From assembly GCA_022709735.1 (NCBI GenBank), contig JAKLIG010000002.1, forward strand, positions 65,949-129,948: a DNA stretch of 64,000 bases, written 5' to 3'. Each line of letters starts with the position of its first letter. The stretch's first letter is position 1. Shown here one piece after another: positions 1 through 64,000 of the stretch. Both the position numbers and the translations under genes were made by a program. The notes under the pieces are model-generated. The model worked only from the letters and a program-made list of their open reading frames with translations. It ran no database searches and was not told the origin of the DNA. The stretch comes from Patescibacteria group bacterium. Its GTDB lineage: Bacteria > Patescibacteriota > Minisyncoccia > Moranbacterales > UBA2206.

Positions 1-386
1 TATTTAGAAAAAACACTTTGCAAAATTTCGCTGTGATGGAAAATATCCCGGCTAATTATAGCGATAAACACATCGGCATATCCATCAGCACGCTCAATTA
101 TTGGGATAAACATATTTTGATTGAAATCTTGATAGATTTCATTTTCTTTTTCTTTAGTTAAACCACTAAACTTTATCCAATAGCCCCAAAAAAAGGAATA
201 ATCCGCCTTATCATAATCGATAAAAGCCCAGAAATGCTTAATTATCCCCTTTTCCATGAGCTGTTCAAAGTGATATTTCACTACTTGTGGGGTAGATCCA
301 ATTATTCTAGCGATTTCAGAAAAGCTTACACGCCCATCTTTATCAAGCTCAAATAGTATTTTTTTGTCGAATTCCGTGAGGTTCAT
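1..386 (-). CDS. Lrp/AsnC-family transcriptional regulator, partial (start codon at ~386, C-terminus beyond window start)
   Basis: Reverse-strand translation from the ATG at ~384-386 reads MNLTEFDKKILFELDKDGRVSFSEIARIIGSTPQVVKYHFEQLMEKGIIKHFWAFIDYD. This matches the N-terminal winged-HTH pattern of the Lrp/AsnC family. The ORF runs off the window edge, so it is absent from the ORF track. Confidence 0.55.
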   Translation of the reverse strand, partial: MNLTEFDKKILFELDKDGRVSFSEIARIIGSTPQVVKYHFEQLMEKGIIKHFWAFIDYDKADYSFFWGYWIKFSGLTKEKENEIYQDFNQNMFIPIIERADGYADVFIAIISRDIFHHSEILQSVFSK

Positions 387-555
387 TTTTTAAATTATAT
401 ACTTATATAATCATTTTAGCACATTATTGATAAAATATCAAGTAATATATTGAAATATTGTCCAAACAGTGCTATAATAGGCCGTTAAGCTAAAAATAGC
501 CTAACAAACGCACCTTTAAAAAACAACTTTAAAACCATACAAAAGGAGTCCAAAA

Positions 556-1407
556 ATGGAAAAAATCAATGTAATCATTGAAATGGCAAGACATGGCAAA
601 AAAAATGGCTTTAATTCAAGTCGAATCTCAAACTCGGAAGAAATCGCAGAAATGGCAGAGAATATAGATTTAAGCGGATTCCAGTCAGTTGAAATTCATA
701 CAACGCCAGTAGAAAGAGCCGTTCACACCGCCCAATCAATTCAGAGTGGTTTCAAAAAACAAGGAGCGGATACGGAAATCAAGATCCAGGAAATGGCTAG
801 CGGGATCTTGAGCTCTGCAGGAACTTCTATTGAAGCCATTATGGCTAAAAGTGAAAGCTCCAAGGATCTTAACCTGATTTCTCCGGAAATCAGAGAGGAA
901 TACAAATTAGCCGTGGAAAATCACATCGCCTCATCCTGGTCTAAAGAGGACGCCGGTGTCGGCGCCTGGATCAAAATCATGAAAAAAGAAATTGAGTTTC
1001 TGAAAAAAAATGGGGCTGAAAAGTTTAAAAGTGACCAGCTCAAAAAAAACGGAATTTCTGTTCTTGAGGTGGTTCTACGGATATGTAGTTACCTCATTAA
1101 CATTAATGGTGAAAATAAATTCGTGTATTCAATAAATCACGCGGGTTTCATCGAACCATTATTAGTCTATCTACTAGCCGAACAAATTACCGAAAATCCA
1201 GTAAGAGATGGGCTGGATGTTTTCCAAAAGATGGGTGGTGCCTTCGAGCCGTCCGAGAGTGTAAAGATTATCCTCAAGGGCGAAAAAGTTATTTTTCATC
1301 TACGAGGAAAAATTTACGAAATTAACCGAGAGAAATTAGAAAAGGAGGCAAAAAAATTAGAAAGCATTTCAATCGCTAATCAAGTTATCGAGATGCGAAA
1401 AAAATAG
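556..1407 (+). CDS. histidine phosphatase superfamily protein (SixA/phosphoglycerate-mutase-like fold)
   Basis: N-terminal catalytic RHG motif (IEMARHGKK). A downstream TPVERAVHTAQ segment matches the SP-x-RA-x-QTA motif of branch-1 histidine phosphatases. A later NHAGF histidine is also present. Confidence 0.5.
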   Translation: MEKINVIIEMARHGKKNGFNSSRISNSEEIAEMAENIDLSGFQSVEIHTTPVERAVHTAQSIQSGFKKQGADTEIKIQEMASGILSSAGTSIEAIMAKSESSKDLNLISPEIREEYKLAVENHIASSWSKEDAGVGAWIKIMKKEIEFLKKNGAEKFKSDQLKKNGISVLEVVLRICSYLININGENKFVYSINHAGFIEPLLVYLLAEQITENPVRDGLDVFQKMGGAFEPSESVKIILKGEKVIFHLRGKIYEINREKLEKEAKKLESISIANQVIEMRKK

Positions 1408-1525
1408 TTCTTTCAAAAAAGGTCAAACGGGAAGCTACCTATACAAAACGCTTCCCACTTTTTTCAAGATCATCTTATTTATAAGGTAATCTTAAGAGAA
1501 GTATTAATTATTAAATTATAATAAT

Positions 1526-3088
1526 ATGGAAAAAAATAACTTACCAAAAAAATCAAACTGGAAATTGATGTATGAAGGACCTGACTTGGGTCATTTTCTA
1601 GCTAATCAAATATTCATCAAACCCTTTAGCCAAAAAAATAGCTTACTAAACAAATTAACCGGTTTTAAATATGACTATTATCTTTGGTATAGCGACGAAA
1701 ATGAATGTGGCGGAATTCATGGCGGATACTATCAAGAAAGTGATTTGAGAAGAGCTCTCGAAAAAGGAGAAAAACTATTTTTCAATAAAAAGTGGCTTGA
1801 GAAATGGTATCAATTAATAGATAGTGATTCAAAAAAAGTTGGCGAGCTTATGGAGAAATATAGCCTTGAAAAAAATATCAAAAAATACAACGCCACTAAA
1901 TTGCTGAAAATTATTCCAAAGATGATTACTTTGGAATATAGACTTCTTTCTTATGTGAGATGTAGTCAACCACAATTAACTGATGCTTTGAAAAATAAAC
2001 TCTACAAAAAAATAAGAAGGAAAATCAAAAATGAAAAAACCGTTGAGAAAATTTTCAACACACTTACGATGCCAGAAGAAAAATCCTTTTTCACCGAGGA
2101 AGAAATAGCTTGGCTATCAATTATAATAGAGGCCGAAGAAAAAATCCGAGAAAAAGAAATTAGACATCTCTCTGAAGAATTTTTATCTAATAATTATTTA
2201 GAGATATTTAAATCAATCAAAAATCACCTTGAAAAATATTCGCTGATACCCGCTAGCGACAGAACCCCAGCTTGGGATATTGAGCATTTTATTGAACTCT
2301 TAAAAAATAATTTAAGATCAGATATTAATCATCAAAACAAACAAAAAGAAATCATCAACCAATACAAAAATTCTAAAAAAATAAAAGAAAATATCATTAG
2401 AAAATATAATCTGGAATACAGTTGCCTTGAAATAGGAAGTAGGATTGCAAAAGTTGGATTCTATAGATTTAAGGCAAGTTTCTATTGGAGATGGATGGGA
2501 TATTATTTAGTTTTAATTTCAAAAAGATATTCTAAAAAATTAAACATATCCTTCAAAGAAATAACATCTCTAACAGAAAAAGAATTTATCGAGGCGATTA
2601 AAAGCAACCGACTTCCCCATAAAAAATATCTATCAAAAAGAGCAACAGCAGAACTCTATTTGCACCAAAAAGGAAAAAACTTTATTTGGTGGGGAGATGA
2701 AGCAATTAAGAAGAAAAAAGAGTTTTTGGGTAATAACATAGACGGGGCAACCGAACTAAAGGGAGAAATTGGAAGCATGGGGATGGTCAAGGGCAGGGCA
2801 TTTGTGTTTTATTGGAGTGACAATATAATCAAAAAAATGCAAAGCATGAGACAAGGAGACATTCTTGTCGCCCCACAAACTCATCCTACATATATGCCCG
2901 CCATAAGAATGGCGCAAGCTATGGTTTGCGATGAAGGCGGAGTTACTGGACATGCGGCAATAGTTGCTCGAGAACTCAAAAAACCTTGCGTCATAGGACT
3001 GCATACTGCTACCAAAATAATTAAAACTGGGGATGAAATTGAGGTTGATGCCAACAAAGGAATTGTTAGAATTATAAAAAGAAAATAA
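1526..3088 (+). CDS. protein with C-terminal PEP-utilising-enzyme mobile (phosphohistidine swivel) domain; N-terminal ~400 aa unassigned
   Basis: C-terminus carries GRAFVFYW...GDILVAPQTHPTYMPAIRMAQAMVCDEGGVTGHAAIVARELKKPCVIGL. This is the G-G-x-T-S/G-H-A-A-I-V-A-R-E-L-G-I-P-C-V-V-G signature of PEP synthase / PPDK / rifampin-phosphotransferase swivel domains. Confidence 0.6.
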   Translation: MEKNNLPKKSNWKLMYEGPDLGHFLANQIFIKPFSQKNSLLNKLTGFKYDYYLWYSDENECGGIHGGYYQESDLRRALEKGEKLFFNKKWLEKWYQLIDSDSKKVGELMEKYSLEKNIKKYNATKLLKIIPKMITLEYRLLSYVRCSQPQLTDALKNKLYKKIRRKIKNEKTVEKIFNTLTMPEEKSFFTEEEIAWLSIIIEAEEKIREKEIRHLSEEFLSNNYLEIFKSIKNHLEKYSLIPASDRTPAWDIEHFIELLKNNLRSDINHQNKQKEIINQYKNSKKIKENIIRKYNLEYSCLEIGSRIAKVGFYRFKASFYWRWMGYYLVLISKRYSKKLNISFKEITSLTEKEFIEAIKSNRLPHKKYLSKRATAELYLHQKGKNFIWWGDEAIKKKKEFLGNNIDGATELKGEIGSMGMVKGRAFVFYWSDNIIKKMQSMRQGDILVAPQTHPTYMPAIRMAQAMVCDEGGVTGHAAIVARELKKPCVIGLHTATKIIKTGDEIEVDANKGIVRIIKRK

Positions 3089-3109
3089 TTCTAGCTAAAA
3101 GTTGTCATA

Positions 3110-3142
3110 AAAAAACCACTCTTCACGAGTGGTTTTTTTGTG
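3110..3142 (+). terminator. rho-independent terminator after the PEP-utiliser gene
   Basis: aaaaaaccactcttcacgagtggtttttttg forms a perfect 9-bp stem followed by a T7 tract. Confidence 0.6.
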
Positions 3143-3229
3143 CCCTCAGTAGGAATCCCTGCCTGCCGGCAGGCAGGAAACCTACATCTCATTCTTAGGA
3201 CGGATTTGCTCCCCGCCTGCCATCGCCTG
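3141..3229 (-). pseudogene. partial duplicate of the tRNA-Arg 3' half (anticodon arm to 3' end), with a 20-bp perfect palindrome in the T-loop
   Basis: The minus strand reads AGCAAATCCGTCCTAAGAATGAGATGTAGGTTT[CCTGCCTGCCGGCAGGCAGG]GATTCCTACTGAGGGCAC. This is near-identical to positions ~22-73 of the adjacent intact tRNA but lacks the acceptor 5' strand and D-arm. Confidence 0.5.
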
Positions 3230-3301
3230 TGCCCTCAGTAGGAATCGAACCTACATCTCATCCTTAGGACGGATTTGCTCTATCCATTGAGCTATGAGGG
3301 C
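3230..3301 (-). tRNA. tRNA-Arg (anticodon CCU)
   Basis: Reverse complement GCCCTCATAGCTCAATGGATAGAGCAAATCCGTCCTAAGGATGAGATGTAGGTTCGATTCCTACTGAGGGCA folds as a cloverleaf. Acceptor stem is 7 bp, D-arm is GCTC/GAGC, anticodon loop is GTCCTAA, T-arm is GTAGG-TTCGATT-CCTAC. Confidence 0.8.
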
Positions 3302-3350
3302 AGAGGCAAAGGCGGGCAGGTATCCGTTGAACTACAGGGACAGAATTATT

Positions 3351-4283
3351 TTATACAGCTTCTCTTTTTATATTTTTCTTTTCCATATATTCGTCCAGCG
3401 CTTCATCTTCCCACGCTAATAGTTTACTTCCATAATGAGTTCCGCTACGTTCTTTGCCGCTTTCTTTTGCCTCTTCTTTTATACACTTTAAAATCAACTT
3501 GATTATCGTATTATTTTTTCGAAGCTTTTGATATGTATCATCATATAGAACATTCCTGTTTAATAGTATGCCATTATCTAATTGAAGATCAGCAATATAT
3601 AAACATCTCTTAAATTCTCTCTTGAGCATTTTTTCAATGACTGTGTCATCTTTTTCCTTCAAGGCTTTTTCAAAAACTGCATCGGGATAATTTTTGCCAG
3701 CTTCTTTTTCCAAAAGTTTTATTTGGTTATAATACTCATACTTTTTGCCATACGCAACCTGCATAAGTTTCTCCTTAGCCTCTAAATATTCCTTATATTT
3801 TTCAGGTTTATTAACTTTATTAATCTCTTCTAAAAAAGATTGAATATCTTCTTCGAAAGAAAAAGGCTCAGGATATTTTTTAAGAAACTCTTCTACATTT
3901 CTAGCATCAATTTCTTCATACGCATTGGCGTCATTTAAAACCAAACGAGCAATCATTCTTTCTATGTGTTTTTCTACCTGTTTATCTTCCGAAATTTCTC
4001 TGAATAACAAAGCTGGTTTGCCAGGATGTATGCCTGTAGAAATTTCTTCTAATTTCAATAATTCTTTAAAATCTTCCCTGGTAATTTCTCCGCCGGCAAC
4101 TTTTTTTAAGAATTCTTCTTTCGCTTTTATTTCCAAAACCAATCCTGTTTCGCCAAAAATCTTTGCATCTTTTTCTGACATAAAAATAATTATTTCTTTT
4201 TGTTTTTCAATATCAGGAGTTATTTCTTTTTCACCCATATTTTCTTTTTCCATTATTTTTGTAATTGATTCGGGATTGTACAT
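3351..4283 (-). CDS. hypothetical protein (acidic, Lys/Glu-rich, cytoplasmic)
   Basis: Long ORF (310 aa) with the local coding-like composition. No motif recognised. Confidence 0.45.
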   Translation of the reverse strand: MYNPESITKIMEKENMGEKEITPDIEKQKEIIIFMSEKDAKIFGETGLVLEIKAKEEFLKKVAGGEITREDFKELLKLEEISTGIHPGKPALLFREISEDKQVEKHIERMIARLVLNDANAYEEIDARNVEEFLKKYPEPFSFEEDIQSFLEEINKVNKPEKYKEYLEAKEKLMQVAYGKKYEYYNQIKLLEKEAGKNYPDAVFEKALKEKDDTVIEKMLKREFKRCLYIADLQLDNGILLNRNVLYDDTYQKLRKNNTIIKLILKCIKEEAKESGKERSGTHYGSKLLAWEDEALDEYMEKKNIKREAV

Positions 4284-4310
4284 ATTTTTAATTTAATTAT
4301 TAATAGTAAA

Positions 4311-4580
4311 TTATTTTTTACTTTTTCCAAATTTTGATTTCATTGCAATGAATGTTCCAACTGCAATGCCGAGTGAATATACAGTTATCGCTAAAATACT
4401 TCTTTCAGTGTCTAACCTTGTGAGTATATCATAAAATACTCCCAAACTTATCATCGAAGTAAAAAAAGAAAATGTCGAAGCTAAAAGCGGTCGATCCGTC
4501 GCAACATACTTTACATTGAGCGTCCAAAACACATCTTGCATCACTCCAACTAGAAAATAAATTATAAAATAAATATTCAT
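4311..4580 (-). CDS. small membrane protein (2-3 TM helices)
   Basis: 89-aa ORF with hydrophobic helices and a KFGKSKK C-terminal tail. Confidence 0.4.
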   Translation of the reverse strand: MNIYFIIYFLVGVMQDVFWTLNVKYVATDRPLLASTFSFFTSMISLGVFYDILTRLDTERSILAITVYSLGIAVGTFIAMKSKFGKSKK

Positions 4581-4593
4581 ATTTTTTTATTAG

Positions 4594-4666
4594 TGGACCT
4601 GAGGAGACTCGAACTCCTTACCTCAGCAATGCGAATGCTGCGCTCTACCAGCTGAGCTACAGGCCC
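4594..4666 (-). tRNA. tRNA-Ala (anticodon CGC)
   Basis: Reverse complement GGGCCTGTAGCTCAGCTGGTAGAGCGCAGCATTCGCATTGCTGAGGTAAGGAGTTCGAGTCTCCTCAGGTCCA. G3:U70 alanine identity pair is present. Anticodon loop is TTCGCAT. Confidence 0.8.
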
Positions 4667-4677
4667 TATTTTTAGAG

Positions 4678-4751
4678 TGGGTATATCCTGACTCGAACAG
4701 GAGACCTTTCCGATGTGAACGGAACGCTCTAACCAACTGAGCTATACACCC
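4678..4751 (-). tRNA. tRNA-Val (anticodon CAC)
   Basis: Reverse complement GGGTGTATAGCTCAGTTGGTTAGAGCGTTCCGTTCACATCGGAAAGGTCTCCTGTTCGAGTCAGGATATACCCA. Anticodon loop is TTCACAT. Confidence 0.8.
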
Positions 4752-4757
4752 AAAAGG

Positions 4758-4830
4758 TGGACCATACCGGGATCGAACCGGTCACCTCATCCGTGCCACG
4801 GATGCGCTCTACCAGATGAGCTAATGGCCC
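4758..4830 (-). tRNA. tRNA-Ala (anticodon GGC)
   Basis: Reverse complement GGGCCATTAGCTCATCTGGTAGAGCGCATCCGTGGCACGGATGAGGTGACCGGTTCGATCCCGGTATGGTCCA. G3:U70 pair is present. Anticodon loop is GTGGCAC. The 5' end overlaps the stop codon of the next ORF. Confidence 0.7.
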
Positions 4831-5507
4831 GCATTGCAAATAGTTTCTATTATTTGCCTTATTTCATTATAAATATCAGCAGAAAAATAATCTATCCGGC
4901 AAACTCCTTTATATTCTGGTTTTTTTGATTTTTTTCCCACAGTTCGCAAATCAATTCTAGCTTTATAAAATTGACTCAATGGAATACCTGTAGTATTTGA
5001 CCAAAATTTTTCTAGTTTTAGAACATCCTGATCTGCTCTGCCTTGCAAAGTACATCTGAATTTTTTCTCATCAATCTTATAACATTTTCTTAATAAACCT
5101 AAAAAAAGCTTGATTACTTTAGGATCAGAATTTCCTAACATAAGGGAACTTCTGTGTGTTTTCCCGCCTTCGCCTAAATATAACACTGCTAGTATAATTT
5201 TAGCAATATCTTCATTATTTTTTAACTTTTCCAAATGAGCCACTCTATTTTTAATTTCATTTAAATATTTCTTTCTTTTTTCTCCGATTGTTTTTAAGGC
5301 TGCTACATGAGCAATTTCAGTTTTATTTTTTATAGCCTCATCTAGCTTAGACTTTGCTTTCTGTGATAGTTTCAAGCCATCAAACCAAAAAGATAAAGTA
5401 CTTTTTGGTATTTTTATTTTTATCTTTGATATAATTTCTCCATAAGTATTCCCCTCACTTCTAAGTTCAATCGCTCTATTTTTATATTTTATATATTTGG
5501 ATATCAT
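4821..5507 (-). CDS. possible single-motif LAGLIDADG-type homing endonuclease with N-terminal HTH
   Basis: Contains IAKIILAVLYLGEGGK, which resembles the LAGLIDGDG helix motif. The N-terminus (NRAIELRSEGNTYGEIISKI) looks like a helix-turn-helix. The stop codon overlaps the tRNA-Ala 5' end. Confidence 0.35.
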   Translation of the reverse strand: MISKYIKYKNRAIELRSEGNTYGEIISKIKIKIPKSTLSFWFDGLKLSQKAKSKLDEAIKNKTEIAHVAALKTIGEKRKKYLNEIKNRVAHLEKLKNNEDIAKIILAVLYLGEGGKTHRSSLMLGNSDPKVIKLFLGLLRKCYKIDEKKFRCTLQGRADQDVLKLEKFWSNTTGIPLSQFYKARIDLRTVGKKSKKPEYKGVCRIDYFSADIYNEIRQIIETICNAGH

Positions 5508-5600
5508 AATATATCAATTGTACTACTGAACTTATCAATGTGCAAACAAAAAAATTCAAATAAATTTGCTACAAAGCTTTAATAATATTAAACTATATTT

Positions 5601-7172
5601 ATGGATTCAATAAAAATGCTTTGGGGTAAATTCAAAACTCAACCAGATATTTGGTTCTTTTTTGGATTTTTATTAACTTTTACCTTAAGTGTTCGAAAAG
5701 TACTGTTTTACTTTCCAATTCTTGGAACTTTTAATGAATATTCCGGGATGTATCTTTATATCTCTGATATATTTCTACTTTTAACCCTTCTTTCTTGGCT
5801 TATATCTATATTATGCAATAATAGTATTACTTTATCAAGATACTTGCCCCCCACTAAAAATCTATTATCTCATTACAAAACTTATTTAAAACAATTTTTA
5901 GTGGGGGGTGAACTGTGGATAAGTAATATATTTCACAGGTTATACATACTTTTACCATCTTTTTTAGTTTTACTTTCTTTTATATCAATTTTCTGGTCCC
6001 AAAATCAGTCAATAGCATTATTTAGATCTATTAAGCTTTTAGAGTTTTATTTACTCTATCTATACATTATCTTCCGCATTGTTCCACAATTGTTCCACGC
6101 TTGCCCGCCAGAAAAATGTTCCACGCTTGCCCCGTTAATCTTAGATGTTCCACGTGGAACATCTAAGATTATTACGGGGTGGAACAAACTACTTTTCGGC
6201 ACTATTATCTTTTTAGGCCTATTCCAAGCCATAATCGGCATTATCCAATTTTTCCTACAAAAATCTATCGGCCTATTTTGGCTCAAAGAAAGCCTAATTT
6301 CACCAGACATTCTTGGCGTGGCAAAAGTAATTTTAAATAGCGAAAAATTCATCCGCGCTTATGGTTTAATGCCACATCCTAATATTCTAGGAGGATTTCT
6401 ACTATTTTCAATTATTATAACTTTACTTTATCAAAAATGTTCCATGCGGAACATTAAAAATGGCATCTGGCTTTTTAGGCTTATTCTAACAATCCAAATT
6501 TTCTCTCTAATTTTAACTTTTTCAAAATCAGCCATAATTGGACTGCTTATCGCCTTAGTATATATTTATGTTTCACGTGGAACATTTATTAAGAACTTAA
6601 AGCAACTGCAAAATTTTAAACTTATAATTCTATCAGTCTTAATTATTTTATTTTCTAGTTTTATTTTAATCAAACCAGATCTGAATTCTCTATTTACCAA
6701 ATCTCTAAATGAACGTTTATTCTATCTGAATGTTCCACATGGAACATTCGTGGAACATCCAATTTTAGGAATTGGAACCGGACAATCGGTTTTAATGATG
6801 CAAAAATTTTATTCGCAAACTCTAAACTTCTGGGAATATCAGCCTGTTCATAATGTTTTTTTGCTTATCCTAAGCGAACTAGACGTATTCGGTCTTGGAG
6901 TATTTATTTGGTGGTTATGGGAATTGTTCCATGCAAAACAATTAAAAGAGAAGAATAACGAGTATATATTACAAAACAATAATACCACTTTGTCAAGTAT
7001 TGTTATCTCCCGCTATTTCAAAGGAATTCTTCTAGGTCTTATCTTTATAATGCTTTTTGATCATTATTTATGGGATATTCAGCAAGGAAGCTTTCTATTT
7101 TGGCTAACCGCCGGATTTGTTGCTGGAATAACCAAAAACTGGTATTGTGGAAATGAAATTGTAATTAGTTAG
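5601..7172 (+). CDS. O-antigen ligase/Wzy-like polytopic membrane protein carrying multiple in-frame palindromic repeat insertions
   Basis: At least 10 predicted TM helices. The C-terminal region carries the Wzy_C-like motif NERLFYLNVPHGTFVEHPILGIGTGQS. The reading frame stays open across 6 palindromic DNA repeats (see findings). Confidence 0.5.
   Translation: MDSIKMLWGKFKTQPDIWFFFGFLLTFTLSVRKVLFYFPILGTFNEYSGMYLYISDIFLLLTLLSWLISILCNNSITLSRYLPPTKNLLSHYKTYLKQFLVGGELWISNIFHRLYILLPSFLVLLSFISIFWSQNQSIALFRSIKLLEFYLLYLYIIFRIVPQLFHACPPEKCSTLAPLILDVPRGTSKIITGWNKLLFGTIIFLGLFQAIIGIIQFFLQKSIGLFWLKESLISPDILGVAKVILNSEKFIRAYGLMPHPNILGGFLLFSIIITLLYQKCSMRNIKNGIWLFRLILTIQIFSLILTFSKSAIIGLLIALVYIYVSRGTFIKNLKQLQNFKLIILSVLIILFSSFILIKPDLNSLFTKSLNERLFYLNVPHGTFVEHPILGIGTGQSVLMMQKFYSQTLNFWEYQPVHNVFLLILSELDVFGLGVFIWWLWELFHAKQLKEKNNEYILQNNNTTLSSIVISRYFKGILLGLIFIMLFDHYLWDIQQGSFLFWLTAGFVAGITKNWYCGNEIVIS
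6081..6190. repeat. nested palindromic element: 30-bp perfect palindrome tcttagatgttccacgtggaacatctaaga, preceded by two direct copies of gttccacgcttgcccg
   Basis: Read directly. The core ATGTTCCACGTGGAACAT recurs in degenerate form at ~6436-6455, 6568-6585, 6729-6760 and 6922-6941. Confidence 0.8.
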
Positions 7173-7184
7173 AATAAAAACGAT

Positions 7185-8096
7185 ATGGACAAAGAACAGC
7201 AATTTAATCCGAGCAATCCAAAATATAAAAAGATTGAGGACTTGCCAGCTGATGAACAAAATAAATTTAAAGCAAATTATGACTATAAACCTACCGAGGG
7301 ATATGTAGAAAATGGTTTCGTAAGAAATAGTGTCTACAAAAAAGATGAAGCGCAAGAACAAGCGAAGCGCATGCAAAAATTAATAACATCTGGTCAAGCA
7401 TCAAATTATAATGACGCGGAAAAGATCGTAGAAGAAGAAATAAAAAAAGAATACTTAATAGAGGCAAAAAAGGAGTTAACTACAAATGCAAGCAAGACCC
7501 TTGGCGTTTATGGGCTGTTTCTAAGTGGCCTTTTGAATTTAGCATACTGTCTTGAAAATGCTGGCGAAAATGAATTGTTTGAAAAAATTATTAATAAAAT
7601 TCTTCCTTGTGCTGGCGTCATAAATGTAAAATTTGCGCTAGAAAAACTTGGCGATACATCAAAAATGAATGATCTTGATCGTGCAGAAAGTGTTATTGGC
7701 CATGAAATATTTAGATTAGAAAAATACTCACTAAAAAATATTGAGACACCAATTTTTAGGGCGTTTGCTCGACTCATTGCTGACATAAAAATGCTTTGGG
7801 AGGATTATCGAGGAGAGACAATAGCTCCATTAAAATTATATAGAGCATTGGGTGAGGAAAATAAAATCAAAGAAGCTGAAGAAATTATAAATAATCCTGA
7901 TTTTAAATATAAACAAAGCTTTGAATATGCAAATAGGACATTCAATGCAACTGAATATATGAAAAGAATAAATGCTTTAAGGGTATTACTTCAAGAATTT
8001 CTGGAAAAAACTAATCAATTCGAAGAAAGCAGAATAGATTATTATCAAGCTGTTGATGAAATCGAAAAAGAAATAACTGCCAAACTTGAACAATAG
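7185..8096 (+). CDS. hypothetical protein
   Basis: 303-aa ORF with no recognisable motif. Coding-like composition. Confidence 0.45.
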   Translation: MDKEQQFNPSNPKYKKIEDLPADEQNKFKANYDYKPTEGYVENGFVRNSVYKKDEAQEQAKRMQKLITSGQASNYNDAEKIVEEEIKKEYLIEAKKELTTNASKTLGVYGLFLSGLLNLAYCLENAGENELFEKIINKILPCAGVINVKFALEKLGDTSKMNDLDRAESVIGHEIFRLEKYSLKNIETPIFRAFARLIADIKMLWEDYRGETIAPLKLYRALGEENKIKEAEEIINNPDFKYKQSFEYANRTFNATEYMKRINALRVLLQEFLEKTNQFEESRIDYYQAVDEIEKEITAKLEQ

Positions 8097-8532
8097 CAAA
8101 ATATTAGCTTCAAGCAATTCGCCTCTGCCTATTCGCCAAAAATTAAAAATAATTATGGGAAGTTTTATTGAAATAAACGATACATTGCAAATATCAACAG
8201 ACCAAGGTTTTCCGAAAGAATTGGATTATGCACAACATAAGATAAAACCTTTTACCGCAGAAGATTTCAAGGATAAGATTTTTGAATTTAAAGATAAGCC
8301 GAAAATTAGAATTTATAAATTACCGCCTGTCAGAAATTTTTTAGTCCAGAATATCGATGGCAAATGGCTTTATTGGGGGCTTGTGCATATTGTTGAAATT
8401 TTTCATGATAATATAAAACAAACTACTTCCGGAAAATTCAAGATAATTTATATTTATACTCCGGAAGAAATGAAACAAGCTCATAAGCTGATAGATAGAA
8501 ATAAGGAAACGAATTATTTGGAAGTAATATAA
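8086..8532 (+). CDS. hypothetical protein (true start may be the internal Met at ~8155)
   Basis: ORF of 148 aa. Confidence 0.4.
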   Translation: MNNSKILASSNSPLPIRQKLKIIMGSFIEINDTLQISTDQGFPKELDYAQHKIKPFTAEDFKDKIFEFKDKPKIRIYKLPPVRNFLVQNIDGKWLYWGLVHIVEIFHDNIKQTTSGKFKIIYIYTPEEMKQAHKLIDRNKETNYLEVI

Positions 8533-8537
8533 ATAAT

Positions 8538-8951
8538 ATGAAGAAAATCGCAGCGATTATTTTGGAAAATGATAAGGGAGAAATTCTTCTTTATTTGCGA
8601 GATAACAAACCCAACATCCCATTTCCTCATCATTGGGATTTGTTTGGCGGATATGTTGAAGAAGGAGAAACGCCGGAAGAAGCTTTGATTCGCGAAGTCA
8701 AAGAAGAATTAAATTTTGATTTGAAAGAATATAAATTTTTCAAAAAATATGAATGCTTGGAAGGAGATGCGCATCAAAACGAAAAATATGTTTATATCGG
8801 CAAAATAAATTTACCCCTTGAAAAAATCACTTTGCAGGAAGGGGAACGATTACAATTTTTTCCAAAAAAAGATATTCCTGATGTTAAGTTTGCAAATATA
8901 TTAAAAAGCATAGTTATGGATTATATTAATGATAAGAATTTTAATAAATAA
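8538..8951 (+). CDS. NUDIX hydrolase
   Basis: Nudix box GGYVEEGETPEEALIREVKEELN matches G-x5-E-x7-R-E-x-x-E-E-x-G-U. Confidence 0.75.
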   Translation: MKKIAAIILENDKGEILLYLRDNKPNIPFPHHWDLFGGYVEEGETPEEALIREVKEELNFDLKEYKFFKKYECLEGDAHQNEKYVYIGKINLPLEKITLQEGERLQFFPKKDIPDVKFANILKSIVMDYINDKNFNK

Positions 8952-9483
8952 AATAACCATTATTAGATTTTATCTTATGAATGATTTAAATTACAACGAG
9001 AATGGAGTCAAGATAATTGACCAAGAAAAAATAAATGCGCTGCTAGAAGAATCGAGAATTAGTCCGCGAAAAAGAGCGAGCATATGCCTTCACACCGAAA
9101 AATCAGATTTAGTGCAAAGAATGGTTATGGCTATTCAAACAGAATCCTACATGCAAGCGCATAAGCATGAATTGCCAGCCAAAAGGGAACTTTTTACGAT
9201 TTATCAAGGAGAAGCGGCTGTGGCTATATTCAAAAATGATGGCGAGATTGACAACGTTTATGTACTTGCCCCGGATAAAATACGCACTATTGAAATTTCA
9301 GCTGGTCTATACCATTGCCTTGTCGCTCTGACACCAGACATTGTTCTTTTTGAAACAAAAGACGGACCATGGGAAAGCGTGGAAAAAGACAAGCAATTTG
9401 CGCCCTGGATGCCAGCAGAAGACTCTGAAGAGTCAGTAGAGTATTTGAAAAATCTAAAAGTTAAGATAGAACAATACTTCTAA
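8929..9483 (+). CDS. cupin-fold protein (WbuC-like); likely true start at the Met near 8977
   Basis: ~165-aa beta-rich protein with the spacing pattern of small WbuC-type cupins. Recalled loosely, low certainty. Confidence 0.35.
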   Translation: MIRILINKITIIRFYLMNDLNYNENGVKIIDQEKINALLEESRISPRKRASICLHTEKSDLVQRMVMAIQTESYMQAHKHELPAKRELFTIYQGEAAVAIFKNDGEIDNVYVLAPDKIRTIEISAGLYHCLVALTPDIVLFETKDGPWESVEKDKQFAPWMPAEDSEESVEYLKNLKVKIEQYF

Positions 9484-9637
9484 AATTTGACTAAAATAGC
9501 AAAATAATATAGAATGACGGCATAAGTCGTCGTTTTTTATTTGGTATAATTTTGCCTTTTATAAAGCATTATTATACTAAGATATTTACTAAATGACGAT
9601 AAGTATTGATTATTTTAATTATTAAGAGTATAATCTT

Positions 9638-10417
9638 ATGTTAAACGAAAATCAGAGAGAGAAAATTAAGACCGCCCTTTTAAAACTAAATATGACAGAA
9701 AAAGAGGTGGCTATCTATATTTCCGCCCTGCAACTAGGCGAATCCAGCATTCCAATGCTCTCCAAAGAAACTGGTTTTAGCCGGGGAACGATCTATGATC
9801 TAGTAGAGAAACTTAAAAATAGCGGGTTCTTGGCTGAAATTAAAAAAGGCAAGAAGCGAAGAATTGTGCCAGAAAGCCCGACTAATAGATTATATAAAGT
9901 TTTGGACTCGAAGCACGACCAGCTCAAAAGAATGCAACAGGATGTGGATGAGATCTTGCCGATCCTTCGGACAATTAATGCCAAGGAAGATTTTAAACCT
10001 CAAATCCGAACTTATTTTGGAGAAAAAGGTTTTCGGCAAGTGTGGGATGAAATTTTTTCTTATGAAGGAAAAAATTTCTTGAGTATTGCGAGAATTGAAA
10101 CTTTTGTTGCTTTCGGAGGGGAAAATTTTCTTAAGGAAATAATTGAAAGAAAGTTGAAGCTTGGATTTATTAGCCGAGCCATTAATGAAAATTCCTCTCC
10201 TGCTATCAAAATGCAAGAGAGCGATACAAAAGAAAGTCGAGAAACTCGGTTGGCGCCTAAAGAATTTATGTTTCCATCAACTGAAATAATTTTTGGAGAT
10301 AAGATCGCCATGTTTTCAACTCAAAAGGAAAATATTATTCTTCTGATTGAAAGTAAAGACTTTGCCGACACTCACCGTGCTTATTTTGAAATGATGTGGA
10401 AGTTTTTGGAGAAATAA
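9638..10417 (+). CDS. TrmB-family transcriptional regulator
   Basis: The N-terminal winged HTH (LTEKEVAIYISALQLGESSIPMLSKETGFSRGTIYDLVEKLKNSGFL) is typical of TrmB-type regulators. The 33117 gene is a paralogue. Confidence 0.55.
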   Translation: MLNENQREKIKTALLKLNMTEKEVAIYISALQLGESSIPMLSKETGFSRGTIYDLVEKLKNSGFLAEIKKGKKRRIVPESPTNRLYKVLDSKHDQLKRMQQDVDEILPILRTINAKEDFKPQIRTYFGEKGFRQVWDEIFSYEGKNFLSIARIETFVAFGGENFLKEIIERKLKLGFISRAINENSSPAIKMQESDTKESRETRLAPKEFMFPSTEIIFGDKIAMFSTQKENIILLIESKDFADTHRAYFEMMWKFLEK

Positions 10418-10445
10418 AACAATATACAGAAAAGGAGATGTCAAT

Positions 10446-10820
10446 ATGAATAATAAACCTTTATTGCTTAATATTAAAGAATGTCCATCGGAGCTAGATT
10501 TTCTCCACAGCTTTGCAAAACATCATCCGATAAATGCGACCATCCGGGTGAAAAATTCCATCAATACGGCTGTTTTACAATTTTATGTAACCCAAATAGA
10601 AACAATTTTTTACCCAGGCGATACATGGGAAATTAAAGGTCATTTTCTAGAATGGAAATTTCTTTATAAGGAGGATAAAAAAACAAACTACTATTACCAT
10701 CTTTCCGGCAAATTCGTCGGTACCTACAAACCCTCAACAAGGAGCGGGGAAATTAAAGTCCTTGACTACAAAAAAAGTATTGAAAAAAAACCCAGATATA
10801 TTTTAATAACTGGCTGTTAA
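10446..10820 (+). CDS. hypothetical protein
   Basis: 124-aa ORF with an upstream RBS (aaaggagatg). Confidence 0.4.
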   Translation: MNNKPLLLNIKECPSELDFLHSFAKHHPINATIRVKNSINTAVLQFYVTQIETIFYPGDTWEIKGHFLEWKFLYKEDKKTNYYYHLSGKFVGTYKPSTRSGEIKVLDYKKSIEKKPRYILITGC

Positions 10821-10826
10821 AACACT

Positions 10827-11015
10827 TTGAAAAGGAGAACAATTATGGCACTTATTGATACCTTGAAATACATCCGGATGTCAGCCTATCTTCGGGAAAG
10901 AGATGCTAGAGAAAAATATCTTCGAGAAGAAAAGAATAGATTAACTCAAGAGAATGAATCCCTTAGACAAAAACTTGAACAACTTGAAAAAGGAGAAGAA
11001 GAGCAGAAAAAGTAA
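10827..11015 (+). CDS. small coiled-coil protein
   Basis: 62 aa. RBS aaaaggagaacaattATG. Charged heptad-like C-terminus. Confidence 0.3.
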   Translation: MKRRTIMALIDTLKYIRMSAYLRERDAREKYLREEKNRLTQENESLRQKLEQLEKGEEEQKK

Positions 11016-11091
11016 TTTTGCAAAAACTACAAAAAATCCTACACCCTGGAAACTCGGGTGTAGGATTTTTAATTTGTAGCAAAATATAATT

Positions 11092-13563
11092 TTATAGCAC
11101 AGTCGAGGCAGAAACTTTGTCCCCAGCTTGCGGTCTCATAACTCTCACTCCTTGCGTTGCTCGTCCAAGAACAGAAACGCTTCCCAGCGGAATTCTAATG
11201 ATTTGGCCTTTCTCGGAAGTGAGAATTAGATCAGTATCGAGCGCGTCCATATTGATAATTGTTGCGCCGACTATTTTTCCAGTCTTCGAAGTAACGGAAG
11301 CAGTTTTTATTCCCGAGCCTCCGCGCTTTTGCACTTTGTAGAATTTCAGATCTGATCTTTTGCCAAAACCATTTTCAGAAATTGTCAGAAGCTGGTTGCC
11401 TTTTTGATTTTTGAAAACCACATCCATTCCCACGACCTTGTCATCTTTCTTAAGTTTTATTCCACGCACTCCCGCCGCATTTCTTCCCATCGAACGAACA
11501 TCCGATTCTTTGAATCTAATCGCTTGACCATTTTTGGTAGTGATGACAATTTCATCTGTTCCGGTGGTCGCTTCCACCCAGCTAAGCATATCGCCCTTTT
11601 CAAGCTTGATCGCAATTAGTCCAGAACGGCGAACATTTTCAAATTCATCCAAGGTAGTTTTTTTGACTGTTCCCATTTCAGTTGTCATAAAGAAAAATTT
11701 ATAATTGTCATCTTTGTTGAAAGCGATAATCGCGGTGACACTTTCTTCTTGAGAAAGTGAGAGGAAGTTCACGATTGATTGACCCTTGGCGATTCTGGTT
11801 GATTCCGGAATTTCATAAGCTTTCGTTTGAAAAACTTTTCCACTGTTAGTGAAAAATAGCAAATTATCATGCGTCATTACGCCGAGCATTTTTTGAATCT
11901 CATCGCCCTCTCTTGTTGTCGCGCCAATCACGCCTTTGCCTCCGCGCTTTTGCACTTTGTAGACGCTTGGGTTCATTCTTTTTACATAGCCATCCTTAGA
12001 AAGAGTGATGATTGCTTCTTCATTCGGGACGAGATCTTCTTGTTTGAATTCGCCCACACCTGATTTTATCACTTTCGTTTTTCGCTCATCGCCATATTTT
12101 TCTTTGACGCGTGTTAATTCATCTTTGATAATTCCAAATATTTTTTTCTCGCTTTTTAGAATTGCTTCAAGTTCGGCGATGAGTTTTATTTTTTCCGCTA
12201 ATTCATCTTCAATCTTTTTTCGTTCGAGTCCAGCCAGAGTTTGCAGTTTCATTTCCAAAATTGCCGTGGCTTGTTTTTCCGACAATTTGAATTTCTTCAT
12301 CAAATTCTTATGCGCTTCTTCTTTCGTCCCCGATTTTTTGATTGTTTCAATCACCGCGTCAATATGATCCAAGGCAATTTTGAGTCCTTCCAAGATATGC
12401 GCTCGATCTCGCGCTTTTTCTAAATCAAATTTAGTGCGTCTCACAATTACAATTTTTCGATGCGCAATATATTCTTCCAAGATAGCTTTTAAATTCAAAA
12501 CTTTTGGTTCGATGCCGTTAACGAGCGCCAGCATATTCACACCAAAATTTTTCTGAAGATCAGTCAGTGAATATAATTTATTCAAAACTTTTTGCGGATA
12601 AGCATCTTTTTTGAGATCAACGACAATTCGCACACCTTCCTTGTCAGATTCATCACGAAGATCTTTTATTCCGACAATTTTTCCTTCATGCACAAGATTG
12701 GCAATATTTTCAATAAGCGTTGATTTGTTGGTCGCATAAGTAATCTCGCTAATTATAATTTGAAATGCGCCAGTCTTAGTTTCTACGATATCCGCTTTCC
12801 CACGGGTCAAAATTTTTCCGCGTCCGGTTTTGTAAGCTTCTAAAATATCTCGCTTGTTATAAATTATTCCGCCCGTTGGAAAATCTGGGCCTTTAATAAA
12901 TTCAGCGAGCTCTTCAACGGTTGCCTCGGAATTATCAATCAGATGATTTATGCCATCGATAAGTTCCGAAAGATTATGTGGAGGAATGTTGGTCGCCATT
13001 CCAACTGCGATTCCCATCGAACCGTTAAGTAGAAGTTGGGGAAGTCCGGCTGGGAGAACTGTTGGTTCTTTATGCTGGCCATCAAAATTCGGCACGAAAT
13101 CTACCGTATCTTTTTCAATATCCACTAGCATCTCTTCCGCCATTTGCGAAAGTTTGGCTTCTGTATAACGATAAGCGGCTGGGCCATCGCCGTCCATTGA
13201 GCCAAAGTTTCCTTGTCCTTTCACCATTGGATAGCGAAGAGAGAAATCTTGCGCCATTCGAACCATTGAGTCATAAACCGCGACATCGCCGTGTGGGTGG
13301 TATTTTCCAAGCACTTCTCCAACAACAGTGGCTGATTTTCGAAATTTGGCGTTCGCGCGAAGCCCAGTGTTCCACATGGAATAGAGAATTCTTCGATGAA
13401 CTGGCTTCAAACCGTCCCTAACATCCGGCAGAGCACGGGACACAATCACGCTCATGGCATAATCTAAATAGGATTGCTGGATTTCAAGAGTAATTTCGCG
13501 ATTTTGAACATTTTTTTCTCCCTCGTTAGAAATATTTTGTATAGATTTTTTTTCTTCTGACAT
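11092..13563 (-). CDS. gyrA: DNA gyrase subunit A
   Basis: Carries [21 protein letters not shown], the AAYRYTE region of the catalytic Tyr, and C-terminal beta-pinwheel repeats. 823 aa. Confidence 0.95.
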
Positions 13564-13573
13564 ATGGAAATAT

Positions 13574-13849
13574 TTATTGATTATTTTGCGTTTGATTGCC
13601 TAAAACTTTTTTCATCTGCTTGGTCGCGTCTTCAATGGATTTTTTTTGCTGACTAAATTCTTCTACCATTACCTTATTTTTTTTCTCCGAAACTTCTTTT
13701 TCATTCATACTGCTGATTTGCGCCGAAAGAGAAATCATCCAGATGATTATAATTACTGCCATTCCAATGGCTGTGAGCCCCCACGCCCAACGAAGCCTGA
13801 TATGCTCGGGCTGTTTTCTAATTTCCTCTACTTTATCAAAAATACTCAT
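13574..13849 (-). CDS. small single-TM membrane protein (operonic with gyrA)
   Basis: 91-aa ORF with one hydrophobic helix and a charged tail. Confidence 0.4.
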
Positions 13850-13853
13850 AAAC

Positions 13854-14519
13854 TTATTCGATATCCATCACAATAACTTCCATTTCTTTTCCTTCCAAGT
13901 CTTTTTTCTTGATATTAATCTTGGAAACTTTTTCTCTCGGACAATTTCCGATTTCACTGCAGAATTTTTTCTCATCATCAATCTTAATATCCGACGCCGT
14001 ATCTTTCATTTTATAGTGTATTGGGATAATTATTTTCGGTTCAATTTTTTTGGCAATTTCTACCGCTTTTTTGCCGTCAATTGTATAATTTCCCCCAATC
14101 GGAATCATAAGCACATCGATACCATTAATTTTTTCCAGTTGATTTTCGCTAAGATCCGTTCCGAGATCGCCCAAATGGCAAATGCGTAAATCTTCTGATT
14201 CTAAAATATAAATCGTGTTTATTCCATGCTCCGCTCCGTTTTTTTCATCATGAAATGAAGGAATGCCAATAACATTCACCCCCTTAGCACTGTATTCACC
14301 AGGAATATCAATCACATACGGCTCGCCTTTCAGCGCCTCTACATTATTATGATCATGATGAGCGTGGCTTACTAAAACTAAATCGGCCTGGCCTTGCGGA
14401 GGGCGAAGCCCGACAGATTTGTCGAAAGGATCAAAAAAAATCGCGATATCTTCTTTGCCTCTTCCAGCTGGTTTTGTGGTTATTTTAAAGCAAGAATGGC
14501 CGTAATATTGAATGTTCAT
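13854..14519 (-). CDS. MBL-fold metallo-hydrolase
   Basis: Carries the HxHxDH motif (VSHAHHDHNN) plus downstream His/Asp ligands typical of UPF0173-type MBL proteins. Confidence 0.7.
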   Translation of the reverse strand: MNIQYYGHSCFKITTKPAGRGKEDIAIFFDPFDKSVGLRPPQGQADLVLVSHAHHDHNNVEALKGEPYVIDIPGEYSAKGVNVIGIPSFHDEKNGAEHGINTIYILESEDLRICHLGDLGTDLSENQLEKINGIDVLMIPIGGNYTIDGKKAVEIAKKIEPKIIIPIHYKMKDTASDIKIDDEKKFCSEIGNCPREKVSKINIKKKDLEGKEMEVIVMDIE

Positions 14520-14728
14520 AAAATTGAGAATTAAGAAGTATGAATTAAGAAGAAAGCATAAAATAGTATGCTTTTTTACTAACTCATTTTAGCACGGAGA
14601 AAAAGAGTTGTCGAGATTTGACAAATTGTTATTTAGCCTTTAAATTTATTATCAGTTCATTTATTTAGTTTTTGGGATTAATTATCAGCTAACCGTAATT
14701 TTTTAAGAATTAAGAGGAGACGACACGC

Positions 14729-14956
14729 ATGGAGAAAAATAACCCAAAATGTAATTTAAGAGGGAATGCCTGCAAAAAAAAGCAGGCTAAAAAAAATCAG
14801 GATTGCCAGGGTTGCATCAAAAGATTATATGATGATAGTGGTATGAAAGTTGCACCAACCGCAACCATAATGCCAACTCACATCATTGATACGTTGTTCA
14901 GATCCTCCAGAGAAGAAAGGATTTGTCATAAAACGCCTTTCCGCAAGTATGCCTAA
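14729..14956 (+). CDS. Cys-rich, Lys-rich small protein (75 aa)
   Basis: Strong SD (aagaggagacgacacgcATG). Carries CNLRGNACKKKQAKKNQDCQGC. A hairpin+T terminator follows at ~15009-15052. Confidence 0.4.
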   Translation: MEKNNPKCNLRGNACKKKQAKKNQDCQGCIKRLYDDSGMKVAPTATIMPTHIIDTLFRSSREERICHKTPFRKYA

Positions 14957-15145
14957 TCACGCTTAATTTCGTTGGAAAATATGCCTGCTGATAATTATCC
15001 CGAACCGACCAGTGGTCTTGATCCCAAAAGGAGAGAGACTACTGGTTTTTTATTTCCAATATTTGACTTTTCGCCATTTTCCCGCTAAATTATTGTCAGT
15101 TAAGTGGTTCGTTAACAATTTAAGCTTCATTTGAAAGGAGGACAT

Positions 15146-15286
15146 ATGAAGCCGTGGTGTAAGAAATATGAGATGTCTATTCCGAATGAAAAAGTAAAAA
15201 ATCAGTGTTCTTTGCATAATCACCATCGTGGCTGTATAAATCTCATAAAGAAAAGAAGGGTAAAAAATAGAAAAAAGTTTTATTAA
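15146..15286 (+). CDS. Cys-rich cationic mini-ORF (46 aa, MKPWCKKYEMSIPNEKVKNQCSLHNHHRGCINLIKKRRVKNRKKFY), absent from the ORF track
   Basis: Read by eye. A consensus SD (gaaaggaggacatATG) sits 8 nt upstream. Confidence 0.35.
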   Translation: MKPWCKKYEMSIPNEKVKNQCSLHNHHRGCINLIKKRRVKNRKKFY

Positions 15287-15309
15287 TCTTTTTTTGGATG
15301 AAGGAGGGC

Positions 15310-15435
15310 ATGAGAATTATGGCAAAAAAAGTGAATGTGACTCCAAGAGATTGCAAAAAACCAAAGAATGGCGAATGTGGCAGATATGCATATTGTATAG
15401 GCTGCCCGAAAAACAACCTGAAGAAAAGGAAATGA
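15310..15435 (+). CDS. Cys-rich cationic mini-ORF (41 aa, MRIMAKKVNVTPRDCKKPKNGECGRYAYCIGCPKNNLKKRK), absent from the ORF track
   Basis: Read by eye. SD gaaggagggcATGagaattATG. Ends 12 nt before the decarboxylase-like gene. Confidence 0.35.
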   Translation: MRIMAKKVNVTPRDCKKPKNGECGRYAYCIGCPKNNLKKRK

Positions 15436-15447
15436 AAGGAAAAAGTC

Positions 15448-16599
15448 ATGACTAAACAAACAAATTTACCACCAATGGTTGTAAAGCACGCCCATGTGGA
15501 ACTGGCTGAAGCTCAAAGAGTACAAAAAACTCTTCTGGCGCCCGGCCCATGTCCTCATCTTTTCGAAGGACGCCAAAAAAATATTGCTGTTTATGGCTTG
15601 ATATCAAAGGGTCCGGAATTTGAATTCTACGATGCCCTGCTTGCCATGACCAATATGAAAGATCCGCTTTCCCGTCGTCTCATGGCAGGCATTATGGCCG
15701 CCGCCGAAATTTACACTAAAAGAATGATCCAGATCTGGGTCGAACTCTGCAACCTGAGAACCTTTAAAGACCAGGACGGCGTTTACCAGAAATGGGGACC
15801 GGCGGGAGATTTTATGATGATGCGGATTATGGATTATGTGCGGGAGCTCGAGAAAAAACACAACATTCGCATTATCTGCCAGCATGATTGCAAACGTGGC
15901 GACCTCGGTGCAACAATGATCGGTTATTACGACCGATTCATCGGAAATCTCAGCTCTTCGCTGGAAATCGGCCATGCTTTCCTCGGTTATGATACTATGA
16001 ATATACAGCTGTACATGGGGAGCGATGTCCTCATGCTGAAGGAAGTGCAGAAGAAAAATTACATCCCAGCGCACGGTTTAAAGCTTATGCGTGAAAAGGG
16101 GAAGGGAATAATTGTCGTTGATAAAACTTCCAACGACAGTGGCCCCGAATACCAACAGCTGTTTATCCCGAAACGCGGCAGAACTCTGGAAGAATGCGTG
16201 GCAGAAGATATCAATTCATTGGCCGAATACTATGGCCTGGTTTATGACGAACTGTCCCCACTTGGTCTTGTCGTAGGCTCAACACATCAAGCTAATGGGA
16301 TGCTGCGTTTATTGTTCCCCACGGGCACATGGTGGGTCCCCGGCTATGGAAATCAGGGCGGAAAATTCGAAAATATTATGCTTGAGCTTATCCGAGAAGG
16401 TAAATGGTGCGGGCAGGGCGCCACATTTACCAATGAAACCGGCATGATGTATGTGTGGATGGAAAATCAAGGCGGCACCGGGAAGATCCATGATGCAGAA
16501 ATGCTATCAATATCAGCAACAAAAAAATTTCAGGAAGCTGAATATAAAGCTTATCAGACGCCGGAAGTAAAGGCGGCCGGAATTCGGTATCCATTTTAA
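15448..16599 (+). CDS. orotidine-5'-phosphate decarboxylase suprafamily enzyme (type-2 PyrF-like) with ~110-aa N-terminal extension
   Basis: HDCKRGDLGATM matches the D-x-K-R-G-D-I-G-x-T catalytic motif. Downstream blocks IIVVDKTSNDSG, LGLVVGSTHQA and WWVPGYGNQGG align with the TSNP, VVGAT and PGVG-QGG blocks of type-2 OMPDCs. Local GC is clearly higher than the flanks. Confidence 0.55.
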   Translation: MTKQTNLPPMVVKHAHVELAEAQRVQKTLLAPGPCPHLFEGRQKNIAVYGLISKGPEFEFYDALLAMTNMKDPLSRRLMAGIMAAAEIYTKRMIQIWVELCNLRTFKDQDGVYQKWGPAGDFMMMRIMDYVRELEKKHNIRIICQHDCKRGDLGATMIGYYDRFIGNLSSSLEIGHAFLGYDTMNIQLYMGSDVLMLKEVQKKNYIPAHGLKLMREKGKGIIVVDKTSNDSGPEYQQLFIPKRGRTLEECVAEDINSLAEYYGLVYDELSPLGLVVGSTHQANGMLRLLFPTGTWWVPGYGNQGGKFENIMLELIREGKWCGQGATFTNETGMMYVWMENQGGTGKIHDAEMLSISATKKFQEAEYKAYQTPEVKAAGIRYPF

Positions 16600-16650
16600 A
16601 AAATGGGAATGGATCGTATTAACAATATACCGAATACTCAACCCGCACGA

Positions 16651-16712
16651 CTTAGCAGAATTAAGGAGGAAATATTCTGCAAAAGTCGTGTGGGTTGATT
16701 TTTTTTACCAAA
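16651..16712 (+). terminator. rho-independent terminator closing the GC-shifted island
   Basis: caacccgcacgactt...aagtcgtgtgggttg is a 15-bp inverted repeat followed by attttttttt. Confidence 0.55.
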
Positions 16713-16842
16713 ATTTGACATAATTCAATTTTTAAATTACAATGATTTTACAGTTAATTATTAAGAAAATTGAATAGGGAATGCTTTAATTCCCATATCG
16801 TCTTTCTTAATAATTTCCTTTAATTAGGGAATTTTTTAATTT

Positions 16843-16928
16843 TACGAACTACGAAATGAACGAAATACGAAACATTTAAACTACCTTTCGTACTTTCGTA
16901 TTTAGTATTTATTTCGTAGTTCGTAAAC
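16843..16928. promoter_or_regulatory. conserved upstream element (inverted pair of the TTTCGTATTTCGTTCATTTCGTAGTTCGTAAA family) immediately 5' of rpsA
   Basis: The same ~32-nt motif is also found at 19865-19898 (5' of ftsH) and 35985-36031 (5' of the YraN gene). Confidence 0.5.
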
Positions 16929-16936
16929 AAAATACT

Positions 16937-18256
16937 ATGTCAGACATTTTAGACAATCTCGCCAAAGAAGTGGATAAACTTTCCGAAGAAACTGCTTCTC
17001 CTAGCAAAAAAGTTTCGAAAGAAACAGAAAAGGAAATCCCGGAAGATAATTCCGTGATGAGCAACCTTCTTTCCAAGGGCTCTTTTCATTTTCCAAAAGT
17101 CAGCGACACAATTGATGGAAAAGTAATTTATGTTTCTTCCAATGAAATATATCTTGATCTTCCGCCGTTTGGCACTGGAATCGTTTTGGGAAAAGAAATA
17201 AAAGATGGCCTCGGAAGTGGAAAGTTGAAAATTGGAGACACAGTGAATGCCACGATAATTGATATGGAGAATGAAAATGGCTATATTGAGCTTTCTATCC
17301 GTGAAGCATCTTGCGAAAAAGCTTGGGATGATTTGGAAAGCAAACGAGACACGCAAGAAAAAGTGAACATAAAAGTGCTTAGCGCCAATAAAGGCGGGCT
17401 TTTAGTGGAAGTTAACAGTATTTCCGGATTTTTGCCAGTTTCCCAACTTTCCGGCAAGAATTATCCTCGAGTAGAAGACGGCGATAAGAATAAAATTTTG
17501 AATCTTCTCAAAAAACTCATTGGTCAAGAATTGGAAGTTCGAATAATTGACGCTGATCGAGAAACAGAAAAACTTATCGTGAGCGAAAAAGCCGCGCAGA
17601 GCGAAAAAGACATGGAAGTAATTTCCGCGCTTAATGTCGGCGACACCGTGAGCGGAGAAATCAGCGGAGTAGTTGATTTTGGAGCATTCGTTAAGTTTTC
17701 AATAAAAGAAAATGACAGTGAAAGAAAGCTAGAAGGATTGGTTCATATTTCCGAACTCGCTTGGCAACTTATTGAAGATCCGCGAACAATTGTGAAAGTC
17801 GGCGACAAAGTGAGCGCCAAAATTATCGGCATTGATGGCGATAAAATTTCGCTTTCTATCCGCGCGCTTCAAGAAGATCCTTGGTCAAATATCGCAGAAA
17901 AATATAAAAAAGGCGACATCGTTTCCGGAACAGTTAATAAAATTAATCATTTCGGCGCATTTGTATATCTCGACAAAGATATTCATGGCTTGGCTCACAT
18001 CAGCGAAATGTCAGAAAATTATCCTGGAAAAAGCCTAAACGAACTTATCAAGGCCGGCGAAAAATATAATTGGGAAATTCTTTCTATTGAACCAAAAGAG
18101 CATCGCATGGGACTCGTTCTAGCAAAAGATAAGAAAAAGAAAAAAGAAAAGGAAGAAAAAGTTGAGAAGGAAGAAGTTGGAGAAGAAAAAGAAATTAAGA
18201 AAGAAAAGAAAGAGAAAAAAGAAGCCAAGAAAAAAAGTAAAAAGAAAGAAGAATAA
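16937..18256 (+). CDS. rpsA: 30S ribosomal protein S1 (short form) with Lys/Glu-rich C-terminal tail
   Basis: Several S1 RNA-binding domains (e.g. GTVNKINHFGAFVYLDKDIHGLAHISEMS). 439 aa. Confidence 0.8.
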   Translation: MSDILDNLAKEVDKLSEETASPSKKVSKETEKEIPEDNSVMSNLLSKGSFHFPKVSDTIDGKVIYVSSNEIYLDLPPFGTGIVLGKEIKDGLGSGKLKIGDTVNATIIDMENENGYIELSIREASCEKAWDDLESKRDTQEKVNIKVLSANKGGLLVEVNSISGFLPVSQLSGKNYPRVEDGDKNKILNLLKKLIGQELEVRIIDADRETEKLIVSEKAAQSEKDMEVISALNVGDTVSGEISGVVDFGAFVKFSIKENDSERKLEGLVHISELAWQLIEDPRTIVKVGDKVSAKIIGIDGDKISLSIRALQEDPWSNIAEKYKKGDIVSGTVNKINHFGAFVYLDKDIHGLAHISEMSENYPGKSLNELIKAGEKYNWEILSIEPKEHRMGLVLAKDKKKKKEKEEKVEKEEVGEEKEIKKEKKEKKEAKKKSKKKEE

Positions 18257-18266
18257 AAAATTTAAA

Positions 18267-18830
18267 ATGATTATTTCTTTCAACGGAGATCATGGCTCCG
18301 GAAAAAGCACTGTTGCTAAAATGGTAGCAGAAAAGTTGAGCTATCCCAGATATTATATGGGACAAATTTTTCGTGATTTAGCAGAAAAAGAAGGGCTGAA
18401 TTTAGCAGAATTTCAGAATTTGTGTAAAAAAAATTCTTGGGCAGACAAACAAGTAGATGATTATTTAATGGAGCTTCCAAAAAAAGAAAAGAATTTTGTT
18501 ATAGAAAGTAGGACTGCTTGGCATTTTATTCCTGATTCTCTAAAAATTTATTTAAAAGTTAGTGAGAAGGAAGGTGCTAAAAGAATTCTAAAGGAAATAG
18601 AAAAAAATAGCCTTAGAAATAAAGAGGACTTTAATTTAAATTCCATAGAGAATATAATCGCTAGTGAAAAAGCCAGAAAAGATAGAGATGATGAACGCTA
18701 TCAAAAATATTATGGAATAAAAATCCGTAATGAAGCTAACTATGACTTCGCGTTAGATACAACCAAACTAACAGTTGAGGAAGTTTTTAAAAAAGTAATG
18801 ACTTTCATCGAATCAAAAATAAATAATTAA
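18267..18830 (+). CDS. cmk: cytidylate kinase
   Basis: IISFNGDHGSGKSTVAKMVAEKL P-loop at the N-terminus. The likely true start is the ATG at ~18267. The track ORF start at 18162 overlaps the rpsA tail. Confidence 0.8.
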   Translation: MIISFNGDHGSGKSTVAKMVAEKLSYPRYYMGQIFRDLAEKEGLNLAEFQNLCKKNSWADKQVDDYLMELPKKEKNFVIESRTAWHFIPDSLKIYLKVSEKEGAKRILKEIEKNSLRNKEDFNLNSIENIIASEKARKDRDDERYQKYYGIKIRNEANYDFALDTTKLTVEEVFKKVMTFIESKINN

Positions 18831-18851
18831 ATTTAATTTTGATTTACTATC

Positions 18852-19829
18852 GTGCCTAATTTAATCAAAAAAGTTCAAAATACTATCTTTAAGAACAATC
18901 TTTTTGAGCGAGGAGCAAAAATTATCCTCGCGGTTTCTGGTGGACCGGATAGCGTGTGTCTTCTGGATATTTTTTCGCATCTCCAAAAAAAATATTCTCT
19001 GGAACTAATTGTTGCGCATGTAAATTATAATCTTCGAGGAAGCGATAGTTTGAAAGATGAGAAGTTTGTGCAGAAATTAGCAGAGAAATATGGAATGGGG
19101 ATTTTTGTTCTACATTTTAATAATGTAGAGACGCGCTATAGCACGTCTCTACGAAAGCGAAAACAGGAGAATATTTCTGAAAATAATCTTAGAAATATTC
19201 GTTATGATTTTTTTGAAAAGCTTCGCACGGAAAATAATTTTGATTATATCGCAGTTGCGCATAATGCAAACGATCAAGTAGAAACATTCCTCATGAGAAT
19301 TATTCGAGGCTCGGGAACAAATGGCCTTACCGCCATGAAATTTAAAAATAATTTTTTGATCCGACCCTTGCTTTCAACTAGTCGCATTGAAATTCTCGAA
19401 TATCTCAAGAAAAATAATTTATCCCATAGAACAGACAGAACAAATCAAGAAAATACTTTTTTTAGAAACAAAATCAGAAACAACTTCATTCCATTTATTG
19501 AAAAAAACTTCAATCCACGCGTCAAAGAAACTATTTTTGATTCCTTAGTTTCCATTTCCGAAGATTCAGATTTTCTCGAAAAAACAGCCCAAAATAATTT
19601 CAAAAATCTGACGATAAAAAAACTAGAAAAACTGCATCCGGCCATCCTTCGAAGAGTCATCCGGAAAAATATAGAAAGCCTAAAGGGAGATACCAAAGAT
19701 ATCAGCGCTAATAATATTGAAGAAATCATAAAAATCATAAAAAGCACGAAAAACAAAATTCAAGTTGTAATACTCAAAGGATTGAAAATTATCCGGAAGA
19801 GTGATAAAATTGTAATTAGTAAATTATAA
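18852..19829 (+). CDS. tilS: tRNA(Ile)-lysidine synthetase
   Basis: PP-loop SGGPDS motif (ILAVSGGPDSVCLLDIF). GTG start. Confidence 0.85.
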   Translation: MPNLIKKVQNTIFKNNLFERGAKIILAVSGGPDSVCLLDIFSHLQKKYSLELIVAHVNYNLRGSDSLKDEKFVQKLAEKYGMGIFVLHFNNVETRYSTSLRKRKQENISENNLRNIRYDFFEKLRTENNFDYIAVAHNANDQVETFLMRIIRGSGTNGLTAMKFKNNFLIRPLLSTSRIEILEYLKKNNLSHRTDRTNQENTFFRNKIRNNFIPFIEKNFNPRVKETIFDSLVSISEDSDFLEKTAQNNFKNLTIKKLEKLHPAILRRVIRKNIESLKGDTKDISANNIEEIIKIIKSTKNKIQVVILKGLKIIRKSDKIVISKL

Positions 19830-19864
19830 TTAGGATAAATAAATTAAATACGTTCAGAATGAAA

Positions 19865-19898
19865 TTTTCGTATTTCGTTCATTTCGTAGTTCGTAAAT
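19865..19898. promoter_or_regulatory. copy of the TTTCGTATTTCGTTCATTTCGTAGTTCGTAAAT upstream element, 5' of ftsH
   Basis: Near-identical to the motif at 16886-16928 and 35997-36031. Confidence 0.5.
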
Positions 19899-19900
19899 AT

Positions 19901-21769
19901 ATGCAAAAACTATTCAAAAACATCGGCATCGTGATCCTAATTTTCCTTTTTATCTCGGGAATTTTTGTTCTTTACGGCAGTCCTTCAAAAACTCCGGCTT
20001 CCGTTTCCCTTTCCACTTTAGCCCAGCAAGTGAACGACGGCAAAGTTAAAGAGATAAAAGTTGACTCTAATAGCTTAAATATCACCCTAAATGATGGCAC
20101 AATAGAAAAATCAACCAAGGAAACCAGTGGAGGAATTGTAGAAACTCTCAAAAATTATGGCGTTGATAGCGCAAAAATCCAAGGAGTGAGCATCGATGTC
20201 CAAGGAGAATCCGGCGTAAGTTTTTGGCTGGGAACAATTTTGCCATTTCTTCTGCCTTTTCTTTTGGTTGGCGCTTTTATCTGGTTTATGTTTCGCCAAG
20301 CGCAACGAGGCAACAATCAAGCCTTGTCTTTCGGTTCATCGCGCGCTCGAATGATTGATCCAAAGAATAAAAATCAAAGAATCACTTTCAAAGATGTGGC
20401 CGGATCAAAAGAAGCCAAGGAAGAACTTTTTGAAATTGTAGAATTTTTAAAAAGCCCGAAAAAGTTTTTGAACCTTGGCGCAAAAATTCCAAAAGGCGTT
20501 TTGCTCCTGGGCTCTCCCGGAACTGGAAAAACTTTGATTGCCAAAGCAGTCGCTGGTGAAGCCAATGTGCCATTTTTCAATATCAGTGGCTCGGAATTTG
20601 TAGAAATGTTTGTCGGAGTCGGCGCTTCGCGCGTTCGTGATCTTTTCAAGCAAGCCAAGAAAAATGCACCAGCTATTGTTTTTATCGATGAAATTGACGC
20701 AGTCGGCCGTCACCGCGGAGCGGGACTGGGAGGAGGACACGACGAAAGAGAACAGACATTGAATCAAATTTTAGTTGAAATGGACGGCTTTGATACAAAT
20801 ACTAATGTAATTATTATCGCCGCCACTAACAGACCGGATGTTTTGGATCCAGCCCTTCTTCGCCCGGGACGATTTGACCGCCGAGTGATGATGGATCTTC
20901 CTGATATAGCCGAAAGAGAAGAAATTTTGAAACTGCATTCTAAAAACAAACCTCTGACCAAAGATGCTGATCTCAAAAAAATTGCCCAAAGAACTCCGGG
21001 CTTTTCCGGCGCTGATCTTTCTAATCTTTTGAACGAAGGAGCAATTCTTACTGCAAGGAGAAACAAAAAACAAATCACAATGGACGAACTTACAGAGTCA
21101 ATTGAAAAAGTAATCCTTGGGCCAGAAAGAAGAAGTCGAAGAATTGACGAGGAAGAGAAAAAAATTATCGCCTATCACGAAGCCGGACACGCGCTTATTG
21201 CCGCCAGTCTCAAAAATTCTGATCCGGTCCAAAAAATTTCAATCATCTCCCGCGGTCATGCTGGCGGATATACTTTCAGCACGCCAGAAAAAGACAAGAC
21301 CTTGCTTTCAAAAAATTATTTCATCGATGAGCTTTCCGTGCTTCTCGGCGGATATGCCAGTGAGAAATTAAATTTTGAAACGGTGACTACCGGTTCTTCC
21401 AATGATTTGGAAAGAGCCACCAACATCGCGAGAAATTTGATCACTCGCTACGGCATGAGCGAACTTGGACCACGCACTTTCGGCCACAAGGAAGAAATGG
21501 TTTTTCTTGGCAAAGAAATGCATGAAGAAAAAAATTATTCCGAAAAAACCGCTGAAGAAATCGACCAGAAAGTTTCCCAATTTATCGAAAACGCTTATAA
21601 AGTTTCGGAAAAAATACTTCAAGATAAAAAAGAACTTTTGGAAAAACTTTCCGCCACACTTCTCGAAAAAGAAACAATCGAACAGGAAGAGTTTAATGAG
21701 ATTATGGGAATTGCTCCAAAAAATAAGCCTGAAGAAAAAATTGTGCAAGAAGAAACAAAGACAGTTTAG
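19901..21769 (+). CDS. ftsH: ATP-dependent zinc metalloprotease FtsH
   Basis: Walker A GSPGTGKT, second region of homology, and zinc site HEAGHA. The start is probably the Met at 19901, downstream of the repeat element. Confidence 0.95.
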
Positions 21770-21774
21770 CAAAT

Positions 21775-21890
21775 TTTTAATTTTTGAATTTTTAATTTTA
21801 TAAATAAATCCAAATTTCTTAATTTTTAAACATTTAGAAATTAAAGCATTATTTAAAAATTACAAAATTAAAAATTATAAAATTAATCTC
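21775..21890. repeat. AT-rich ~110-nt intergenic repeat (copy 1 of 2)
   Basis: ~85% identical to 37347-37458 (tttttgaatttttaattttataaataaatc...ttaatttttaaacatt...atttaaaaattat). Contains an internal inverted repeat. Confidence 0.7.
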
Positions 21891-21891
21891 T

Positions 21892-22878
21892 ATGTCTACA
21901 ATAAATTATCTCTCCATCTTAAAAAAAGCTTGGTCAATCACCTGGACGAATAAATATCTATGGTGGTTTGGTTTTTTTGCTACTTTAGGCAGTTGTGGTG
22001 GAATAAATATTTTTTTCGATGGAGTCGAAGAAAATTTAGATCCAGTCAAGGAGCAACAAATACTGGAATTTTTTTCGAAAAATTTTCATTGGATAATCGC
22101 GATTGCGATTATATTATTCCTGCTGTTTATTATTTTTCTAATCCTAGGCACTATCGGCCGAGGCGCGCTCATCAGCTCTATCGGAAAAAATCTAAAAGAG
22201 CAACATTCTAATTTTAAGATTAGTTGGCAAGAAGGCAAGAAAAACTTCTGGAAAATATTTGCTATTAACTTTTCCTTGGGCCTGTTTATTCTTCTGACTC
22301 TTCTCATTCTTATCGCCCCAGTAGCCACATTGTTTTTGAATAAAAATTATATTATCGGAGGAATCCTGGCATTCATCGCTATTTTAATTTTTATCCCAAT
22401 CGCTATTCTAACTTGTTATCTCAAAACTTACGGCTATATTTATGCGGTTTTAGGCAAGTTAAAATTTTGGCCAGCTATTGAAAATGCCTATAATCTTTTT
22501 GCTAAAAATCTGACTTCGAGTGTCCTGATGAGTTTGATCTTTATTCCGCTTGGCATAATTTTTATGCTGATTATTTTTGTTGCCATTCCAATTTTATTTT
22601 TTGTTTTTCTCATTCTTTGCGGTATCGCTTATCTCGCGCTTGGAAAAATTGCTGCAATTATTTTTGGCGCGATTGGAATAATAATCTTTTTGACCTACGC
22701 GCTCTTTGTGCGAAGCATCTTTGAAGTTTTCGCCCAAACTGTCTGGATTCTTTTCTTCCACAAAATTGCAACGCCGAAAGTGAAAGAGCTGGTCGTTGAA
22801 GAGGAAAAAGAAAAAGAAATCGCCTCCAAACCGCTTCCGATAATCGAAGCCAAAAAAATTCCTAAAGCCGAGCTTTAG
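21892..22878 (+). CDS. polytopic membrane protein, unknown function
   Basis: 328 aa with ~7 TM helices. The C-terminus (IPKAEL) is encoded by the AAAGCCGAGCTTT hairpin repeat. Confidence 0.5.
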   Translation: MSTINYLSILKKAWSITWTNKYLWWFGFFATLGSCGGINIFFDGVEENLDPVKEQQILEFFSKNFHWIIAIAIILFLLFIIFLILGTIGRGALISSIGKNLKEQHSNFKISWQEGKKNFWKIFAINFSLGLFILLTLLILIAPVATLFLNKNYIIGGILAFIAILIFIPIAILTCYLKTYGYIYAVLGKLKFWPAIENAYNLFAKNLTSSVLMSLIFIPLGIIFMLIIFVAIPILFFVFLILCGIAYLALGKIAAIIFGAIGIIIFLTYALFVRSIFEVFAQTVWILFFHKIATPKVKELVVEEEKEKEIASKPLPIIEAKKIPKAEL

Positions 22879-22914
22879 GACAGAGCCAAAGCTTTTCAAA
22901 AAGCTCGGCTTTGA
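22862..22914. repeat. hairpin repeat AAAGCCGAGCTTTAG-N20-TTCAAAAAGCTCGGCTTT (copy 1)
   Basis: 13-bp inverted repeat. The second copy lies at 42693-42746. Confidence 0.7.
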
Positions 22915-23003
22915 AGAAACACTTTTAGAAATCAAAAAGCCAGCTATTAGCAATGTGTTCTTGCTAGCTGGCTTTTTTCGCGTCTAATTTTTGGTACCGT
23001 TTT

Positions 23004-23408
23004 TTAGTACCGTGGCGGTTCAGGGGAAGTTGAAACTATTTCTCTTGATGAAAACTTCCCATCAAGGAAATAAATTTTAACGCAAACGAAGGATTGCGCT
23101 TTTCCTCTTACGGGAATCTTGGAATAGTCAACATAAAGCGTTAGGTAATCATAAACGCTGTCCTCTCCATCCGCAAAGGCTTTATCTTTCGCTTGTTGCA
23201 GTTGTGCATTGCTACGGTTCTGGGTATTTTGTTCAATATCATACATTCCAGCGAAAGTTCCACATAAAATTAATACAATACCCATTGTTAAAAAAATACC
23301 ATTTCTTTTGCTTTGATTTGTGACAGATATGCCAGTTAGAATAATAATAACTAATCCCACAAAGCCCAAAAGATAGTTCCATAATGAAATATCTTGATAA
23401 CTACTCAT
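23004..23408 (-). CDS. membrane protein, unknown function
   Basis: 134 aa with two TM helices. Confidence 0.4.
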   Translation of the reverse strand: MSSYQDISLWNYLLGFVGLVIIILTGISVTNQSKRNGIFLTMGIVLILCGTFAGMYDIEQNTQNRSNAQLQQAKDKAFADGEDSVYDYLTLYVDYSKIPVRGKAQSFVCVKIYFLDGKFSSREIVSTSPEPPRY

Positions 23409-23570
23409 ACGCCCTCCTTAAAAAGATTGAAGTTTAAAATTTTCCCTTTTTTTAATTTACTGTCAAAAACTGATTTTCTAACTTATCATACCCTTCCCTT
23501 TTTGTCAAGTTATTATTAAAAAAAATTGACTGAAAGGTTTTTTTGAAATATGATAAAAAAAGACTTGATA

Positions 23571-23644
23571 GGGTGTTTAGCTCAGCTGGTTAGAGCGTCA
23601 CATTGACATTGTGAAGGTCACTGGTTCGAGTCCAGTAATACCCA
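23571..23644 (+). tRNA. tRNA-Val (anticodon GAC)
   Basis: GGGTGTTTAGCTCAGCTGGTTAGAGCGTCACATTGACATTGTGAAGGTCACTGGTTCGAGTCCAGTAATACCCA. Anticodon loop is TTGACAT. Confidence 0.85.
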
Positions 23645-23654
23645 CTAAAATATT

Positions 23655-23726
23655 GGGACCATAGCTCAGCGGTAGAGCAGGCGACTCATAATCGCTTGGT
23701 CGAAGGTTCGAATCCTTCTGGTCCCA
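23655..23726 (+). tRNA. tRNA-Met (CAU; elongator type, or tRNA-Ile2 substrate of TilS)
   Basis: GGGACCATAGCTCAGCGGTAGAGCAGGCGACTCATAATCGCTTGGTCGAAGGTTCGAATCCTTCTGGTCCCA. G1-C72 pair and no GGG/CCC anticodon stem, so not an initiator. Confidence 0.75.
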
Positions 23727-23730
23727 CAAA

Positions 23731-23762
23731 AAAACAATCCTTGAATGGATTGTTTTAAATTT
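23731..23762. terminator. bidirectional hairpin terminator between the tRNAs and the recombinase gene
   Basis: aaacaatccttgaatggattgttttaaatttt forms an 8-bp stem. Confidence 0.5.
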
Positions 23763-23771
23763 TATTAAAAA

Positions 23772-24716
23772 TTATTTTCCCCTTCTTCTCGCGTGAAAGG
23801 CTTTGTGAATTTCCTTAAGATGTGGATTGGTAACATGAGTATAAATTTGCGTGGTGTTTATTGAGGCATGCCCGAGCATCGCTTGGACCGACCGAATATC
23901 CGCGCCGTTCATCAAAAGATCAGTCGCAAAAGAATGGCGAAGCGTATGCGGATGGACATCTTTCACAATCCCGGCTTTGACCGCATAATACTTCACGATT
24001 CGTTGAATAGACCTCGGGGTTAATCTCAAATTGTCAGATTTATTCTTATTTTTTTCTTTTTTACCCTCGAATTTTTTAAGCCCCGCGCTATCCCGCACAA
24101 AAAGCGCCGGATCAATGTCTTCTCTCTTTTTGAGATATTCGCAGAGCGCCCGAGAGGCCGTGTCAGAAATAAAAACCACTCTGATTTTATTTCCCTTGCC
24201 TCGAACACTCAATTCTCCGCTTTTTAGATTGAGTTTTTCTCGATCAATGCTAATGAGCTCGGAAACCCGAAGACCAGCCGAAAAAAGTAGCTCCAGAATT
24301 GCCCGATCACGAAGAGATTTGAAACTTACTCCGCTCGCTGCGCCCAAAATCCTTTCCACCTCGGCATTTTCCAAAAAATCTACCTCTCGTTCCGGCGTTT
24401 TCCCGATTTCCACCTTTTCCGCTTGAAGCGTTTTAACATCTCTTTTCGCCATATATTTCAAAAAACAACGAAGAGCAATAATATAATAATTTTGCGTAAT
24501 TTTCTTGAGATTTTGACCTTTTTCGTCGACAAAACGGTTGAGATATAGCCTAAAATTTCTAATTAAATCATCCGTGATTTCTCTTGGCTCTTCAATTTTT
24601 GCCCAAACTAAAAATTTTTCCAAATAACGATCATAATTTTCAATCGTTTTGGGCGACCGCTGTTTTTCCACCTCCAAATATTCAAGAAATTGCGTTTTAA
24701 GCTCTTTTAGCTTCAT
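23772..24716 (-). CDS. tyrosine site-specific recombinase (XerC/XerD family)
   Basis: C-terminal HTLRHSFATDLLMNGADIRSVQAMLGHASINTTQIYTHV carries the R-H-R-Y catalytic signature. The N-terminal core-binding domain is of XerD type. Confidence 0.8.
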   Translation of the reverse strand: MKLKELKTQFLEYLEVEKQRSPKTIENYDRYLEKFLVWAKIEEPREITDDLIRNFRLYLNRFVDEKGQNLKKITQNYYIIALRCFLKYMAKRDVKTLQAEKVEIGKTPEREVDFLENAEVERILGAASGVSFKSLRDRAILELLFSAGLRVSELISIDREKLNLKSGELSVRGKGNKIRVVFISDTASRALCEYLKKREDIDPALFVRDSAGLKKFEGKKEKNKNKSDNLRLTPRSIQRIVKYYAVKAGIVKDVHPHTLRHSFATDLLMNGADIRSVQAMLGHASINTTQIYTHVTNPHLKEIHKAFHARRRGK

Positions 24717-25072
24717 ATAATTGCATTATTATGCGACATTACCTAATTTCATTATACCCCATTTTTCCCATTTGACAAAAAGGGCTCTGGGATATATACT
24801 GTTTTGGAGATAAATATTAGGGTTTTAGAAGCGAAAAATGCCTTTTTAAAAGGCTTTTTCAAATCAAAACCACAAGAAAGATCAATTCTATTAGTAACCT
24901 AATAGCATCAATCAGAAATCTATTTACTCGGAAAAAACTAGACAATACAAGAAACCAAATTCATATCAAGCAGAAAGCTATCACAGCTTTTATCAAGGAA
25001 CACCGGACTATAAAAGTCCTTCATCTGTTTCGAAACTATTCTGCCTTTGCTGTTGTTGTATCCAGCGCTTTC

Positions 25073-26068
25073 TTGGTTTCTGCCACTAATTTAGCCGCAG
25101 GGCGGGAGTCCAGTGGTTTTTTATTTGGCTATTTTGGAGAAAATGAAAATTATGAAAACCCTCTGAAAGATGTGATGTTTTTGAAAACGGCTGAAAAAAC
25201 CAGTGTCGCGGTAGCTGATTTAGCAAAAGCAAAAATTCTTCCCGACCCTAAAAGCGCCCGACTGGAAAAAGAAGAAGAATCAATGATAATCCAAGGCCAA
25301 GCGCTTGTCGCTGGGAACAGCCCGATCAAAAAAGATCCGGAAGAAGAAGGTGGAGTTGTTATCTATGAAGTAAAACAAGGCGATACGGTAGGCGCTATTG
25401 CAGCCGCTAATCATATTTCAATTAATACTATCCTGTGGTCAAATGAACTTGATAATGTTGATTCTATAAAGCCTGGAGATAAGATATTCCTCTTGCCAGT
25501 ATCTGGGCTTAATTATAAAGTCAAAAGCGGAGACACAATCGATAGCATCGCTTCAAAATATAAAGCAGAAAAAGATAAAATTATCGCTTTCAATAACTTG
25601 CCAGCTAATGGAGATTTGGAAGTCGGGCAGGAGATTACTATTCCTGACGGCCAAAAAGAAACACCAAAACCGCAACCAACGCCATCCAGCTCATTTAATA
25701 TCGCTCAGCGTCCATATGAGTCATTCTCAAGTGGAGGAACGGTCCTTGGCGGAAAAGCTGGCGCCGGACATAAATTCCCATACGGTTATTGCACTTGGTA
25801 TGTCGCGCAAAAAAGATATGTCCCATGGGGTGGAAACGCTGGAACCTGGCTTTACCATGCCAAAGCAGCCGGCTATGCTACGGGAAGAACTCCAAAAGTT
25901 GGATCAATTATGGTTTCTTCTGAATCCTGGTGGGGGCATGTTGCTTTGGTTGAAAAAGTTTCCGGCAGTATGATTACTGTTTCTGAAATGAACTATGTCA
26001 AATGGGGGAAGAAAAGTTCTAGAACTTTAGATTCTAAATCAAGGGTAATAAAGGGATTTATTTATTAA
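25073..26068 (+). CDS. peptidoglycan hydrolase with two LysM domains and a C-terminal CHAP domain; N-terminus probably extends upstream
   Basis: LysM repeats YEVKQGDTVGAIAAANHISINTI and YKVKSGDTIDSIASKY. CHAP Cys/His region is YGYCTWYV...SWWGHVALVEKV. The in-frame upstream sequence encodes a TM-like YSAFAVVVSSAFLV segment with no ATG, so a non-ATG start is likely. Confidence 0.65.
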   Translation: MVSATNLAAGRESSGFLFGYFGENENYENPLKDVMFLKTAEKTSVAVADLAKAKILPDPKSARLEKEEESMIIQGQALVAGNSPIKKDPEEEGGVVIYEVKQGDTVGAIAAANHISINTILWSNELDNVDSIKPGDKIFLLPVSGLNYKVKSGDTIDSIASKYKAEKDKIIAFNNLPANGDLEVGQEITIPDGQKETPKPQPTPSSSFNIAQRPYESFSSGGTVLGGKAGAGHKFPYGYCTWYVAQKRYVPWGGNAGTWLYHAKAAGYATGRTPKVGSIMVSSESWWGHVALVEKVSGSMITVSEMNYVKWGKKSSRTLDSKSRVIKGFIY

Positions 26069-26388
26069 TTATAACCAATTAAATAAGAAGGGGGAGTATC
26101 AATGATAAAATTTGGTTATTTTTCTGTGCTACGAGCACAGACTTATGGAACCCCGCTTGATCCCAAGGGGGGTGCAGGAAGAATCAGGGGTGAAGAATTC
26201 CGCTATCCAATAACAAAAGCGGAAATTAATCACCCAAGAGCATTTTATAATTCATCGGATCCGGATATATTACGTCCGGAACTAAAAACGAAAAAATAAT
26301 TTCTTAGAATCTTTAAGAAATTATAAAAAAGGCCACTTGATACATAAGCTTATCAGTGGCTTTGTCTTTTAAATAATTTTAATTTTAT

Positions 26389-28641
26389 TTAATTTATCTT
26401 TTTGAGTGGCGCGATTGAGCTGGCTAATTTTTTTAGCCCCGCCTTGGAAAACGCGACTGTGATGACATCGCCTTGGCTCGCAACTACGAGGCCTTCGCCA
26501 AAAGTTTCATGCTCAACTCTGTCTCCATCTTTAAAACTGGAATTAGGAATTATGAATTTAGAATTAGGAATATTTTTTTCTTTCTCCTGATTCCTAATTC
26601 CTGATTCCTGATTCTGCATTAGATGTTCCGGAATGTCGTCTAGAAAACGGCTAGGTGCATTAATTTGCGTTGAACCAAAAATATTTCGAGTTACGGTAAA
26701 TAATAAATATACTTTTTCCATCGCCCGCGTAATGCCGACATACATAAGTCGTCTTTCTTCTTCCATTTCACTATCATTTAGCATGCTTCTGGAATGTGGC
26801 AAAATCCCTTCTTCCAACCCTGCGATAAAAACTATTCGAAACTCCAAACCTTTGGCACTATGAAGCGTCATAAGATGCACCGCTTCGGACGCCTGATCAA
26901 TATTATCCGTATCTGAAATCAATGCCACTTCTTCCAAGAATAATTTCAAGGCTTCGTCGCCTTCGTATTCTTCGTACTTTTTCGCCACCGTCAAAAGTTC
27001 CCGCACATTTTCATGTCTCATTTCTCCTTCTTCTGTCCCATCCATTAAAAATTTTTCATAACCTGATTCGCTATAAACTTTTTGAATAAAATCCGTAAGA
27101 ATTAATTTATTTTTTAGTTCTGCCATCCGTTTTATAAAATCTGAAAATTTAACAATATTATCAATTCGTTGTTTGGAAATTGGAAATTGGAAATTGGAAA
27201 TTGCGAGGCCTTGAGATATTAAATCGAGATTATTACTCCTTGCTATATTAATCCATTTTCCCAAAGTAATATCTCCGACTCCTCGCTTCGGTTCATTTAT
27301 TATTCGCTCCAGCGAAGTTTCATCATTAAAATTATTGATAAGCCGGAGATACGCAATCACATCCTTGATTTCTTTTCGCTGATAGAATTTTACTCCGCCA
27401 ATAATCCGGTAGGAAATAGAATTTCTAAGCATCGCTTCTTCAATCATCCGGGATTGGGCATTGGTTCTGTATAAAACTACAAACTCATTTAATTTATAAT
27501 TATTCCTATTTTTCAAAGCTCTAATTTCATCCACGATAAACTGCGCTTCTTCTTTTTCATCTTCCGCTTCAAAACTTTGAATCAAATGTCCTTCCTTGTT
27601 TTCCGTCCAGATTTTCTTATCTTTGCGGTTTATGTTTTTGGAAATCACACCATAAGCTGCGTCCAAAATGTTTTGCGTAGAACGGTAATTTTGCTCAAGT
27701 TTTATAGTCTTGGCATTGGGATAATCTTTTTCAAAATCCAAAATATTTTGAATGTTGGCACCTCGCCAAGAATAAATTCCCTGCCAGTCATCGCCCACGA
27801 CGCAAAGATTTTTATTCTTTTCGGATAATAATTTAACTAGAATATATTGCGCATGGTTAGTGTCCTGATATTCATCCACCATAATATATTGAAAAAAGTT
27901 TTGGTATTTTTCCAAGACTTCGGGAAATGCCCGAAAAATTTTAACTGTGATCATCAAAATATCATCGAAATCCAAAGCGCCTTGTTCTTTCAATTTTTTT
28001 TGATAATTTAGATAAATTTTTGCCACCATTTCTTCAAAATATCCGCCGACTCCCGCCAAAAATTCTTCCGCACCGAGTAGTTCATTTTTAGCATTGGAGA
28101 TTGCGCCTAAAATTGTTTTTGGTTTGAATTGGTCAATATTAATTTCCATTTCTTTCATCACTTTTTTCATCAGAGCCAGCTGGTCTTGGTCATCAAAAAT
28201 GTTAAATGAACTTTTGTATCCAACTTTTTCAATTTCCCGCCGAAGAATTTTCACGCAAATCGAATGGAAGGTGCCAACAGTCGGCAATTCGTAATTTGTA
28301 ATTGGTAACTTGGATTCTTTTGAATTTTGGTCATTGGAATTTGAAAATTCATTGGAAACCTGCCTGCCGGTAGGCAAGGTTGGGATTTGGAAATTGGAAA
28401 TTGAATTTGCTGAAAGCAAATTTTTTATTCTTTCTTTCATCTCTCCCGCCGCTTTATTAGTAAAAGTCACCGCCAAAATTCTTCTCGGACTGATCTTTTT
28501 TTCACAAATCAAATACGCCACGCGGTGCGTAAGCGCTTTTGTTTTCCCTGATCCGGCGCCAGCAATAATCAACACCGGTCCTTCGGTGATCATTACCGCT
28601 TCTCTTTGCGGAGGATTAAGTTTTTCTAAAATTTCATTCAT
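26389..28641 (-). CDS. uvrD: ATP-dependent DNA helicase UvrD/PcrA family, with in-frame low-complexity insertions
   Basis: MNEILEKLNPPQREAVMITEGPVLIIAGAGSGKTKALTHRVAYLI motif I. Helicase motifs II-VI are present. 750 aa. Confidence 0.9.
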   Translation of the reverse strand: MNEILEKLNPPQREAVMITEGPVLIIAGAGSGKTKALTHRVAYLICEKKISPRRILAVTFTNKAAGEMKERIKNLLSANSISNFQIPTLPTGRQVSNEFSNSNDQNSKESKLPITNYELPTVGTFHSICVKILRREIEKVGYKSSFNIFDDQDQLALMKKVMKEMEINIDQFKPKTILGAISNAKNELLGAEEFLAGVGGYFEEMVAKIYLNYQKKLKEQGALDFDDILMITVKIFRAFPEVLEKYQNFFQYIMVDEYQDTNHAQYILVKLLSEKNKNLCVVGDDWQGIYSWRGANIQNILDFEKDYPNAKTIKLEQNYRSTQNILDAAYGVISKNINRKDKKIWTENKEGHLIQSFEAEDEKEEAQFIVDEIRALKNRNNYKLNEFVVLYRTNAQSRMIEEAMLRNSISYRIIGGVKFYQRKEIKDVIAYLRLINNFNDETSLERIINEPKRGVGDITLGKWINIARSNNLDLISQGLAISNFQFPISKQRIDNIVKFSDFIKRMAELKNKLILTDFIQKVYSESGYEKFLMDGTEEGEMRHENVRELLTVAKKYEEYEGDEALKLFLEEVALISDTDNIDQASEAVHLMTLHSAKGLEFRIVFIAGLEEGILPHSRSMLNDSEMEEERRLMYVGITRAMEKVYLLFTVTRNIFGSTQINAPSRFLDDIPEHLMQNQESGIRNQEKEKNIPNSKFIIPNSSFKDGDRVEHETFGEGLVVASQGDVITVAFSKAGLKKLASSIAPLKKIN

Positions 28642-28846
28642 CCCGTTAGAAATTTATTAGTTATGCCCGTTTTGTAATTTCTTAACGGGATTCATAGCTA
28701 AGTTATTTTAACACACAATTACTCTAGAGCGAAAAATTTGCCAAACTTCCAATTATATTGTAATGTTTATACATAATTATTTTATCTAGCCGGCACTGGT
28801 TTATCTGACGGGGGCTTCCCGCAACGAGTGCTTGGCCGAAAAAGCT

Positions 28847-29116
28847 ATGGCGCTAAACGCAAAGCAAAAGGCGAAAGCCACAAAAGATGTAGTAAGACAC
28901 GAGAAAGATACCGGCTCGCCGGAATATCAAATCGCACTCTTCACTGAGAAGATTAAAAAACTAACTTTGCATCTCAAAAAGAATGCCAAAGATTTTCACT
29001 CCCGTCGCGGACTTCTCAAAATGGTTTCCAAGAGAAAGAAACTAATGGATTATCTCAAAAAAACCAACGAAAAAGCCTATAAAACAGTGGTCAAGAAGTT
29101 GGATTTAAATGGGTAG
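28847..29116 (+). CDS. rpsO: 30S ribosomal protein S15
   Basis: [48 protein letters not shown] matches the S15 signature. Likely start at Met 28847. Confidence 0.9.
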
Positions 29117-29242
29117 CTTTAAATTGACCTAATTATACTAATTGTCTAATTATTCTAAATAATTCTTAAATCCAATTTTGAATTTGGTTATTGATTCTTT
29201 ATTAGATTAATTAAATTAATTAGAATAATTAGAATAATTTTA

Positions 29243-29740
29243 ATGAGTATTTATAAAGAACAACGCATCGGAGTCTTGGTGGACATTCAAAACCTCTACT
29301 ACAGCGCAAAAGTTTTGCACAAAAAAAAGGTTAACTTCGGGCAGATTCTGAAAGAAGCGGTGGGGGACAGAAAGCTCATCCGCGCGATTGCTTATGGGAT
29401 AAAAACCCTAGAAGGCCAAGAAGAAAAATTTTTCGAAGCTTTGGAAAAAGTCGGTTATGAAGTCAAAACCAAAGATCTTCAGATTTTTCCCGGAGGCGCC
29501 AAAAAAGGCGATTGGGATGTAGGCATTGCGATGGACGCGATAAAGATGTCAAAAAGTTTGGATGTGATTGTGCTTGTTGCCGGCGACGGAGATTACATTC
29601 CGCTCGTAAATTATATTCAATCCACCACCGGTTGCCGAGTGGAAGGAATTGCTTTTTTGGAATCAACCAGCAAAAAACTTGTGGAAGAATTAGATGACTT
29701 TTTGAACTTAAGCGAGAATAAAAAGAAGTTTTTGATTTAA
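29243..29740 (+). CDS. NYN-domain (LabA-like) protein
   Basis: IGVLVDIQNLYYS...VLVAGDGDYIPLV matches the NYN/LabA fold motifs. Confidence 0.6.
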   Translation: MSIYKEQRIGVLVDIQNLYYSAKVLHKKKVNFGQILKEAVGDRKLIRAIAYGIKTLEGQEEKFFEALEKVGYEVKTKDLQIFPGGAKKGDWDVGIAMDAIKMSKSLDVIVLVAGDGDYIPLVNYIQSTTGCRVEGIAFLESTSKKLVEELDDFLNLSENKKKFLI

Positions 29741-30092
29741 AAACGCTTTGTCACTTTTCTTTTCCCAAAAGAAAAGTGACAGAAAAGAAAAAGGCCGCCC
29801 AAACTCATAGAAAGATAAATTTTCAACTTTTTCGCTAAAATTTATGTTCCGCTCCGCTCCATAATAAATTTTTTAACGCGAAAAAAGTCTAAATTTATAG
29901 CTTTCTATTTCGTAAGGGCGGGTTTTAATTTTTTGACAAAACCCCTAAATTAAGCTACAGTTTAGCTACTAAATAAGTAAATTAATAATAAAAAGCCTGC
30001 GACTTCTGCGTAAAAGGCACAATAGTGAACTTACAATCTTAAGTTTAGTATCGTGTTTTATGACGTCATTAGCGCAAGGCTAATCAAGAAAA

Positions 30093-32192
30093 ATGGAAGC
30101 AAAAAAATGGTCTCTCCAAATCGGAGGACGAATTTTGGAAATCGAAACCGGCCTCTTAGCTGGACAAGCTAGCGGAGCAGTAACCGCCCGTTATGGCGAC
30201 ACTGTCGTTCTCGCAACGGCTGTTATGAGCAAGTCCGCTTCAAAAATAAGCGGATATTTTCCGCTGATGGTGGATTTTGAAGAAAGATATTATGCCGCCG
30301 GAAAAATCAAAGGATCGAGATTTATTAAACGAGAAGGTCGTCCATCGGATGACGCTATTCTTTCCGGACGCGCAGTGGATCGAACAGTGCGCCCACTTTT
30401 CAATTCGAGGATGCGAAATGATGTGCAAGTAGTTTGCACAGTTTTGTCATACGACGGCGAAAATGATCCAGATATAATTTCCATCATCGCCGCTTCAACG
30501 GCTCTTTCTATTTCCAACATTCCTTGGAGAGGACCCGTCGCTGCAGTTCGAGTTGGAAAAGTTAAAGATGAATTAATTTTAAACCCAGTTAATGGAGAAA
30601 TTACTGATGGTTCGCTAGATCTTTTGGTTAGCGGCACAGAAGATAAAATCAATATGATTGAGTGCGCTTCAAAAGAAGTTCCAGAAGGAGAAATGCTTGA
30701 AGCGATCAAATTTGCGCAGGAAGCAATCAAAAAAATTGCTGGATTTATTTTGGAAATTCAAAAAGAAGCTGGCAAAGAAAAATCAGAACCAGCTCTAGTA
30801 AAAGGCACAGAGGAATTTGAAAATAAAATTAAGGAAATGCTTCTTAAGGAAAATTTAGCCCAAGCACTTTATGACAAAGATAAAAAAGTTATTGAAGAAA
30901 AAACTGGCGCTATTCAAGAAAAGATTTCAGTGTTTATTAAAGAAAATTATTCCGAGGATCAAGAAAAATTAAAAGAAGTCGCCAATATTATTTTTGAAGA
31001 AGTGTCCGATGAAATTGTGCATAAAAATGTTTTGGAGCGTGATATGCGACCGGACGGAAGAAAACTAGATGAAATTAGAAATATCGAATGCAAAGTTGGA
31101 ATTTTGCCAAGAACTCACGGCACTGGACTTTTCACTCGCGGAGAAACACAAGCGCTCACTGTCACAACTCTTGGTGCGCCTGGAGACGAGCAAATCATTG
31201 ACACTATGGAAGTTGATACGAAAAAAAGATACATTCATTATTACAATTTCCCGCCATTTTCCGTGGGCGAAGTGCGCCCAATGCGAGGACCGGGAAGACG
31301 AGAAGTTGGTCATGGAGCACTGGCTGAAAAAGCTTTAGTTCCAGTGCTGCCTTCAAAAGAAGAATTTCCCTATACAATTTTGCTTATGAGCGAAGTACTT
31401 TCTTCTAATGGTTCTTCTTCGATGGCTTCGACTTGTGGTTCCACTCTTTCTCTTATGGATGCCGGCGTACCAATCAAGCGCCCAGTCAGCGGAATTGCAA
31501 TGGGAATAATTGTGGGAGAAAATAATTTCAAAGTGCTAACTGACATTCAAGGACTCGAAGATCATTATGGCGATATGGATTTCAAAGCGGCTGGAACAGA
31601 CAAAGGAATCACGGCGCTTCAAATGGATGTAAAACTTGATGGCGTAACAATTCCAATGCTCGAAGCAGTTCTCGCTCAATCTCATGAAAATAGATTGGAA
31701 ATTTTGAAAAAAATTAATGATACAATTTCTGCTCCACGCGCCGAAATGTCGCAATATGCGCCGAGAATTATCGTTATGCATATCAATCCTGATAAGATTC
31801 GAAATGTCATCGGCACTGGAGGAAAAATCATCAACGAAATTATTGATGAAACAGGCGTAGAAATTGACATTGAAGATGACGGTTCAGTTTTTATTACTTC
31901 AACTGACAAACAATCCGCAGAGAAAGCGAAAGAATGGATAAATAATCTCACTCGTGAAGTCAAAGCCGGTGAAATTTTCCAAGCTAAAGTTGTGAAAATT
32001 ATGGCCTTTGGAGCTTTCGTTGAACTTCTCCCAGGACAAGATGGTCTAGTGCATGTCAGCGAAATTGCTGATCGAAGAATTGAAAAAGTGGAAGATGTGC
32101 TTCATATTGGCGATATGGTTTCGGTCAAAGTCAAAGAAATCGATTCGCAAGGAAGAATTAATCTCACTATGCGAGGATTGGAAAAGAAATAA
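30093..32192 (+). CDS. pnp: polyribonucleotide nucleotidyltransferase (PNPase)
   Basis: Two RNase PH-like domains, then a KH domain (IGTGGKIINEIIDETGVEIDI) and an S1 domain (GEIFQAKVVKIMAFGAFVEL). 699 aa. Confidence 0.95.
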   Translation: MEAKKWSLQIGGRILEIETGLLAGQASGAVTARYGDTVVLATAVMSKSASKISGYFPLMVDFEERYYAAGKIKGSRFIKREGRPSDDAILSGRAVDRTVRPLFNSRMRNDVQVVCTVLSYDGENDPDIISIIAASTALSISNIPWRGPVAAVRVGKVKDELILNPVNGEITDGSLDLLVSGTEDKINMIECASKEVPEGEMLEAIKFAQEAIKKIAGFILEIQKEAGKEKSEPALVKGTEEFENKIKEMLLKENLAQALYDKDKKVIEEKTGAIQEKISVFIKENYSEDQEKLKEVANIIFEEVSDEIVHKNVLERDMRPDGRKLDEIRNIECKVGILPRTHGTGLFTRGETQALTVTTLGAPGDEQIIDTMEVDTKKRYIHYYNFPPFSVGEVRPMRGPGRREVGHGALAEKALVPVLPSKEEFPYTILLMSEVLSSNGSSSMASTCGSTLSLMDAGVPIKRPVSGIAMGIIVGENNFKVLTDIQGLEDHYGDMDFKAAGTDKGITALQMDVKLDGVTIPMLEAVLAQSHENRLEILKKINDTISAPRAEMSQYAPRIIVMHINPDKIRNVIGTGGKIINEIIDETGVEIDIEDDGSVFITSTDKQSAEKAKEWINNLTREVKAGEIFQAKVVKIMAFGAFVELLPGQDGLVHVSEIADRRIEKVEDVLHIGDMVSVKVKEIDSQGRINLTMRGLEKK

Positions 32193-32210
32193 ATCTTTAT
32201 GGAATTTAAA

Positions 32211-32247
32211 AAAGCGGTTAATGATTTTTCATTAAACCGCTTTTTTG
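32211..32247 (+). terminator. rho-independent terminator after pnp
   Basis: aaagcggttaatgatttttcattaaaccgcttttttg. Confidence 0.6.
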
Positions 32248-32287
32248 ATTTCTGCCTCCTTTCTTAATAATTTTTTGTATTGTAATC

Positions 32288-32926
32288 TTAGAATTTGATT
32301 TCTACGCCCGTCATAAGAGACCGGTTTGCCAACTTGCTGTCCAAAAAAAAGAAGTTTGGCATTAGGAAAAAATTTACCGATTCATATTTGTAGCTCAGTC
32401 TGACTGGTCGGAGATACAGATTTTTGCTTCCACCAAGATAATTGTGATACCAGACTTCAGCGCCAAGATTGAAAGTTGGATTGGTGGTGCTAAAAAAGAA
32501 CCACATATCATTTTTTGCCGGAGTTTGCTGGTTGATTCCAAAATCCCGAACATAGTCAAAGATAACGAACAATTTCCAAACATTGCCTTTAAATCGAATG
32601 GCTGGTCCCAGGGTCTGATTTCCAAGCGAATCTTCAGAATACTTGGCACCAGCTTGCCAGCCAGAGAAAAAAGTTTTGAATATATATGGCTGTAGCTTAT
32701 TATATCCGTGATTGCCGGTACAAAATTTTGTTCCTATCGACAAATCTTTTATGCCATTGTTTTCAAAAACAGCATAGGTTCCTCCAAAATCTTCAGCGTT
32801 ACTTACTCTTTCCCCTTTTTCAAGACGGAGATAAAGGTAATTATCCACCGCTTGCACATTTTTTGTAATCAAAATGGTGCAAAAAAATACTGCCAACATA
32901 ATCTTGATAAGCTGATTTTTTTTCAT
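32288..32926 (-). CDS. secreted beta-rich protein with outer-membrane-beta-barrel-like C-terminus (…GVEIKF)
   Basis: N-terminal signal peptide (MKKNQLIKIMLAVFFCTILITKNVQA). Alternating hydrophobic beta-strand pattern. Ends in an aromatic residue, like OMP C-terminal strands. Confidence 0.35.
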   Translation of the reverse strand: MKKNQLIKIMLAVFFCTILITKNVQAVDNYLYLRLEKGERVSNAEDFGGTYAVFENNGIKDLSIGTKFCTGNHGYNKLQPYIFKTFFSGWQAGAKYSEDSLGNQTLGPAIRFKGNVWKLFVIFDYVRDFGINQQTPAKNDMWFFFSTTNPTFNLGAEVWYHNYLGGSKNLYLRPVRLSYKYESVNFFLMPNFFFLDSKLANRSLMTGVEIKF

Positions 32927-33116
32927 TTCATCTTCTCCTTTTTTAAATTTTTAAAATAAAAGTAATCCATTTCGCCACATATTAGGTTGTTAATGTTCAA
33001 CGGTATATGTTAGCTTAATTATTAATAATCGTCAAAATTGTTAACAAAACAATTGATTTGACTTATTTGTTGCTTTATATTAGCATTAATAATGTTGACA
33101 ATAATTTTGACAAAAT

Positions 33117-33875
33117 ATGAAAAATAATCTATTAGCCATACTTAAAGATATGGGATTAAGCGATCTTGAAGCCTCTGTTTACCTTGCGTCCCTCTCGCTG
33201 GGCCCAGCTTCTGTTTCAAAAATATCTAGAAATTCAGATGTAAAAAGAACCTCTGTTTATCCAATAATCAATTCTTTAAAGCAAAAAGGCCTTATGAATA
33301 TTGAGCTTAGAGGCTGGAAAAAGCTATACACTGCTGAAAGTCCAGAAAAATTGAAATTTATTATAGATGATAAGCTAAATAAATTAAAAAATGGCTTACC
33401 CGATTTTATGGCTATGTACAACCTAAGAGGAGGGGAAAGTTTTATTAAATATTATGAAGGAATTGCTGGCATAAAATCCGTCTATGAAAGTTTTTTAAGG
33501 GATATTCAACCACATGATGACTATTTAGTTATTTCTGATACTGAAGAATGGTTTAACCTTGATCCGGAATATTTTTCTAGCTTTTTAGAACGAAGAGCAA
33601 AATTCAATATTAATGTCAGGATGCTCTTGCAAGACAAAGAAAAGGCACGCGAACTTAAAAAGAAAGAGCAGGGACTTAATTTTAAAATTAAGCTTTTGCC
33701 TCCTGAAACTAAATTAACTACTAATATGGTCGTTATCCCTCAACGAATTCTCATACAGCAACTTACTCCTCCTATAATAGGAATTGTTATTGAAAATAAA
33801 AGTATAATACAAATGAATCAACAGCTTTTTGAAATAATGTGGAAATCAATCAAAGAAGAAAATAATATCGAGTAG
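33117..33875 (+). CDS. TrmB-family transcriptional regulator (paralogue of 9638..10417)
   Basis: N-terminal HTH LSDLEASVYLASLSLGPASVSKISRNSDVKRTSVYPIINSLKQKGLM. Confidence 0.5.
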   Translation: MKNNLLAILKDMGLSDLEASVYLASLSLGPASVSKISRNSDVKRTSVYPIINSLKQKGLMNIELRGWKKLYTAESPEKLKFIIDDKLNKLKNGLPDFMAMYNLRGGESFIKYYEGIAGIKSVYESFLRDIQPHDDYLVISDTEEWFNLDPEYFSSFLERRAKFNINVRMLLQDKEKARELKKKEQGLNFKIKLLPPETKLTTNMVVIPQRILIQQLTPPIIGIVIENKSIIQMNQQLFEIMWKSIKEENNIE

Positions 33876-33984
33876 CCAAATTTCCGAATCTGTTGTAAAA
33901 TATAAATGCAAATTAGATATCTTTAGTTATTCGAATCATTCGAGTGGCAATTTGAATTATTCGAGTCGCTTTATTAAAAACAAA

Positions 33985-35214
33985 ATGTTTGGACAAAAAA
34001 CTAATGGATCAAATGATCCGCAAAATAAAAATTTATCCACTGATGGAAAAATGAATTTCAACGAAGATAATTTCAAAGTGGAAGAATTTCCAATTCACAC
34101 TATGAAAAACGATTTGAAAGAATTGCAAAATCCAACCGAAAAAAAATCTATTCCCACAGATGATATCAGCATAGAAAAAAATTCTTTTTTTGGGAAAAAA
34201 CCGGAAACTGTTTCGCCAGAAAAAAATGGTCCATTTTTTCAAGCGGAAACTCCAAAACCCCAGGAAAAATCTGATTTTTCTGATATTAGAACTGCTCCAG
34301 CAAAAATCGAACCGGCCTATTCTCAAGAGCCTAAAGAATTACCGAGAGAAGAAACAAAAGAAGTGCCAAAAGAAACACCGGCTATTTTTCAAACTCCAAA
34401 GGAAAATATTCCTCCTGTTCAAAGTCATGGCATCGGAAAAGCAATTTTTGTTGCTGTTATAATTTTTATAATTTTGATTGTCTGTACTGGCGGGTATTAT
34501 TTTTGGATGACAAGAGTTTCCATTTCGCCAGAAGAAATTGCCCTTCCGGAAACAGTTGAACCGATCGTAGAAACAATCCCCGATGAAACAATCGCCTTAC
34601 CTGCTTTATCCGCCCAAAATTCAAATTATCTGCAAATTAATCTAACAGACGCTACTGCCGAAAGCCTCAAAACAACCTTGAATAGTTATACCGAAAAAGT
34701 TCTTGCGACCAAAACAATCGGCGCTTTTGAATTTTTAATAACTGACGAAAAAAATAATCCAATCACTTTCAAGGATTTCGCCGATAAATCAGGCCTGATT
34801 CTAGCGCCAGCAATTTTATCTAATCTAAATTCTGATTTTAGTCTTTATATCTATAATTATGGAGAAAACACGCGCTTTGGACTCTCTATATCCTCAAAAA
34901 ATGATACGCTTTTAAAAACTGCGCTCCTAAAAGAAGAAAAAAACCTTTTTAAGGGCTTATCTCCGCTATATCCAGCCTTAACTGCTAATCCGCTAAGCAC
35001 TTTTTCTACTACTGCCTATAAAAACAACGCCGTTCGTTATTTAAACATAACCACTCCGGATGATTATGCAGTTGATTATATTATTATTAACAAAAAACTG
35101 CTTATTGGCACAACCAAAACTGCCACATTTTCGATTTTAGACCGCATATTGGCACCAAAAAATGAGGATAGCCTTGAAAATAGCAATGAAAATACGACTC
35201 CTGTTATTCCTTAG
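33985..35214 (+). CDS. single-pass membrane-anchored protein with large extracytoplasmic domain
   Basis: The track ORF starts at 33952 inside a repeat element, so the Met at 33985 is the likelier start. One TM helix (AIFVAVIIFIILIVCTGGYYFWM). Confidence 0.45.
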   Translation: MFGQKTNGSNDPQNKNLSTDGKMNFNEDNFKVEEFPIHTMKNDLKELQNPTEKKSIPTDDISIEKNSFFGKKPETVSPEKNGPFFQAETPKPQEKSDFSDIRTAPAKIEPAYSQEPKELPREETKEVPKETPAIFQTPKENIPPVQSHGIGKAIFVAVIIFIILIVCTGGYYFWMTRVSISPEEIALPETVEPIVETIPDETIALPALSAQNSNYLQINLTDATAESLKTTLNSYTEKVLATKTIGAFEFLITDEKNNPITFKDFADKSGLILAPAILSNLNSDFSLYIYNYGENTRFGLSISSKNDTLLKTALLKEEKNLFKGLSPLYPALTANPLSTFSTTAYKNNAVRYLNITTPDDYAVDYIIINKKLLIGTTKTATFSILDRILAPKNEDSLENSNENTTPVIP

Positions 35215-35377
35215 GATTATCCATGCTGTGGATAACTTGTGAGAAAACACTCCTTATCCCCAAAAAAGAAAATTACTTTAAAATTCTTTTATTTTTTACA
35301 TTTACGCTGTAAACTGATTGAAAAATTGAAAAAATCTAATTTTTACGCTTAGATAAAAGATTTTTTAGTTTATTGCA

Positions 35378-35406
35378 TTGACTTTAGAGTATTTTCTTGC
35401 TATAAT
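35378..35406 (+). promoter_or_regulatory. near-consensus sigma70-type promoter (TTGACT-17 bp-TATAAT with TGn extended -10)
   Basis: ttgactttagagtattttcttgcTATAAT read directly. No protein-coding gene follows for ~640 bp. Confidence 0.55.
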
Positions 35407-35412
35407 AATAGT

Positions 35413-35940
35413 ATCAATTGAACATTAACAACTTATTCCCGACGGCGGAAAAGTTTTCAATCGCAATTTCCCCCTATTTGCGATTGAAAATTATTCTGCT
35501 GTCCAAGCATTCTTGCCAACGCGCAAGAGTCGCTCCGATCTTCTGACATCGGAGACCCAAAATAAAAACAAAAATTTTTTATTAAAATAAAAACAAAAAA
35601 TAAAAAACAAGTTCTTTAAATCCAAAGGCCAAGTGCCAGAGGATGGCAGGAGAAAAAGCATAAAAAAAGTCAGAAATGCTTAAGGCATGTACATAAAATA
35701 CACCCAAGCTATAATTTCCGAATGGTATATCCATTTGAGTGAATAATAATTTATTCTTCTTTCAAGTGGATATACCAAAGCCTCTCACCCGGGCTAGGGA
35801 ATTTCCGCTCTCGGTGTTAGTACATGACAAACACCGGGGCGTTCAGCCTATAATTTTTATTTATTGGGCGTCGAACGCCCTGGTTACCATACCATATGGA
35901 TATCGGGGTGAAGTTAGGTTATAAATTTTTGATTTTAAAG
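35413..35940 (+). ncRNA. candidate structured ncRNA(s) of unknown identity, transcribed from the strong promoter
   Basis: 840-bp ORF-free region (35215-36054). Stable hairpins at 35454-35487, 35505-35522 and 35530-35551, followed by an A/T run. A GC-rich segment at 35720-35920 carries long inverted repeats (tggtatatcca/tggatatacc; gggcgttc/gaacgccc). Confidence 0.3.
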
Positions 35941-35964
35941 GCACCAAAGAAAGGGTGTTTTTAT

Positions 35965-36031
35965 TTTTTACGAAATACGAAAAGGCTTTTTAAATGTTTC
36001 GTATTTCGTTCATTTCGTAGTTCGTAAATAG
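35965..36031. promoter_or_regulatory. third copy of the TTTCGTATTTCGTTCATTTCGTAGTTCGTAAAT upstream element, 5' of the YraN gene
   Basis: cgaaatacgaaa...tttcgtatttcgttcatttcgtagttcgtaaatag. Confidence 0.5.
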
Positions 36032-36054
36032 AAGAAGTCTGCTATAATTTAACT

Positions 36055-36438
36055 ATGGCTACTAATACTAAAAATTTAGGTAATCTCGGCGAGGAAGAAG
36101 CTGTAAAATATTTGAAAAATAATGGTTATGAAATTTTAGATCGAAATTTTCAAAATAATTTCGGGCGAAGACTCGGAGAAATTGATATTATTGCGCTTGA
36201 CCCCAAAGAAAAAGAAATTGTTTTTGTGGAAGTTAAGACCAGAGAATTTGAAAAATATAAAAATACTCTTCCTGAAGAAAATATCACTTATTCCAAGCTT
36301 AGAAAACTCAATAAAATCGCCAACGCTTATCTTCGACTTAAAAATCTGGAGGATGAGGCTTATCGTTTTGATGCTATTTCTGTTTGGCTAAGCGAGATAA
36401 CCGGAGAAGCAAAAATAAAGCATATCCAAAGCCTTTAA
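36055..36438 (+). CDS. YraN-family (UPF0102) endonuclease
   Basis: GEEEAVKYLKNNGYEILDRNFQ...GEIDIIALDPKEKEIVFVEVKTR. Confidence 0.7.
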   Translation: MATNTKNLGNLGEEEAVKYLKNNGYEILDRNFQNNFGRRLGEIDIIALDPKEKEIVFVEVKTREFEKYKNTLPEENITYSKLRKLNKIANAYLRLKNLEDEAYRFDAISVWLSEITGEAKIKHIQSL

Positions 36439-36521
36439 TAGACAATGAAGTTTTTCTCTGCTAGAATTGTATTATAATTAAGATAGAATTAACTATCGAT
36501 TTTAAATCTTAAGCTAAATTT

Positions 36522-36875
36522 ATGACTATTAATAAAGAAACATTAGATGAACTAAAATCAGCCCTTCTCAAAGAAAAAGAAGAATTGGAAAAAAATTTAG
36601 GACGAATTGCAAAACCTATCGACAAAAAAGAAGGCGACTATGAAACTTCTTTTGAAACACTTGGGACCGACAAGGATGACAATGCTACGGAAGTAGACCA
36701 ATATTCCCAAAATTTGTCCGTAGAAACATCTCTTGAAAAACAACTTCAAGAAATTATTGGCGCACTTTCTCGAATGGAAAAAGGCACTTATGGAAAATGC
36801 GAAAATTGCGGAAAAGATATTCCGTTGGAAAGACTAAAAGCCAATCCAAGCGCTAGAGTTTGTTTGGATTGCTAA
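36522..36875 (+). CDS. DksA/TraR-family C4 zinc-finger protein
   Basis: C-terminal CENCGKDIPLERLKANPSARVCLDC. Confidence 0.7.
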   Translation: MTINKETLDELKSALLKEKEELEKNLGRIAKPIDKKEGDYETSFETLGTDKDDNATEVDQYSQNLSVETSLEKQLQEIIGALSRMEKGTYGKCENCGKDIPLERLKANPSARVCLDC

Positions 36876-36891
36876 ACACAAGTAATCACGA

Positions 36892-37350
36892 ATGTATAAA
36901 TATAAAAAAATACTTTATATATTTTGTTTTTTATTTCTGATTTTTATTGACCAGTTATCAAAATATTTGATCCGCTTATACTACAGCGGATTTTATATTT
37001 GTAATCATAATTTGGCGTTTGGATTAAATTTGAAATGGGGGATTTTAATATTTATTTTTCTTTTTATTTTGATTGCTTTAAATTTTCAATTTAAAATTTT
37101 CAATTTAAAATTAATTTCAAATTTCAAATTTCAAATTTCAAATTGGAGCGTTTTAAATATATCCGGTATTATTTTGATTGCCTCTGGTGGCATTTCAAAC
37201 ATCATCGACCGCTTGCACTTTGGTTGCGTTATTGATTTTATCGATTTAAAATTTTGGCCTGTTTTTAATTTGGCTGATATCTACATTACGCTTGGTGTTA
37301 TACTTATATTAATCAGTTATTTCAAGAGTAAAGAAAAAAATAATTTTTAA
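36892..37350 (+). CDS. lspA: lipoprotein signal peptidase II, with an in-frame heptamer tandem repeat
   Basis: Conserved NIIDRLHFGCVIDFIDL...FNLADIYITLG C-terminal blocks. The internal LNFQFKIFNLKLISNFKFQISNW segment is encoded by (AATTTCA)n. Confidence 0.8.
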   Translation: MYKYKKILYIFCFLFLIFIDQLSKYLIRLYYSGFYICNHNLAFGLNLKWGILIFIFLFILIALNFQFKIFNLKLISNFKFQISNWSVLNISGIILIASGGISNIIDRLHFGCVIDFIDLKFWPVFNLADIYITLGVILILISYFKSKEKNNF

Positions 37351-37458
37351 TTTTTGAAATTTTTAATTTTATAAATAAATCTTAATGTCTTAATTTTTAA
37401 ACATTAGAAATTAGATATTATTTAAAAATTATAAAATTAAAAACTAAAAATTTTCAAA
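37347..37458. repeat. AT-rich ~110-nt intergenic repeat (copy 2 of 2)
   Basis: See 21775-21890. Confidence 0.7.
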
Positions 37459-38985
37459 GTGTCTTCCAAAGTTTTTTCGGCCGCGACCATAGGCCTCAAA
37501 AGTGAAATTGTCGAAGTAGAAGCCGATACGGTGAGCGCTGGCCTACATCAATTTAATATTGTTGGACTGCCTGACACAGCTGTTAAAGAATCACGAGACC
37601 GCGTGAGTGCGGCAATCAGAAATTCTGGCTTCAAGCCGCCTCATCGGGCTGGTCGGGTTACAATCAATCTCGCTCCGGCTGATCTCAAAAAAGAAGGACC
37701 AATTTATGATCTCCCGATGGCGCTCGGATTTCTTCTGGCCACCGAACAAATCGCTTTTGATTTCAAGGATAAAATATTTTTAGGTGAACTGTCGCTCGAC
37801 GGGAAAGTTAGAGGAGTTAAAGGCGTGCTTCCAATGGCAATTTTAGCCAAAGAAAAAAATATTAAAGAGCTTTATATTCCAAAAGACAATGCCAAGGAGG
37901 CCTCTGTTATCGAAGGCGTGGAAATTTTTCCAGTGTCAACTTTAATTGAACTTATTGAACATTTAATCGGGGAAAACAAAATTATTCCAGCCGAAAAAAT
38001 AAATCTGGAAGAACTTTTTTCTTATGAAGATTATCTGGTGGATATGTCGCATGTTCGCGGGCAAGAACATGCCAAACGCGCACTGGAAATTGCCGCCGCG
38101 GGTGGGCACAATGTAATTTTGAACGGTCCACCTGGATCAGGAAAAACACTTCTCGCCAAAACTATGGCCTCAATTTTGCCAAAACTAACTGTCGCGGAAG
38201 CGCTGGAAGTTACTAAAATATTTTCTATTGCCGGGCAACTTCCGAGAAATAACGCGCTCATTACCAAGCGGCAATTCCGCTCACCTCATCATAGCGCCTC
38301 GGCAGTTTCTTTGGTTGGCGGTGGAACATTCCCGCGTCCGGGAGAAATCAGTCTTTCTCATCGAGGAGTTTTATTTTTAGATGAATTTCCCGAATTTTCG
38401 CGATCAGTTCTGGAAAATCTTCGTCAACCTTTGGAAGACGGAATCATTACAGTTTCTCGCGCTCAAGGCACAATGGAATTTCCAGCGCGTTTCACCCTAG
38501 TCGCTGCGATGAATCCGTGCCCCTGCGGAAATGCCACTGATCCAGAAAAAACTTGCGTTTGTTCGCCGGCTTCGATTATAAAATACCAGCGAAAAATTTC
38601 TGGGCCGATTATGGATCGAATTGATCTCCATGTCGAAGTACCGCGCATTAAATTTGAAAAACTTTCCGAAGATCCTATCGGAGAAAAATCAGCTGAAATC
38701 CGAATTCGCGTCGAAAAAGCTCGAAGCATTCAAAAAGAAAGATTTCTAAATTCAAAAACTATTTCGAACAGCGAAATGGGCAGCGAACAAATCAAAACTT
38801 TTTGCAAATTAACACCTGAATCACTAGAACTTATGCGCATGGCTGTTTCCAATTTTCATTTGAGCGCGAGAGCCTATTATCGCATCATTAAAGTTGCCAG
38901 AACCATCGCTGATTTAGAAGAACTTGAAAAAATCTCTCCCGCCCACATCGCCGAAGCTTTGCAATATCGCTTTAAGGCAGAATAA
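37459..38985 (+). CDS. YifB/ComM-family Mg-chelatase-like AAA+ ATPase
   Basis: VRGQEHAKRALEIAAAGGHNVILNGPPGSGKTLLAKTMASILP. C-terminal Mg-chelatase subunit ChlI-like domain. GTG start. Confidence 0.85.
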   Translation: MSSKVFSAATIGLKSEIVEVEADTVSAGLHQFNIVGLPDTAVKESRDRVSAAIRNSGFKPPHRAGRVTINLAPADLKKEGPIYDLPMALGFLLATEQIAFDFKDKIFLGELSLDGKVRGVKGVLPMAILAKEKNIKELYIPKDNAKEASVIEGVEIFPVSTLIELIEHLIGENKIIPAEKINLEELFSYEDYLVDMSHVRGQEHAKRALEIAAAGGHNVILNGPPGSGKTLLAKTMASILPKLTVAEALEVTKIFSIAGQLPRNNALITKRQFRSPHHSASAVSLVGGGTFPRPGEISLSHRGVLFLDEFPEFSRSVLENLRQPLEDGIITVSRAQGTMEFPARFTLVAAMNPCPCGNATDPEKTCVCSPASIIKYQRKISGPIMDRIDLHVEVPRIKFEKLSEDPIGEKSAEIRIRVEKARSIQKERFLNSKTISNSEMGSEQIKTFCKLTPESLELMRMAVSNFHLSARAYYRIIKVARTIADLEELEKISPAHIAEALQYRFKAE

Positions 38986-39064
38986 AATACTTCCATGTTG
39001 AACGCATATATGCGTTCAATACAGGTTTTACATTTTCTCTTTTCCAGTTTAGAATTGATTAAAG

Positions 39065-40054
39065 ATGAACAAGAAAAAATTCAAGAAAATATTTTACTTT
39101 CTTCTCCTTTTTACGCTTATTTTTGGCGCATATAAGCTATTTTTATTTTTCAAAAATAAACGAGACTTTTCCGAAAATTCAGAATATAGAAAAACGATTA
39201 TTTTGAATGATAACGGGCTTATTTTCGAAACTTCGACCTCAGCCGGTTTAGTTTCAGAATTTTTGAAAGACAAAAATATAAACTTAGGGGAACATGACAA
39301 GATTATTCCAGAACTTGATTCCAAGATTTTTTCCGGATCAAATATTGAAATTCAAAGAGCCGCAAAAATAAAAATTGAAGTTGATGGCAAAAAAATTGAA
39401 GGCTATGCGATTTCAAAAAATGTCGGTAAAGCTTTGATAGAAAATAATATCACATTAACTCGTTTGGATAAAACTGAACCGCGCTTAAGTTATCCAGTAG
39501 AAAATAATTCCACCATAATTGTGACAAGAATAAACATTGAAGAAAAAATTGAGAAGGAAGAAATTGATTTTAAGATTACCGCTAAAAATGATTCGAAGCT
39601 CGGCTGGCGAGAGAAAAAAGTTGAACAAAAAGGAGAAAAAGGGATAAAGGAAATTAAATATGAAATAACTTACAAGAACGGCAAAGAAATTTCTCGTAAA
39701 GTTTTAGAAAAAAATATAACCAAGGAGCCCATTGCAGAAATTATTGTAAAAGGCACCTATGTCAAACTTGGCAAAACTCACACCGGGCTTGGTACTTGGT
39801 ATAAACAACCAGAGCATCTTTTTATTGGAAGCGAATCCGGAGAAGGCCTTTATGCCGCCAATCCTTGGCTTCCAAAAGGAAGTTATGTTAAGGTAACTAA
39901 TAAAGACAATGGAAAAACAGTAATCGTACGAATAAATGACCGCGGACCGTTCGGACCAAATCGTATTATTGATCTTCACACTGTGGCTTTCCAAAAAATC
40001 GCTTCCCTCGGCGCAGGAGTGATCAATGTGAAGATGGAAGAAATCCTAAATTAA
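39065..40054 (+). CDS. RlpA-like double-psi beta-barrel protein with N-terminal TM anchor and G5-like middle region
   Basis: C-terminal GLYAANPWLPKGSYVKVTNKDNGKTVIVRINDRGPFGPNRIIDL matches the RlpA/DPBB motif. Confidence 0.6.
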   Translation: MNKKKFKKIFYFLLLFTLIFGAYKLFLFFKNKRDFSENSEYRKTIILNDNGLIFETSTSAGLVSEFLKDKNINLGEHDKIIPELDSKIFSGSNIEIQRAAKIKIEVDGKKIEGYAISKNVGKALIENNITLTRLDKTEPRLSYPVENNSTIIVTRINIEEKIEKEEIDFKITAKNDSKLGWREKKVEQKGEKGIKEIKYEITYKNGKEISRKVLEKNITKEPIAEIIVKGTYVKLGKTHTGLGTWYKQPEHLFIGSESGEGLYAANPWLPKGSYVKVTNKDNGKTVIVRINDRGPFGPNRIIDLHTVAFQKIASLGAGVINVKMEEILN

Positions 40055-40058
40055 ATTT

Positions 40059-40961
40059 ATGCAACCAAAAAAATCGTTAGGACAAAATTTTCTAAGAGAT
40101 AAGAATGTTTTGGAAAAAATTATTGCATCCGCTGATTTGAAATCGGATGATTTTGTGATTGAAATCGGACCGGGGGAGGGAGTCTTAACAGAAGAATTAG
40201 CAAAACACGCTGGAAAAGTTTTAGCGGTTGAGATTGATAAAACTTTGGCCGATAAATTAAAAGAAAAATATAAAAATAACAAAAAAATAGAAATTTTAAA
40301 TGATGATATTTTGAAAATAAATCTGCCGGAAATACTCCGTCATTCTGAGCGGAGCGAAGCGAAGTCGAAGAATCTGCTAGATAATATTACTAGTAATAAT
40401 AACCGAAAGATCCTTCGACTTCGTCCGAGTACGGACTTCGCTCAGGATGACGATATTAATTATAAGCTAATTGCCAACATCCCATATTACATCACTTCTC
40501 CAATCATCCAATTATTTTTAGAAACAAAATATCCGCCAAGCGTTATGATTTTGATGGTGCAAAAAGAAGTCGCGCAGAGGATTTGCGCAAACCCCGGACA
40601 GATGAGCATTCTCGCTGTGAGCGTGCAATATTATTCCAAGCCGGAATTATTATTTTATGTCGACAAAAAAAGTTTTTATCCGGTGCCGGAAGTGGACAGC
40701 GCGGTGATAAAAATTTCAGGAATCAGGAATTATGAATCAGGAATTATGAATCAGGAAGAAACAAAAAAATTCTTTAGAATTGTCAAGGCTGGATTTTCCG
40801 CCAAACGAAAAATGCTTCTCAATAATTTGTCCAGCAGTTTACATCTCGAAAAAAAACAAGTTGAAGAAAAATTAAAAAAAGTTGGAATATCTCCGGCCTC
40901 AAGAGCGCAAGAACTCTCCATGGAAGATTGGAAAAATATAGCGACTCTAATTTACGAATGA
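40059..40961 (+). CDS. rsmA: 16S rRNA (adenine1518/1519-N6)-dimethyltransferase, with two in-frame repeat insertions
   Basis: SLGQNFLRDKNVLEKII...IEIGPGEGVLTEEL SAM-binding N-terminus. Confidence 0.9.
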   Translation: MQPKKSLGQNFLRDKNVLEKIIASADLKSDDFVIEIGPGEGVLTEELAKHAGKVLAVEIDKTLADKLKEKYKNNKKIEILNDDILKINLPEILRHSERSEAKSKNLLDNITSNNNRKILRLRPSTDFAQDDDINYKLIANIPYYITSPIIQLFLETKYPPSVMILMVQKEVAQRICANPGQMSILAVSVQYYSKPELLFYVDKKSFYPVPEVDSAVIKISGIRNYESGIMNQEETKKFFRIVKAGFSAKRKMLLNNLSSSLHLEKKQVEEKLKKVGISPASRAQELSMEDWKNIATLIYE

Positions 40962-41030
40962 ACACTCGAATGATTCGAATAAATTCGAGACATTCGGGTG
41001 ATGATTCGAGTTATTCGAGTCGCCCTAGAA
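40962..41030. repeat. TTCGAG-rich dispersed repeat (copy 2; copy 1 at 33905-33965)
   Basis: Shared ATTCGAGTTATTCGAGTCGC / TTCGAATnATTCGAG blocks. Confidence 0.55.
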
Positions 41031-42653
41031 AAACAAAACCTTCACCATAACCAAACCATAAACAAAAATAATTCCCAAAACCGGCCAGAAAATTTGGCGC
41101 GGTTTTATTTTCTCCGAAACTACTGTTAAAAATGCCGCCCCTCCAAAAAACATCGCATACCAAAAAAGTTTCAACTCATTAAGCAGAAAAACGCTTAAAA
41201 CAAAGGAAATAAATAAGCCGGACGCTACAATCGTCCGCGCTTTTTTTTCTCCGAAAATAACTGGAATTGTCCAAACATCGTCCTTTTTGTCGCCAGCGAT
41301 ATCCTTGAAATCTTTGATTGGAAGTGAAAGCGTTCCAGCGATAAGCATAAGGAAAATAATTCGGCTAGAAAGAGTATGGATGGTTTGATTTTCAGAAATT
41401 AAAATATAACCTAAAAATAAAACCATAAGCGACGCAAGAGAACTTATGAATGTTGCAATGATTGGAAATCTTTTCAGGCGAAATGGCTCGGCGGAATATA
41501 TCCAAGCAATCACTTGATAAACAACAAGGAGCGAAGCGAAAGAAAAACCAATTGTGAGCCCGCCTACAATCGACAAAGAAAAACAAGCCAGTCCGAAATG
41601 CGCATAAGATTCCCGCGTAAAAATTTCTTGCTGAAGCGGGCGTTCCGGATTAGAAATACGATCTATTTCAAAATCATTGAGATCATTTACCACGACTGAT
41701 GCTTTCCAAGAAAGCCAAACACTAATAAGAAGCACCACGGCAGAAAGAATAGAAAATAAATCCAGGCGAAGATTTTGCGGATAATTCAAAAATCCGATTG
41801 CTATTCCAATGAAAAAAAGTCCGCTGTGATAGAAAATTTGCGGAAAACGGAAATTCTTGAGAACTGCGATAAATTTTTTTGAGTCAATTCGCCAAAATAA
41901 AAAAGAAAGCAAAAAAATCAAAAGAATAAAATAAATAAAATCCAAACGATAGGCCAGAGCCAGCGCGAAGTGGAGCGCCGAAAAATCAATTCCCATCGTT
42001 CGGCTCATCCCGCCGAAAAATTGAGCAATTTGATAAGCTTGAATTTCCGAAATTTTATTTTGCCCGGAAAAAAAAGAAAAAGTGTAAAAAAACAGCGATG
42101 GGAAAGCGCCAAGAAAAAACAAAATAGAATAAACCGCCAAAGCAGTAAAAATTGTCTTTAGAATTTTTTTAGTTTTTATCCAAACAACTGCCGAAAGCAA
42201 AAAAATAACTGTCAAAAAAATAATTTTTGTTCCAAAATAAACAATCGCGCTTGGAAGATGGCCAAAAACACTGCTATATTGGAGCCATAAATCATGCGGA
42301 GCGCTGAAAAGATAAAAACTCCAGTAAATTTCCCCACCGGTCTTCGCCATATCGATAAGCGGAGGAAAAAGGACAAAAATCAAGGAAAAAATCATAATCC
42401 CGGACAATTTTTCGGGGTTAATTTTCAAAATAAGGCTTAAAAAAAGCCAAAATAGGACTATTACCAGTGAAAAAAAGTAGAAATTATGAATATATTCCAA
42501 TATTGCCTCATAAAAAGAAAGTGGCTTAGATAAAGCTAAAAACTGCTCAATAAAGCATCTTATAAAAATAATTCCCAGAAAAGCCATAATCCAAACCAAA
42601 AGACTGGCCTTTTTCTCAAATAAATTATTGAAAAGTTTTTGTATTTTATCCAT
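41025..42653 (-). CDS. fusion membrane protein: N-terminal polytopic domain plus C-terminal UbiA-family prenyltransferase domain
   Basis: C-terminal domain carries the first Asp-rich motif NDLNDFEIDRISNPERP (NDxxDxxxD) and the second DFKDIAGDKKDDVWTIPV. Confidence 0.55.
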   Translation of the reverse strand: MDKIQKLFNNLFEKKASLLVWIMAFLGIIFIRCFIEQFLALSKPLSFYEAILEYIHNFYFFSLVIVLFWLFLSLILKINPEKLSGIMIFSLIFVLFPPLIDMAKTGGEIYWSFYLFSAPHDLWLQYSSVFGHLPSAIVYFGTKIIFLTVIFLLSAVVWIKTKKILKTIFTALAVYSILFFLGAFPSLFFYTFSFFSGQNKISEIQAYQIAQFFGGMSRTMGIDFSALHFALALAYRLDFIYFILLIFLLSFLFWRIDSKKFIAVLKNFRFPQIFYHSGLFFIGIAIGFLNYPQNLRLDLFSILSAVVLLISVWLSWKASVVVNDLNDFEIDRISNPERPLQQEIFTRESYAHFGLACFSLSIVGGLTIGFSFASLLVVYQVIAWIYSAEPFRLKRFPIIATFISSLASLMVLFLGYILISENQTIHTLSSRIIFLMLIAGTLSLPIKDFKDIAGDKKDDVWTIPVIFGEKKARTIVASGLFISFVLSVFLLNELKLFWYAMFFGGAAFLTVVSEKIKPRQIFWPVLGIIFVYGLVMVKVLFF

Positions 42654-42692
42654 AACTTAAATTTAGCAAAAACTCGAAAGAAAGTCTATCTC

Positions 42693-42746
42693 CATTTCCA
42701 AAGCCGAGCTTTAGTGAAAAACCCAAACGGTTCAAAAAGCTCGGCT
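42693..42746. repeat. hairpin repeat AAAGCCGAGCTTTAG-N-TTCAAAAAGCTCGGCTTT (copy 2)
   Basis: See 22862-22914. Confidence 0.7.
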
Positions 42747-42841
42747 TTAAATAAACTCTTTGCAAAATAATATATCCACTTATCCACAGCCCTAATTTTG
42801 TTTTTAAAAAAATACTTTTTGTGGTATAATTTCAATGCAAT

Positions 42842-43930
42842 ATGAAATTAAAAAATCTTAATACAACTCTGCTTATCTTGGCGGGCTTATTGTGTTTAAG
42901 CTTGGCTTTTTTTGCAATGGCTGAGCAGAATTCTAGCGGAGCAAAAAACATTTTTTTAGATTCCGATCAAGACGGTCTGGCCGATACAGAAGAAAAAGCT
43001 TATGGCACTAATCCAAAAAATTCTGACACGGATGGCGATGGCTATTCTGACGGCGCTGAAGTAAAAGCCGGCTATAACCCTTTGAAAAAAGCGCCTGGAG
43101 ACAAATTATCCGAAACTCCCAAACAGGAAGTCAAGGGAGAAAGTATAACAGCTAAAATTAGCGGGGAAAATGATAAAAAAACGACAACAGATACCACAGC
43201 AAAGGAAGCTTCCGTCTCTGGAGAAAAAGAAAATTTAACTGAAAAAGTTGCTGGAAAAATATCTGCCCTCGCTAACCAAAAAGATCCAGCTAACCAAACA
43301 ATTGACATGGAAGATATTCAGGGAATATTAGATTCAATTATGAGCGGAGAAGATTTCAAAGATGAACTTCCTAAAGTTTCCAAGGATGATATAAAAATTT
43401 TGAAACAAAACTATGGAAATTTAAGCGAAAAAAAAGCCAAGGAAAAAAAGAAAGAAGACGCCATCAATTATTCCGTCGCCGTCCTTTATATTTTTACCAG
43501 CAATTCTCCAGAACCTCTTACTTCCTCCACTGATGCTATTTCTATTCTCCAAAAAACAATCAAACAAATTTCTTCCTCTTTCAACTCTGGCAATCCAGAA
43601 AGTCTGAATGATCTAAGCAATAGTGGGGAAAAAATTTATGAACAGCTAAAAGAAGTCGTTGTTCCAGAAGATATGACAGACACACAAATAAAGGCCTTGC
43701 AATATGCTCTTTATGCCCAAGATCTAAAAAATATAGTTAAATTAGATCAAGCAGATCCCCTCGCTAGCCTGTCCAATTATTCAAAAATTGCAAATTATGT
43801 TAAGAGCTTAAATGCTTTTTATGATGAAATAAAAAGCAAGCTTGACGACTACGGCATAGAATATAATGAAGTTCAAAGCAAGCTAGAAGATCACGGGATT
43901 AAGGCAGATATTTTTGGAACCCAAGAATAA
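42842..43930 (+). CDS. secreted protein with thrombospondin-type-3-like Ca-binding repeats (first gene of T4SS-like cluster)
   Basis: Signal peptide. DSDQDGLADTEE...NSDTDGDGYSDGAEVKAGYNP D-x-D-x-D-G repeats. Confidence 0.45.
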   Translation: MKLKNLNTTLLILAGLLCLSLAFFAMAEQNSSGAKNIFLDSDQDGLADTEEKAYGTNPKNSDTDGDGYSDGAEVKAGYNPLKKAPGDKLSETPKQEVKGESITAKISGENDKKTTTDTTAKEASVSGEKENLTEKVAGKISALANQKDPANQTIDMEDIQGILDSIMSGEDFKDELPKVSKDDIKILKQNYGNLSEKKAKEKKKEDAINYSVAVLYIFTSNSPEPLTSSTDAISILQKTIKQISSSFNSGNPESLNDLSNSGEKIYEQLKEVVVPEDMTDTQIKALQYALYAQDLKNIVKLDQADPLASLSNYSKIANYVKSLNAFYDEIKSKLDDYGIEYNEVQSKLEDHGIKADIFGTQE

Positions 43931-44876
43931 AAATCCTTATATGAATTCCAATAAAAACAAAACCTATTTTTTGAAAAAAATATTATTTACAAGCTTTTTG
44001 GTTTTGTTTTTTTGCTTCTGGCAAGCACCGAAAGCTCAAGCAACTGTTTGGCCGGGAGTTGACCCAGTTATCAAACAAGGGCTGGAAGTGATAACAAACT
44101 TAATCCAAGATTTGATGGTGAGTGTCATAAAACAAGCAGCCATTCAATCAATTGTTCAATTAGTCGACTCTTCAGTTGGACGCGGAGCAGGAGGCCAGCC
44201 ATCCTTTATCACTAATTGGGATGATTTTTTAATCGGCCAACCAGAAAACAATACTAATATTTATATGAATGATTATATTAGTCGAATGACTCGTGGAAGA
44301 AATTCTTATTCCGGATATTCCACAGAGGGTTTTACCGGCCCAGCAAATTATGCTGCTGATTTAGGACAATTAGTCAACTCCTTAGGTGCTTCTAATGCTC
44401 CGGAGATGTCTTACGAAGGCGACCCTTCGCAAATGTTTGATGAGGGAAATTTCAAAAATATGGAACTTTATCTTTCGGGAGTTAATAATCCCTGGGCATT
44501 CAACATAGCTTATGAAAACGAACAGCAAAAAAAATTAGAAGAAGAAAAATATATCGCCCAAACACAAGCAATCGCTTATCAAGGATTTCGCGGAACACCG
44601 GGAGAACTGCCAGGTACTGTCACTAAGCCTGGAATCTTAATCAAGGAAAATGTAGCTAATACAGAAAATTTGCCAAATCTCACCCTGGCAAATGCCGGGA
44701 GTTTGCCAGAAATGATAGTTGCAGCCTTGGTCAATCAGATGGTCAGCCGTTCCATCACTGGTTATTCAAGCGTTCAAAGATCCACATCCAGATCAGCTGC
44801 TTCAGAAAATAGATATAATTCTAGCATTAATAGTTCCATTGATTCTCAAGGACCGGAAGCAAGATTCGGAAACTAA
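43914..44876 (+). CDS. secreted/membrane-anchored hypothetical protein
   Basis: N-terminal hydrophobic signal anchor (ILFTSFLVLFFCFWQAPKAQA). Confidence 0.4.
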   Translation: MEPKNKNPYMNSNKNKTYFLKKILFTSFLVLFFCFWQAPKAQATVWPGVDPVIKQGLEVITNLIQDLMVSVIKQAAIQSIVQLVDSSVGRGAGGQPSFITNWDDFLIGQPENNTNIYMNDYISRMTRGRNSYSGYSTEGFTGPANYAADLGQLVNSLGASNAPEMSYEGDPSQMFDEGNFKNMELYLSGVNNPWAFNIAYENEQQKKLEEEKYIAQTQAIAYQGFRGTPGELPGTVTKPGILIKENVANTENLPNLTLANAGSLPEMIVAALVNQMVSRSITGYSSVQRSTSRSAASENRYNSSINSSIDSQGPEARFGN

Positions 44877-44912
44877 ACTAGAAGTAAATTTCAAATTGAA
44901 AATTTCTAAATA

Positions 44913-47300
44913 ATGAAACAAAAATCCATAACAACTAAATTTATTCTCATCGCTATTTTTATCTTAGCGCTTGGGTTTGGGCTTGGGAAAATAAACAAGG
45001 CAAAAGCAGCCACTCTGACTGATTGCTCAACTGAAGATCCATCTTTAACTGGATCTTGTTTTTGCATTTCAACATCTCCGTTAGTAACACCCGGAGAAGG
45101 AGATGTTGTGTTAGGTGAATTATCCTGCCAAGATTGTAAAACACAAACAGAAAATCCTATATATGCAAATAAAAATTGCACATGGAGTCATGACAAAGGA
45201 GCTTGGGAACATATTAAATCTTTTGGAACGTCAGGAACAACTAAAGTAATAATGCACTCCAATGATGTTTGCCCTGGAATGGAATTAACAAATCCAAGAA
45301 CATGGCTTAATTGTTTTCTTCTATATATCTTGAAGCTTTGCGGATTTCTTCTTTCTGTTTCTGCTACTCTTTTTGGCTGGTCAATTGAGCCAGGTAATAT
45401 CACTAATGTTCTTAATAATGCAATCATATATAAAACTTGGGCGATGGTCAGAGATGTTCTAAATATTGCTTTTATAATGTTTTTGCTTTTTTCTGCTTTT
45501 GCTACTGTTTTCCAAATTGACAAATATAGCTACAAAAAAATTCTTCTTATGCTTGTCATTATGGCGCTTCTCGTTAATTTCAGTTTTCCCATCACTCGTT
45601 TTATCATCGATGTTTCCAACATGATGATGTATTATTTTATAGATGCCCTCAAAGTTGGTGATAAAGTTGCAGGGGATTGGTTTGTGACTATAGCCAATAA
45701 AGGTCAATTGCAAGCTATAATCAATCCGGAAGATCAGGCTGATACCACTTTTTTGATTATAGCCGTAATTTTTGTCTTCATGCTGGCTGTAACATTTTTG
45801 ACTATTGCCGTGCTTTTTGTAATCCGAACAATTGCTCTGGCAATTTTAATTATTTTTTCTTCTTTGGCTTTTGTCGGCGCTGCTGTCTCTCCACTTTCTT
45901 CCTATGCTTCTGATTGGTGGAAAAAACTTTTTAACTATTCTTTTTTCGGACCAATTATGATTTTTATGCTTTATGTGGCCACAAGTATGACTGGCGCCAT
46001 AAGCACTGTTGGAGGAGAAAGCATGCAAAAAATAGCCGGCGATAACTCAAATAATCCTGATTTTATAAGCAGTCTCTCTTTTTATATCATCCCGATTATC
46101 ATTCTTTGGCTTGGTCTTGGTATTGCGCAATCAATGAGCATCGCCGGCGCTTCGGCCGTTGTTGGAAAAGCACAAAACTTTATGAAAGGCGCTGGAAGCT
46201 GGGCGATCTCACCAGTTACTGGTGGATACAAAGCTGGCAAATGGTTAGCCGGAGCAGGAGTGGGTGCTGCTGAAAGATGGGCGGGTAAAGGTAAAATTAC
46301 AAAATTCCTTATTCCTCGTGTTTACAAAGAAGCTTATAAACAAAGAATGGCCATTAAGGATCGCGAAGCTTTTGAAGGATCAACTGGAGAAATGCATGAT
46401 TTGTTTAATAAATGGCTTAGTCGTGGCAGAAAAGAAAAATCTGACTATAGCTACGCTTCTCATGCAGGAAAAGTTTCCAAATATGTTTCAGAAATTTCTG
46501 CTGTCAACACTAATGCTGATTATGTAATGGAGGAATTAAAAAGAGCTATTGACAATAAACAAGTTGCCAAAGCTGAAGCCGCTCTCAAAATTCTGGCTAA
46601 AGAAAACAATCTCAATGAAATGATGCATGCTATGGGCAAAGCTTACGGTAATCACACACAAACCGCTGGACCGCTCAATATAAAAGCGGCCATACAAGAT
46701 ATATTGTCAAAAGCAGGAGCAGGAACTAATGATGATAAAAATGAATTTATGGCAAAAGAACTTCTAGCACTAAGTGAAACATGTATCAGCGCGGGAAATT
46801 TTGGTCTAGCTGGAATGGCCCGGTTTAAACCTGGAGAAAACGGACAGCCAGGCCAATTTATAATTTCTGATGATGCATATCAAAGATCTATAGCTATAGC
46901 TAAATTCCAAAATCTTGAATCACAAACAAGACAAAAAATGCTTCATCATAATTCTATTTTTGGTGAAAATAAAGACGGCTCTATCGGAGAAATCGATATT
47001 GTCCAACGAGGCATCCTAGAAAGCTTTAATGAAAAAGATGTCGATCAAATGAATCGTTCTCGAGATGACCTCGTAAGACAAATAAAAAGAGCTATCAATG
47101 AAGACAGAATTGATGCAAAAGCTCTGGAAATCTTAAACTCGGTTATGGAAGATAATAAATATTTAAAGGATTATGTTTTTGCAGCGGCTGAAGGAAAAGC
47201 TAAGGCTGAAAGCAAAAAAAATACAAACAAACCTACTCCATCAGGATCGAGCGATTCTGGAAATTATACTTATGATACAAGCAATAGTAGCAGATCTTAG
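44913..47300 (+). CDS. VirB6/TrbL-like polytopic membrane protein with Cys-rich N-terminal ectodomain and long hydrophilic C-terminal domain
   Basis: Signal peptide, ~6 TM helices in the middle, 795 aa. Its position two genes upstream of VirB3/VirB4 fits T4SS VirB6/TrbL organisation. Confidence 0.4.
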   Translation: MKQKSITTKFILIAIFILALGFGLGKINKAKAATLTDCSTEDPSLTGSCFCISTSPLVTPGEGDVVLGELSCQDCKTQTENPIYANKNCTWSHDKGAWEHIKSFGTSGTTKVIMHSNDVCPGMELTNPRTWLNCFLLYILKLCGFLLSVSATLFGWSIEPGNITNVLNNAIIYKTWAMVRDVLNIAFIMFLLFSAFATVFQIDKYSYKKILLMLVIMALLVNFSFPITRFIIDVSNMMMYYFIDALKVGDKVAGDWFVTIANKGQLQAIINPEDQADTTFLIIAVIFVFMLAVTFLTIAVLFVIRTIALAILIIFSSLAFVGAAVSPLSSYASDWWKKLFNYSFFGPIMIFMLYVATSMTGAISTVGGESMQKIAGDNSNNPDFISSLSFYIIPIIILWLGLGIAQSMSIAGASAVVGKAQNFMKGAGSWAISPVTGGYKAGKWLAGAGVGAAERWAGKGKITKFLIPRVYKEAYKQRMAIKDREAFEGSTGEMHDLFNKWLSRGRKEKSDYSYASHAGKVSKYVSEISAVNTNADYVMEELKRAIDNKQVAKAEAALKILAKENNLNEMMHAMGKAYGNHTQTAGPLNIKAAIQDILSKAGAGTNDDKNEFMAKELLALSETCISAGNFGLAGMARFKPGENGQPGQFIISDDAYQRSIAIAKFQNLESQTRQKMLHHNSIFGENKDGSIGEIDIVQRGILESFNEKDVDQMNRSRDDLVRQIKRAINEDRIDAKALEILNSVMEDNKYLKDYVFAAAEGKAKAESKKNTNKPTPSGSSDSGNYTYDTSNSSRS

Positions 47301-47329
47301 TTAAAGAAAGTATTTAAAAAAATAATTCA

Positions 47330-48685
47330 ATGATTAATAATATTCAACTATTAGATCAATACAATCAACTCCGAGAAATTTCCCAAGAAGCGATTGATCA
47401 TATTGATTCTGGTGTGGCCGAACGAGTCCTAAGAGAAATCAGAAAAAATTTCCCTGTTTTAAATTTGGGAAAGGCCACTTCTGATTTAGACAAAAAAATA
47501 TATGATCTACAGATAAAAATGCAGATTGTCAACTTTTTAGCCATCACCAACGAAGAAGCAATGAATATATTCAAAAATCATCTTCTTTCTTTTTTTAGAA
47601 TTGACATTCCAATGGAAGAAAGAGTGATTTCTCGTTATAATTATGTTGGCTATTCCGAAAAAGAGTCAGCTCGACTGGCTTTGAAAAAAGCTATTTTGGA
47701 AAACAAAGAGAGACTAGGCAATCTAACTATAGGCGAATGGGTAAATAAATTTGAAGAAAAAGATGTTGCTCTTGGCAGGTCAGAAAATTCTATTATGACT
47801 TTTATGTCGGAAGATTTGGATGCAAAAAAATTGCCAAAAACAGAACATGGTCTTTTGAAAATAATTTTACATGTTTATAAAAAATTAATAGCCTTGAAAT
47901 TAATCGATATTTTTGATATTGCAGAAACATTAAAAGAATCTGCTGGCAATAAACAACCAGATAAAAGACAGTCCTACTTAAGATATATTTCGCCAGAAAC
48001 TGAACTTTCGGAAAATGCTAAAACTGCAAATCTTACTCTTCCCGACGCTCTCAAGAGTTATCCTGATCTTGGCGAACAGTTGATTACCTCAAATTATATA
48101 AAACTCAAAAATTTTCCCGAACCAGTTCGACCATCAATCAAAAACTGGCTTTCTGACTATACTTTCAACACTGGCTATGAATCACATGGCGCGATGGATC
48201 GCGGAACATATCTTTTCCGAAATGAAAATGCAAAAATCCTAAATTCAGCCGATCGCGAAAGACTTTCTTATGTTTTAAAAAGCTATGATGAAAATTCGCT
48301 AATTGATGTCAACACTAACACTAAACAAATAGTTTTCCCAAAAGCCGAATTGACTAAGCAACATGCTTCATCGATCAAAACAGAATACAAGCCTGCCCCA
48401 ATAGCAGAAAGAAAAAACACTTCTGATTTTGGCGCGCAAAATCAAGCCTCAAGAAACTTTCAAGAAATTTACAATGCCCCAAAACAAAATGTTCAACCAA
48501 AAAATGAGCCCTTGAGTTTCAGCTCCCCACAAAAACTTCCCTATGAAAAACAAACGGCTCTGACTAAAAATTATAGCCCTCAACCGATGAGAATTTCCTC
48601 ACAAAATTCAAAACAAAATGAAAATAATAATTCAAAAAATAACCGCAATGTTCCACCAGGGAATATTGTAAACTTAAAAGAATAA
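47330..48685 (+). CDS. hypothetical soluble protein within T4SS-like cluster
   Basis: 451 aa. No TM and no NTP-binding motif. Confidence 0.4.
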   Translation: MINNIQLLDQYNQLREISQEAIDHIDSGVAERVLREIRKNFPVLNLGKATSDLDKKIYDLQIKMQIVNFLAITNEEAMNIFKNHLLSFFRIDIPMEERVISRYNYVGYSEKESARLALKKAILENKERLGNLTIGEWVNKFEEKDVALGRSENSIMTFMSEDLDAKKLPKTEHGLLKIILHVYKKLIALKLIDIFDIAETLKESAGNKQPDKRQSYLRYISPETELSENAKTANLTLPDALKSYPDLGEQLITSNYIKLKNFPEPVRPSIKNWLSDYTFNTGYESHGAMDRGTYLFRNENAKILNSADRERLSYVLKSYDENSLIDVNTNTKQIVFPKAELTKQHASSIKTEYKPAPIAERKNTSDFGAQNQASRNFQEIYNAPKQNVQPKNEPLSFSSPQKLPYEKQTALTKNYSPQPMRISSQNSKQNENNNSKNNRNVPPGNIVNLKE

Positions 48686-48686
48686 T

Positions 48687-49085
48687 ATGTTATTCAATGT
48701 TCCACAATTTATCGATATTGAAGACAAAATTGTCGGCCCACTCACGGCCAAACAACTTGGTTGGCTTGGAATTGCTGGAGTTTTACTTCTTATTTTCTGG
48801 GGTACGCTCACTTTTTCCACTTTTGTCTTTGTCGCAATAATAACTCTTGGGATTTTTGGCGCCTTGGCATTTTATCGACCATATAACCAGCCCCTTTCAA
48901 ATCTTATAATGTCTGGAATAAATTATTTTATAAAACCGAAAGTCTATGTTTGGAAGAGATATTATGATAATATAAAAGCAACCAGCCAAGTTTCTGTTCA
49001 TCCTAAAGAAGAAGTTATTATTAGAAAAAAAGTTTTAGATAATAAAAAAATAGAAGAATTAACAAAAATACTAAATCAAAAATAA
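48687..49085 (+). CDS. VirB3/PrgI-like small two-TM protein
   Basis: 132 aa with two adjacent TM helices. It sits immediately upstream of VirB4, the conserved VirB3 position. Confidence 0.45.
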   Translation: MLFNVPQFIDIEDKIVGPLTAKQLGWLGIAGVLLLIFWGTLTFSTFVFVAIITLGIFGALAFYRPYNQPLSNLIMSGINYFIKPKVYVWKRYYDNIKATSQVSVHPKEEVIIRKKVLDNKKIEELTKILNQK

Positions 49086-49774
49086 TGGAATTTCTACATT
49101 CAAAAAAATTATCAAAAGAAGCGTCTTCTTCGCCTACCCAAAAATACTTGGATGTAGCAGAAATTAAAGATGATGTGGTTGTTCTGAAATCCGGCGCGCT
49201 TCGTTCTATTCTGGCGGTATCCGCAATCAACTTTGATTTGAAATCAACTGACGAGCAAGAAGCCATCATCAATCAATATCAGAATTTCTTGAATTCTGTA
49301 GATTTTCCTATCCAAATTCTAATCAGTTCTCGAAAACTGAATATGCAAACTTATCTTGACTATATCACCGAAAAGGAAAAAACCCAGTCAAGCGAACTTC
49401 TCCGAATGCAACTGGCAGAATACAAAAGTTTTATCGAGCAACTAGTAAGCGGTTCAAATATTATGGAAAAAAATTTCTATATAATTATCCCGTTTTCTCC
49501 AATTGAAAATCAAGAAAAAGGATTTTTTTCAAATATCGGAAGCCTCATGAACCCGCAGAAGAATATTCTAGAAAAAAGAGAGAATTTTGAAACATACAAA
49601 AACCAACTTTTTCAAAGAATCGACCATGTTATCGCTGCCCTCTCTGGAATTGGCTTGCGCATTGCGCCTCTCAAAACTGAAGAGCTTATTGAACTTTTGT
49701 TTGATTCCTACAATCCTGAAGTTTTCAATGCAACAGAACTTAAGGATATAAATAAATTAGAACTACAAAAATAA
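49085..49774 (+). CDS. VirB4/TraC N-terminal domain encoded as a separate ORF
   Basis: DDVVVLKSGALRSILAVSAINFDLKSTDEQEAIINQYQNFLNSVDFPIQIL matches the N-terminal domain of Gram-positive-type VirB4 (TcpF/Orf16-like). It ends in an A5 tract 4 nt before the next ORF, which is in the +1 frame. Confidence 0.55.
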   Translation: MEFLHSKKLSKEASSSPTQKYLDVAEIKDDVVVLKSGALRSILAVSAINFDLKSTDEQEAIINQYQNFLNSVDFPIQILISSRKLNMQTYLDYITEKEKTQSSELLRMQLAEYKSFIEQLVSGSNIMEKNFYIIIPFSPIENQEKGFFSNIGSLMNPQKNILEKRENFETYKNQLFQRIDHVIAALSGIGLRIAPLKTEELIELLFDSYNPEVFNATELKDINKLELQK

Positions 49775-49778
49775 ATTC

Positions 49779-51605
49779 ATGCTTAATTTATTCAAAAAAA
49801 ATACAAACACTCCTGCTCCCGCCAAACCGACTAATGAAGTTTTAGAATCAGAAAAATATTATCAAGAAGGGGTTTCTCGCCTCAACGATCTTTTGGCGCC
49901 CGCAGCTATAAAAGTAACTCCAAAATATATCCGAGTAGGCGAAACTCTCGCCCAAACTATTTTTGTCGTCGCTTATCCACGATTTCTAAATAGCAACTGG
50001 TTTTCACCGATTATAAACATCGACTTGCCGATAGATATTTCCATGTTTATTCATCCAATTGAAACTTACGACATTTTGAAAGATCTTAAAAAAAATGCCA
50101 CTCGAGTTGAATCACAACTTCATATCGAACAAGAAAAAGGTATGATTCGTGATCCTGCTCTCGAAACAGCCATTCAGGATATTGACGAACTTCGGGACAA
50201 ACTTCAACAAGGAACAGAAAAATTTTTCCGCTTTGGGCTCTATATCACTGCTTATGGAGAAAATGAAAAAGAACTTTCTGACATTTCTCGTTCCATTGAA
50301 GCAATTTTGGAAGCGCAATTGGTTTATATAAAACCGGCTATTTTTAAGTCTGAACAAGGATTCAATTCCACCCTTCCTCTTGCCAATGATGAATTAGACA
50401 TTGGAAGCAGCATGAATAGCGCTCCGCTTTCTACTACATTTCCTTTTGTTTCCTCCACCCTTTCTTCTAATGATGGAATTCTCTATGGAATAAACCGCCA
50501 CAACAATAGCTTGATTATTTTTGATCGATTCAAAATGGAAAACGCTAATATGGTAGTTTTTGCTAAATCTGGTGCTGGAAAAAGCTATACCATAAAGCTA
50601 GAAGTTCTCCGATCTCTTATGATGGGAACAGATGTTATTATTATTGATCCAGAAAATGAATACAAACATTTATGCGAAACAGTCGGTGGAACTTTTATAA
50701 AAATTTCCCTAAATTCCAACAACCATCTCAATCCTTTTGATTTACCACATATCAAAGAAGATGAGGATCCTGAAGATATCCTTCGAAATAACATTGCCAA
50801 TCTTCTCGGGCTTTTTCATATTATGCTTGGAAATATTACTCCAGAAGAAGATTCTATTTTAGGTCGAGCCATTCGGGAAACCTATGCTGTCCGCGATATT
50901 ACGGCTGAATCAAATTTCGATACTCTTACAAAAGAATCCTATCCCACCATGACTGATCTTTATCAAATTCTTCGCAGTATGGACGGCGGAGAAAACTTGG
51001 CCATTCGAATGGAAAAATATACGGAAGGAATTTTTTCAGGTTTCTTAAATAATACTACCAACATAAGCGTAAATAACCCGATGATGGTTTTCAATATCCG
51101 TGACATGGAAGAAGAATTGCGTCCAATTGCTATGTATATGGTAATGCAGTTTATTTGGAATGAAATGAGAACAACACTCAAGCGCCGGCTGGTTTTGGCC
51201 GATGAAGCTTGGGTAATGATGAAGTATGACGATGCTGCTTCTTTTATGTTCGGAATTGCTAAGCGTTGCCGAAAATATTATACCGGTCTCACTACCATCA
51301 CCCAGGATGTCAACGACTTTCTAAGCTCGCGCTACGGAAAAGCCATTGTCACCAACTCCTCAATTCAATTGCTTTTAAAACAATCGCCAGCCGCCGTGGA
51401 TGTTATCAGCGAAACTTTCTATCTCACTGACCAGGAAAAATTTCTTCTCTTGGAATCAAATGTCGGTGAAGGAATTTTTTTCGCTGGCACAAAGCATGTT
51501 GCTATTAAGGTTGTAGCTTCATATTCAGAGGATCAAATAATTACTACTGATCCAGCTCAACTTTTAGAAATTGAGCAAGCCAAAAAAGAATTCTCTGAAG
51601 AATAA
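49779..51605 (+). CDS. VirB4/TrbE-family T4SS ATPase (middle and C-terminal ATPase domains)
   Basis: YIRVGETLAQTIFVVAYPRFL middle-domain motif. Walker A AKSGAGKSY and Walker B RRLVLADEAW. Confidence 0.85.
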   Translation: MLNLFKKNTNTPAPAKPTNEVLESEKYYQEGVSRLNDLLAPAAIKVTPKYIRVGETLAQTIFVVAYPRFLNSNWFSPIINIDLPIDISMFIHPIETYDILKDLKKNATRVESQLHIEQEKGMIRDPALETAIQDIDELRDKLQQGTEKFFRFGLYITAYGENEKELSDISRSIEAILEAQLVYIKPAIFKSEQGFNSTLPLANDELDIGSSMNSAPLSTTFPFVSSTLSSNDGILYGINRHNNSLIIFDRFKMENANMVVFAKSGAGKSYTIKLEVLRSLMMGTDVIIIDPENEYKHLCETVGGTFIKISLNSNNHLNPFDLPHIKEDEDPEDILRNNIANLLGLFHIMLGNITPEEDSILGRAIRETYAVRDITAESNFDTLTKESYPTMTDLYQILRSMDGGENLAIRMEKYTEGIFSGFLNNTTNISVNNPMMVFNIRDMEEELRPIAMYMVMQFIWNEMRTTLKRRLVLADEAWVMMKYDDAASFMFGIAKRCRKYYTGLTTITQDVNDFLSSRYGKAIVTNSSIQLLLKQSPAAVDVISETFYLTDQEKFLLLESNVGEGIFFAGTKHVAIKVVASYSEDQIITTDPAQLLEIEQAKKEFSEE

Positions 51606-51608
51606 ATT

Positions 51609-52175
51609 ATGCTATACGATCCTCAAAAAAAACAAAATTTTGAAGATGAAAAACTAAAAACTCGTCAAGAAAAAGCTCAGAAAACATTGAAAGAAAACAG
51701 CATTGGAAAAAACAAAGGCCAAGCGCAAAAAACTATCCGATCCGCTAAAAATTTACTAAAAAAACTCACTCCGCTTCACGCCTTGTCTCTTGCTACCCAA
51801 ATCCGACCGTCTGATTTAGTTTATCTCATCGCCCTAGTTGCAGCAATTTTAAAAGATTTTTTAATAGATCCTATTGAAGCTACAGGGATAGGTTATGCTT
51901 TTGTATTTATAATAACACTCCTTGTTTCAATCCTTATTTGGTTTATGATGACTTTGGCAAATTTTTCCGATAGCGGGCAAAAGGTGAATCATAAGGTAAT
52001 AAAAAGCTGGCTTGTTCTCTTGGGAGGAACAACCGCCGAAATGCTTTTTGGAGTTAATATTCTGCCAATTGAAACACTCACAGTTTTTATTATATATTTT
52101 ATGGCACTTTCTGCCCGAAAAGAAGCTAAAGAAAAAGCCAAAGAAGAAGCTGCTGCGCAAGAAAGTTATGCCTAA
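51609..52175 (+). CDS. membrane protein (3-4 TM), unknown function
   Basis: 188 aa. Starts 4 nt after VirB4. Confidence 0.4.
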   Translation: MLYDPQKKQNFEDEKLKTRQEKAQKTLKENSIGKNKGQAQKTIRSAKNLLKKLTPLHALSLATQIRPSDLVYLIALVAAILKDFLIDPIEATGIGYAFVFIITLLVSILIWFMMTLANFSDSGQKVNHKVIKSWLVLLGGTTAEMLFGVNILPIETLTVFIIYFMALSARKEAKEKAKEEAAAQESYA

Positions 52176-52199
52176 AAATTTCGTGCCACTCACAAACAT

Positions 52200-52880
52200 A
52201 TGCGCTATTATAGAAAAAAAAGTTTTTTGTCCCGCTTAACTAGCGTTTTTATCGATAATAAGGAAATTGCCATCACCTGCTTGGTAATTATTTTTTGTTT
52301 ACTTTTATCAATTATTTTTCCGGTCAACAATTCCGTCCAGCTTCTTACTCGAAATATTTTTTTTCTGATTATTGTTCCAATTCTTTATTATAAATTAATT
52401 CTTGGAAAAAGATTTTCCGACTTGGGCCTGATTTTAGGCGACAAAAGGGCGGGAATTTTTTGGGGAATTATTTTGTTCTTTGTTTCTCTTTTGATTTTTT
52501 ATCTTCTTTATACCTATACAGATTTTAAAAAAAATTATTTGCTTTCATCCTATGTCGTCCATAATTTCTGGCTTTTTTTGCTTTACGAGCTTTTACTCGC
52601 CAATCTTTTTGTTTTTATCCAAGAATTTTTTTGGCGCGGATTTATCTTACTTTATTTTTCCAAAAAAATATCTTACTTTTCAATTTTTTTACAATTTATT
52701 CTTTTCACATTGATGCTTATTCCAGCAAAAAATACTTTTTGGCAAATGGCACCAACACTAGTAATTTCCCTTTTTTCTGGTATAATTGTATACAAAAGCC
52801 GGTCTATTTTATATTCTTGGATTTTCGCTTTGTTTTCCCTGGTAATTTTAGATAGTTTCATAATCTATCATTTAAAATGA
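52200..52880 (+). CDS. CPBP-family (CAAX/Abi) intramembrane protease-like protein
   Basis: Polytopic. QEFFWRGF matches the EExxxR motif-1 region. Confidence 0.4.
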   Translation: MRYYRKKSFLSRLTSVFIDNKEIAITCLVIIFCLLLSIIFPVNNSVQLLTRNIFFLIIVPILYYKLILGKRFSDLGLILGDKRAGIFWGIILFFVSLLIFYLLYTYTDFKKNYLLSSYVVHNFWLFLLYELLLANLFVFIQEFFWRGFILLYFSKKISYFSIFLQFILFTLMLIPAKNTFWQMAPTLVISLFSGIIVYKSRSILYSWIFALFSLVILDSFIIYHLK

Positions 52881-55669
52881 AAAATAAAAAGTTCAAAAAA
52901 ATTTATTCAATATTAAACTTGGTTGTTATTGTTTTGCTATTTTTTTCCCAAACAGGAATAGCGCAAGCTATTGATGTAGGAAGTGTCGGCAATATTATGG
53001 GTGTCAGTAGCCCGGCTGGTTTTTTAGATTCCATCTTTGACGATCTCGAATTAGATAAAGAAGAACTCAAATATGACATTCAGACATTCAATTCATCTAG
53101 CTCGAAAAAAACTCCACCGTCAGTTTCTCTATTTTTTAGCCCGGCTAATCCAAGCGAGGGAGAAAAAATCACCGTCACTGCTTCCCCAACTTATTTTCTA
53201 AATGACCCCAAGGAATTATATTATACTTGGTTTTTAAAAACAGAGGATTGTGATAGAACTAACAATATCACAGAAGAAAACAGAAAATGCGACCTTGATG
53301 AAGATGAGGATATCGATATTGAAGATTATAAAATAAAAGCTACTAAAATCATTGCTAACGGTGGATTTGTTTTGCCTGAAAATTATGGGGAACTTGAAAA
53401 ACTTTACCAAAGCGACTCTGATGATGATGGCTATGATGCTTATACGGGAGGTAATGATCAAAAAGGCAAAAACCCCTATTGCTACATTCACAATATAGAA
53501 ACTGGTGAGGAATATCGAATAAAGCATTGCGAGGAAGATGATGAAGAAGATGTTGATTTCAAAGATCTCCATCTTTTCCCAAATGCTCCTTACAGAACAA
53601 CTGGAAATGGAGAATTTGATACAATTGAAGAAAAATTCTGGAACACTGATCCAAACAGCAACGATACTGCCGGTACTGGAAATTCCGATGAAGCTAATGT
53701 AGCCGGGTTAGGCATAACTAACTTTACTTGGAATTATCAAAAGGGCGATGAAGTAGGAGTAGCAGTAGAAGGAGTCTCCACTGAACCGACTCAAACAGAT
53801 GATTCTTCCTACAAAACCATGTGGGCGATAAGCAAGGGGACTTATGAAGTTGATACTACTTATAATGAAAATGACTATCCGGAAACTACTACTCTAAGCA
53901 CAGATACTGATTTAAATACGCCTGTGCTTGGGCAAACCACTGTCACGATCAAAACTAAAGTTGAAGAAATTGATACTGACGAAGATGGAAATGAAAAAAT
54001 TGTCAATGAAATTGCCACAATTAAAACCACTTATTATACTAGAGTTACTATAACTAATGATATAACCGGAGACATTATAAGCGATGATACTGATCCGGAT
54101 GAATCAACAACCGAAGATCCAAACCCAGCCTATTCCACAGCCAATCTTGCTGGAGAGTTTGATATAGAAGCAAATGATTATGAAATTGAAAAGCCCTCTG
54201 ATTTAAATAAGCTTTTATACAAGGCCTTAGTTTCTCCTCAAGAAAACAGTGCCGGGAGTAATAAATTGGAAATTAATCTTTCTTATTCTCCTTCCAATCC
54301 AATAAATGATCCAACCGGCGAGCAAAGCGATATATTAGTTATCCATTCTTCTATTCCAAATGCTAAAGATAATAATTATTTGCAATATAAATGGAGTGTT
54401 TATAATAGTGACGAAGTAAATCCTGATAGTTGGGGGAACGCTATGCTAAAAACTGACCTGCCTGAATCAACTCAATCGATTGGATTTGGAATTGATACTT
54501 TTAAATTTAAATTAGCTTTAGAAAATCCAAAAAAATATATTAGAGTTGCTCTGACTGCCACAGAAAATGTTGGAGAAACATATTCTCGAAAAACTAGCCA
54601 GGATTTAATTATTCCAATTACTTCTATAGACGAAAATGAACAGATAAGCGCTTCCATTGCTTCCATTACGACGGCTGATCCTTCAGATACGGCCAATCTA
54701 TCTGGGATAAGTCTTGGTTTAGGCACTCAAATTTGCGATGTCAACGCTACCGAAAAAGCTGTTTGCCCAATTACTAAAAATCAAATTATAGGGCTATCCT
54801 ATCCAAAGAATACTTCTTCAACTACTGCCCAAGATTTTCTTTGGACAATTGATGGCAAACCATTTTCTTATCCATATTGCTATTTTGATGGCTGTGATTC
54901 AACTCATCCAGAAATGCAAACCAATACAGCCTTTTTCCCGGTTCTCAAAGAAGTTGGCGAGAAATATATGATAACTCTTACAACCGTGGATGCGGATAAG
55001 AATGGAAAGAAAATAAATTTAACAAAAACTTTTAAGGTGGTCGAACCAAAAATTGAAATTATTTCAGCAGATGAAAGTTGCGCTATCGGAGACAAAAATT
55101 GCAGACGGGAAGTTATAGGAAAATATTTCGATGTTGATGGCACATCATTCCCTGACTACAGTCGAAATAAATTTTGGGCGATAGTTGGCTCTAATGTCAA
55201 ATTGAAGGCTATAGCTAGCTTTCCGGTTTCCCCAGAAGAATATATTTGGACAGTTGATGGCACTTCGATAAATTATTACAACGCTAGCGACTATGGCTTC
55301 AGTATCGATGATACCGGCGCTCTTATCTTGCCTCCAAAAGAAAAACAAGGAGAAAATTATAATATATCTGCGAGCGCTCTCTATACCCAAGATCCCTTAG
55401 TTAAAAAAGCACTGAAAAATATTTGGAATATAACTTATAATCAATTCTATGAAAAACCCGTTTCTGATAACATTATTGTAAATATGTATAATGAAGAAGC
55501 AGTGACTACTACTCAAAAATCAGTTAAAAAAGTATTCGCTTCAGTATTTTCCTCTGCTCCAGCTTATATTGCCTTTCTTCTTAGAGTAGTTCTCACTATA
55601 TTCATCCTCCTATTCACAGTAAATTTAATTTTTTCTTTTTCTCCAAAAATTAATTCAAAAGAAGATTAA
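52877..55669 (+). CDS. large (930 aa) acidic Thr/Asp-rich surface protein with signal peptide and C-terminal TM anchor
   Basis: N-terminal signal peptide. C-terminal AYIAFLLRVVLTIFILLFTVNLIF helix. Confidence 0.5.
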   Translation: MKNKKFKKIYSILNLVVIVLLFFSQTGIAQAIDVGSVGNIMGVSSPAGFLDSIFDDLELDKEELKYDIQTFNSSSSKKTPPSVSLFFSPANPSEGEKITVTASPTYFLNDPKELYYTWFLKTEDCDRTNNITEENRKCDLDEDEDIDIEDYKIKATKIIANGGFVLPENYGELEKLYQSDSDDDGYDAYTGGNDQKGKNPYCYIHNIETGEEYRIKHCEEDDEEDVDFKDLHLFPNAPYRTTGNGEFDTIEEKFWNTDPNSNDTAGTGNSDEANVAGLGITNFTWNYQKGDEVGVAVEGVSTEPTQTDDSSYKTMWAISKGTYEVDTTYNENDYPETTTLSTDTDLNTPVLGQTTVTIKTKVEEIDTDEDGNEKIVNEIATIKTTYYTRVTITNDITGDIISDDTDPDESTTEDPNPAYSTANLAGEFDIEANDYEIEKPSDLNKLLYKALVSPQENSAGSNKLEINLSYSPSNPINDPTGEQSDILVIHSSIPNAKDNNYLQYKWSVYNSDEVNPDSWGNAMLKTDLPESTQSIGFGIDTFKFKLALENPKKYIRVALTATENVGETYSRKTSQDLIIPITSIDENEQISASIASITTADPSDTANLSGISLGLGTQICDVNATEKAVCPITKNQIIGLSYPKNTSSTTAQDFLWTIDGKPFSYPYCYFDGCDSTHPEMQTNTAFFPVLKEVGEKYMITLTTVDADKNGKKINLTKTFKVVEPKIEIISADESCAIGDKNCRREVIGKYFDVDGTSFPDYSRNKFWAIVGSNVKLKAIASFPVSPEEYIWTVDGTSINYYNASDYGFSIDDTGALILPPKEKQGENYNISASALYTQDPLVKKALKNIWNITYNQFYEKPVSDNIIVNMYNEEAVTTTQKSVKKVFASVFSSAPAYIAFLLRVVLTIFILLFTVNLIFSFSPKINSKED

Positions 55670-55678
55670 AAAAACAAA

Positions 55679-56230
55679 ATGAAAAAAATATTTATATTTA
55701 CATTTATTTCTTTATTTGCTTTTCCTTCAATAACAGAGGCCTATTGTTCTTGCTACAATCGACAATATTTTGCAACTACAATTGGCGAGGAAATTACGGA
55801 AGATATAGGGGCTGATAAATGTGACCAAGAATGTGCCAATCGCAGAACGAAATACTATTGTCTTAAAGATGTTTGCGCATCATATGACATTGTTCCTATC
55901 ACAAAAACACCTACCACTACTGATACCACTACTATAGGAACCTACAAACCCATGGAAGAAATTCCAGGATTTGGAAGGCCAGAAAATTTTCCAGCATACC
56001 TTATGGCAATTTATAAATTTGGTCTTTGGGCAATCGGAATGTGCGCAGTTTTTATGATTATGATCGGCGGATATATGTATTTGACTTCTGCTGGCAACAA
56101 TACTCAAACTGGAAAAGCTAAGGGAATTATCACAGACGCTATAGCCGGACTTATCCTAGCGTTAGTTTCGTATCTTTTGCTTTATACAATCAATCCAGAT
56201 TTAGTCATATTTACATCTATAATAAAATAA
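55679..56230 (+). CDS. VirB2/TrbC-like pilin candidate
   Basis: Signal peptide, Cys-rich segment, then two hydrophobic helices (LMAIYKFGLWAIGMCAVFMIMIGGYMYL...AIAGLILALVSYLLLY) in the TrbC/VirB2 arrangement. Confidence 0.45.
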   Translation: MKKIFIFTFISLFAFPSITEAYCSCYNRQYFATTIGEEITEDIGADKCDQECANRRTKYYCLKDVCASYDIVPITKTPTTTDTTTIGTYKPMEEIPGFGRPENFPAYLMAIYKFGLWAIGMCAVFMIMIGGYMYLTSAGNNTQTGKAKGIITDAIAGLILALVSYLLLYTINPDLVIFTSIIK

Positions 56231-56243
56231 AAAATAAAAAACC

Positions 56244-57128
56244 ATGTTTTCTAAAAAAAGTTTTTTTGCAACAATCATAATTTTGCTGTTTTTATTTTTG
56301 CCCCTAGCCTTGATTAATGCTCAAGGTGTAGTTCCTTGCGGGCATGGCGATGATCCAAATAATGCTTGCACGCTTTGCCACCTAATCATCGGCATCAAAA
56401 AAATTATTGATTTTGGCTTGAAATTGCTTGTCGTTGTCGCATTTATTGGAATTTTTATCGCTGGCATAATGTATATCATTTCTTCCGGGTCTGAAGAGAT
56501 GATGAAACGTGCCAAGGCTTTTCTTACTGCCAGTCTTACTGGGTTTGCTATAACTTTAGGCGCATGGCTAATCGTAAATATTGTGATATGGAGCCTTTCT
56601 GCCAATCCCACAATAGGCATTAAAGGGGCTAATTGGTATACCTTTACTTGCAGTACTAAAAGCTCTGCTGCTAATCCAGCAGTAACAACCCCTAGCGCTC
56701 CTAGTGCGCCTAGCACACCTAATGCTCCTAGTGCTCCTGGAGGGGGAGGAACTGCTTCAGGATATACCTATGATCCAGGAATTCAATCTCAAGCATCAGA
56801 TGCCTCAGGAGATTTAACTCAACTTTTAAATTGCATGCAGCCGAAACTGCCTACTGAAGCCAAAAGAATCAGTTCTATTTCCGATTCACATGGAATGGAA
56901 AATTGTGCAGGAACAGCATGGGAAAGTAGTTGCGCTCATACAAAAGATTCTTGCCACTATGGTGGAAAAAATTCTAGTTGTATTGGGAAATCATATGCTG
57001 CTGATTTTGGAAATGAAAGCTATTCTAATCAAATAATTTCAACGGCGAGATCATGCGGAGCAAATTATGCAGTCATGGAAGGAAATCATGTCCATGTCAG
57101 CGTTGGAGCTTCTTGCGGATGTAACTAA
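56244..57128 (+). CDS. second VirB2/TrbC-like pilin domain fused to a Pro/Ala/Ser linker and a Cys-rich C-terminal domain
   Basis: Signal peptide. Pilin-like helices KLLVVVAFIGIFIAGIMYI / FAITLGAWLIVNIVIW. Linker PSAPSAPSTPNAPSAPGGGG. At least 8 Cys in the C-terminal 140 aa. Confidence 0.4.
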   Translation: MFSKKSFFATIIILLFLFLPLALINAQGVVPCGHGDDPNNACTLCHLIIGIKKIIDFGLKLLVVVAFIGIFIAGIMYIISSGSEEMMKRAKAFLTASLTGFAITLGAWLIVNIVIWSLSANPTIGIKGANWYTFTCSTKSSAANPAVTTPSAPSAPSTPNAPSAPGGGGTASGYTYDPGIQSQASDASGDLTQLLNCMQPKLPTEAKRISSISDSHGMENCAGTAWESSCAHTKDSCHYGGKNSSCIGKSYAADFGNESYSNQIISTARSCGANYAVMEGNHVHVSVGASCGCN

Positions 57129-57140
57129 TTTAGCAAAAAA

Positions 57141-58298
57141 ATGTCTATTCTCAAAAAAATATTTTTTCTTTCTATTTTTATTTTTTTTCTTTCCCTGCTT
57201 TTTTGGGGTATTTATACCTTGTCTTTTAAAAAAACAGAAGTAGCTGAAAATGAAAATGCGCCAACAGATAATAATTCTATTATTGATAGCGCTCTCGACA
57301 AAATTATACCTACCTCTAACGCAAAAATTTCTGTAATTTCTCAAGAAGCCCTTATTTCTCCGCTCATTTCAACAGATGAAGATAAAATTTGGTATTTTTC
57401 CACCTCTGGAGAATTAAAAGAATTCGATCTTGCTGGAAGCGCTCAAAAAAATTTGGCTGACAAAAAAATTACTGGCGTTTCAAAAGTTGTTTGGTCTCCA
57501 AATAAACTAAAGGCTTTATTGAAAATTAAAAATTCCGATGGAAGCAGCTCTTTTTCACTTTTTGACATAAAAACCGGCCAAGCCTCTCCCCTTAATGCAA
57601 ATATTAATGAAGTTTCATGGCTAGCAACTTCTGATAAAATTTTTTATAAATATTTTGACACAAAAAACAAAAAAAGCACGCTGAATATTTCCAGCCCAGA
57701 TGGGAGTGGTTGGAAAAAGCTGCTAGAGCTTCCTCATGATAAAATATTTTTCTACCAAATTCCAAGATCTGGATTGGTTTCTGTTTGGAACAATGGGGAC
57801 GCCTATTATCCAACTCTTCTTCAAACAATTTCTCTTATCGGGGAAGATTTGAAAACTCTATATAAGGATAGCTTTGGCGCCGATTATCTTTGGGACAATG
57901 CCGGAAATCATGCCTTAGTAAGCCAAACAGATACCAAGGGTGGAACAAAAATTCAACTTGGCGTCATAAATTATAACGGTGGAGAATATAAAAACCTCGG
58001 CCTCCCAACTTTCGCCTTTAAATGCTTGTGGTCTAAAGATAATATAACTATTTATTGCGCTCTTCCGGGAGAAATTCCTGACAATTCTATTTTGCCCAAT
58101 GATTATAAAGCCGGAAAATTTACCACATCTGATACTTTTTGGAAAATTAATATTGAAACAGGAGAAAAAAAGCGTCTAGTTGAAACTGCCGACATAAATA
58201 GCGCTTTCGACGCTTCAAATCTATTCGCCAATTCCGATGAAAGTTTGCTTTTCTTTGTGAATAAAATTGACGGAAAGTTATATAAAATAGCGCTATAG
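57141..58298 (+). CDS. secreted beta-propeller-like protein (TolB-like)
   Basis: N-terminal TM/signal. Repeated ~40-aa beta-rich blocks. Confidence 0.35.
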   Translation: MSILKKIFFLSIFIFFLSLLFWGIYTLSFKKTEVAENENAPTDNNSIIDSALDKIIPTSNAKISVISQEALISPLISTDEDKIWYFSTSGELKEFDLAGSAQKNLADKKITGVSKVVWSPNKLKALLKIKNSDGSSSFSLFDIKTGQASPLNANINEVSWLATSDKIFYKYFDTKNKKSTLNISSPDGSGWKKLLELPHDKIFFYQIPRSGLVSVWNNGDAYYPTLLQTISLIGEDLKTLYKDSFGADYLWDNAGNHALVSQTDTKGGTKIQLGVINYNGGEYKNLGLPTFAFKCLWSKDNITIYCALPGEIPDNSILPNDYKAGKFTTSDTFWKINIETGEKKRLVETADINSAFDASNLFANSDESLLFFVNKIDGKLYKIAL

Positions 58299-58299
58299 A

Positions 58300-59469
58300 T
58301 TATTTTTTAAGCGCTAAAAAATTAAGCCAAAAAACAATTGCCAAATCATTTTTGAAATAAGTCGTATCGAAAATCCCGTGAATTAAGATAACTAACATTA
58401 TCCCTAAAGCCATAAACAGAATCTCGCTTGGTTCTGTTTTTATTTTTTCAAATATTTTCTTAAACCAAAAAAATGTCAACACCAAAAAACCAATCAGACC
58501 AGAAATCCCGGAGTAAAGCCAGAAAGTTAGATATAAATTATTCGGATGAGGCACGGCCCATTCCAAATAGGGCGGATAGAACTTTTGGTATTTAAGATAT
58601 GTGTTTTGAAAATTCCCCGGCCCAATGCCGATCCAAAAATTATTTTCAATCATTTTCCCCGAGGCTTTCCAAATCATGATCCGAGAAGACAAGGATGATC
58701 GTGGATTAGCAGTCAATAAATCCGTTAGTTTTTTATTATTTATTTGAGAAAAGAAAAGCACTATAATAATTAAAATCGCTATTATTATATTTTTTAAAGA
58801 AATGCTCTTTTTTATTAAAGCTATAATCAAAAGAGCACCAAGCACCGCTATCCAAGCTCCATAAGAATAAGTGAAATAAAAAGCTATTAAAATTATTATC
58901 GATAAAAAAATAAGTAAATTTTTTAGTTTTAAGTTGCGATTTTGGATTTGAAACAGCGATATTATTATCGCTGGCGCCAAATACATTGCCAGATAATTTG
59001 GCGAATTAAAAAATCCGATTAATCGTCCATCATAAGTGAGATGGCCTAAAATTAAATAACCCATAGAAATCAGCGCCACCGTTGCCCCGGAAAAAAAATA
59101 AGCCCAAAAAATGTGGTCTATTTTTTCTTTTGGAATAATTATTCCTACCAGAAAAAGAAAAATCAGTGGGAACAAAAACCAGCCCTTTATTATTCCCCAT
59201 GATTCCAAATGATTGCCATTAAAAAAAGTGGAAAGAAAAATTCCGATCAGCATAAGCCCTCCGGCAATGATATATTTTTTATATCTTTGAAAAAAATCCT
59301 GAAAATTTATTTTTCCCTTGTCAGAAAAAAACCAGACTAGAAAAGTTGCAGAGATTATTATTTCTAAAACATTCGTTGAAAAAAATCCTATCTTTATTTT
59401 TGCCAAATAAAGCGGGATAAAAAACACCGTTAGATATATCAGATTTTCTAATATTTTTTTACTTTTCAT
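58300..59469 (-). CDS. O-antigen ligase/polymerase-family membrane protein
   Basis: Wzy_C-like motif SRIMIWKASGKMIENNFWIGIGPGNF. ~10 TM. Confidence 0.6.
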   Translation of the reverse strand: MKSKKILENLIYLTVFFIPLYLAKIKIGFFSTNVLEIIISATFLVWFFSDKGKINFQDFFQRYKKYIIAGGLMLIGIFLSTFFNGNHLESWGIIKGWFLFPLIFLFLVGIIIPKEKIDHIFWAYFFSGATVALISMGYLILGHLTYDGRLIGFFNSPNYLAMYLAPAIIISLFQIQNRNLKLKNLLIFLSIIILIAFYFTYSYGAWIAVLGALLIIALIKKSISLKNIIIAILIIIVLFFSQINNKKLTDLLTANPRSSLSSRIMIWKASGKMIENNFWIGIGPGNFQNTYLKYQKFYPPYLEWAVPHPNNLYLTFWLYSGISGLIGFLVLTFFWFKKIFEKIKTEPSEILFMALGIMLVILIHGIFDTTYFKNDLAIVFWLNFLALKK

Positions 59470-60781
59470 ATCGCGGGTTAAAACTGATTAGAATAAGAAA
59501 AAGCGCGAGAACCACCGGAGAATAAAGGCCGGTTTCCGCCAATGAATGCGCGGAAAAAATAATCAAACTTGCAAAAAATCCAGCGTACATCATATCTCTC
59601 TTGGAAAAAATCCAAAAATTAAGAAGTGTTATAAATAAAATTAAAATCCAAACTGCGCTAGCCAAAACGCCTTCTTCAACAGCAATGTCCAAATAAGTAT
59701 TATGCGCATAAATTGGATTTCGATAAATTGCTGTGTTATCAACCTCTAGAGAAAAATTACCAATACCCGTTCCAAAAAAAGGTTTTTCTCTAATTATTTC
59801 CAAGGATTTTCGCCACATATTTATCCGACCGGCATTCGACCCTTCATTCAAATCAAAACTAGAATCAAACCTTTCTGAAACCGGGCCAGGAACAGTCAGC
59901 ATTAAAACATAAAATATTACCGCCAAACCTGTCATTAATTTATATTTTCCTGTCATTCTTTTCCAAAAAATAAACAAGAAAACCAACGCCCCCGAGGCAA
60001 TTGCTAAATATCCTCCGCGAGAAAAAGTTAGAATATTCGCCAAAAAAATACTTATAAAAGAAATCGCCCAAATTTTTTTCTTTTCTGAAATTAACCCCGC
60101 ACCCATAAGCTTACTTGCTTTATCCGTAGACACTCGCTCGGAGTATTCTGGGTGCGGGGTAAAAAATAAAATCACAGAAAGCGGCAGCATCATTCCTAAA
60201 AACAAGGAGAAAGAATGCGGATCAGGGAAAGTTGCAATTCCACGGAAATAATTTTGCCCAGAAACACCAACAAACCAGCTCGGGTATTTCAAAACCATTT
60301 GCGTCAAGTTTTCTCCCCAAAAAACCGGGCCAATAAAATTTAGATAAACACTGGAAATTTTTTCATGGCTCCAAAAAAATTGAGAAAAAAATTGGAAAAT
60401 ACCAAAAATGGATACAGCTAGCCCGGACAAAACCAAAGCTTCTAAGGTTTTTATGATTTTTTCTCTCCTGTCTAAAATGCTTTTTGCTATAAAATAAATT
60501 GGAAAAATAGAAAATAAATAAGCGAGTTTTCTAAGCGCCCAGCCATAATTTTGCGCAAAAAACAAAGAAACTGCGCCAAGAAAAAGAAAAAACAAAATTA
60601 GTTTTGCCTGCGCATCAAATTTGAAAAACTCTTTTTTATTCTTAAATCGATTATAAAGCCAAGCGAAAAATAGAAACAAGATAAAAATTCTTATTGAAGC
60701 CAGATCAATGCCCGGCGCCGGGTTGAGCGCTATCTGAAAAGGCAGATAAAAACAAATAAATAGGAAAAAAATAAATATCAT
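59459..60781 (-). CDS. O-antigen ligase/polymerase-family membrane protein
   Basis: NAGRINMWRKSLEIIREKPFFGTGIGNF motif. ~11 TM. Confidence 0.6.
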   Translation of the reverse strand: MIFIFFLFICFYLPFQIALNPAPGIDLASIRIFILFLFFAWLYNRFKNKKEFFKFDAQAKLILFFLFLGAVSLFFAQNYGWALRKLAYLFSIFPIYFIAKSILDRREKIIKTLEALVLSGLAVSIFGIFQFFSQFFWSHEKISSVYLNFIGPVFWGENLTQMVLKYPSWFVGVSGQNYFRGIATFPDPHSFSLFLGMMLPLSVILFFTPHPEYSERVSTDKASKLMGAGLISEKKKIWAISFISIFLANILTFSRGGYLAIASGALVFLFIFWKRMTGKYKLMTGLAVIFYVLMLTVPGPVSERFDSSFDLNEGSNAGRINMWRKSLEIIREKPFFGTGIGNFSLEVDNTAIYRNPIYAHNTYLDIAVEEGVLASAVWILILFITLLNFWIFSKRDMMYAGFFASLIIFSAHSLAETGLYSPVVLALFLILISFNPRYEK

Positions 60782-60961
60782 ATAAATAGCTGGCTTGAAG
60801 ACGCCAAAGAATTAAAATTTTTACGGAATTCCTGTTTGAGAATTTGAATTTTATCTAAAAATTTCCATCGGTAGCTGTTGATTGAGGGAAATTTTTAGCT
60901 ATAAAATTCTGAATTCGAGTTTAATTTCGGAAAAATTTTAATTCTTTAATATTTTAACCTG

Positions 60962-61795
60962 TTAATAAAATAATTTTCCCAATATTTTCACTGTCAGCCA
61001 TTCCAAAAAATTACGGTGTTTTTTGAAATAATATTCTTGCGATCGATAATAATCTGCTTTTTGCACTTTTTTTTCTGGATAGCTTTTCCCTCCGATGTGT
61101 TTTATGGAAAAATTAGGTTGATATAAAATTTTCTTACCGGCCTTTTTTACTCTTTTGCAAAGATCCATATCTTCAAAATACATAAAAAAATTTTCGTCAA
61201 AACCTCCGATTTTTTGGAAAATTTCTTTTCTTATAAAAAGAGCGGCCGCCGAAACCCAATCCGCTTCAACTAAATTTCCTTTCTGCCAAAATTTTTTATT
61301 CCTTGAAAGTCCTAAATTATTTTTTATTAAATCCAAAATACCAAATTCATATCCCGCGCTCCATTTTTCAATTTCTCCATCTCTGGAATATAATCGACTG
61401 CCAGCAACCCCTAGTTCCTCATTTTTTTCAAATAATTTAAACGCTTCCTCTATTTCCAGCGAGATAATCTCCGTGTCTGGATTCAGAAAGAGCAAAATTT
61501 CTCCTTGGGAAAGTTTTGCTCCGACATTATTTCCAGCGCCAAAACCTAAATTTTTATGATTATTTATTATTTTTATTTCTGCTTTATTTTCCAAAATCAT
61601 TTCCAGTTTCTCTTCGATATCATTATTAACTATGATTATTTCAAAAGGAACTGCTGAATTTATTCTATCATAAATCGAATCAACGCATTTTTTCAAAAAA
61701 TCCGCACTTTTATAATTTACAATAATGACTGAGAGTTTTTTATTTGGCATATTTAAAATCATGATAGGCTTTTTGAACTGCTTTGGCGATAGCAT
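60962..61795 (-). CDS. family-2 glycosyltransferase
   Basis: LSVIIVNYKSADFLKKCVDSI...DMDLCKR. DxD-type GT2 fold signature. Confidence 0.75.
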   Translation of the reverse strand: MLSPKQFKKPIMILNMPNKKLSVIIVNYKSADFLKKCVDSIYDRINSAVPFEIIIVNNDIEEKLEMILENKAEIKIINNHKNLGFGAGNNVGAKLSQGEILLFLNPDTEIISLEIEEAFKLFEKNEELGVAGSRLYSRDGEIEKWSAGYEFGILDLIKNNLGLSRNKKFWQKGNLVEADWVSAAALFIRKEIFQKIGGFDENFFMYFEDMDLCKRVKKAGKKILYQPNFSIKHIGGKSYPEKKVQKADYYRSQEYYFKKHRNFLEWLTVKILGKLFY

Positions 61796-62597
61796 TTTTT
61801 TCGCGCTTCAAATCTTTTTTATTTTTGAGCTTTCGCAGAAAAGTATAGAAAAAAATCCAAGGGCGAAGAAAAAGAGAAGAGTTTTTTCGAAAAAAGATAA
61901 GCCCGGAAAGCACCAGCCAATAAATTTTATTTTCTTTTTTTTCTTGGCTTTTTTCAAGATGCAAAATCCGACTTTTGAGACAGACCGCCAATCTGTAGCC
62001 TTCTTTTTTAGCACGAAAACTGAAATCCGCATCCTCCCAATAAAGAAAATATTTTTCATCAAAAAGCCCGATGCGTCGAAAGACTTCTGCGCGAATTAGC
62101 ATAGCACAACCGGAGATATAATCAGAACCAAAGTAATTTTCTCTTAAAGTATTTCTTTCTTGAATGCTTTTCATTTTGAGCCAGTTAATTTTTCCGCCAG
62201 AAAACCAAATTCTCAATCCGTCGCTTTCAAAAATCAAAGGGCTGGCTATCCCGATTTTTTTATCTTCTTCCATCATTTCAACTAAAGAAACCAGGAAATT
62301 ATTTTCCACCTCTGTGTCATAATTTAAAAGCAATATATAATCTGCGCCTCGTTCAAGCGCATATTCAATCCCAATATTATTTCCCGCCGAGAATCCGAGA
62401 TTTTCGCTGTTTTTTATCAATGTTATCTTGGAAAACTCGCGCTTAATAAGTTCGAAGGATCCGTCGACTGAATTATTATCAACGAAAACCACTTCGAAGT
62501 TCGGATAATTTATTCGAAAAACGCTTGCAAGCGTTTTTTTTATAAAATCCTTTCCATTATAGTTTAAGATTATTATAAAAACTTTAGGGAAGTTCAT
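61740..62597 (-). CDS. family-2 glycosyltransferase
   Basis: VFIIILNYNGKDFIKKTLASV N-terminus. YWEDADFSFR. Confidence 0.75.
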   Translation of the reverse strand: MNFPKVFIIILNYNGKDFIKKTLASVFRINYPNFEVVFVDNNSVDGSFELIKREFSKITLIKNSENLGFSAGNNIGIEYALERGADYILLLNYDTEVENNFLVSLVEMMEEDKKIGIASPLIFESDGLRIWFSGGKINWLKMKSIQERNTLRENYFGSDYISGCAMLIRAEVFRRIGLFDEKYFLYWEDADFSFRAKKEGYRLAVCLKSRILHLEKSQEKKENKIYWLVLSGLIFFRKNSSLFLRPWIFFYTFLRKLKNKKDLKREKNAIAKAVQKAYHDFKYAK

Positions 62598-63993
62598 ATT
62601 GTGCTGTTTCCTTTTTGCTAATTATACTGGTAATTTCCTGTGTTTTCACAACTTTAAATATCCAAATAAAAACAATGTAGACCGCTGTTCCAGAAAAAGC
62701 AAGAAGGAAAAAATTCATTTTTGAAAATATGAAAAAATAAACCGCCATTACAGCGCCGGAAAGCAATATCGCCCAAAATTTTTCCGCCTTTGGAAAATAG
62801 CCGAGATCTTTGACCGCCACATAAAAAGCAGCTAGCGTTACAAAAAGTTCTGTTGCCGTTGAAATAATCGCGGCGGCAAGATAGGAATAGCGCGGGATAA
62901 AAATTAGGTTGGCCGAGACATTGAAAATCGCGGCAATCGCCATAATTGTCATTAATTTTTTTTGCTTGTTGCCAGAAATCAAAATAACATTGAAAAAATT
63001 GCCAAAGAATATGCAACCTAAAGAAAAAATCAAAATACGAAGAACAACACTGGAAGCAAAAAATCCTTTTCCGCCGATAAGCTCAACAATTCCTCCCGAA
63101 AGAAACATTGTTCCAATAATAAGCGGGATGACAAAAATCCAAAAAACCTTGAAAGTTTTGTCAGAAATATTTTGAAAACTTTTTTTATCAGAAAAAATAT
63201 TTTTCGCCATAATCGGGAAAACCAAGCCCGCTATCATTGCCGGAAAAAAAGAAATATTTTCTATCACCTTGTAAGCTACATTATAAATCCCAACTTCCGC
63301 GCTGGTTTTCAAAACAGAAAGCAAAATTGTATCAATCTTAAAATAAATAAAACTAATTATCGCTGCAATCCCGAGCGGATAAGATTCTTTTACGAATTTT
63401 TTCCAATACACTATGTCAAACTTAAAAGAAAAAGAAATATATTTTTTTGACCAGAAATAAACCAGAAAAAAACTAAGCGCCATATTAAGAAGAAGCGAAG
63501 ATATTATCCAAAGAAAATTGAGCTTGAATTTTATGGCGAAAAAAATAAATAGCACCTGGACAATTTTCCCAAGAAGTTCCGCAACTGCTACTCGGTCCAT
63601 TGCTAAATTTTTTTGAAATATGCCGTTCAATACTTGGTACGATGAAGAAAAAAGAAAGGATAGCGCAACTATAATGATCGCTTCTTTGACTTCAGTCGGG
63701 TAAGGAAAGAAAAAGACAACCACTGGAGATAGGATCAAAACGACAAGCGAGATGATCATCCGCAGAGTGAAAATATTCCCAACAATTTTTTCTTCATCCG
63801 CCCCAGGACGGGAAATTTCTCGAGTAACTGTGGAATATAGCCCGAGATCAGCAATAGCTGTAAAAAAAGATAAAAACGCCAACACTGTGGCGTAATTTCC
63901 AAAACCAGCTTGCCCCAAATATCGAGTAATGAGGCCAATAGAAACTAAAGCTAAAATAGTCGAGAGAATTTTAGAAAAACTACTAAATGCCAC
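62584..63993 (-). CDS. Wzx-type oligosaccharide flippase (polysaccharide biosynthesis protein family)
   Basis: 469 aa with ~12-14 TM. N-terminal ILSTILALVSIGLITRYLGQAGFGNYATVLAFLSFF is typical of MOP/Wzx flippases. Confidence 0.65.
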   Translation of the reverse strand: MAFSSFSKILSTILALVSIGLITRYLGQAGFGNYATVLAFLSFFTAIADLGLYSTVTREISRPGADEEKIVGNIFTLRMIISLVVLILSPVVVFFFPYPTEVKEAIIIVALSFLFSSSYQVLNGIFQKNLAMDRVAVAELLGKIVQVLFIFFAIKFKLNFLWIISSLLLNMALSFFLVYFWSKKYISFSFKFDIVYWKKFVKESYPLGIAAIISFIYFKIDTILLSVLKTSAEVGIYNVAYKVIENISFFPAMIAGLVFPIMAKNIFSDKKSFQNISDKTFKVFWIFVIPLIIGTMFLSGGIVELIGGKGFFASSVVLRILIFSLGCIFFGNFFNVILISGNKQKKLMTIMAIAAIFNVSANLIFIPRYSYLAAAIISTATELFVTLAAFYVAVKDLGYFPKAEKFWAILLSGAVMAVYFFIFSKMNFFLLAFSGTAVYIVFIWIFKVVKTQEITSIISKKETAQYELP

Positions 63994-64000
63994 ATTGTAG

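Follow-up and report, generated by a model that had tools for sequence, protein, structure and literature searches.

How does an intact tRNA-Arg(CCU) gene come to lie beside a partial copy of itself that carries a perfect palindrome? The question was raised by a sequence-only reading of a 64,000-nucleotide stretch of DNA (hereafter the window; host, Candidatus Moranbacteria), which had reported the tRNA together with a copy of its nucleotides 22-73. ARAGORN and Rfam confirmed the tRNA and a repeat finder its copy, and the gap between the two, which had been put at about 15 nt, measured 18 nt. A 5′ remnant (A, 3321-3341) and a 26-nt inverted repeat around the intact tRNA (B) had been missed in that reading.

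Anatomy of the tRNA-Arg(CCU) locus

The locus spans positions 3141-3341 on the minus strand. From 3341 to 3141, the order was A (tRNA nt 1-21), a hairpin arm, the intact tRNA B, a second hairpin arm and a 3′ remnant, C (nt 22-73). B (3229/3230-3301, minus strand; detected by ARAGORN and by Rfam as RF00005 with 64.4 bits) formed a clean cloverleaf in which the CCA is not encoded, and it is presumed to be the sole functional product of the locus. Remnant A (3321-3341, minus strand), read from the sequence, comprised the 5′ strand of the acceptor stem, the 5′ strand of the D stem and the D loop, and was identical to nt 1-21 of the intact tRNA at 15 of 21 positions (P ~1e-4), the six substitutions all being transitions. 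Remnant C (3141-3211, minus strand) was recovered by the repeat finder in two pieces, one of 33 nt with 97% and one of 19 nt with 100% identity to the tRNA, and it matched B at 49 of 51 positions. The anticodon-stem mismatch noted earlier was indeed present (G40A), accompanied by a second substitution, C56T, but the T loop had not been replaced as claimed: TTCGATT became TT-T[PAL]GATT, 20 nt longer, so the palindrome (PAL) that interrupts it was added to the loop and not substituted for it.

Since A stops at nt 21 and C begins at nt 22, the two together make up one older tRNA-Arg gene; with a relaxed threshold, ARAGORN recognised A plus C, minus both inserts, as tRNA-Arg(cct). It is well supported that a resident tRNA-Arg(CCU) gene was cut precisely at nt 21/22, the boundary between D loop and D stem, by a 109-nt insert, that this insert is a second, GC-rich palindrome (PAL-2) whose halves are parted at the centre by an intact tRNA-Arg(CCU) bounded by short complementary flanks, and that A and C are dead remnants of the old gene. 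In the RNA sense, the inverted-repeat arms of PAL-2 are CCTGCCCGCC on the 5′ side (3311-3320, minus strand) and GGCAGGCGGG on the 3′ side (3212-3221, minus strand). Inside them lie the left flank TTTGCCTCT (3302-3310, minus strand), which pairs with part of the right flank and thereby lengthens the acceptor helix of B, and the right flank CAGGCGAT itself (3222-3229, minus strand), read from the sequence. The left flank resembles TTGCCTTTG, which flanks a nested tRNA-Ala in another locus (L072, see below). The resulting 26-nt inverted repeat around B extended over 3212-3237 and 3295-3320, and the 203-nt transcript was predicted to fold at -98.7 kcal/mol (z = -7.0); in this fold, B forms a cloverleaf atop an extended helix. 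Divergence from B was uneven, 6 of 21 positions in A versus 2 of 51 in C (Fisher P = 0.006). Because A is far more diverged than C, the nested-insertion reading needs an added assumption, which could be either gene conversion of C by B or the derivation of A and C from different layers.

Two putative signals delimit the unit. The hairpin AAAAAAACCACTC-GTGAA-GAGTGGTTTTTTT (3106-3140), which contains runs of A and of T, is usable both ways and has 16-nt arms that are 94% complementary, is likely to be an intrinsic terminator serving the tRNA unit and the convergent gene of a PEP-utilising enzyme. On the other side, the -10-like box TGTATAAAAT (3348-3357, minus strand), which ends 6 nt before the first base of A, may be the old gene's promoter, which would now drive the inner tRNA; no -35 match accompanied it. 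Both signals were read by eye, as the promoter/terminator scan listed neither the 3106-3140 hairpin nor any tRNA promoter. At the gathering threshold, Rfam reported tRNAs and no group I intron in the whole window, and the search of the window for other GC-rich hairpins of the PAL/PAL-2 kind gave none.

Dispersal of the palindromes PAL and PAL-2

PAL (CCTGCCTGCCGGCAGGCAGG, 3158-3177, inside the T loop of C) is a perfect 20-bp palindrome. Elsewhere in the window we found one near-match, with two mismatches, where 100 shuffles predicted none: the decayed copy CCTGCCTGCCGGTAGGCAAG (28359-28378), located in uvrD and translated as LPTGRQ. A diverged, in-frame palindrome in uvrD had been reported before, and both attributes stood, while its position had to be moved about 9 nt to the left. 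It lies within an in-frame insert (28279-28407, minus strand; residues 79-121) delimited by PcrA alignment, translation and repeats, which amounts to 43 residues versus 6 in PcrA and carries repeats with a 7-nt period around the decayed PAL.

Outside the window, exact PAL occurred in 35 viral stretches and in at least 120 from metagenomes, with GC contents of 29-71%, while two control palindromes gave 0 matches. The carriers ranged from Patescibacteria to phage-like contigs with an identical sequence, mutated copies existed as well, and the majority of copies were unconnected with tRNAs. The ends of PAL were sharp and its flanks random: we found no flank consensus, palindrome extension or target duplication at PAL sites, no identical flanking base was present at 97 of 160 sites, and a direct repeat of at least 7 nt was present at just 3. 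PAL sites in tRNAs were exactly 20 nt longer. Location in the loops of larger hairpins was not enriched (31% of PAL sites versus 32% of control sites).

PAL was also found in frame, encoding LPAGRQ, in six housekeeping genes whose identity was confirmed by Pfam (a P-type ATPase, SecA, LigA, AtpA, PheS and UvrC). Among PheS orthologues, one site was empty, one filled (20 nt in, 2 nt out) and one decayed, and a second PheS site was occupied by a 21-mer of the PAL-2 type. A 21-mer nearly identical to PAL-2, with one base at its centre (right arm GACGGGCAGG), was present in 39 copies in 19 viral stretches, while the window's own PAL-2 arms were directly abutted in 4 stretches only. The arm pair CCCGCCTGCC...GGCGGGCAGG also surrounded an inner tRNA-Val in locus L116 and a 16-nt loop in L017; the plus-strand sequence ATCGCCTG, immediately after CCCGCCTGCC, recurred in the cargo-less hairpins of L161, L168, L218 and L234. 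When viral contigs were scanned for a tRNA between PAL-2 arms (gap of 75-105 nt), 15 matches were obtained and none held a tRNA; these arm pairs are mostly chance matches in GC-rich DNA. Likewise, a search with the 15-mer CCCGCCTGCCATMGC returned largely noise.

It is well supported that PAL and PAL-2 belong to a family of GC-rich palindromes, discrete units of about 20-21 bp that are inserted in very different bacterial and phage genomes; the settings were tRNA gene remnants, intergenic tracts of 7-nt repeats and proteins, in frame. The wide dispersal, the absence of control matches and the empty, filled and decayed PheS sites bear out the earlier suggestion of a mobile palindromic module common to an RNA-gene remnant and a protein gene, and PAL, far from being confined to the two sites in the window, was present in many other stretches. 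A search of the searchable literature (the 20-mer, its 14-nt core, LPAGRQ and related topics) found no description of PAL or of a nested tRNA.

Sister loci and competing histories

Two further loci shared the nested architecture. L116 held a tRNA-Val remnant with PAL at nt 21/22 and, in the anticodon loop of the remnant, an intact tRNA-Val between the arms CCCGCCTGCC and GGCGGGCAGG. L072 held a tRNA-Ala remnant with PAL in the T arm (53/54) and, inside it, an intact tRNA-Ala flanked by an inverted repeat; its inner and outer copies were set apart by compensatory base pairs of the acceptor stem and the T stem and are therefore different alleles. In all three nested loci the inner tRNA had the identity and orientation of the outer gene, and the outer copies of L116 and L072, with deletions, were more decayed than that of the window. 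In addition, PAL-bearing fragments adjoined intact copies of the same tRNA at L081, L087, L089, L110, L131, L136 and L156. The insertion points recurred: in 5′ fragments, the ten insertions of PAL or of a near variant that were counted by eye all fell in the D arm, and in 3′ fragments the TTCGA core of the T loop was interrupted in the window and also in L089, L116 and L136, where the interrupting sequence was another GC-rich hairpin and not PAL.

A GIY-YIG ORF lay within 70 nt of a PAL at seven tRNA-fragment loci, and one was adjacent to a tRNA gene in L034, L081, L087, L110, L131 and L136. These ORFs encode catalytic domains of about 80 aa without a DNA-binding domain and are placed between tRNA fragments and intact tRNAs. 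L034 also holds a group I intron. The free-standing GIY-YIG homing nuclease SegB of phages T4 and T6 recognises a conserved tRNA T-loop motif, leaves 2-nt 3′ overhangs and promotes homing as well as the amplification of tRNA gene segments (PMC2330249, PMC13096335). The sister loci resemble SegB clusters in having a GIY-YIG gene amid tRNA genes; they differ in residing on bacterial (Patescibacteria-like) contigs and in the palindrome inserts of their fragments. No such ORF is present in the window, whose six-frame translation, with TGA read through, gave no match to a profile of five sister-locus ORFs, and neither a transposase-like gene nor an integrase lies near the locus. The link to a GIY-YIG nuclease is thus one that we infer by analogy with loci of other organisms.

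The history towards which we lean, with modest confidence, is a self-complementing tRNA gene replacement of the break-repair type, combined with colonisation by tiny palindromic insertion elements. DNA breaks in the conserved loops of tRNA genes or in palindrome centres would start the rearrangement, the putative cutters being tRNA-gene-directed nucleases of the GIY-YIG type, as in the sister loci. Repair would then install a cassette carrying its own copy of the same tRNA. Since the insert brings the same tRNA, the loss of a single-copy essential gene would be complemented by the insert itself. The inner tRNA alone would be functional; it would be transcribed in the same direction as the old gene, whose promoter it would probably use and at whose terminator its transcript would end. 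B would be cut from a precursor in which leader and trailer pair as a long helix. Palindrome insertions would persist only where they are tolerated, that is, in dispensable tRNA remnants, protein surface loops and spacers, and for this reason the palindromes would mark remnants and not live tRNA. No relative near enough to show the empty or ancestral state of this tRNA-Arg locus was found, so the order of events is one that we infer. Specifically, the neighbouring PEP-utilising enzyme had no relative above 63% identity, the four genomic contexts retrieved lacked a tRNA at that place, and the search with the 310-aa neighbour protein gave zero homologues.

The same pieces might have arisen locally, with no mobile cassette, if slippage or unequal recombination duplicated the tRNA in place, palindromes hit the spare copies and deletions trimmed these to fragments. 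We hold this to be unlikely, though by no means negligible. The fragments of L131, L136 and L087 were 100% identical to the adjoining tRNA, as expected of recent duplicates, L136 carried three tandem 3′ fragments, C is nearly identical to B and nucleases of the SegB type are known to drive local segmental amplification. However, a simple tandem event cannot seat a whole tRNA at nt 21/22 without loss or repeat, a single dispersed palindrome supplies both arms around B, A and B disagree at 6 of 21 positions, and the different alleles in L072 are not fresh duplicates.

It is far less probable that the outer tRNA still works, the hairpin inserts, including the one with B, being removed from the RNA in the manner of introns to give two tRNA-Arg per transcript. 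The inserts do sit in loops with borders at exact tRNA positions, they make strong helices of their own, the transcript as a whole has a good fold, and ARAGORN accepts a phage tRNA-Met (L027) in which it takes PAL as a long variable arm. Against this, two C-A mismatches and four G-U pairs are present in the outer tRNA, whose C56, a universally conserved base, is mutated, and the outer copies in L116 and L072 are even more decayed. The arms pair straight from the junction, without 3-nt bulges or a bulge-helix-bulge motif, we know of no protein-dependent tRNA splicing in bacteria, to which the host belongs, and the product would merely duplicate the inner tRNA.

Had an integrase-borne island integrated in the 3′ portion of tRNA-Arg, duplicating that portion, and been lost afterwards, it would have left att sites, the footprint first proposed for this locus. 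Integration at tRNA-Arg(CCU) genes is known and the repeat takes in the 3′ end of the tRNA, but this explanation appears hardly credible. The copies are just 18 nt apart with no kilobase-size element between them, the repeat starts at nt 22 and is much longer than usual att cores, and no integrase family was found by Pfam in the seven flanking ORFs (556-7172, about 3-4 kb on each side), which matched PEP-utilizers, DUF5698, Wzy_C or no family. Neither was an island present in the like-built L116 and L072. The upstream 5′ remnant complements the 3′ remnant at nt 21/22, and this indicates a nested D-loop insertion and not a duplicated 3′ end. Least credible of all is an artefact, a collapsed repeat or an adapter-like palindrome: assemblers can be misled by palindromes and short repeats, but a separate assembly, the Logan contig of run SRR5007146, was identical to the locus over 281 nt (although possibly built from the window's own reads), PAL occurred in the data of many projects and assemblers, with mutated copies and at the same tRNA positions in unrelated contigs, and reading frames stayed open through it across Pfam domains.

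Relation to known elements and significance

The closest parallels to PAL differ from it in several respects. Rickettsia palindromic elements are likewise dispersed palindromes found in frame in housekeeping proteins and in RNA genes, tolerated as extra surface peptides and without a transposase within the element. They measure 100-150 bp and are confined to Rickettsia, whereas PAL is a perfect 20-bp sequence, the same across contigs of 29-71% GC, and the host is a member of Moranbacteria. REP/REPIN sequences, which are mobilised by RAYT (Y1 HUH) transposases, and prokaryotic MITEs are also short, present in many copies, without a gene of their own and presumably moved in trans, and the PAL-2 arms around their cargo recall the terminal inverted repeats of REPINs or MITEs. 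REPs are imperfect, extragenic and species-specific, and MITEs measure 50-500 bp and generate target duplications. PAL, in contrast, is perfect, often intragenic, common to different phyla and without target duplication.

Two comparisons concern the tRNA unit itself. Integrative elements that target tRNA genes resemble this locus in that they disrupt the tRNA, restore its function with a carried sequence and leave a displaced partial copy. Here, a whole tRNA was brought, both 5′ and 3′ remnants were kept and there is no integrase or island; the site also differs, being the D loop in the window and the anticodon loop in L116 and L072. The intron-containing, split and permuted tRNA genes of archaea share GC-rich helices at non-canonical positions and a leader that pairs with the trailer. 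They differ from the locus, which belongs to a bacterium, lacks a bulge-helix-bulge and combines a decayed outer gene with a complete tRNA of the same identity inside it. Finally, fungal mitochondrial GC clusters and kindred GC-rich palindromic elements (PMC7218506) are, like PAL, short GC-rich hairpins in an AT-rich genome, located in genes and spacers and linked to recombination and rearrangement; unlike PAL, they are organellar, differ in sequence and often show target duplications.

PAL is a widespread and apparently undescribed element. An insertion activity of wide reach is implied by the presence of the identical 20-mer in unrelated environmental genomes, numbering in the hundreds, and by its location within SecA, ATP synthase, DNA ligase and aminoacyl-tRNA synthetases as well as in what is left of tRNA genes. 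We put forward only tentatively, as possible but doubtful, that PAL and PAL-2 could be a new class of ultra-small mobile DNA, 20-21-bp duplexes joined at breaks across phyla by a trans-acting nuclease or joining activity, the palindrome-centred tRNA units being self-complementing homing elements. The single empty/filled PheS pair (20 nt in, 2 nt out) is compatible with ligation at a GIY-YIG-type cut whose 2-nt overhang had been blunted. If true, these units would resemble introns that, unable to splice, bring along a spare gene, and the single-copy tRNA genes of reduced genomes would be replaced again and again, leaving remnants in onion-like layers.

PAL offers a marker of horizontal spread and of past DNA breaks, and it gives rise to annotation errors such as tRNA pseudogene halves, "LPAGRQ" protein inserts of 6-7 residues and missed tRNAs. 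How a genome whose tRNA genes are single-copy can outlive attack on them is suggested by the nested loci: the invader supplies the replacement. Such a self-replacing invader would be a new form of selfish-element addiction.

Anatomy of the tRNA-Arg locus

The window has a G+C content of 31-40%, and its source names Candidatus Moranbacteria for two of its proteins. ARAGORN and Rfam located an intact tRNA-Arg(CCU) gene (B) on the minus strand at 3229/3230-3301, and a repeat finder placed a copy of tRNA nucleotides 22-73 (C) downstream of it, at 3141-3211. C matched B in a 33-nt tract with 97% identity and a 19-nt tract with 100% identity, and differed from it by G40A and C56T and by a T loop longer by a net 20 nt, the added sequence being the perfect palindrome PAL (CCTGCCTGCCGGCAGGCAGG, 3158-3177). 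These features, an intact gene with a degenerate 3′ copy carrying a palindrome, had been described by the sequence-only reading; its description was upheld by both programs, the repeat finder and the Logan assembly of run SRR5007146, which contains the same 281 nt, while its coordinates needed small corrections.

On the minus strand, the locus starts with a 5′ remnant, A (GTCCCTGTAGTTCAACGGATA, 3341-3321), and continues with CCTGCCCGCC-TTTGCCTCT, B, CAGGCGAT-GGCAGGCGGG and C, which begins with GAGC. A shared 15 of its 21 bases with tRNA nucleotides 1-21 (P about 1e-4) and ended exactly where C starts, at 21/22. ARAGORN, run with a relaxed threshold on A and C joined without the two inserts, called a tRNA-Arg(cct) that contains G-U pairs and two C-A mismatches. 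A 26-nt inverted repeat bracketed B and continued its acceptor stem, and the 203-nt RNA of the whole locus folded much more stably than its shuffles (z = -7.0), B forming a cloverleaf on top of a long helix. The junction of A and C, their joint recognition as a tRNA and the inverted repeat around B indicate that this locus is a tRNA gene nested in another of the same identity, which is split at 21/22. By eye, we also read a -10-like box immediately upstream of A and, immediately downstream of C, a two-way hairpin with T runs, neither of which was listed by the promoter and terminator scans, respectively. Divergence from B was much higher in A than in C (Fisher P = 0.006), a difference that calls for gene conversion of C by B or for an origin of A and C in separate layers.

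A tight cluster of tRNA-Ala(CGC), tRNA-Val(CAC) and tRNA-Ala(GGC) at 4593-4830, whose tRNA-Ala genes are closely alike over nucleotides 1-58, held no palindromes and no fragments. Positions 556-3088 contained a gene for a PEP-utilising enzyme (520 aa) with the mobile domain only, preceded by a 283-aa ORF without Pfam match. The presence of a PPDK_N-domain ORF in place of the latter in two relatives (L173 and L175) points to a pyruvate-phosphate-dikinase-like enzyme that has been split or has diverged.

PAL and PAL-2 are dispersed palindromes

The sequence-only reading had suggested that the palindrome is a mobile module, and a database scan beyond the window recovered the exact 20-mer in 35 stretches of a viral contig collection (43 copies) and in at least 120 stretches of a metagenome collection. 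These contigs ranged from 29 to 71% G+C and came from many projects, while two control palindromes of the same composition (one with the order of the PAL arms exchanged, the other with T and A swapped) gave no match at all. Over 160 distinct sites, there was no flank consensus, no extension of the palindrome into the flanks and no regular target duplication; a preference for loops of larger hairpins was not found either. Mutated copies occurred, as did one tandem array, in which a PAL variant was amplified into ten or more 21-nt units, CATGCCTACCGGCAGGCAGGC, arranged head to tail at a contig end (L036:3916-4142). PAL lay in short-period repeats at 18 of the 160 sites (11%, against 0.7% of control positions), 15 of them with a period of 7. 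Many intergenic copies were located in long imperfect hairpins (L003:10560-10680 and 11200-11330, L038:3130-3289), on one of the two arms. These arms consist of a repeated 7-nt unit and of its repeated complement, such as GGTGAGA/TCTCACC; the unit varied among organisms and the palindrome was constant.

The only other near-copy of PAL in the window (28359-28378, two mismatches; none expected by chance) is located in uvrD and belongs to this 7-nt-repeat type. It falls within a stretch of 43 residues, against 6 at this place in PcrA, consisting of TTGGAAA-like heptamers around LPTGRQ. In the same minus-strand gene, a second tract, (TTGGAAA)x4 at 27173-27205, is read as ISNFQFPISK, and a low-complexity C-terminal stretch at 26389-26500, QESGIRNQEKEKNIPNSKFIIPNSSF, has the same heptamer type without the palindrome. 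Resembling stretches (NQELRI/NQESGI) were present in the PheS orthologues P0137, P0150 and P0157.

Long ORFs remained open across PAL at twelve sites, in low-GC contigs, and the palindrome was translated as LPAGRQ in 9 of 10 ORFs examined. Pfam confirmed six of these hosts (P-type ATPase, SecA, NAD-dependent DNA ligase, ATP synthase alpha, PheS and UvrC), with a domain match spanning the insert in each. One NAD-dependent DNA ligase ORF (L092, minus strand, about 6300-8500) carried three PAL-derived in-frame inserts, PACLPAGRQ, LPAGRY and PCLAGRQ, each bordered by KPKTPA/NPKPN-like repeats. Among 120 listed PheS orthologues (75-87% identical), nearly all were 345 aa long and lacked the insert. 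The empty site reads GAG AAA ATA AAG and the filled site GAA AA[PAL]TA AAA, a gain of 20 nt with a loss of 2 nt; in a third lineage, the same place was occupied by a decayed copy (YLPAERKV). At a second, independent site of this gene, within the Cys-rich loop CxxC..GC.FC, five patescibacterial orthologues (P0058, P0113, P0150, P0153 and P0157) carried an in-frame ARLPDGQ encoded by the 21-mer CCCGCCTGCCGGACGGGCAGG (L296:1127-1147). The halves of this 21-mer, joined around one central base, nearly match the arms of PAL-2, the GC-rich palindrome that flanks B, the right arm being one base off. We counted 39 copies in 19 viral stretches, and more than 25 in contigs of a single viral-collection genome of 40-43% GC (IMG 2820306284), where they occurred in both orientations about once per 2-3 kb (L298-L300, L303-L305, L312, L313 and L315). 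The window's own PAL-2 arms were directly abutted in four stretches. The empty and filled PheS sites, together with the dispersed 21-mer, establish that PAL and PAL-2 are real insertions, some of them recent.

PAL recurs in tRNA remnants and the nested layout recurs in other contigs

PAL fell within tRNA genes or fragments at 14 of 166 distinct sites, the 35 tRNA genes of the PAL-bearing loci and the window representing about 0.25% of that DNA. Removal of PAL yielded an intact tRNA only in L027, a phage-like contig with PAL in the variable loop of a tRNA-Met; elsewhere, PAL lay in a fragment with a matching intact tRNA next to it. The fragments were 5′ and upstream of the intact gene in L034, L081, L087, L110, L131 and L136, each followed by a GIY-YIG ORF of ~80 aa and then the intact tRNA, and 3′ and downstream of it in L072, L089, L156 and the window. 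L131 and L136 carried two palindromes each, and L087 two fragments. In the 5′ fragments, a visual count placed all ten palindromes (PAL or close variants of it) in the D arm, four of them at 21/22, the position of the window's PAL-2 insert. In the 3′ fragments, the insertion was in or beside the TTCGA core of the T loop, and the T-loop insert of L089, L116 and L136 was a GC-rich hairpin different from PAL. In L136 (527-1250) this hairpin, TCCCGCAAGGGCGGGA, occurred in three tandem 77-nt units downstream of an intact tRNA-Leu, each a 3′ tRNA fragment. The L136 GIY-YIG ORF has TGA at a conserved glycine, so that this contig probably uses genetic code 25 (Gracilibacteria/Absconditabacteria). In L034, the GIY-YIG ORF follows a PAL-bearing tRNA-Lys 5′ fragment and precedes a group I intron (1182-1416; Rfam, 86 bits) by about 370 nt; as ARAGORN found no tRNA there, the intact tRNA may itself be intron-interrupted.

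The nested layout was found twice more. L116 contained a decayed tRNA-Val(GAC) with PAL at 21/22 and another hairpin in the T loop, whose anticodon loop held an intact tRNA-Val(GAC) between exactly the arms CCCGCCTGCC and GGCGGGCAGG. L072 contained a tRNA-Ala remnant with PAL at 53/54, inside which a 12-nt inverted repeat, similar in sequence to the inner flanks in the window, enclosed an intact tRNA-Ala. Compensatory changes between its two copies in the acceptor and T stems show that both were once sound genes, with separate origins. The inner tRNA had the identity and orientation of the outer gene in all three nested loci. Forms of the flanking hairpin that lack a tRNA cargo were present in L017, L161, L168, L218 and L234, which share the string ATCGCCTG with the window.

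Origin of the nested genes and related systems

We propose that B alone would be functional, using the transcription signals of the old gene. The cassette may have entered when a break in a tRNA loop or at a palindrome centre was repaired, and the match in identity could stem from repair requiring homology or from selection to complement a single-copy gene. Palindromes would be visible in remnants because hits in a live tRNA would be lethal. A tested precedent is SegB of T4/T6, a GIY-YIG enzyme that recognises the T-loop motif of tRNA genes and produces ends with 2-nt 3′ overhangs, driving tRNA-gene homing and segmental amplification (PMC2330249, PMC13096335). The PheS pair, a single case selected for keeping the reading frame, is compatible with a blunted 2-nt-overhang break taking up a 20-bp duplex. 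The window contained no GIY-YIG nuclease gene, and a close relative with an earlier state of the tRNA-Arg locus was not found.

The main alternative, in which palindromes hit the copies left by a purely local duplication, accounts for the identical fragments and tandem copies but not for the exact nesting at 21/22 between the halves of one palindrome, nor for the compensatory differences in L072. Removal of the inserts at the RNA level is unlikely, given that the outer genes are decayed and no bulge-helix-bulge motif is present. An integrase att footprint, raised by the sequence-only reading, and an assembly artefact are both essentially excluded; a Pfam scan of seven flanking ORFs gave no match to an integrase family.

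PAL behaves like Rickettsia palindromic elements, although it does not match them in size and lineage, and like mitochondrial GC clusters. There is a likeness between the sister loci and SegB-type cassettes, and bringing a replacement follows the same logic as tRNA-targeting integrative elements, yet the adjacent nuclease or integrase that defines cassette families is absent in the window. Likewise, the target duplication defining MITEs is absent at PAL, as is the junction motif defining archaeal introns. In a literature search of incomplete coverage, we found nothing on the PAL sequence, core or peptide, nor on palindromes of this kind in nested tRNA genes. The insertion mechanism stands a real chance of being new, and the genome IMG 2820306284 would be well suited to a search for the enzyme spreading PAL-2.

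What the first reader, a model, noticed from the sequence alone, without database searches (positions are those of the whole stretch)
5840..6945. Six in-frame palindromic DNA repeats inside one O-antigen-ligase-like membrane protein gene
The 1.1-kb stretch carries the core palindrome (A)ATGTTCCACGTGGAACAT(T) several times. One copy is a 30-bp perfect palindrome, tcttagatgttccacgtggaacatctaaga (6139-6168). It is nested in a ~70-bp imperfect palindrome and preceded by two direct gttccacgcttgcccg copies. Degenerate copies lie at ~6436-6455, 6568-6585, 6729-6760 (one and a half copies) and 6922-6941. A separate 15-bp perfect inverted repeat (ccccccactaaaaat / atttttagtgggggg) lies at 5847-5908.

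All copies keep the 523-codon frame open and are translated as VPRGTS, SMRNIK, SRGTF and VPHGTFVEH peptide inserts. Selection is evidently acting on the DNA palindrome, not the peptide. This parallels Rickettsia palindromic elements (in-frame selfish insertions). The copies could instead be repeated binding sites for a CACGTG-recognising factor, or a recombination or phase-variation substrate in a surface-glycan gene.
Basis: seen in the sequence. Interest (0 to 1): 0.75.

Follow-up and report, generated by a model that had tools for sequence, protein, structure and literature searches.

The report
Centromere-site array inside a membrane-protein gene
The repeated palindrome is the classic bacterial chromosome-segregation site (parS), written several times into the loop-coding parts of one membrane-protein gene, and every relative examined in this poorly known group of ultra-small bacteria has the same arrangement, which probably marks their chromosomal centromere.

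Summary
The core palindrome TGTTCCACGTGGAACA (6146-6161) and its variants sit only in the Wzy_C-family gene 5601-7172.

This 16-mer is letter for letter the validated ParB-binding centromere site parS of Pseudomonas aeruginosa and P. putida. It fits the general consensus TGTTNCACGTGAAACA.

In 80 orthologous loci from Moranbacteria/Parcubacteria genomes I counted 591 parS sites (at most 1 mismatch) inside the orthologous gene, 2-16 per gene. Only 4 lay in 1.15 Mb of flanking DNA. The sites occur in all three reading frames (VPRGT, CSTWN, FHVEH/Q peptides). The VPRGT peptide is encoded by the identical 15-mer in 202 of 204 cases. The sites lie in six hypervariable loops between conserved transmembrane blocks. 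Two other Wzy_C paralogues in the same window carry none.

But this is a locus-specific centromere-like parS array, not a dispersed selfish element like the Rickettsia one.

The main gap is that I could not retrieve a ParB gene from a Moranbacteria genome. ParA and ParB do exist and scored as essential in another patescibacterium.

I found no paper describing this arrangement. I rate it a new variant of a known kind, interest about 0.7.

The parts
5601..7172 (+). Host gene: 523-aa polytopic membrane protein of the Wzy_C (O-antigen ligase/polymerase-like) family
   Evidence: ORF. Pfam PF04932 hit, E = 2.7e-11, 43.9 bits against a cut-off of 31.7. 100% identical to an NCBI 'O-antigen ligase family protein [Candidatus Moranbacteria bacterium]'.
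6146..6161 (.). Perfect parS site TGTTCCACGTGGAACA, translated as VPRGT, in loop B
   Evidence: Identical to P. aeruginosa parS2/parS3 and to the P. putida site.
6136..6171 (.). 36-bp perfect palindrome centred on the parS site
   Evidence: (pair I8).
6117..6186 (.). Nested palindrome. Outer split half sites (TGTTCCAC ... GTGGAACA) and a CCCCG/CGGGG clamp enclose the inner 36-bp palindrome.
   Evidence: DNA fold -28.2 kcal/mol, z = -7. The same architecture recurs in at least 10 other species.
6081..6139 (+). Three orphan half sites GTTCCAC (6081, 6092, 6118). The last two lie in a 26-bp tandem duplication, AAWTGTTCCACGCTTGCCC.
   Evidence: (family D3). In orthologues, orphan half sites are typically followed by GCYTGCCC.
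6438..6453 (.). Degenerate parS TGTTCCATGCGGAACA (2 central mismatches), in loop C
6569..6584 (.). parS variant TGTTTCACGTGGAACA (both half sites are canonical forms), translated as VSRGT, in loop D
   Evidence: Second commonest variant among orthologues, 42 of 596 sites.
6731..6756 (.). parS variant TGTTCCACATGGAACA (1 central mismatch) plus an extra half site GTGGAAC at 6750-6756. This is the one position conserved across the whole family (YLNV[S/P]RGT).
   Evidence: Alignment A1. Loop E holds about one site per gene.
6925..6940 (.). Decayed parS relic TGTTCCATGCAAAACA (4 mismatches), in loop F
   Evidence: (family D2). Loop F is a hot spot in orthologues.
5847..5908 (.). Separate 15-bp perfect inverted repeat with a 32-nt spacer, inside a lineage-specific insert in loop A. 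It is not parS-like and its role is unknown.
   Evidence: pair I15. Fold z = -5.5. No other copy in the window or in 81 loci. Most orthologues lack this insert.
13368..13383 (.). Isolated weak parS-like site TGTTCCACATGGAATA inside gyrA. It may or may not belong to the system.
   Evidence: gyrA identified.

Best explanation
The palindromes are parS sites, the 16-bp centromere-like sequences to which the chromosomal partition protein ParB binds. They form a compact array written into the loop-coding parts of one conserved Wzy_C-family membrane-protein gene.

Mechanism, inferred from what is established for ParABS systems:
- ParB dimers recognise each TGTTCCAC/GTGGAACA palindrome.
- On binding, they close as CTP-dependent clamps and slide onto neighbouring DNA.
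- This builds one large partition complex that marks the origin-proximal region for segregation, through ParA and/or loading of SMC.

Several sites within about 1 kb would make this gene a high-capacity ParB loading zone.

The gene can host them for two reasons. TGTTCCACGTGGAACA has no stop codon in any frame on either strand, and the protein's inter-helix loops tolerate insertions of variable length.

Arrays turn over by tandem duplication, nested palindromic duplication and point decay. Selection keeps several intact sites per genome.

Shown here: the sequence identity to validated parS, the confinement to one gene, and conservation that is independent of frame and codon usage across at least 80 species. 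Inferred: ParB binding and everything downstream of it.
For: 1. The core 16-mer equals experimentally studied parS sites: P. aeruginosa parS2/parS3 and P. putida. M. xanthus differs in the last base. The general consensus is TGTTNCACGTGAAACA.
2. Variants seen here and in orthologues stay within known parS variation: T/C at position 5 (and its mirror), and central CG changed to TG or CA. The fully canonical TGTTTCACGTGAAACA also occurs, 14 times.
3. In 80 orthologous loci there are 591 sites within 1 mismatch inside the gene (3.96 per kb) against 4 in 1.15 Mb of flanks (0.0035 per kb). Every locus has 2-16 sites, median 7.
4. 490 of 596 sites are letter-identical, although the host proteins are only 31-59% identical in their best-aligned segment.
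5. All three frames are used: 268, 179 and 145 sites.
6. Peptide-to-DNA mapping is essentially invariant. VPRGT is encoded by GTTCCACGTGGAACA in 202 of 204 cases, CSTWN by its fixed 15-mer in 130 of 135. Arg is CGT in only 11% of other Arg codons in these genes.
7. An unbiased HMMER scan of 1.84 billion cluster representatives found that 97% of 118 further family representatives carry the parS-derived peptides, up to 18 per protein.
8. Two other Wzy_C paralogues in the same window (58303-60781) carry none.
9. The sites fall in loops or at helix ends.
10. The gene sits in a conserved neighbourhood with gyrA (42 of 80 loci). In L039 it lies between dnaA and gyrA, which is compatible with an origin-proximal position.
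11. A patescibacterium (Southlakia epibionticum) encodes parA and parB, and both are classed as essential at two of the three Tn-seq time points (growth defect at the first).
Against: - No ParB or ParA gene was found in the 64-kb window or within 10 kb of the gene in any of 80 loci. This says little, because these stretches are a small part of each genome. It does mean ParB in Moranbacteria remains unshown. My database search with a ParB consensus returned no hit named as a candidate-phyla-radiation (CPR) organism.
- Origin proximity is shown for only one relative. The window has no DnaA-box cluster or GC-skew turn.
- The density (up to 16 sites in under 2 kb) exceeds that of the chromosomal parS sets I know of. 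Together with the nested palindromes, it shows that element-like duplication dynamics are also at work.
- This window's own array is partly decayed. Only three sites are within one mismatch of parS.
Confidence: 0.8

Rival explanations
1. A selfish, in-frame palindromic mobile element, like the Rickettsia palindromic element or a small non-autonomous transposon (MITE), has colonised the gene. The resemblance to parS is incidental.
For: - The inserts are in frame and lie in loops of hypervariable length.
- Palindromy often extends beyond the core, up to 46 bp perfect.
- Nested and tandem copies suggest copy-and-paste growth.
- A different, truly dispersed palindromic element also sits in these loops in close relatives.
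- A REP-associated-transposase-like ORF lies next to the gene in one locus, L055.
Against: - A selfish element should be dispersed. This one is confined to a single gene: 591 sites against 4 in 1.15 Mb, and none elsewhere in the window within 1 mismatch.
- The 16-bp core is frozen across 80 species and equals a known protein-binding site, while the flanks are free to vary.
- No transposase is consistently linked to the gene.
Confidence: 0.07
2. The sites bind some other DNA-binding protein, or serve as substrates for recombination, inversion or phase variation of a surface-glycan gene.
For: - Multiple inverted repeats within one surface-related gene could in principle mediate rearrangements.
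- ParB itself was not found in the sequence available.
Against: - The sequence identity to parS is exact, so a different binder is not needed.
- No recombinase is conserved next to the gene. The only integrase in the window is 17 kb away, beside tRNA genes.
- ORFs are intact in nearly all of the 80 loci, with no inverted or frame-broken alleles seen.
- Inversion between palindromes inside an ORF would destroy the conserved transmembrane core.
Confidence: 0.05
3. The palindromes act in the mRNA, as hairpins that pause ribosomes between transmembrane segments to aid membrane insertion.
For: - The sites lie between helix-coding segments.
- Several fold stably as single strands.
Against: - A structural constraint would allow compensatory changes. 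Instead the 16 letters are invariant: 490 of 596 are identical.
- The site at 6569 barely folds, z = -0.1.
- The paralogous Wzy_C genes in the same genome do without them.
- No Rfam family matches.
Confidence: 0.03
4. It is simply a conserved peptide motif of the protein family.
For: One position (YLNV[S/P]RGT, window 6729-6747) is conserved in place across the family.
Against: - The same DNA is read in three different frames, giving three unrelated peptides.
- Codon choice is fixed against the background usage.
- Site positions and numbers differ between species.
Confidence: 0.01

Closest known systems
Chromosomal parS sites of the ParABS partition system (B. subtilis, P. aeruginosa, M. xanthus, C. 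crescentus and others)
   Same: The 16-bp palindrome is identical to P. aeruginosa parS2/parS3. Half sites GTTCCAC/GTTTCAC are also known ParB targets in P. aeruginosa. Having several copies clustered at one chromosomal region is typical, and so is location inside coding sequence: the B. subtilis spo0J gene contains a parS read as VPRET (from my own knowledge).
   Different: Here all sites seen in the sequence sampled sit in one gene, at 2-16 per roughly 1.7 kb. They are in frame in all three frames and restricted to loop-coding segments. This host-gene relationship is conserved across at least 80 species. Known chromosomal sets are spread over many kilobases and over different genes. ParB binding has not been shown here.
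Plasmid centromere arrays such as F sopC (tandem 43-bp units, each with a 16-bp inverted repeat)
   Same: Many closely spaced palindromic ParB-type sites form one compact centromere. The commonest spacing here is 40-60 bp.
   Different: The spacing is irregular rather than a regular tandem repeat. The array is not next to a parAB operon. It lies inside an expressed-looking ORF, and the core is the chromosomal parS sequence, not a plasmid-specific one.
Rickettsia palindromic elements (in-frame insertions in protein genes)
   Same: Palindromic DNA is inserted in frame into tolerant surface or loop regions of proteins and translated as extra peptide.
   Different: Rickettsia palindromic elements are about 100-150 bp long and dispersed over many genes and intergenic regions. 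This motif has a 16-24-bp core and is confined to one gene per genome.
CpsD-ParB coupling of capsule synthesis to chromosome segregation in S. pneumoniae (PMC4574921)
   Same: It is a precedent for a functional link between surface-glycan machinery and ParB.
   Different: That link is a protein-protein interaction. Here the link is physical co-location of parS DNA within a glycan-related gene, and its functional meaning is unknown.

Membership tests
Chromosomal parS (ParB-binding centromere) | 16-bp palindrome matching TGTTNCACGTGAAACA or its validated variants | tested here: met
   6146-6161 equals TGTTCCACGTGGAACA, which is P. aeruginosa parS2/parS3. Orthologue sites include canonical TGTTTCACGTGAAACA.
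Chromosomal parS (ParB-binding centromere) | A cognate ParB (ParBc N-terminal domain plus HTH) encoded in the same genome and binding the site | not testable with these tools
   There is no ParB in the window or in the 80 loci, but these cover only a small part of each genome. The rest of the source contig could not be retrieved. ParA and ParB are present and scored essential in another patescibacterium.
Chromosomal parS (ParB-binding centromere) | Few copies per chromosome, clustered rather than dispersed | tested here: met
   591 sites in the gene against 4 in 1.15 Mb of flanks. No other site within 1 mismatch in the 64-kb window. Whole genomes were not available.
Chromosomal parS (ParB-binding centromere) | Origin-proximal position | tested here: inconclusive
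   dnaA lies 1.7 kb from the gene in L039. gyrA is within 10 kb in 42 of 80 loci. No dnaA, DnaA-box cluster or skew turn is present in the window.
Rickettsia-palindromic-element-like or MITE-like selfish in-frame element | Many copies dispersed over unrelated genes and intergenic regions | tested here: not met
Rickettsia-palindromic-element-like or MITE-like selfish in-frame element | In-frame insertion into tolerant parts of proteins | tested here: met
Invertible or phase-variable segment | Site-specific recombinase linked to inverted repeats that flank a switchable segment, with alternative orientations observed | tested here: not met
   No conserved neighbouring recombinase. ORFs are intact across loci. 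Read-level heterogeneity was not testable.
Wzy_C / O-antigen ligase-like membrane protein (the host gene) | Pfam PF04932 match above the curated threshold, in a polytopic membrane protein | tested here: met
   43.9 bits against a cut-off of 31.7. Multiple hydrophobic helices. No solved-structure relative by sequence or fold.

The most novel reading that the evidence does not exclude
In Moranbacteria and their relatives the chromosomal centromere may have been built into the coding sequence of a polytopic membrane-protein gene for a functional reason, not merely because the loops tolerate inserts. Coupled transcription, translation and membrane insertion of this gene would tether the ParB-parS complex, and with it the origin region, to the cell membrane. 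That would give ultra-small cells a built-in anchoring or segregation device, or would couple envelope-glycan synthesis to the chromosome cycle. The array would be renewed by a palindrome-centred nested duplication process.
Probability: 0.12. Interest if true: 0.9.

Novelty: new variant of a known kind. Interest (0 to 1): 0.72.

Why it matters
- Chromosome segregation in the candidate phyla radiation (CPR, also called Patescibacteria) appears to be unstudied. None of my full-text searches linked parS or ParB biology to these bacteria.
- If the reading is right, this gene pinpoints the centromere of a large uncultivated lineage from sequence alone.
- It gives a marker for the origin region in fragmented metagenome-assembled genomes.
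- It gives a defined target for ParB binding assays.
- It gives a ready-made stabilisation cassette for future genetic tools.
- It is also a very clean natural example of dual coding. A protein-binding DNA word is kept letter-perfect in three reading frames inside a conserved gene, and the protein absorbs the cost in its loops.

Tried and rejected
- **Retrieving the rest of the source contig to look for parAB.** The ligase and two other window proteins are not on record. Two more window proteins led only to a 4.7-kb Logan contig.
- **Finding a ParB from a CPR organism with a consensus ParB query.** All 120 listed hits were ParB proteins, but none was named as coming from a CPR organism. An HMM built from them found nothing in the loci or the window.
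- **Literature.** Seven searches found no paper linking parS or ParB with Patescibacteria, Moranbacteria or O-antigen ligase genes. A Patescibacteria perspective paper does not mention segregation.
- **Origin signals in the window.** DnaA boxes are near chance and not clustered, and GC skew is uninformative.
- **Rfam.** Only tRNAs matched.
- **Structure.** The AlphaFold model is of modest quality (pLDDT 60). It has no significant match in the PDB by fold or by sequence. I used it only to separate helices from loops.
- **The half sites at 48650 and 48699.** They are ordinary coding sequence, including the start of a PrgI-family gene, and are not part of the system.
- **The conserved-peptide and RNA-hairpin readings.** Both rejected on frame, codon and invariance evidence.

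Full report
**1. The observation**

- The 18-mer ATGTTCCACGTGGAACAT, with up to 3 mismatches, matches at 6145, 6437, 6568 and 6730, against 0.02 matches expected from shuffles.
- The 7-mer half site GTTCCAC occurs nine times between 6081 and 6756. The whole 64-kb window holds 18, against 2.2 expected.
- The perfect palindrome is 36 bp long (6136-6171), not 30 bp.
- It sits inside a roughly 70-nt imperfect palindrome, 6117-6186. The outer arms of that palindrome are themselves half sites, joined by a CCCCG/CGGGG clamp. The DNA fold energy is -28 kcal/mol, z = -7.
- Just upstream is a 26-bp tandem duplication carrying two more half sites.
- The copy at 6925 is weak, with 4 of 16 positions mismatched.
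- The 15-bp inverted repeat at 5847-5908 is real but unrelated in sequence. It has no other copy in the window or in the related loci.
- All of this lies in one open frame, 5601-7172, which matches Pfam Wzy_C. The protein is 100% identical to a protein from a Candidatus Moranbacteria genome assembled from a metagenome.

**2. What the motif is**

TGTTCCACGTGGAACA is a published parS sequence.
- It equals parS2 and parS3 of Pseudomonas aeruginosa (PMC4368675).
- It is listed for P. putida. Myxococcus xanthus has the same sequence with a final G (PMC7022226).
- The general chromosomal consensus is TGTTNCACGTGAAACA (PMC7022226).
- The same review lists the 7-mers GTTCCAC and GTTTCAC as half-parS sites for P. 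aeruginosa.

The motif is therefore not a new palindrome. It is the target of the partition protein ParB.

**3. Relatives**

The 120 best homologues are 34-59% identical, almost all of them over most of the protein's length, and 396-757 aa long. Where a source names them, they come from Moranbacteria, Parcubacteria or unclassified Patescibacteria. All but five carry the translation of the 16-mer in all three frames (VPRGT, CSTWN, [M/L]FHVE[H/Q]), up to 16 motif matches per protein.

An alignment shows well-conserved transmembrane blocks separated by hypervariable inserts that hold these peptides. One position is conserved throughout the family: YLNV[S/P]R[G/E]T, which corresponds to window 6729-6747.

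I fetched the orthologous locus, with up to 10 kb on each side, from 80 species-representative genomes. The counts at DNA level were as follows.
- Sites within one mismatch of TGTTYCACGTGRAACA number 591 inside the gene, or 3.96 per kb. Every locus has between 2 and 16, with a median of 7.
- Only 4 such sites lie in 1.15 Mb of flanks, or 0.0035 per kb.
- 490 of 596 sites are exactly TGTTCCACGTGGAACA. The next commonest forms are TGTTTCACGTGGAACA (42), canonical TGTTTCACGTGAAACA (14) and central CG-to-TG or CG-to-CA variants.
- The flanks add only A-W ... W-T symmetry.

An HMMER scan without a word index, against 1.84 billion cluster representatives, gave 353 family members at E ≤ 1e-30. Of 118 additional representatives, 97% carry at least one of the peptides and 93% carry at least two, up to 18. 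The few members that lack the exact peptides have near-sites such as IVPCGTI, which is TGTTCCATGTGGAACA.

**4. DNA selection versus peptide selection**

- Frame use is 268, 179 and 145 sites.
- VPRGT is encoded by GTTCCACGTGGAACA in 202 of 204 cases.
- CSTWN is encoded by its fixed 15-mer in 130 of 135 cases.
- Background codon usage in the same genes (Arg CGT 11%, Gly GGA 39%, and so on) predicts about 0.2% for the VPRGT 15-mer.
- The window also contains two more Wzy_C paralogues, 58303-59469 and 59462-60781, in a glycan gene cluster. Neither has a site.

The constraint is therefore on the DNA word, and it is specific to this one paralogue.

**5. Position of the sites in the protein**

Hydropathy analysis and an AlphaFold model (pLDDT 60, pTM 0.69) place every window site in a non-helical, low-confidence segment or at a helix end. 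The sites lie at residues 161-195, 280-285, 323-328, 377-386 and 442-447. The 15-bp inverted repeat lies at residues 83-103.

Across the family the sites fall into six loop hot spots. The window's six features map one to each loop.

**6. How the arrays change**

- Palindromy often extends beyond the core. A perfect extension of at least 5 nt occurs at 17% of sites against 0.2% of random positions, and perfect palindromes reach 46 bp.
- 45 of 590 full sites have symmetric outer half sites. Many of these, from at least ten species, share the layout half site, GCYTG, CCCC, arm, parS, arm', GGGG, half site. The arms differ between species but stay complementary. The window's 6117-6186 element is one of these.
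- Orphan half sites inside the gene are typically followed by GCYTGCCC.
- Tandem duplications occur (L003).
- The commonest site spacing is 40-60 bp.
- In about nine close relatives a second palindromic element also sits in these loops. It reads CCCTCTCCTT-N-AAGGAGAGGG ... GGTGAGGT and is also found outside the gene.

I read this as an insertion-tolerant set of loops in which parS copies are born by local duplication and lost by decay, under selection for a minimum number of intact sites. The birth mechanism remains unexplained.

**7. Genomic context**

- The neighbourhood is conserved. gyrA lies within 10 kb in 42 of 80 loci, an MBL-fold gene in 51, an S1-domain gene in 40, tilS in 39 and ftsH in 31.
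- In L039 the order is dnaA, two small ORFs, this gene, then gyrA. That is compatible with an origin-proximal position, but it is a single case.
- The window shows no dnaA, no DnaA-box cluster and no skew turn.
- No ParB or ParA is encoded in the window or in any locus. This is weak evidence, given how little of each genome was sampled.
- I could not obtain the rest of any genome.
- I could not obtain a ParB sequence from a CPR organism.
- The only positive evidence for ParABS in the phylum comes from the supplement of PMC10633639. Southlakia epibionticum has adjacent parA (K03496) and parB (K03497, with PF02195 and PF17762). Both are classed as essential at two of the three Tn-seq time points.

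**8. Verdict**

Best explanation, confidence about 0.8: this is a ParB-binding parS array, meaning the chromosomal centromere or a major part of it, embedded in frame in the loops of a conserved membrane-protein gene.

The selfish-element, other-binder or phase-variation, RNA-hairpin and peptide-motif readings are each contradicted by specific tests described above.

Compared with known parS sets, the site itself is ordinary. The architecture is not. It combines a dedicated host gene, use of all three frames, 2-16 sites in under 2 kb, and conservation across at least 80 species-level lineages, with hundreds of family members likely.

I found no description of this arrangement in the searchable literature. 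That library is limited to open-access papers and bioRxiv.

Noticed in passing
window 58303-63993 (minus strand): A glycan-synthesis cluster with two tandem Wzy_C paralogues (389 and 440 aa), two GT2 glycosyltransferases and a Polysacc_synt flippase-like gene. The paralogues carry no parS-like palindromes, so they serve as an internal control.
   Followed up: partly
window 47330-58298 (plus strand): A type-IV-secretion-like gene cluster: a PrgI-family protein (48687-49085), a TraG/VirB4-like P-loop ATPase (49779-51605), a weak T4SS-pilin hit (55679-56230), and several large ORFs with no Pfam match (795, 451 and 930 aa).
   Followed up: no
L001-L008, L034, L041, L042 (e.g. L003 6114-6160; L002 10481-10560): A second palindromic element of about 45-50 bp (CCCTCTCCTT-N-AAGGAGAGGG, flanked by ACCTCAYCC / GGGGTGAGGT) is inserted in frame in the same loops of the orthologous gene in close relatives. 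It is translated as peptides such as PSPYKGEG. Unlike parS it also occurs outside the gene (23 copies inside, 9 outside), so it looks like a REP-like or MITE-like dispersed repeat. It is absent from this window's gene.
   Followed up: partly
L055 1849-2451: An ORF resembling an IS200-like / REP-associated tyrosine transposase lies directly downstream of the orthologous gene and ends in a perfect parS site. Seen in only 1 of 80 loci.
   Followed up: no
L016 2323 and L028 3152 (orthologous ORFs of about 215 aa); L055 3234: Single parS sites, one mismatch from the consensus in the L016/L028 pair and canonical in L055, occur in other genes a few kilobases from the array, read as NV[P/S]RETF. The L016/L028 pair lies at the same position of orthologous proteins, so it may be a conserved secondary parS site.
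   Followed up: partly
window 5847-5908: A 15-bp perfect inverted repeat (CCCCCCACTAAAAAT / ATTTTTAGTGGGGGG) with a 32-nt spacer lies inside a loop-A insert that most orthologues lack. It has no other copy in the window or in 81 loci, and its origin and role are unknown.
   Followed up: yes
record titles of L006, L009, L012, L016, L020, L071 and others: Many contigs that carry this Moranbacteria-type gene are labelled in their public records as 'uncultured Bdellovibrionales', 'Ignavibacteriaceae', 'Methanosarcinales archaeon' or 'Saccharibacteria'. These are probably binning or labelling errors. The parS-bearing gene could serve as a lineage marker to flag them.
   Followed up: no
L005 and L042 (both from UBA2206): One metagenome-assembled genome holds two different parS-bearing copies of the gene on two contigs. 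They are 51% and 59% identical to the query protein (best aligned segment). This means either two strains in one bin or a real duplication of the centromere gene.
   Followed up: no
window 3229-4830 and 23571-24716: There is a cluster of four tRNA genes just upstream of the gene. Further on, a tRNA-Val/tRNA-Met pair lies next to a tyrosine recombinase (Phage_integrase family, 23772-24716).
   Followed up: no
window 13368-13383: A lone weak parS-like sequence (TGTTCCACATGGAATA) lies in the 5' part of gyrA, 6 kb from the array.
   Followed up: partly

Follow-up and report, generated by a model that had tools for sequence, protein, structure and literature searches.

Introduction

Patescibacteria are thought to depend on their hosts for nucleotides, and the source of their pyrimidines is an open practical question. 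The route from orotate via OMP to UMP is catalyzed by the products of pyrE and pyrF or by UMP synthase. A zinc domain in the service of a pyrimidine enzyme is known from PyrI, where it has the Cys spacing C-x4-C-x23-C-x2-C and mediates the contact with PyrB; PyrI also has an allosteric nucleotide-binding domain. The type-2 OMP decarboxylases (OMPDC; PyrF) of actinobacteria and apicomplexans, described by the models TIGR02127 and PF00215 and by the structures 3v75, 3r89, 4mjz, and 2za1 in the PDB, are TIM barrels. In the yeast OMPDC, D37 binds the 3'-OH of the ribose and the exchange R235A causes a 19,000-fold loss in kcat/Km (PMC12874384).

The locus described here is part of a Candidatus Moranbacteria genome, of which a 64-kb stretch (the window) was analyzed. 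Three small genes, mini-ORF1 to mini-ORF3, are located directly 5' of a gene for a divergent OMPDC-type enzyme (Table 1). In the literature on small Cys-rich proteins and on the salvage of pyrimidines by CPR bacteria, we found no description of Cys-rich mini-genes before any pyr operon. On balance we lean toward reading the region as a Patescibacteria-specific pyrF(-pyrE) salvage cassette with dedicated small companion proteins, which are probably zinc-binding. Related loci are referred to below by L numbers.

Table 1. Features of the mini-ORF and enzyme region (positions in the window).
Feature	Position	Strand	Description
P1 promoter-like site	14618-14646	+	TTGACA-17-TAAATT; before mini-ORF1; 10/12 consensus matches
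CTGATAAT motif cluster	14648-15004		Copies at 14648-14655 (-), 14681-14688 (-), and 14988-14995 (+)
Mini-ORF1	14729-14956	+	75 aa; 5 Cys; 23% K+R; AGGAG Shine-Dalgarno sequence
Mini-ORF1 intrinsic terminator	15009-15052	+	Hairpin with 13-bp stem, then UUUUUUAUUU (RNA fold)
P2 promoter-like site	15063-15091	+	TTGACT-17-TAAATT; for the mini-ORF2-mini-ORF3-enzyme operon
Mini-ORF2	15146-15286	+	46 aa; 3 Cys; 30% K+R; AGGAGG Shine-Dalgarno sequence
Mini-ORF3	15319-15435	+	38 aa; 4 Cys; 32% K+R; AGGAG/AGGAGG-type Shine-Dalgarno sequence
OMPDC-fold enzyme	15448-16599	+	383 aa; NCBI HRY82489.1, "hypothetical protein", Ca. Moranbacteria
Operon-closing long terminator hairpin	16633-16703	+	Inverted repeat; loop contains AAGGAGG

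Organization and composition of the locus

The cassette has housekeeping genes as neighbors (MBL-fold, gyrA, S1, cmk, tilS, and ftsH), and the order gyrA-MBL-[mini-ORFs]-enzyme-S1 is common to the window and three relatives. With a GC content of 0.465 and a GC3 of 0.49, the enzyme gene ranks at the top of 52 ORFs (window means are 0.354 and 0.311, respectively) and is a true compositional outlier. A preliminary description of this DNA had outlined a GC-shifted island at 14.7-16.7 kb. The shift applies to the enzyme gene (46.5% versus 35.6%) but not to the mini-ORF region, whose GC of 0.34 is unshifted and native. Moreover, raised GC is a trait across the enzyme family. Because three relatives have the locus in syntenic form, the clade of the enzyme does not extend beyond Patescibacteria, and GC is raised family-wide, the region is not a foreign island. 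Of the horizontal acquisition proposed earlier, what persists is some exchange of the enzyme gene among Patescibacteria, which is likely because the tree of the enzyme conflicts with the genes on either side. Between L092 and the window, gyrA is 92% and the MBL gene 84% identical but the enzyme only 64%; the enzymes of the non-syntenic L170 and L001 are 76 and 75% identical to the window enzyme. In L171, an 81%-identical mini-ORF3 and a homologue of mini-ORF1 precede a canonical PyrF of 301 aa, which shares only 28% identity with the enzyme of the window.

Mini-ORF1 is a transcription unit of its own, and mini-ORF2 and mini-ORF3 share one operon with the enzyme. The promoter-like sites P1 and P2 have TTGAC...TAAATT followed by ATTRTCAGTT in common. 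In the syntenic L092, the -35 block of P1 and a TAAATTATTAT(C/T)AG block are conserved, and the 5' UTR block after P2 (~15105-15145), ahead of mini-ORF2, is conserved to ~90%. Both terminators noted earlier were recovered. That of mini-ORF1 consists of a hairpin (15009-15047) and a subsequent U-run; the strong terminator that closes the whole unit recurs near base-for-base in two relatives, L093 and L008, and in L008 it is located after a phosphoribosyltransferase (PRTase) gene that is missing here.

The CTGATAAT 8-mer occurs three times in 64 kb, and all copies lie inside 14648-14995. An 18-nt inverted repeat (14672-14689 / 14987-15004) brackets mini-ORF1, with an exact 10-mer found only at both arms, and according to RNA folding these arms pair the 5' UTR with the 3' UTR of the mini-ORF1 transcript (z-score -6.25). 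The paired motifs had been taken for operator half-sites. The repeat is real, but the UTR-pairing inverted repeat explains it equally well. A Fur/Zur-type box was also considered and rejected, as only single half-sites are present and the 7-1-7 palindrome is absent. An Rfam scan of 13.5-18 kb returned two sub-threshold chance matches only and thus no riboswitch or PyrR-type element.

The divergent OMPDC-fold enzyme

The 383-aa protein is a divergent type-2 OMPDC-fold enzyme. Both D-C-K-R-G-D-L-G-A-T and the further OMPDC motifs on which this assignment was originally based are present, and the protein scores 24.2 bits with PF00215 OMPdecase (gathering cut-off 27) and 78 bits with TIGR02127 pyrF_sub2 (cut-off 110.6), below the threshold in both cases. 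Its AlphaFold2 (AF2) model (pLDDT 86.8, pTM 0.89) is a TIM barrel of OMPDC topology, and every one of the top 50 Foldseek matches in the PDB is an OMPDC; the type-2 enzymes lead the list (4mjz, E=1.5e-13, TM to target 0.75). Membership in the KGPDC or HPS families found no support: only OMPdecase/pyrF models match, and KGPDC/HPS structures are absent from these top 50 matches. What had been described as an N-terminal extension of ~110 aa instead holds the barrel strand beta1 (residues 30-32) and a helical insertion (42-100) before beta2. The catalytic residues K107, D147, K149, D152, and Q303 are retained in the enzyme. Four of them (K107, D147, K149, and D152) reside in F106-K107-D-Q109 of beta2 and D147-C-K149-R-G-D152 of beta3 and do not vary across the alignment of the family.

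Two canonical OMP-binding residues are lost in the subclade that contains the window enzyme (subclade A). The beta1 motif GLDPH is replaced by GPCPH, with C35 at the position of the Asp; Cys occupies it in 27/27 subclade-A sequences and Asp in all of subclade B. The phosphodianion-gripping Arg after beta8 is also missing, as the window enzyme has N-E-T331 where subclade B and PDB 3r89 have S-S-R, and no compensating conserved basic residue exists among the 21 subclade-specific positions. In total, six motif changes co-vary in all 27 members: C35 for Asp, D108, H146, D230, N302, and E330-T331 for Ser-Arg. Because the Asp that binds the ribose and the Arg that grips the phosphate are among the residues lost, the substrate of subclade A is uncertain, and the earlier idea of a different substrate may hold.

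The enzyme belongs to a Patescibacteria-only clade whose genes usually are paired with an orotate phosphoribosyltransferase (OPRT)-like gene. In ~30 of 45 related loci, a PRTase gene adjoins the enzyme gene in the same orientation, and its best NCBIfam matches always are pyrE models; at least five divergent types can be distinguished, most of them under the pyrE cut-offs. In contrast, tblastn with ten such PRTase neighbors from related loci found no pyrE-like gene in the 64-kb window, no PRTase remnant was found between the enzyme and S1, and no other pyr genes were detected among 30 ORFs scanned. Accordingly, the pathway to which the enzyme belongs in this genome can only be presumed.

These observations bear on whether the enzyme is a working PyrF at all. 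It might be a neofunctionalised or decaying OMPDC homologue, with the locus being a pyrF-pyrE remnant from which the PRTase was deleted. The six co-varying changes would fit, as would the PRTase gene that in L008 separates the enzyme gene from the conserved terminator and is gone in the window and L093, the in-frame stop codons of the enzyme genes in L092 and L100, and the frameshift in the PRTase of L002. However, the ORFs of subclade A are intact and highly conserved (64-76% identity; 60-odd alignment columns without variation), and this speaks for a function that has been kept. Most subclade-A loci keep their OPRT-like neighbor, and the catalytic residues listed above persist. We regard neofunctionalisation or decay as possible but doubtful.

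Three Cys-rich small genes upstream of the enzyme

Mini-ORFs 1-3 are the only intergenic ORFs in the window with at least three Cys and more than 20% K+R. Their Cys content is 6.5-10.5% versus 0.65% in the window's proteins. They are real genes, mostly unannotated, and homologues of all three were found, contrary to the outcome named in the preliminary description as speaking against them, a lack of conservation in any related genome. All three Cys-rich cationic ORFs with strong Shine-Dalgarno sequences exist, but the third, first given as 41 aa, has 38 aa, since its homologues place the start at MAKKV.

Mini-ORF1 has the pattern C-x6-C-x10-C-x2-C, followed by a tail of weaker conservation. 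When the 642 ORFs of the window were searched with a profile built from non-window sequences only, it was the sole significant match (E=3.7e-5). Its residues C8, C15, C26, and C29 have counterparts in the type-I homologues, and its homologues (P0049-P0053 and a 67-aa ORF of L171) all are located 5' of OMPDC genes. Mini-ORF2 is characterized by W-C-K-K...Q-C-x-L-H-N-x-H-x-G-C with conserved His residues and a basic tail. It has no public gene call, and a word-indexed search for relatives gave zero candidates. It is 46-54% identical to a 46-aa ORF immediately 5' of the enzyme in the syntenic L092, which as a query against all window ORFs finds mini-ORF2 with E=2e-11. The dN/dS ratio of this pair is ~0.28.

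Mini-ORF3 shows the pattern C-K-K-P-x4-C-G-R-Y-x-Y-C-I-G-C and a basic tail, and its stop codon is 12 nt 5' of the enzyme ATG. Among 1.84 billion representative proteins, searched exhaustively, there were three true homologues (81, 67, and 58% identity), each 12-46 nt 5' of an OMPDC-family gene. C12, C20, C26, and C29 are invariant in 4/4 sequences, as is G-R-Y-x-Y-C-I-G-C, and the comparison with the L171 copy (pN 0.10, pS 0.89) points clearly to purifying selection. The AF2 model of this protein (pLDDT 57, pTM 0.20) is of too low confidence for a fold search.

In independent sequence searches that started from the mini-ORFs, every detected homologue was situated just 5' of an OMPDC-family gene in Patescibacteria. 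The link between enzyme and peptides, at first only thought conceivable, is strongly supported by this conserved adjacency. At least one small ORF with four Cys is present within 400 nt upstream at 12/33 unbiased OMPDC family loci versus 10/178 other genes (Fisher p=7e-6); two of these ten cases are split enzyme genes and four are the ribosomal protein bL32. True bL32 genes in the related loci have sequences distinct from the mini-ORFs. At more distant CPR and other pyrF loci of 27% identity (L019, L020, L123-L130), no Cys-rich mini-ORFs were found upstream. Searches of Pfam and NCBIfam with E-values up to 1-10, ribosomal families included, gave no match to the mini-proteins except one sub-threshold DUF1660. 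A single superfamily for all types was tried and abandoned: a joint profile missed the window ORFs (E=2.6 for mini-ORF1), which indicates several families of like kind. Since mini-ORFs are absent from more than half of the enzyme family loci, the enzyme can do without the mini-proteins.

Possible functions of the mini-proteins

Because every known relative of the mini-proteins occupies the same place before an OMPDC gene, they probably are dedicated partners or regulators of the pyrimidine enzyme. In the former case, they might be physical partners such as zinc-stabilised subunits, chaperones, or inhibitors, in concept like the zinc domain of PyrI that contacts PyrB, with tight translational coupling setting the stoichiometry. 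The strict adjacency and the selection on the Cys scaffold agree with this function. Coupling also is suggested by the distance between mini-ORF and enzyme gene, which is 9-36 nt or an overlap in most loci (12 nt in the window, L092, L087, and L175; overlap in L167 and L168). However, the number of mini-ORFs per locus varies from zero to three, more than half of the loci lack them, and several mutually unalignable sequence types occur at one position. In L171, the near-identical mini-ORF3 accompanies an enzyme of only 28% identity, and in the window mini-ORF1 is transcribed separately and has a terminator to itself. Physical partnership thus seems unlikely.

Alternatively, the mini-ORFs might act mainly in cis, through being translated, as uORFs or leader peptides whose Cys and Lys codons are sensitive to supply; the peptides would then be by-products and the enzyme would be translated by termination-reinitiation. 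Consistently, the junction GAAATGAAAGGAAAAA(G/T)TCATG before the enzyme is kept between the window and L092 despite different preceding mini-ORFs, the 5' UTR block before mini-ORF2 is conserved, and the Shine-Dalgarno sequence of the enzyme (AAAGGAAA) is weak whereas those of the mini-ORFs are perfect. Selection acts on the whole peptide, however, including the non-Cys residues of the invariant G-R-Y-x-Y-C-I-G-C. The terminator of mini-ORF1 makes its coupling to the enzyme impossible, and Cys supply has no logical tie to pyrimidine synthesis. Furthermore, a hairpin over the start codon of mini-ORF2 is conserved, yet it is thermodynamically ordinary, with a stability like that of shuffled sequence (z -0.2 and -0.8). 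A leader-peptide function appears rather improbable.

An origin of the region as a biosynthetic island gained by horizontal transfer, with the peptides being RiPP-type precursors or secreted antimicrobial peptides, would suit their Cys-rich, cationic, multi-copy, and fast-evolving nature and the atypical GC of the enzyme gene but is hardly credible, as the peptides lack signal peptides, hydrophobic segments, and leader features (GRAVY -1.0 to -1.3), no maturation, modification, protease, or export genes were found among the nearby housekeeping genes, the mini-ORF DNA is of native GC, the synteny with relatives marks an old site, and PADLOC gave no meaningful match for the enzyme, the mini-proteins, or the PRTases. 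A role in defense found no support either.

A proposed salvage cassette with companion proteins

In the salvage cassette that we favor, the ancestral module would convert salvaged orotate via OMP to UMP in organisms without the rest of the de novo pathway; the conservation of the pyrF(-pyrE) cassette suggests orotate salvage in some lineages of the Patescibacteria. The mini-proteins would fold around a metal, probably zinc, by means of four invariant Cys, and could serve as dedicated regulators or couplers of pyrF expression. Such regulation might involve binding of nucleic acids by the cationic tails, termination-reinitiation coupling, or both. Swapping of the enzyme gene among Patescibacteria at a stable locus would account for its foreign GC. 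In the window's subclade the substrate grip would have changed (Asp to Cys in beta1, Arg to Thr at beta8, and four other positions), and because these residues changed, its mode of ligand binding may differ or another nucleotide may be its substrate. Against the cassette count the loss of two residues known to matter in canonical OMPDCs, the enzyme's scores below both curated cut-offs, the lack of a pyrE-like gene in the window, the many family loci that have no mini-ORFs, and the absence of any known domain in the mini-proteins.

A bolder possibility combines two novelties. The mini-proteins could represent a new class of zinc-finger micro-regulators or micro-subunits dedicated to one metabolic enzyme, restricted to Patescibacteria and missed by annotation, and the enzyme subclade a neofunctionalised OMPDC. 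With Cys, His, Asp, Asp, Asn, and Glu in exchange for Asp and Arg, the subclade would have a more acidic pocket that could bind metal, and the enzyme might require a metal or have some nucleotide other than OMP as its substrate. We consider this possibility unlikely; if the enzyme is of such a kind, the cassette would give ultra-small symbionts a new step of nucleotide salvage or modification.

The mini-ORFs are a clear case of functional small genes that gene callers miss, and the mini-proteins offer a tractable example of a micro-protein tied to a single enzyme. Subclade A, in which two textbook gripper residues of OMPDC are lost and the enzyme nevertheless is conserved, is a natural experiment for the OMPDC mechanism.

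Comparison with known systems

The window enzyme has the same TIM barrel as the type-2 OMPDCs, along with their FKxQ Lys (beta2), D-x-K-R-G-D (beta3), TSN block, and PG-x-G-x-QGG loop, and its relatives have the usual OPRT-like partner gene. It differs in being ~28% identical at best and under both curated cut-offs, in the helical insertion (~60 aa) that follows beta1 and ~50 additional aa at the C terminus, in the Cys for Asp, Thr for Arg, and four further changes of its subclade, and in having no adjacent pyrE. With pyrE-pyrF and UMP synthase, the related loci share the combination of an OMPDC and an OPRT-like PRTase, encoded on one strand. In the sequence examined, however, the cassette is not accompanied by genes for the earlier pathway steps, and it is preceded by the Cys-rich mini-genes.

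The mini-proteins resemble zinc-finger and zinc-ribbon micro-proteins, bL32, and bL36 in their length of 35-75 aa, their four conserved Cys including CxxC, and their strongly basic character. Their spacing C-x6/7-C-x5/10-C-x2-C, the lack of a family match, and the strict linkage to one metabolic gene set them apart. From PyrI they differ in Cys spacing and in having no detected sequence similarity and no room for an allosteric nucleotide-binding domain. The analogy to its zinc domain is conceptual, in that the mini-proteins, too, would be a small Cys4 module dedicated to a pyrimidine enzyme.

Organization of the locus

The 383-aa enzyme encoded here (NCBI HRY82489.1) is labelled "hypothetical protein" in its source, a Candidatus Moranbacteria MAG. 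Judged by promoter-like sites, Shine-Dalgarno sequences, inverted repeats and RNA folding, its gene and the three preceding mini-ORFs appear to form two transcription units.

Features of the locus and its surroundings (window positions)
Feature	Position	Strand	Size	Remark
gyrA	11092-13563	minus
91-aa ORF			91 aa	between gyrA and the MBL-fold hydrolase gene
MBL-fold hydrolase	13854-14519	minus
Promoter-like site P1	14618-14646			unit 1
Mini-ORF1	14729-14956		75 aa	unit 1
Terminator hairpin + U-run	15009-15052			end of unit 1
Promoter-like site P2	15063-15091			unit 2
Mini-ORF2	15146-15286		46 aa	unit 2
Mini-ORF3	15319-15435		38 aa	unit 2
Enzyme gene	15448-16599		383 aa	unit 2
Long terminator hairpin	16633-16703			end of unit 2
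S1 gene 5' leader	16745-16936			fold z -7.26
S1-domain protein	16937-18256			downstream of unit 2; then cmk, tilS, ftsH
Cytidylate kinase family	18162-18830			longest ORF overlaps the S1 gene end
Tyrosine recombinase	23772-24716	minus		phage-integrase family, N-terminal SAM-like domain
NYN-domain protein	29243-29740			GC3 0.458, second-highest in window

The terminator of unit 2 is matched nearly base for base in the related loci L008 and L093, including its loop with the Shine-Dalgarno-like AAGGAGGAAAT. The strongly structured leader of the S1 gene contains a hairpin (~16756-16815), a short terminator-like stem-loop with a U-run (~16816-16845), and a 20-nt inverted repeat with 95% complementarity (16841-16860/16908-16927). 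The first two elements are kept in L093 (4156-4690) and L008 (5891-6245), and the leader could be an autoregulatory attenuator; a weak Rfam match to 'MIR1444' is just the first hairpin. The neighborhood of cmk and rpsA is a classic one, and here a pyrimidine-nucleotide kinase gene and the pyrF-like gene lie about 1.6 kb apart. The tyrosine recombinase may be either XerC/D or the integrase of a mobile element.

The window has three copies of CTGATAAT, all within 14648-14995; the repeated motif of the preliminary description is real, and so is its clustering. Mini-ORF1 lies between two copies that make up an 18-nt inverted repeat, and in the predicted RNA the arms of this repeat pair the 5' UTR with the 3' UTR just before the terminator (fold z-score -6.25). 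The third copy lies just past the -10 element of P1; the corresponding position of P2 carries the variant ATTGTCAG. These copies may be either operators or RNA-pairing elements; the motif is absent from L171, a related locus with homologous mini-ORFs.

Mini-ORFs and their link to the enzyme

Apart from the mini-ORFs, no intergenic ORF in the 64 kb combines at least three cysteines with more than 20% lysine plus arginine. The mini-ORF products have a pI of ~10, contain 6.5-10.5% cysteine as compared with 0.65% in the window's proteins, and have no hydrophobic segments. When a profile built only from non-window sequences was run against the window's ORFs of 25 aa or longer, 642 in all, mini-ORF1 was the sole significant match (E=3.7e-5). 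The 46-aa ORF that precedes the enzyme gene in the syntenic locus L092 retrieved mini-ORF2 at E=2e-11, and the two share 46-54% identity. An exhaustive HMMER search of 1.84 billion representative proteins yielded three true homologues of mini-ORF3 (81, 67, and 58% identity), in which all four cysteines and the core G-[RK]-Y-x-[YF]-C-I-G-C are invariant; a fourth match was an unrelated repetitive protein. Differences from the 81% homologue affect 19 of 21.3 synonymous and 9 of 89.7 non-synonymous sites, which indicates strong purifying selection on the peptide. The mini-ORFs are shown to be real coding genes under selection. Mini-ORF2 and mini-ORF3 have no gene calls in a 15-billion-protein collection, in agreement with the initial remark that two of the three were missing from the ORF track. 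Joining the sequence types into one superfamily lacks statistical support, and several types fill these positions.

In an unbiased sample of 33 distinct loci of the enzyme family, 12 had at least one 4-Cys ORF of 25-90 aa on the same strand ending no more than 400 nt upstream, versus 10 of 178 other genes (p=7e-6); among these 10 are four genes of ribosomal protein bL32 and two enzyme genes that an in-frame stop breaks up. Conversely, among all homologues found in searches from the mini-ORFs, every one sits directly upstream of an OMPDC-family gene and the association is exclusive (P0045-P0053 in loci L167-L169 and L091/L098-L100; P0054, P0056, and P0057 in L171 and L173-L175). The gap between the last mini-ORF and the enzyme gene is 12 nt in L087, L092, L175, and the window; elsewhere, most loci have a gap of 9-36 nt or an overlap. 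Both the window and L092 keep the junction GAAATGAAAGGAAAAA(G/T)TCATG, behind a gene of the mini-ORF3 and mini-ORF2 type, respectively. This conservation across types points to conserved translational coupling. The two loci differ less in the 5' UTR of mini-ORF2 (15105-15152; 2806-2855 in L092), which reads GGTTCGTTAACAATT..AGCTTCAT..GAAAGGAGG, than they do in the coding sequence. GCUUCAU and AUGAAGC could pair into a stem around the Shine-Dalgarno sequence and start codon of mini-ORF2; this stem is no more stable than shuffled sequence.

An OMPDC-superfamily enzyme with divergent motifs

Membership of the enzyme in the OMPDC superfamily is secure. It matches only OMPDC models, both below threshold (PF00215, 24.2 with a curated cut-off of 27; TIGR02127, 78 with a cut-off of 110.6), and the top 50 structure matches of its AF2 model (pLDDT 86.8) are all OMPDC, type-2 enzymes first. 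The N-terminal extension noted earlier holds a helical insertion as well as strand beta1 (residues 30-32) and is not an added domain. Only Patescibacteria have homologues with more than 36% identity (Moranbacteria, Falkowbacteria, and unclassified bins; ~11 GTDB species representatives). Beyond these come ordinary type-2 PyrF proteins, at about 27-30% identity. The family consists of two subclades (27 versus 15 sequences) whose motifs co-vary perfectly.

Motifs of the two enzyme subclades
Subclade	beta1	beta2	beta3	TSN block	Gln loop	After beta8
B (canonical)	GLDPH	FKPQ	LDCKRGD	SNPS	GAQ	SSSRG
A (window)	GPCPH	FKDQ	HDCKRGD	SNDS	GNQ	xxETG

Thus, subclade A is devoid of the beta1 aspartate and of the arginine after beta8. 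The equivalents in yeast OMPDC are D37, which touches the ribose 3'-OH, and R235, whose replacement by alanine lowers kcat/Km 19,000-fold (PMC12874384). The loop glutamine is present in subclade A, as is the catalytic Lys/Asp-x-Lys-x-x-Asp core. From these motifs, its equivalence to canonical PyrF is not established, and a rival reading would have the enzyme decaying or neofunctionalised.

A same-strand phosphoribosyltransferase (PRTase) gene adjoins the enzyme gene in about 30 of 45 related loci. The best NCBIfam matches of these neighbors are always orotate phosphoribosyltransferase models; they fall into at least five divergent types, one of which passes the pyrE cut-off. This pairing supports a putative ancestral module leading from orotate via OMP to UMP. 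The 64-kb window contains no PRTase gene. In the syntenic locus L008 a PRTase lies between the enzyme and the conserved terminator, and in the window and L093 it is missing while terminator, S1 promoter, and S1 leader are kept, so the PRTase was either lost cleanly from the window's lineage or gained in L008. Three divergent OPRT-like types end in a conserved C-P-x-C (ECPLCKQGS, VCPLCEAG, and DCPLCKE; for example L003 1732-2451, L005 6196-6936, and L015 5460-6209), which suggests a C-terminal metal site or cysteine pair. No correlation of this tail with the presence or absence of mini-ORFs was seen.

Probable gene exchange at an old locus

The preliminary description regarded the region as a GC-shifted island with a possibly horizontally acquired enzyme. 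The shift holds for the enzyme gene, whose GC of 0.465 (GC3 0.49) is the highest among the 52 gene-like ORFs of the window (means 0.354, sd 0.042, and 0.311, sd 0.057, respectively), but not for the mini-ORF region, which at 0.34 has the native level of the genome. The "island" thus shrinks to the enzyme gene. A similar excess, typically +0.04 to +0.13, occurs in 27 of 33 related loci, and raised GC is a trait of the gene family that is not peculiar to the source genome. The window, L008, L092, and L093 share the order gyrA-91 aa-MBL-[mini-ORFs]-enzyme-[PRTase]-S1, which marks the locus itself as an old one. By its flanks L092 is closest to the window (gyrA 92%, MBL 84% identity), but its enzyme is the most divergent of the syntenic group (64%), and the most similar enzymes sit in the non-syntenic loci L170 (76%) and L001 (75%). 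In L171 (149-1445, a short contig), a 67-aa mini-ORF1 homologue and the 81%-identical mini-ORF3 precede a canonical 301-aa type-2 PyrF (CVGLDPNPEKLP, FKPQ) only 28% identical to the window's enzyme. This PyrF likewise is without the arginine of the S-S-R motif (INSSSG). The incongruence of enzyme and flanks, the different enzyme in L171, and the GC anomaly suggest that exchange among Patescibacteria has repeatedly replaced the pyrF-type gene while the locus stayed stable; they do not suggest that a foreign island was imported. Some related cassettes look decayed. In the L092 enzyme, an in-frame TAG takes the place of the invariant Gln109 codon (FKDQ; 3325-3327), the L100 enzyme has an in-frame stop at about 3160, and the PRTase is frameshifted in L002 (6236-6956) but intact in L003, whose enzyme is identical. 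The cause may be true pseudogenization or faulty assembly.

Putative role

The operon layout, the mini-ORF-enzyme spacing, the OMPDC fold with its catalytic core, and the PRTase partnership in relatives are firm features of this system. The mini-proteins probably bind zinc via four cysteines and probably regulate or couple pyrF expression, and the module may serve orotate salvage. Alternatively, they could be a protein partner of the enzyme. Regulation or coupling is preferred over a fixed-subunit role because the mini-ORFs differ between loci in copy number and sequence type, stay in place after an enzyme swap, and include one with a transcript of its own. The mini-ORFs might also be purely cis-acting uORFs, but selection on the mini-ORF3 peptide speaks against this. 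Neither a RiPP island nor a defence function is supported. The locus is a real feature that annotation had missed. Its enzyme is of a known kind, pyrF, usually found with pyrE, here in an unusual lineage-specific form, and the mini-proteins that accompany it represent new micro-protein families.
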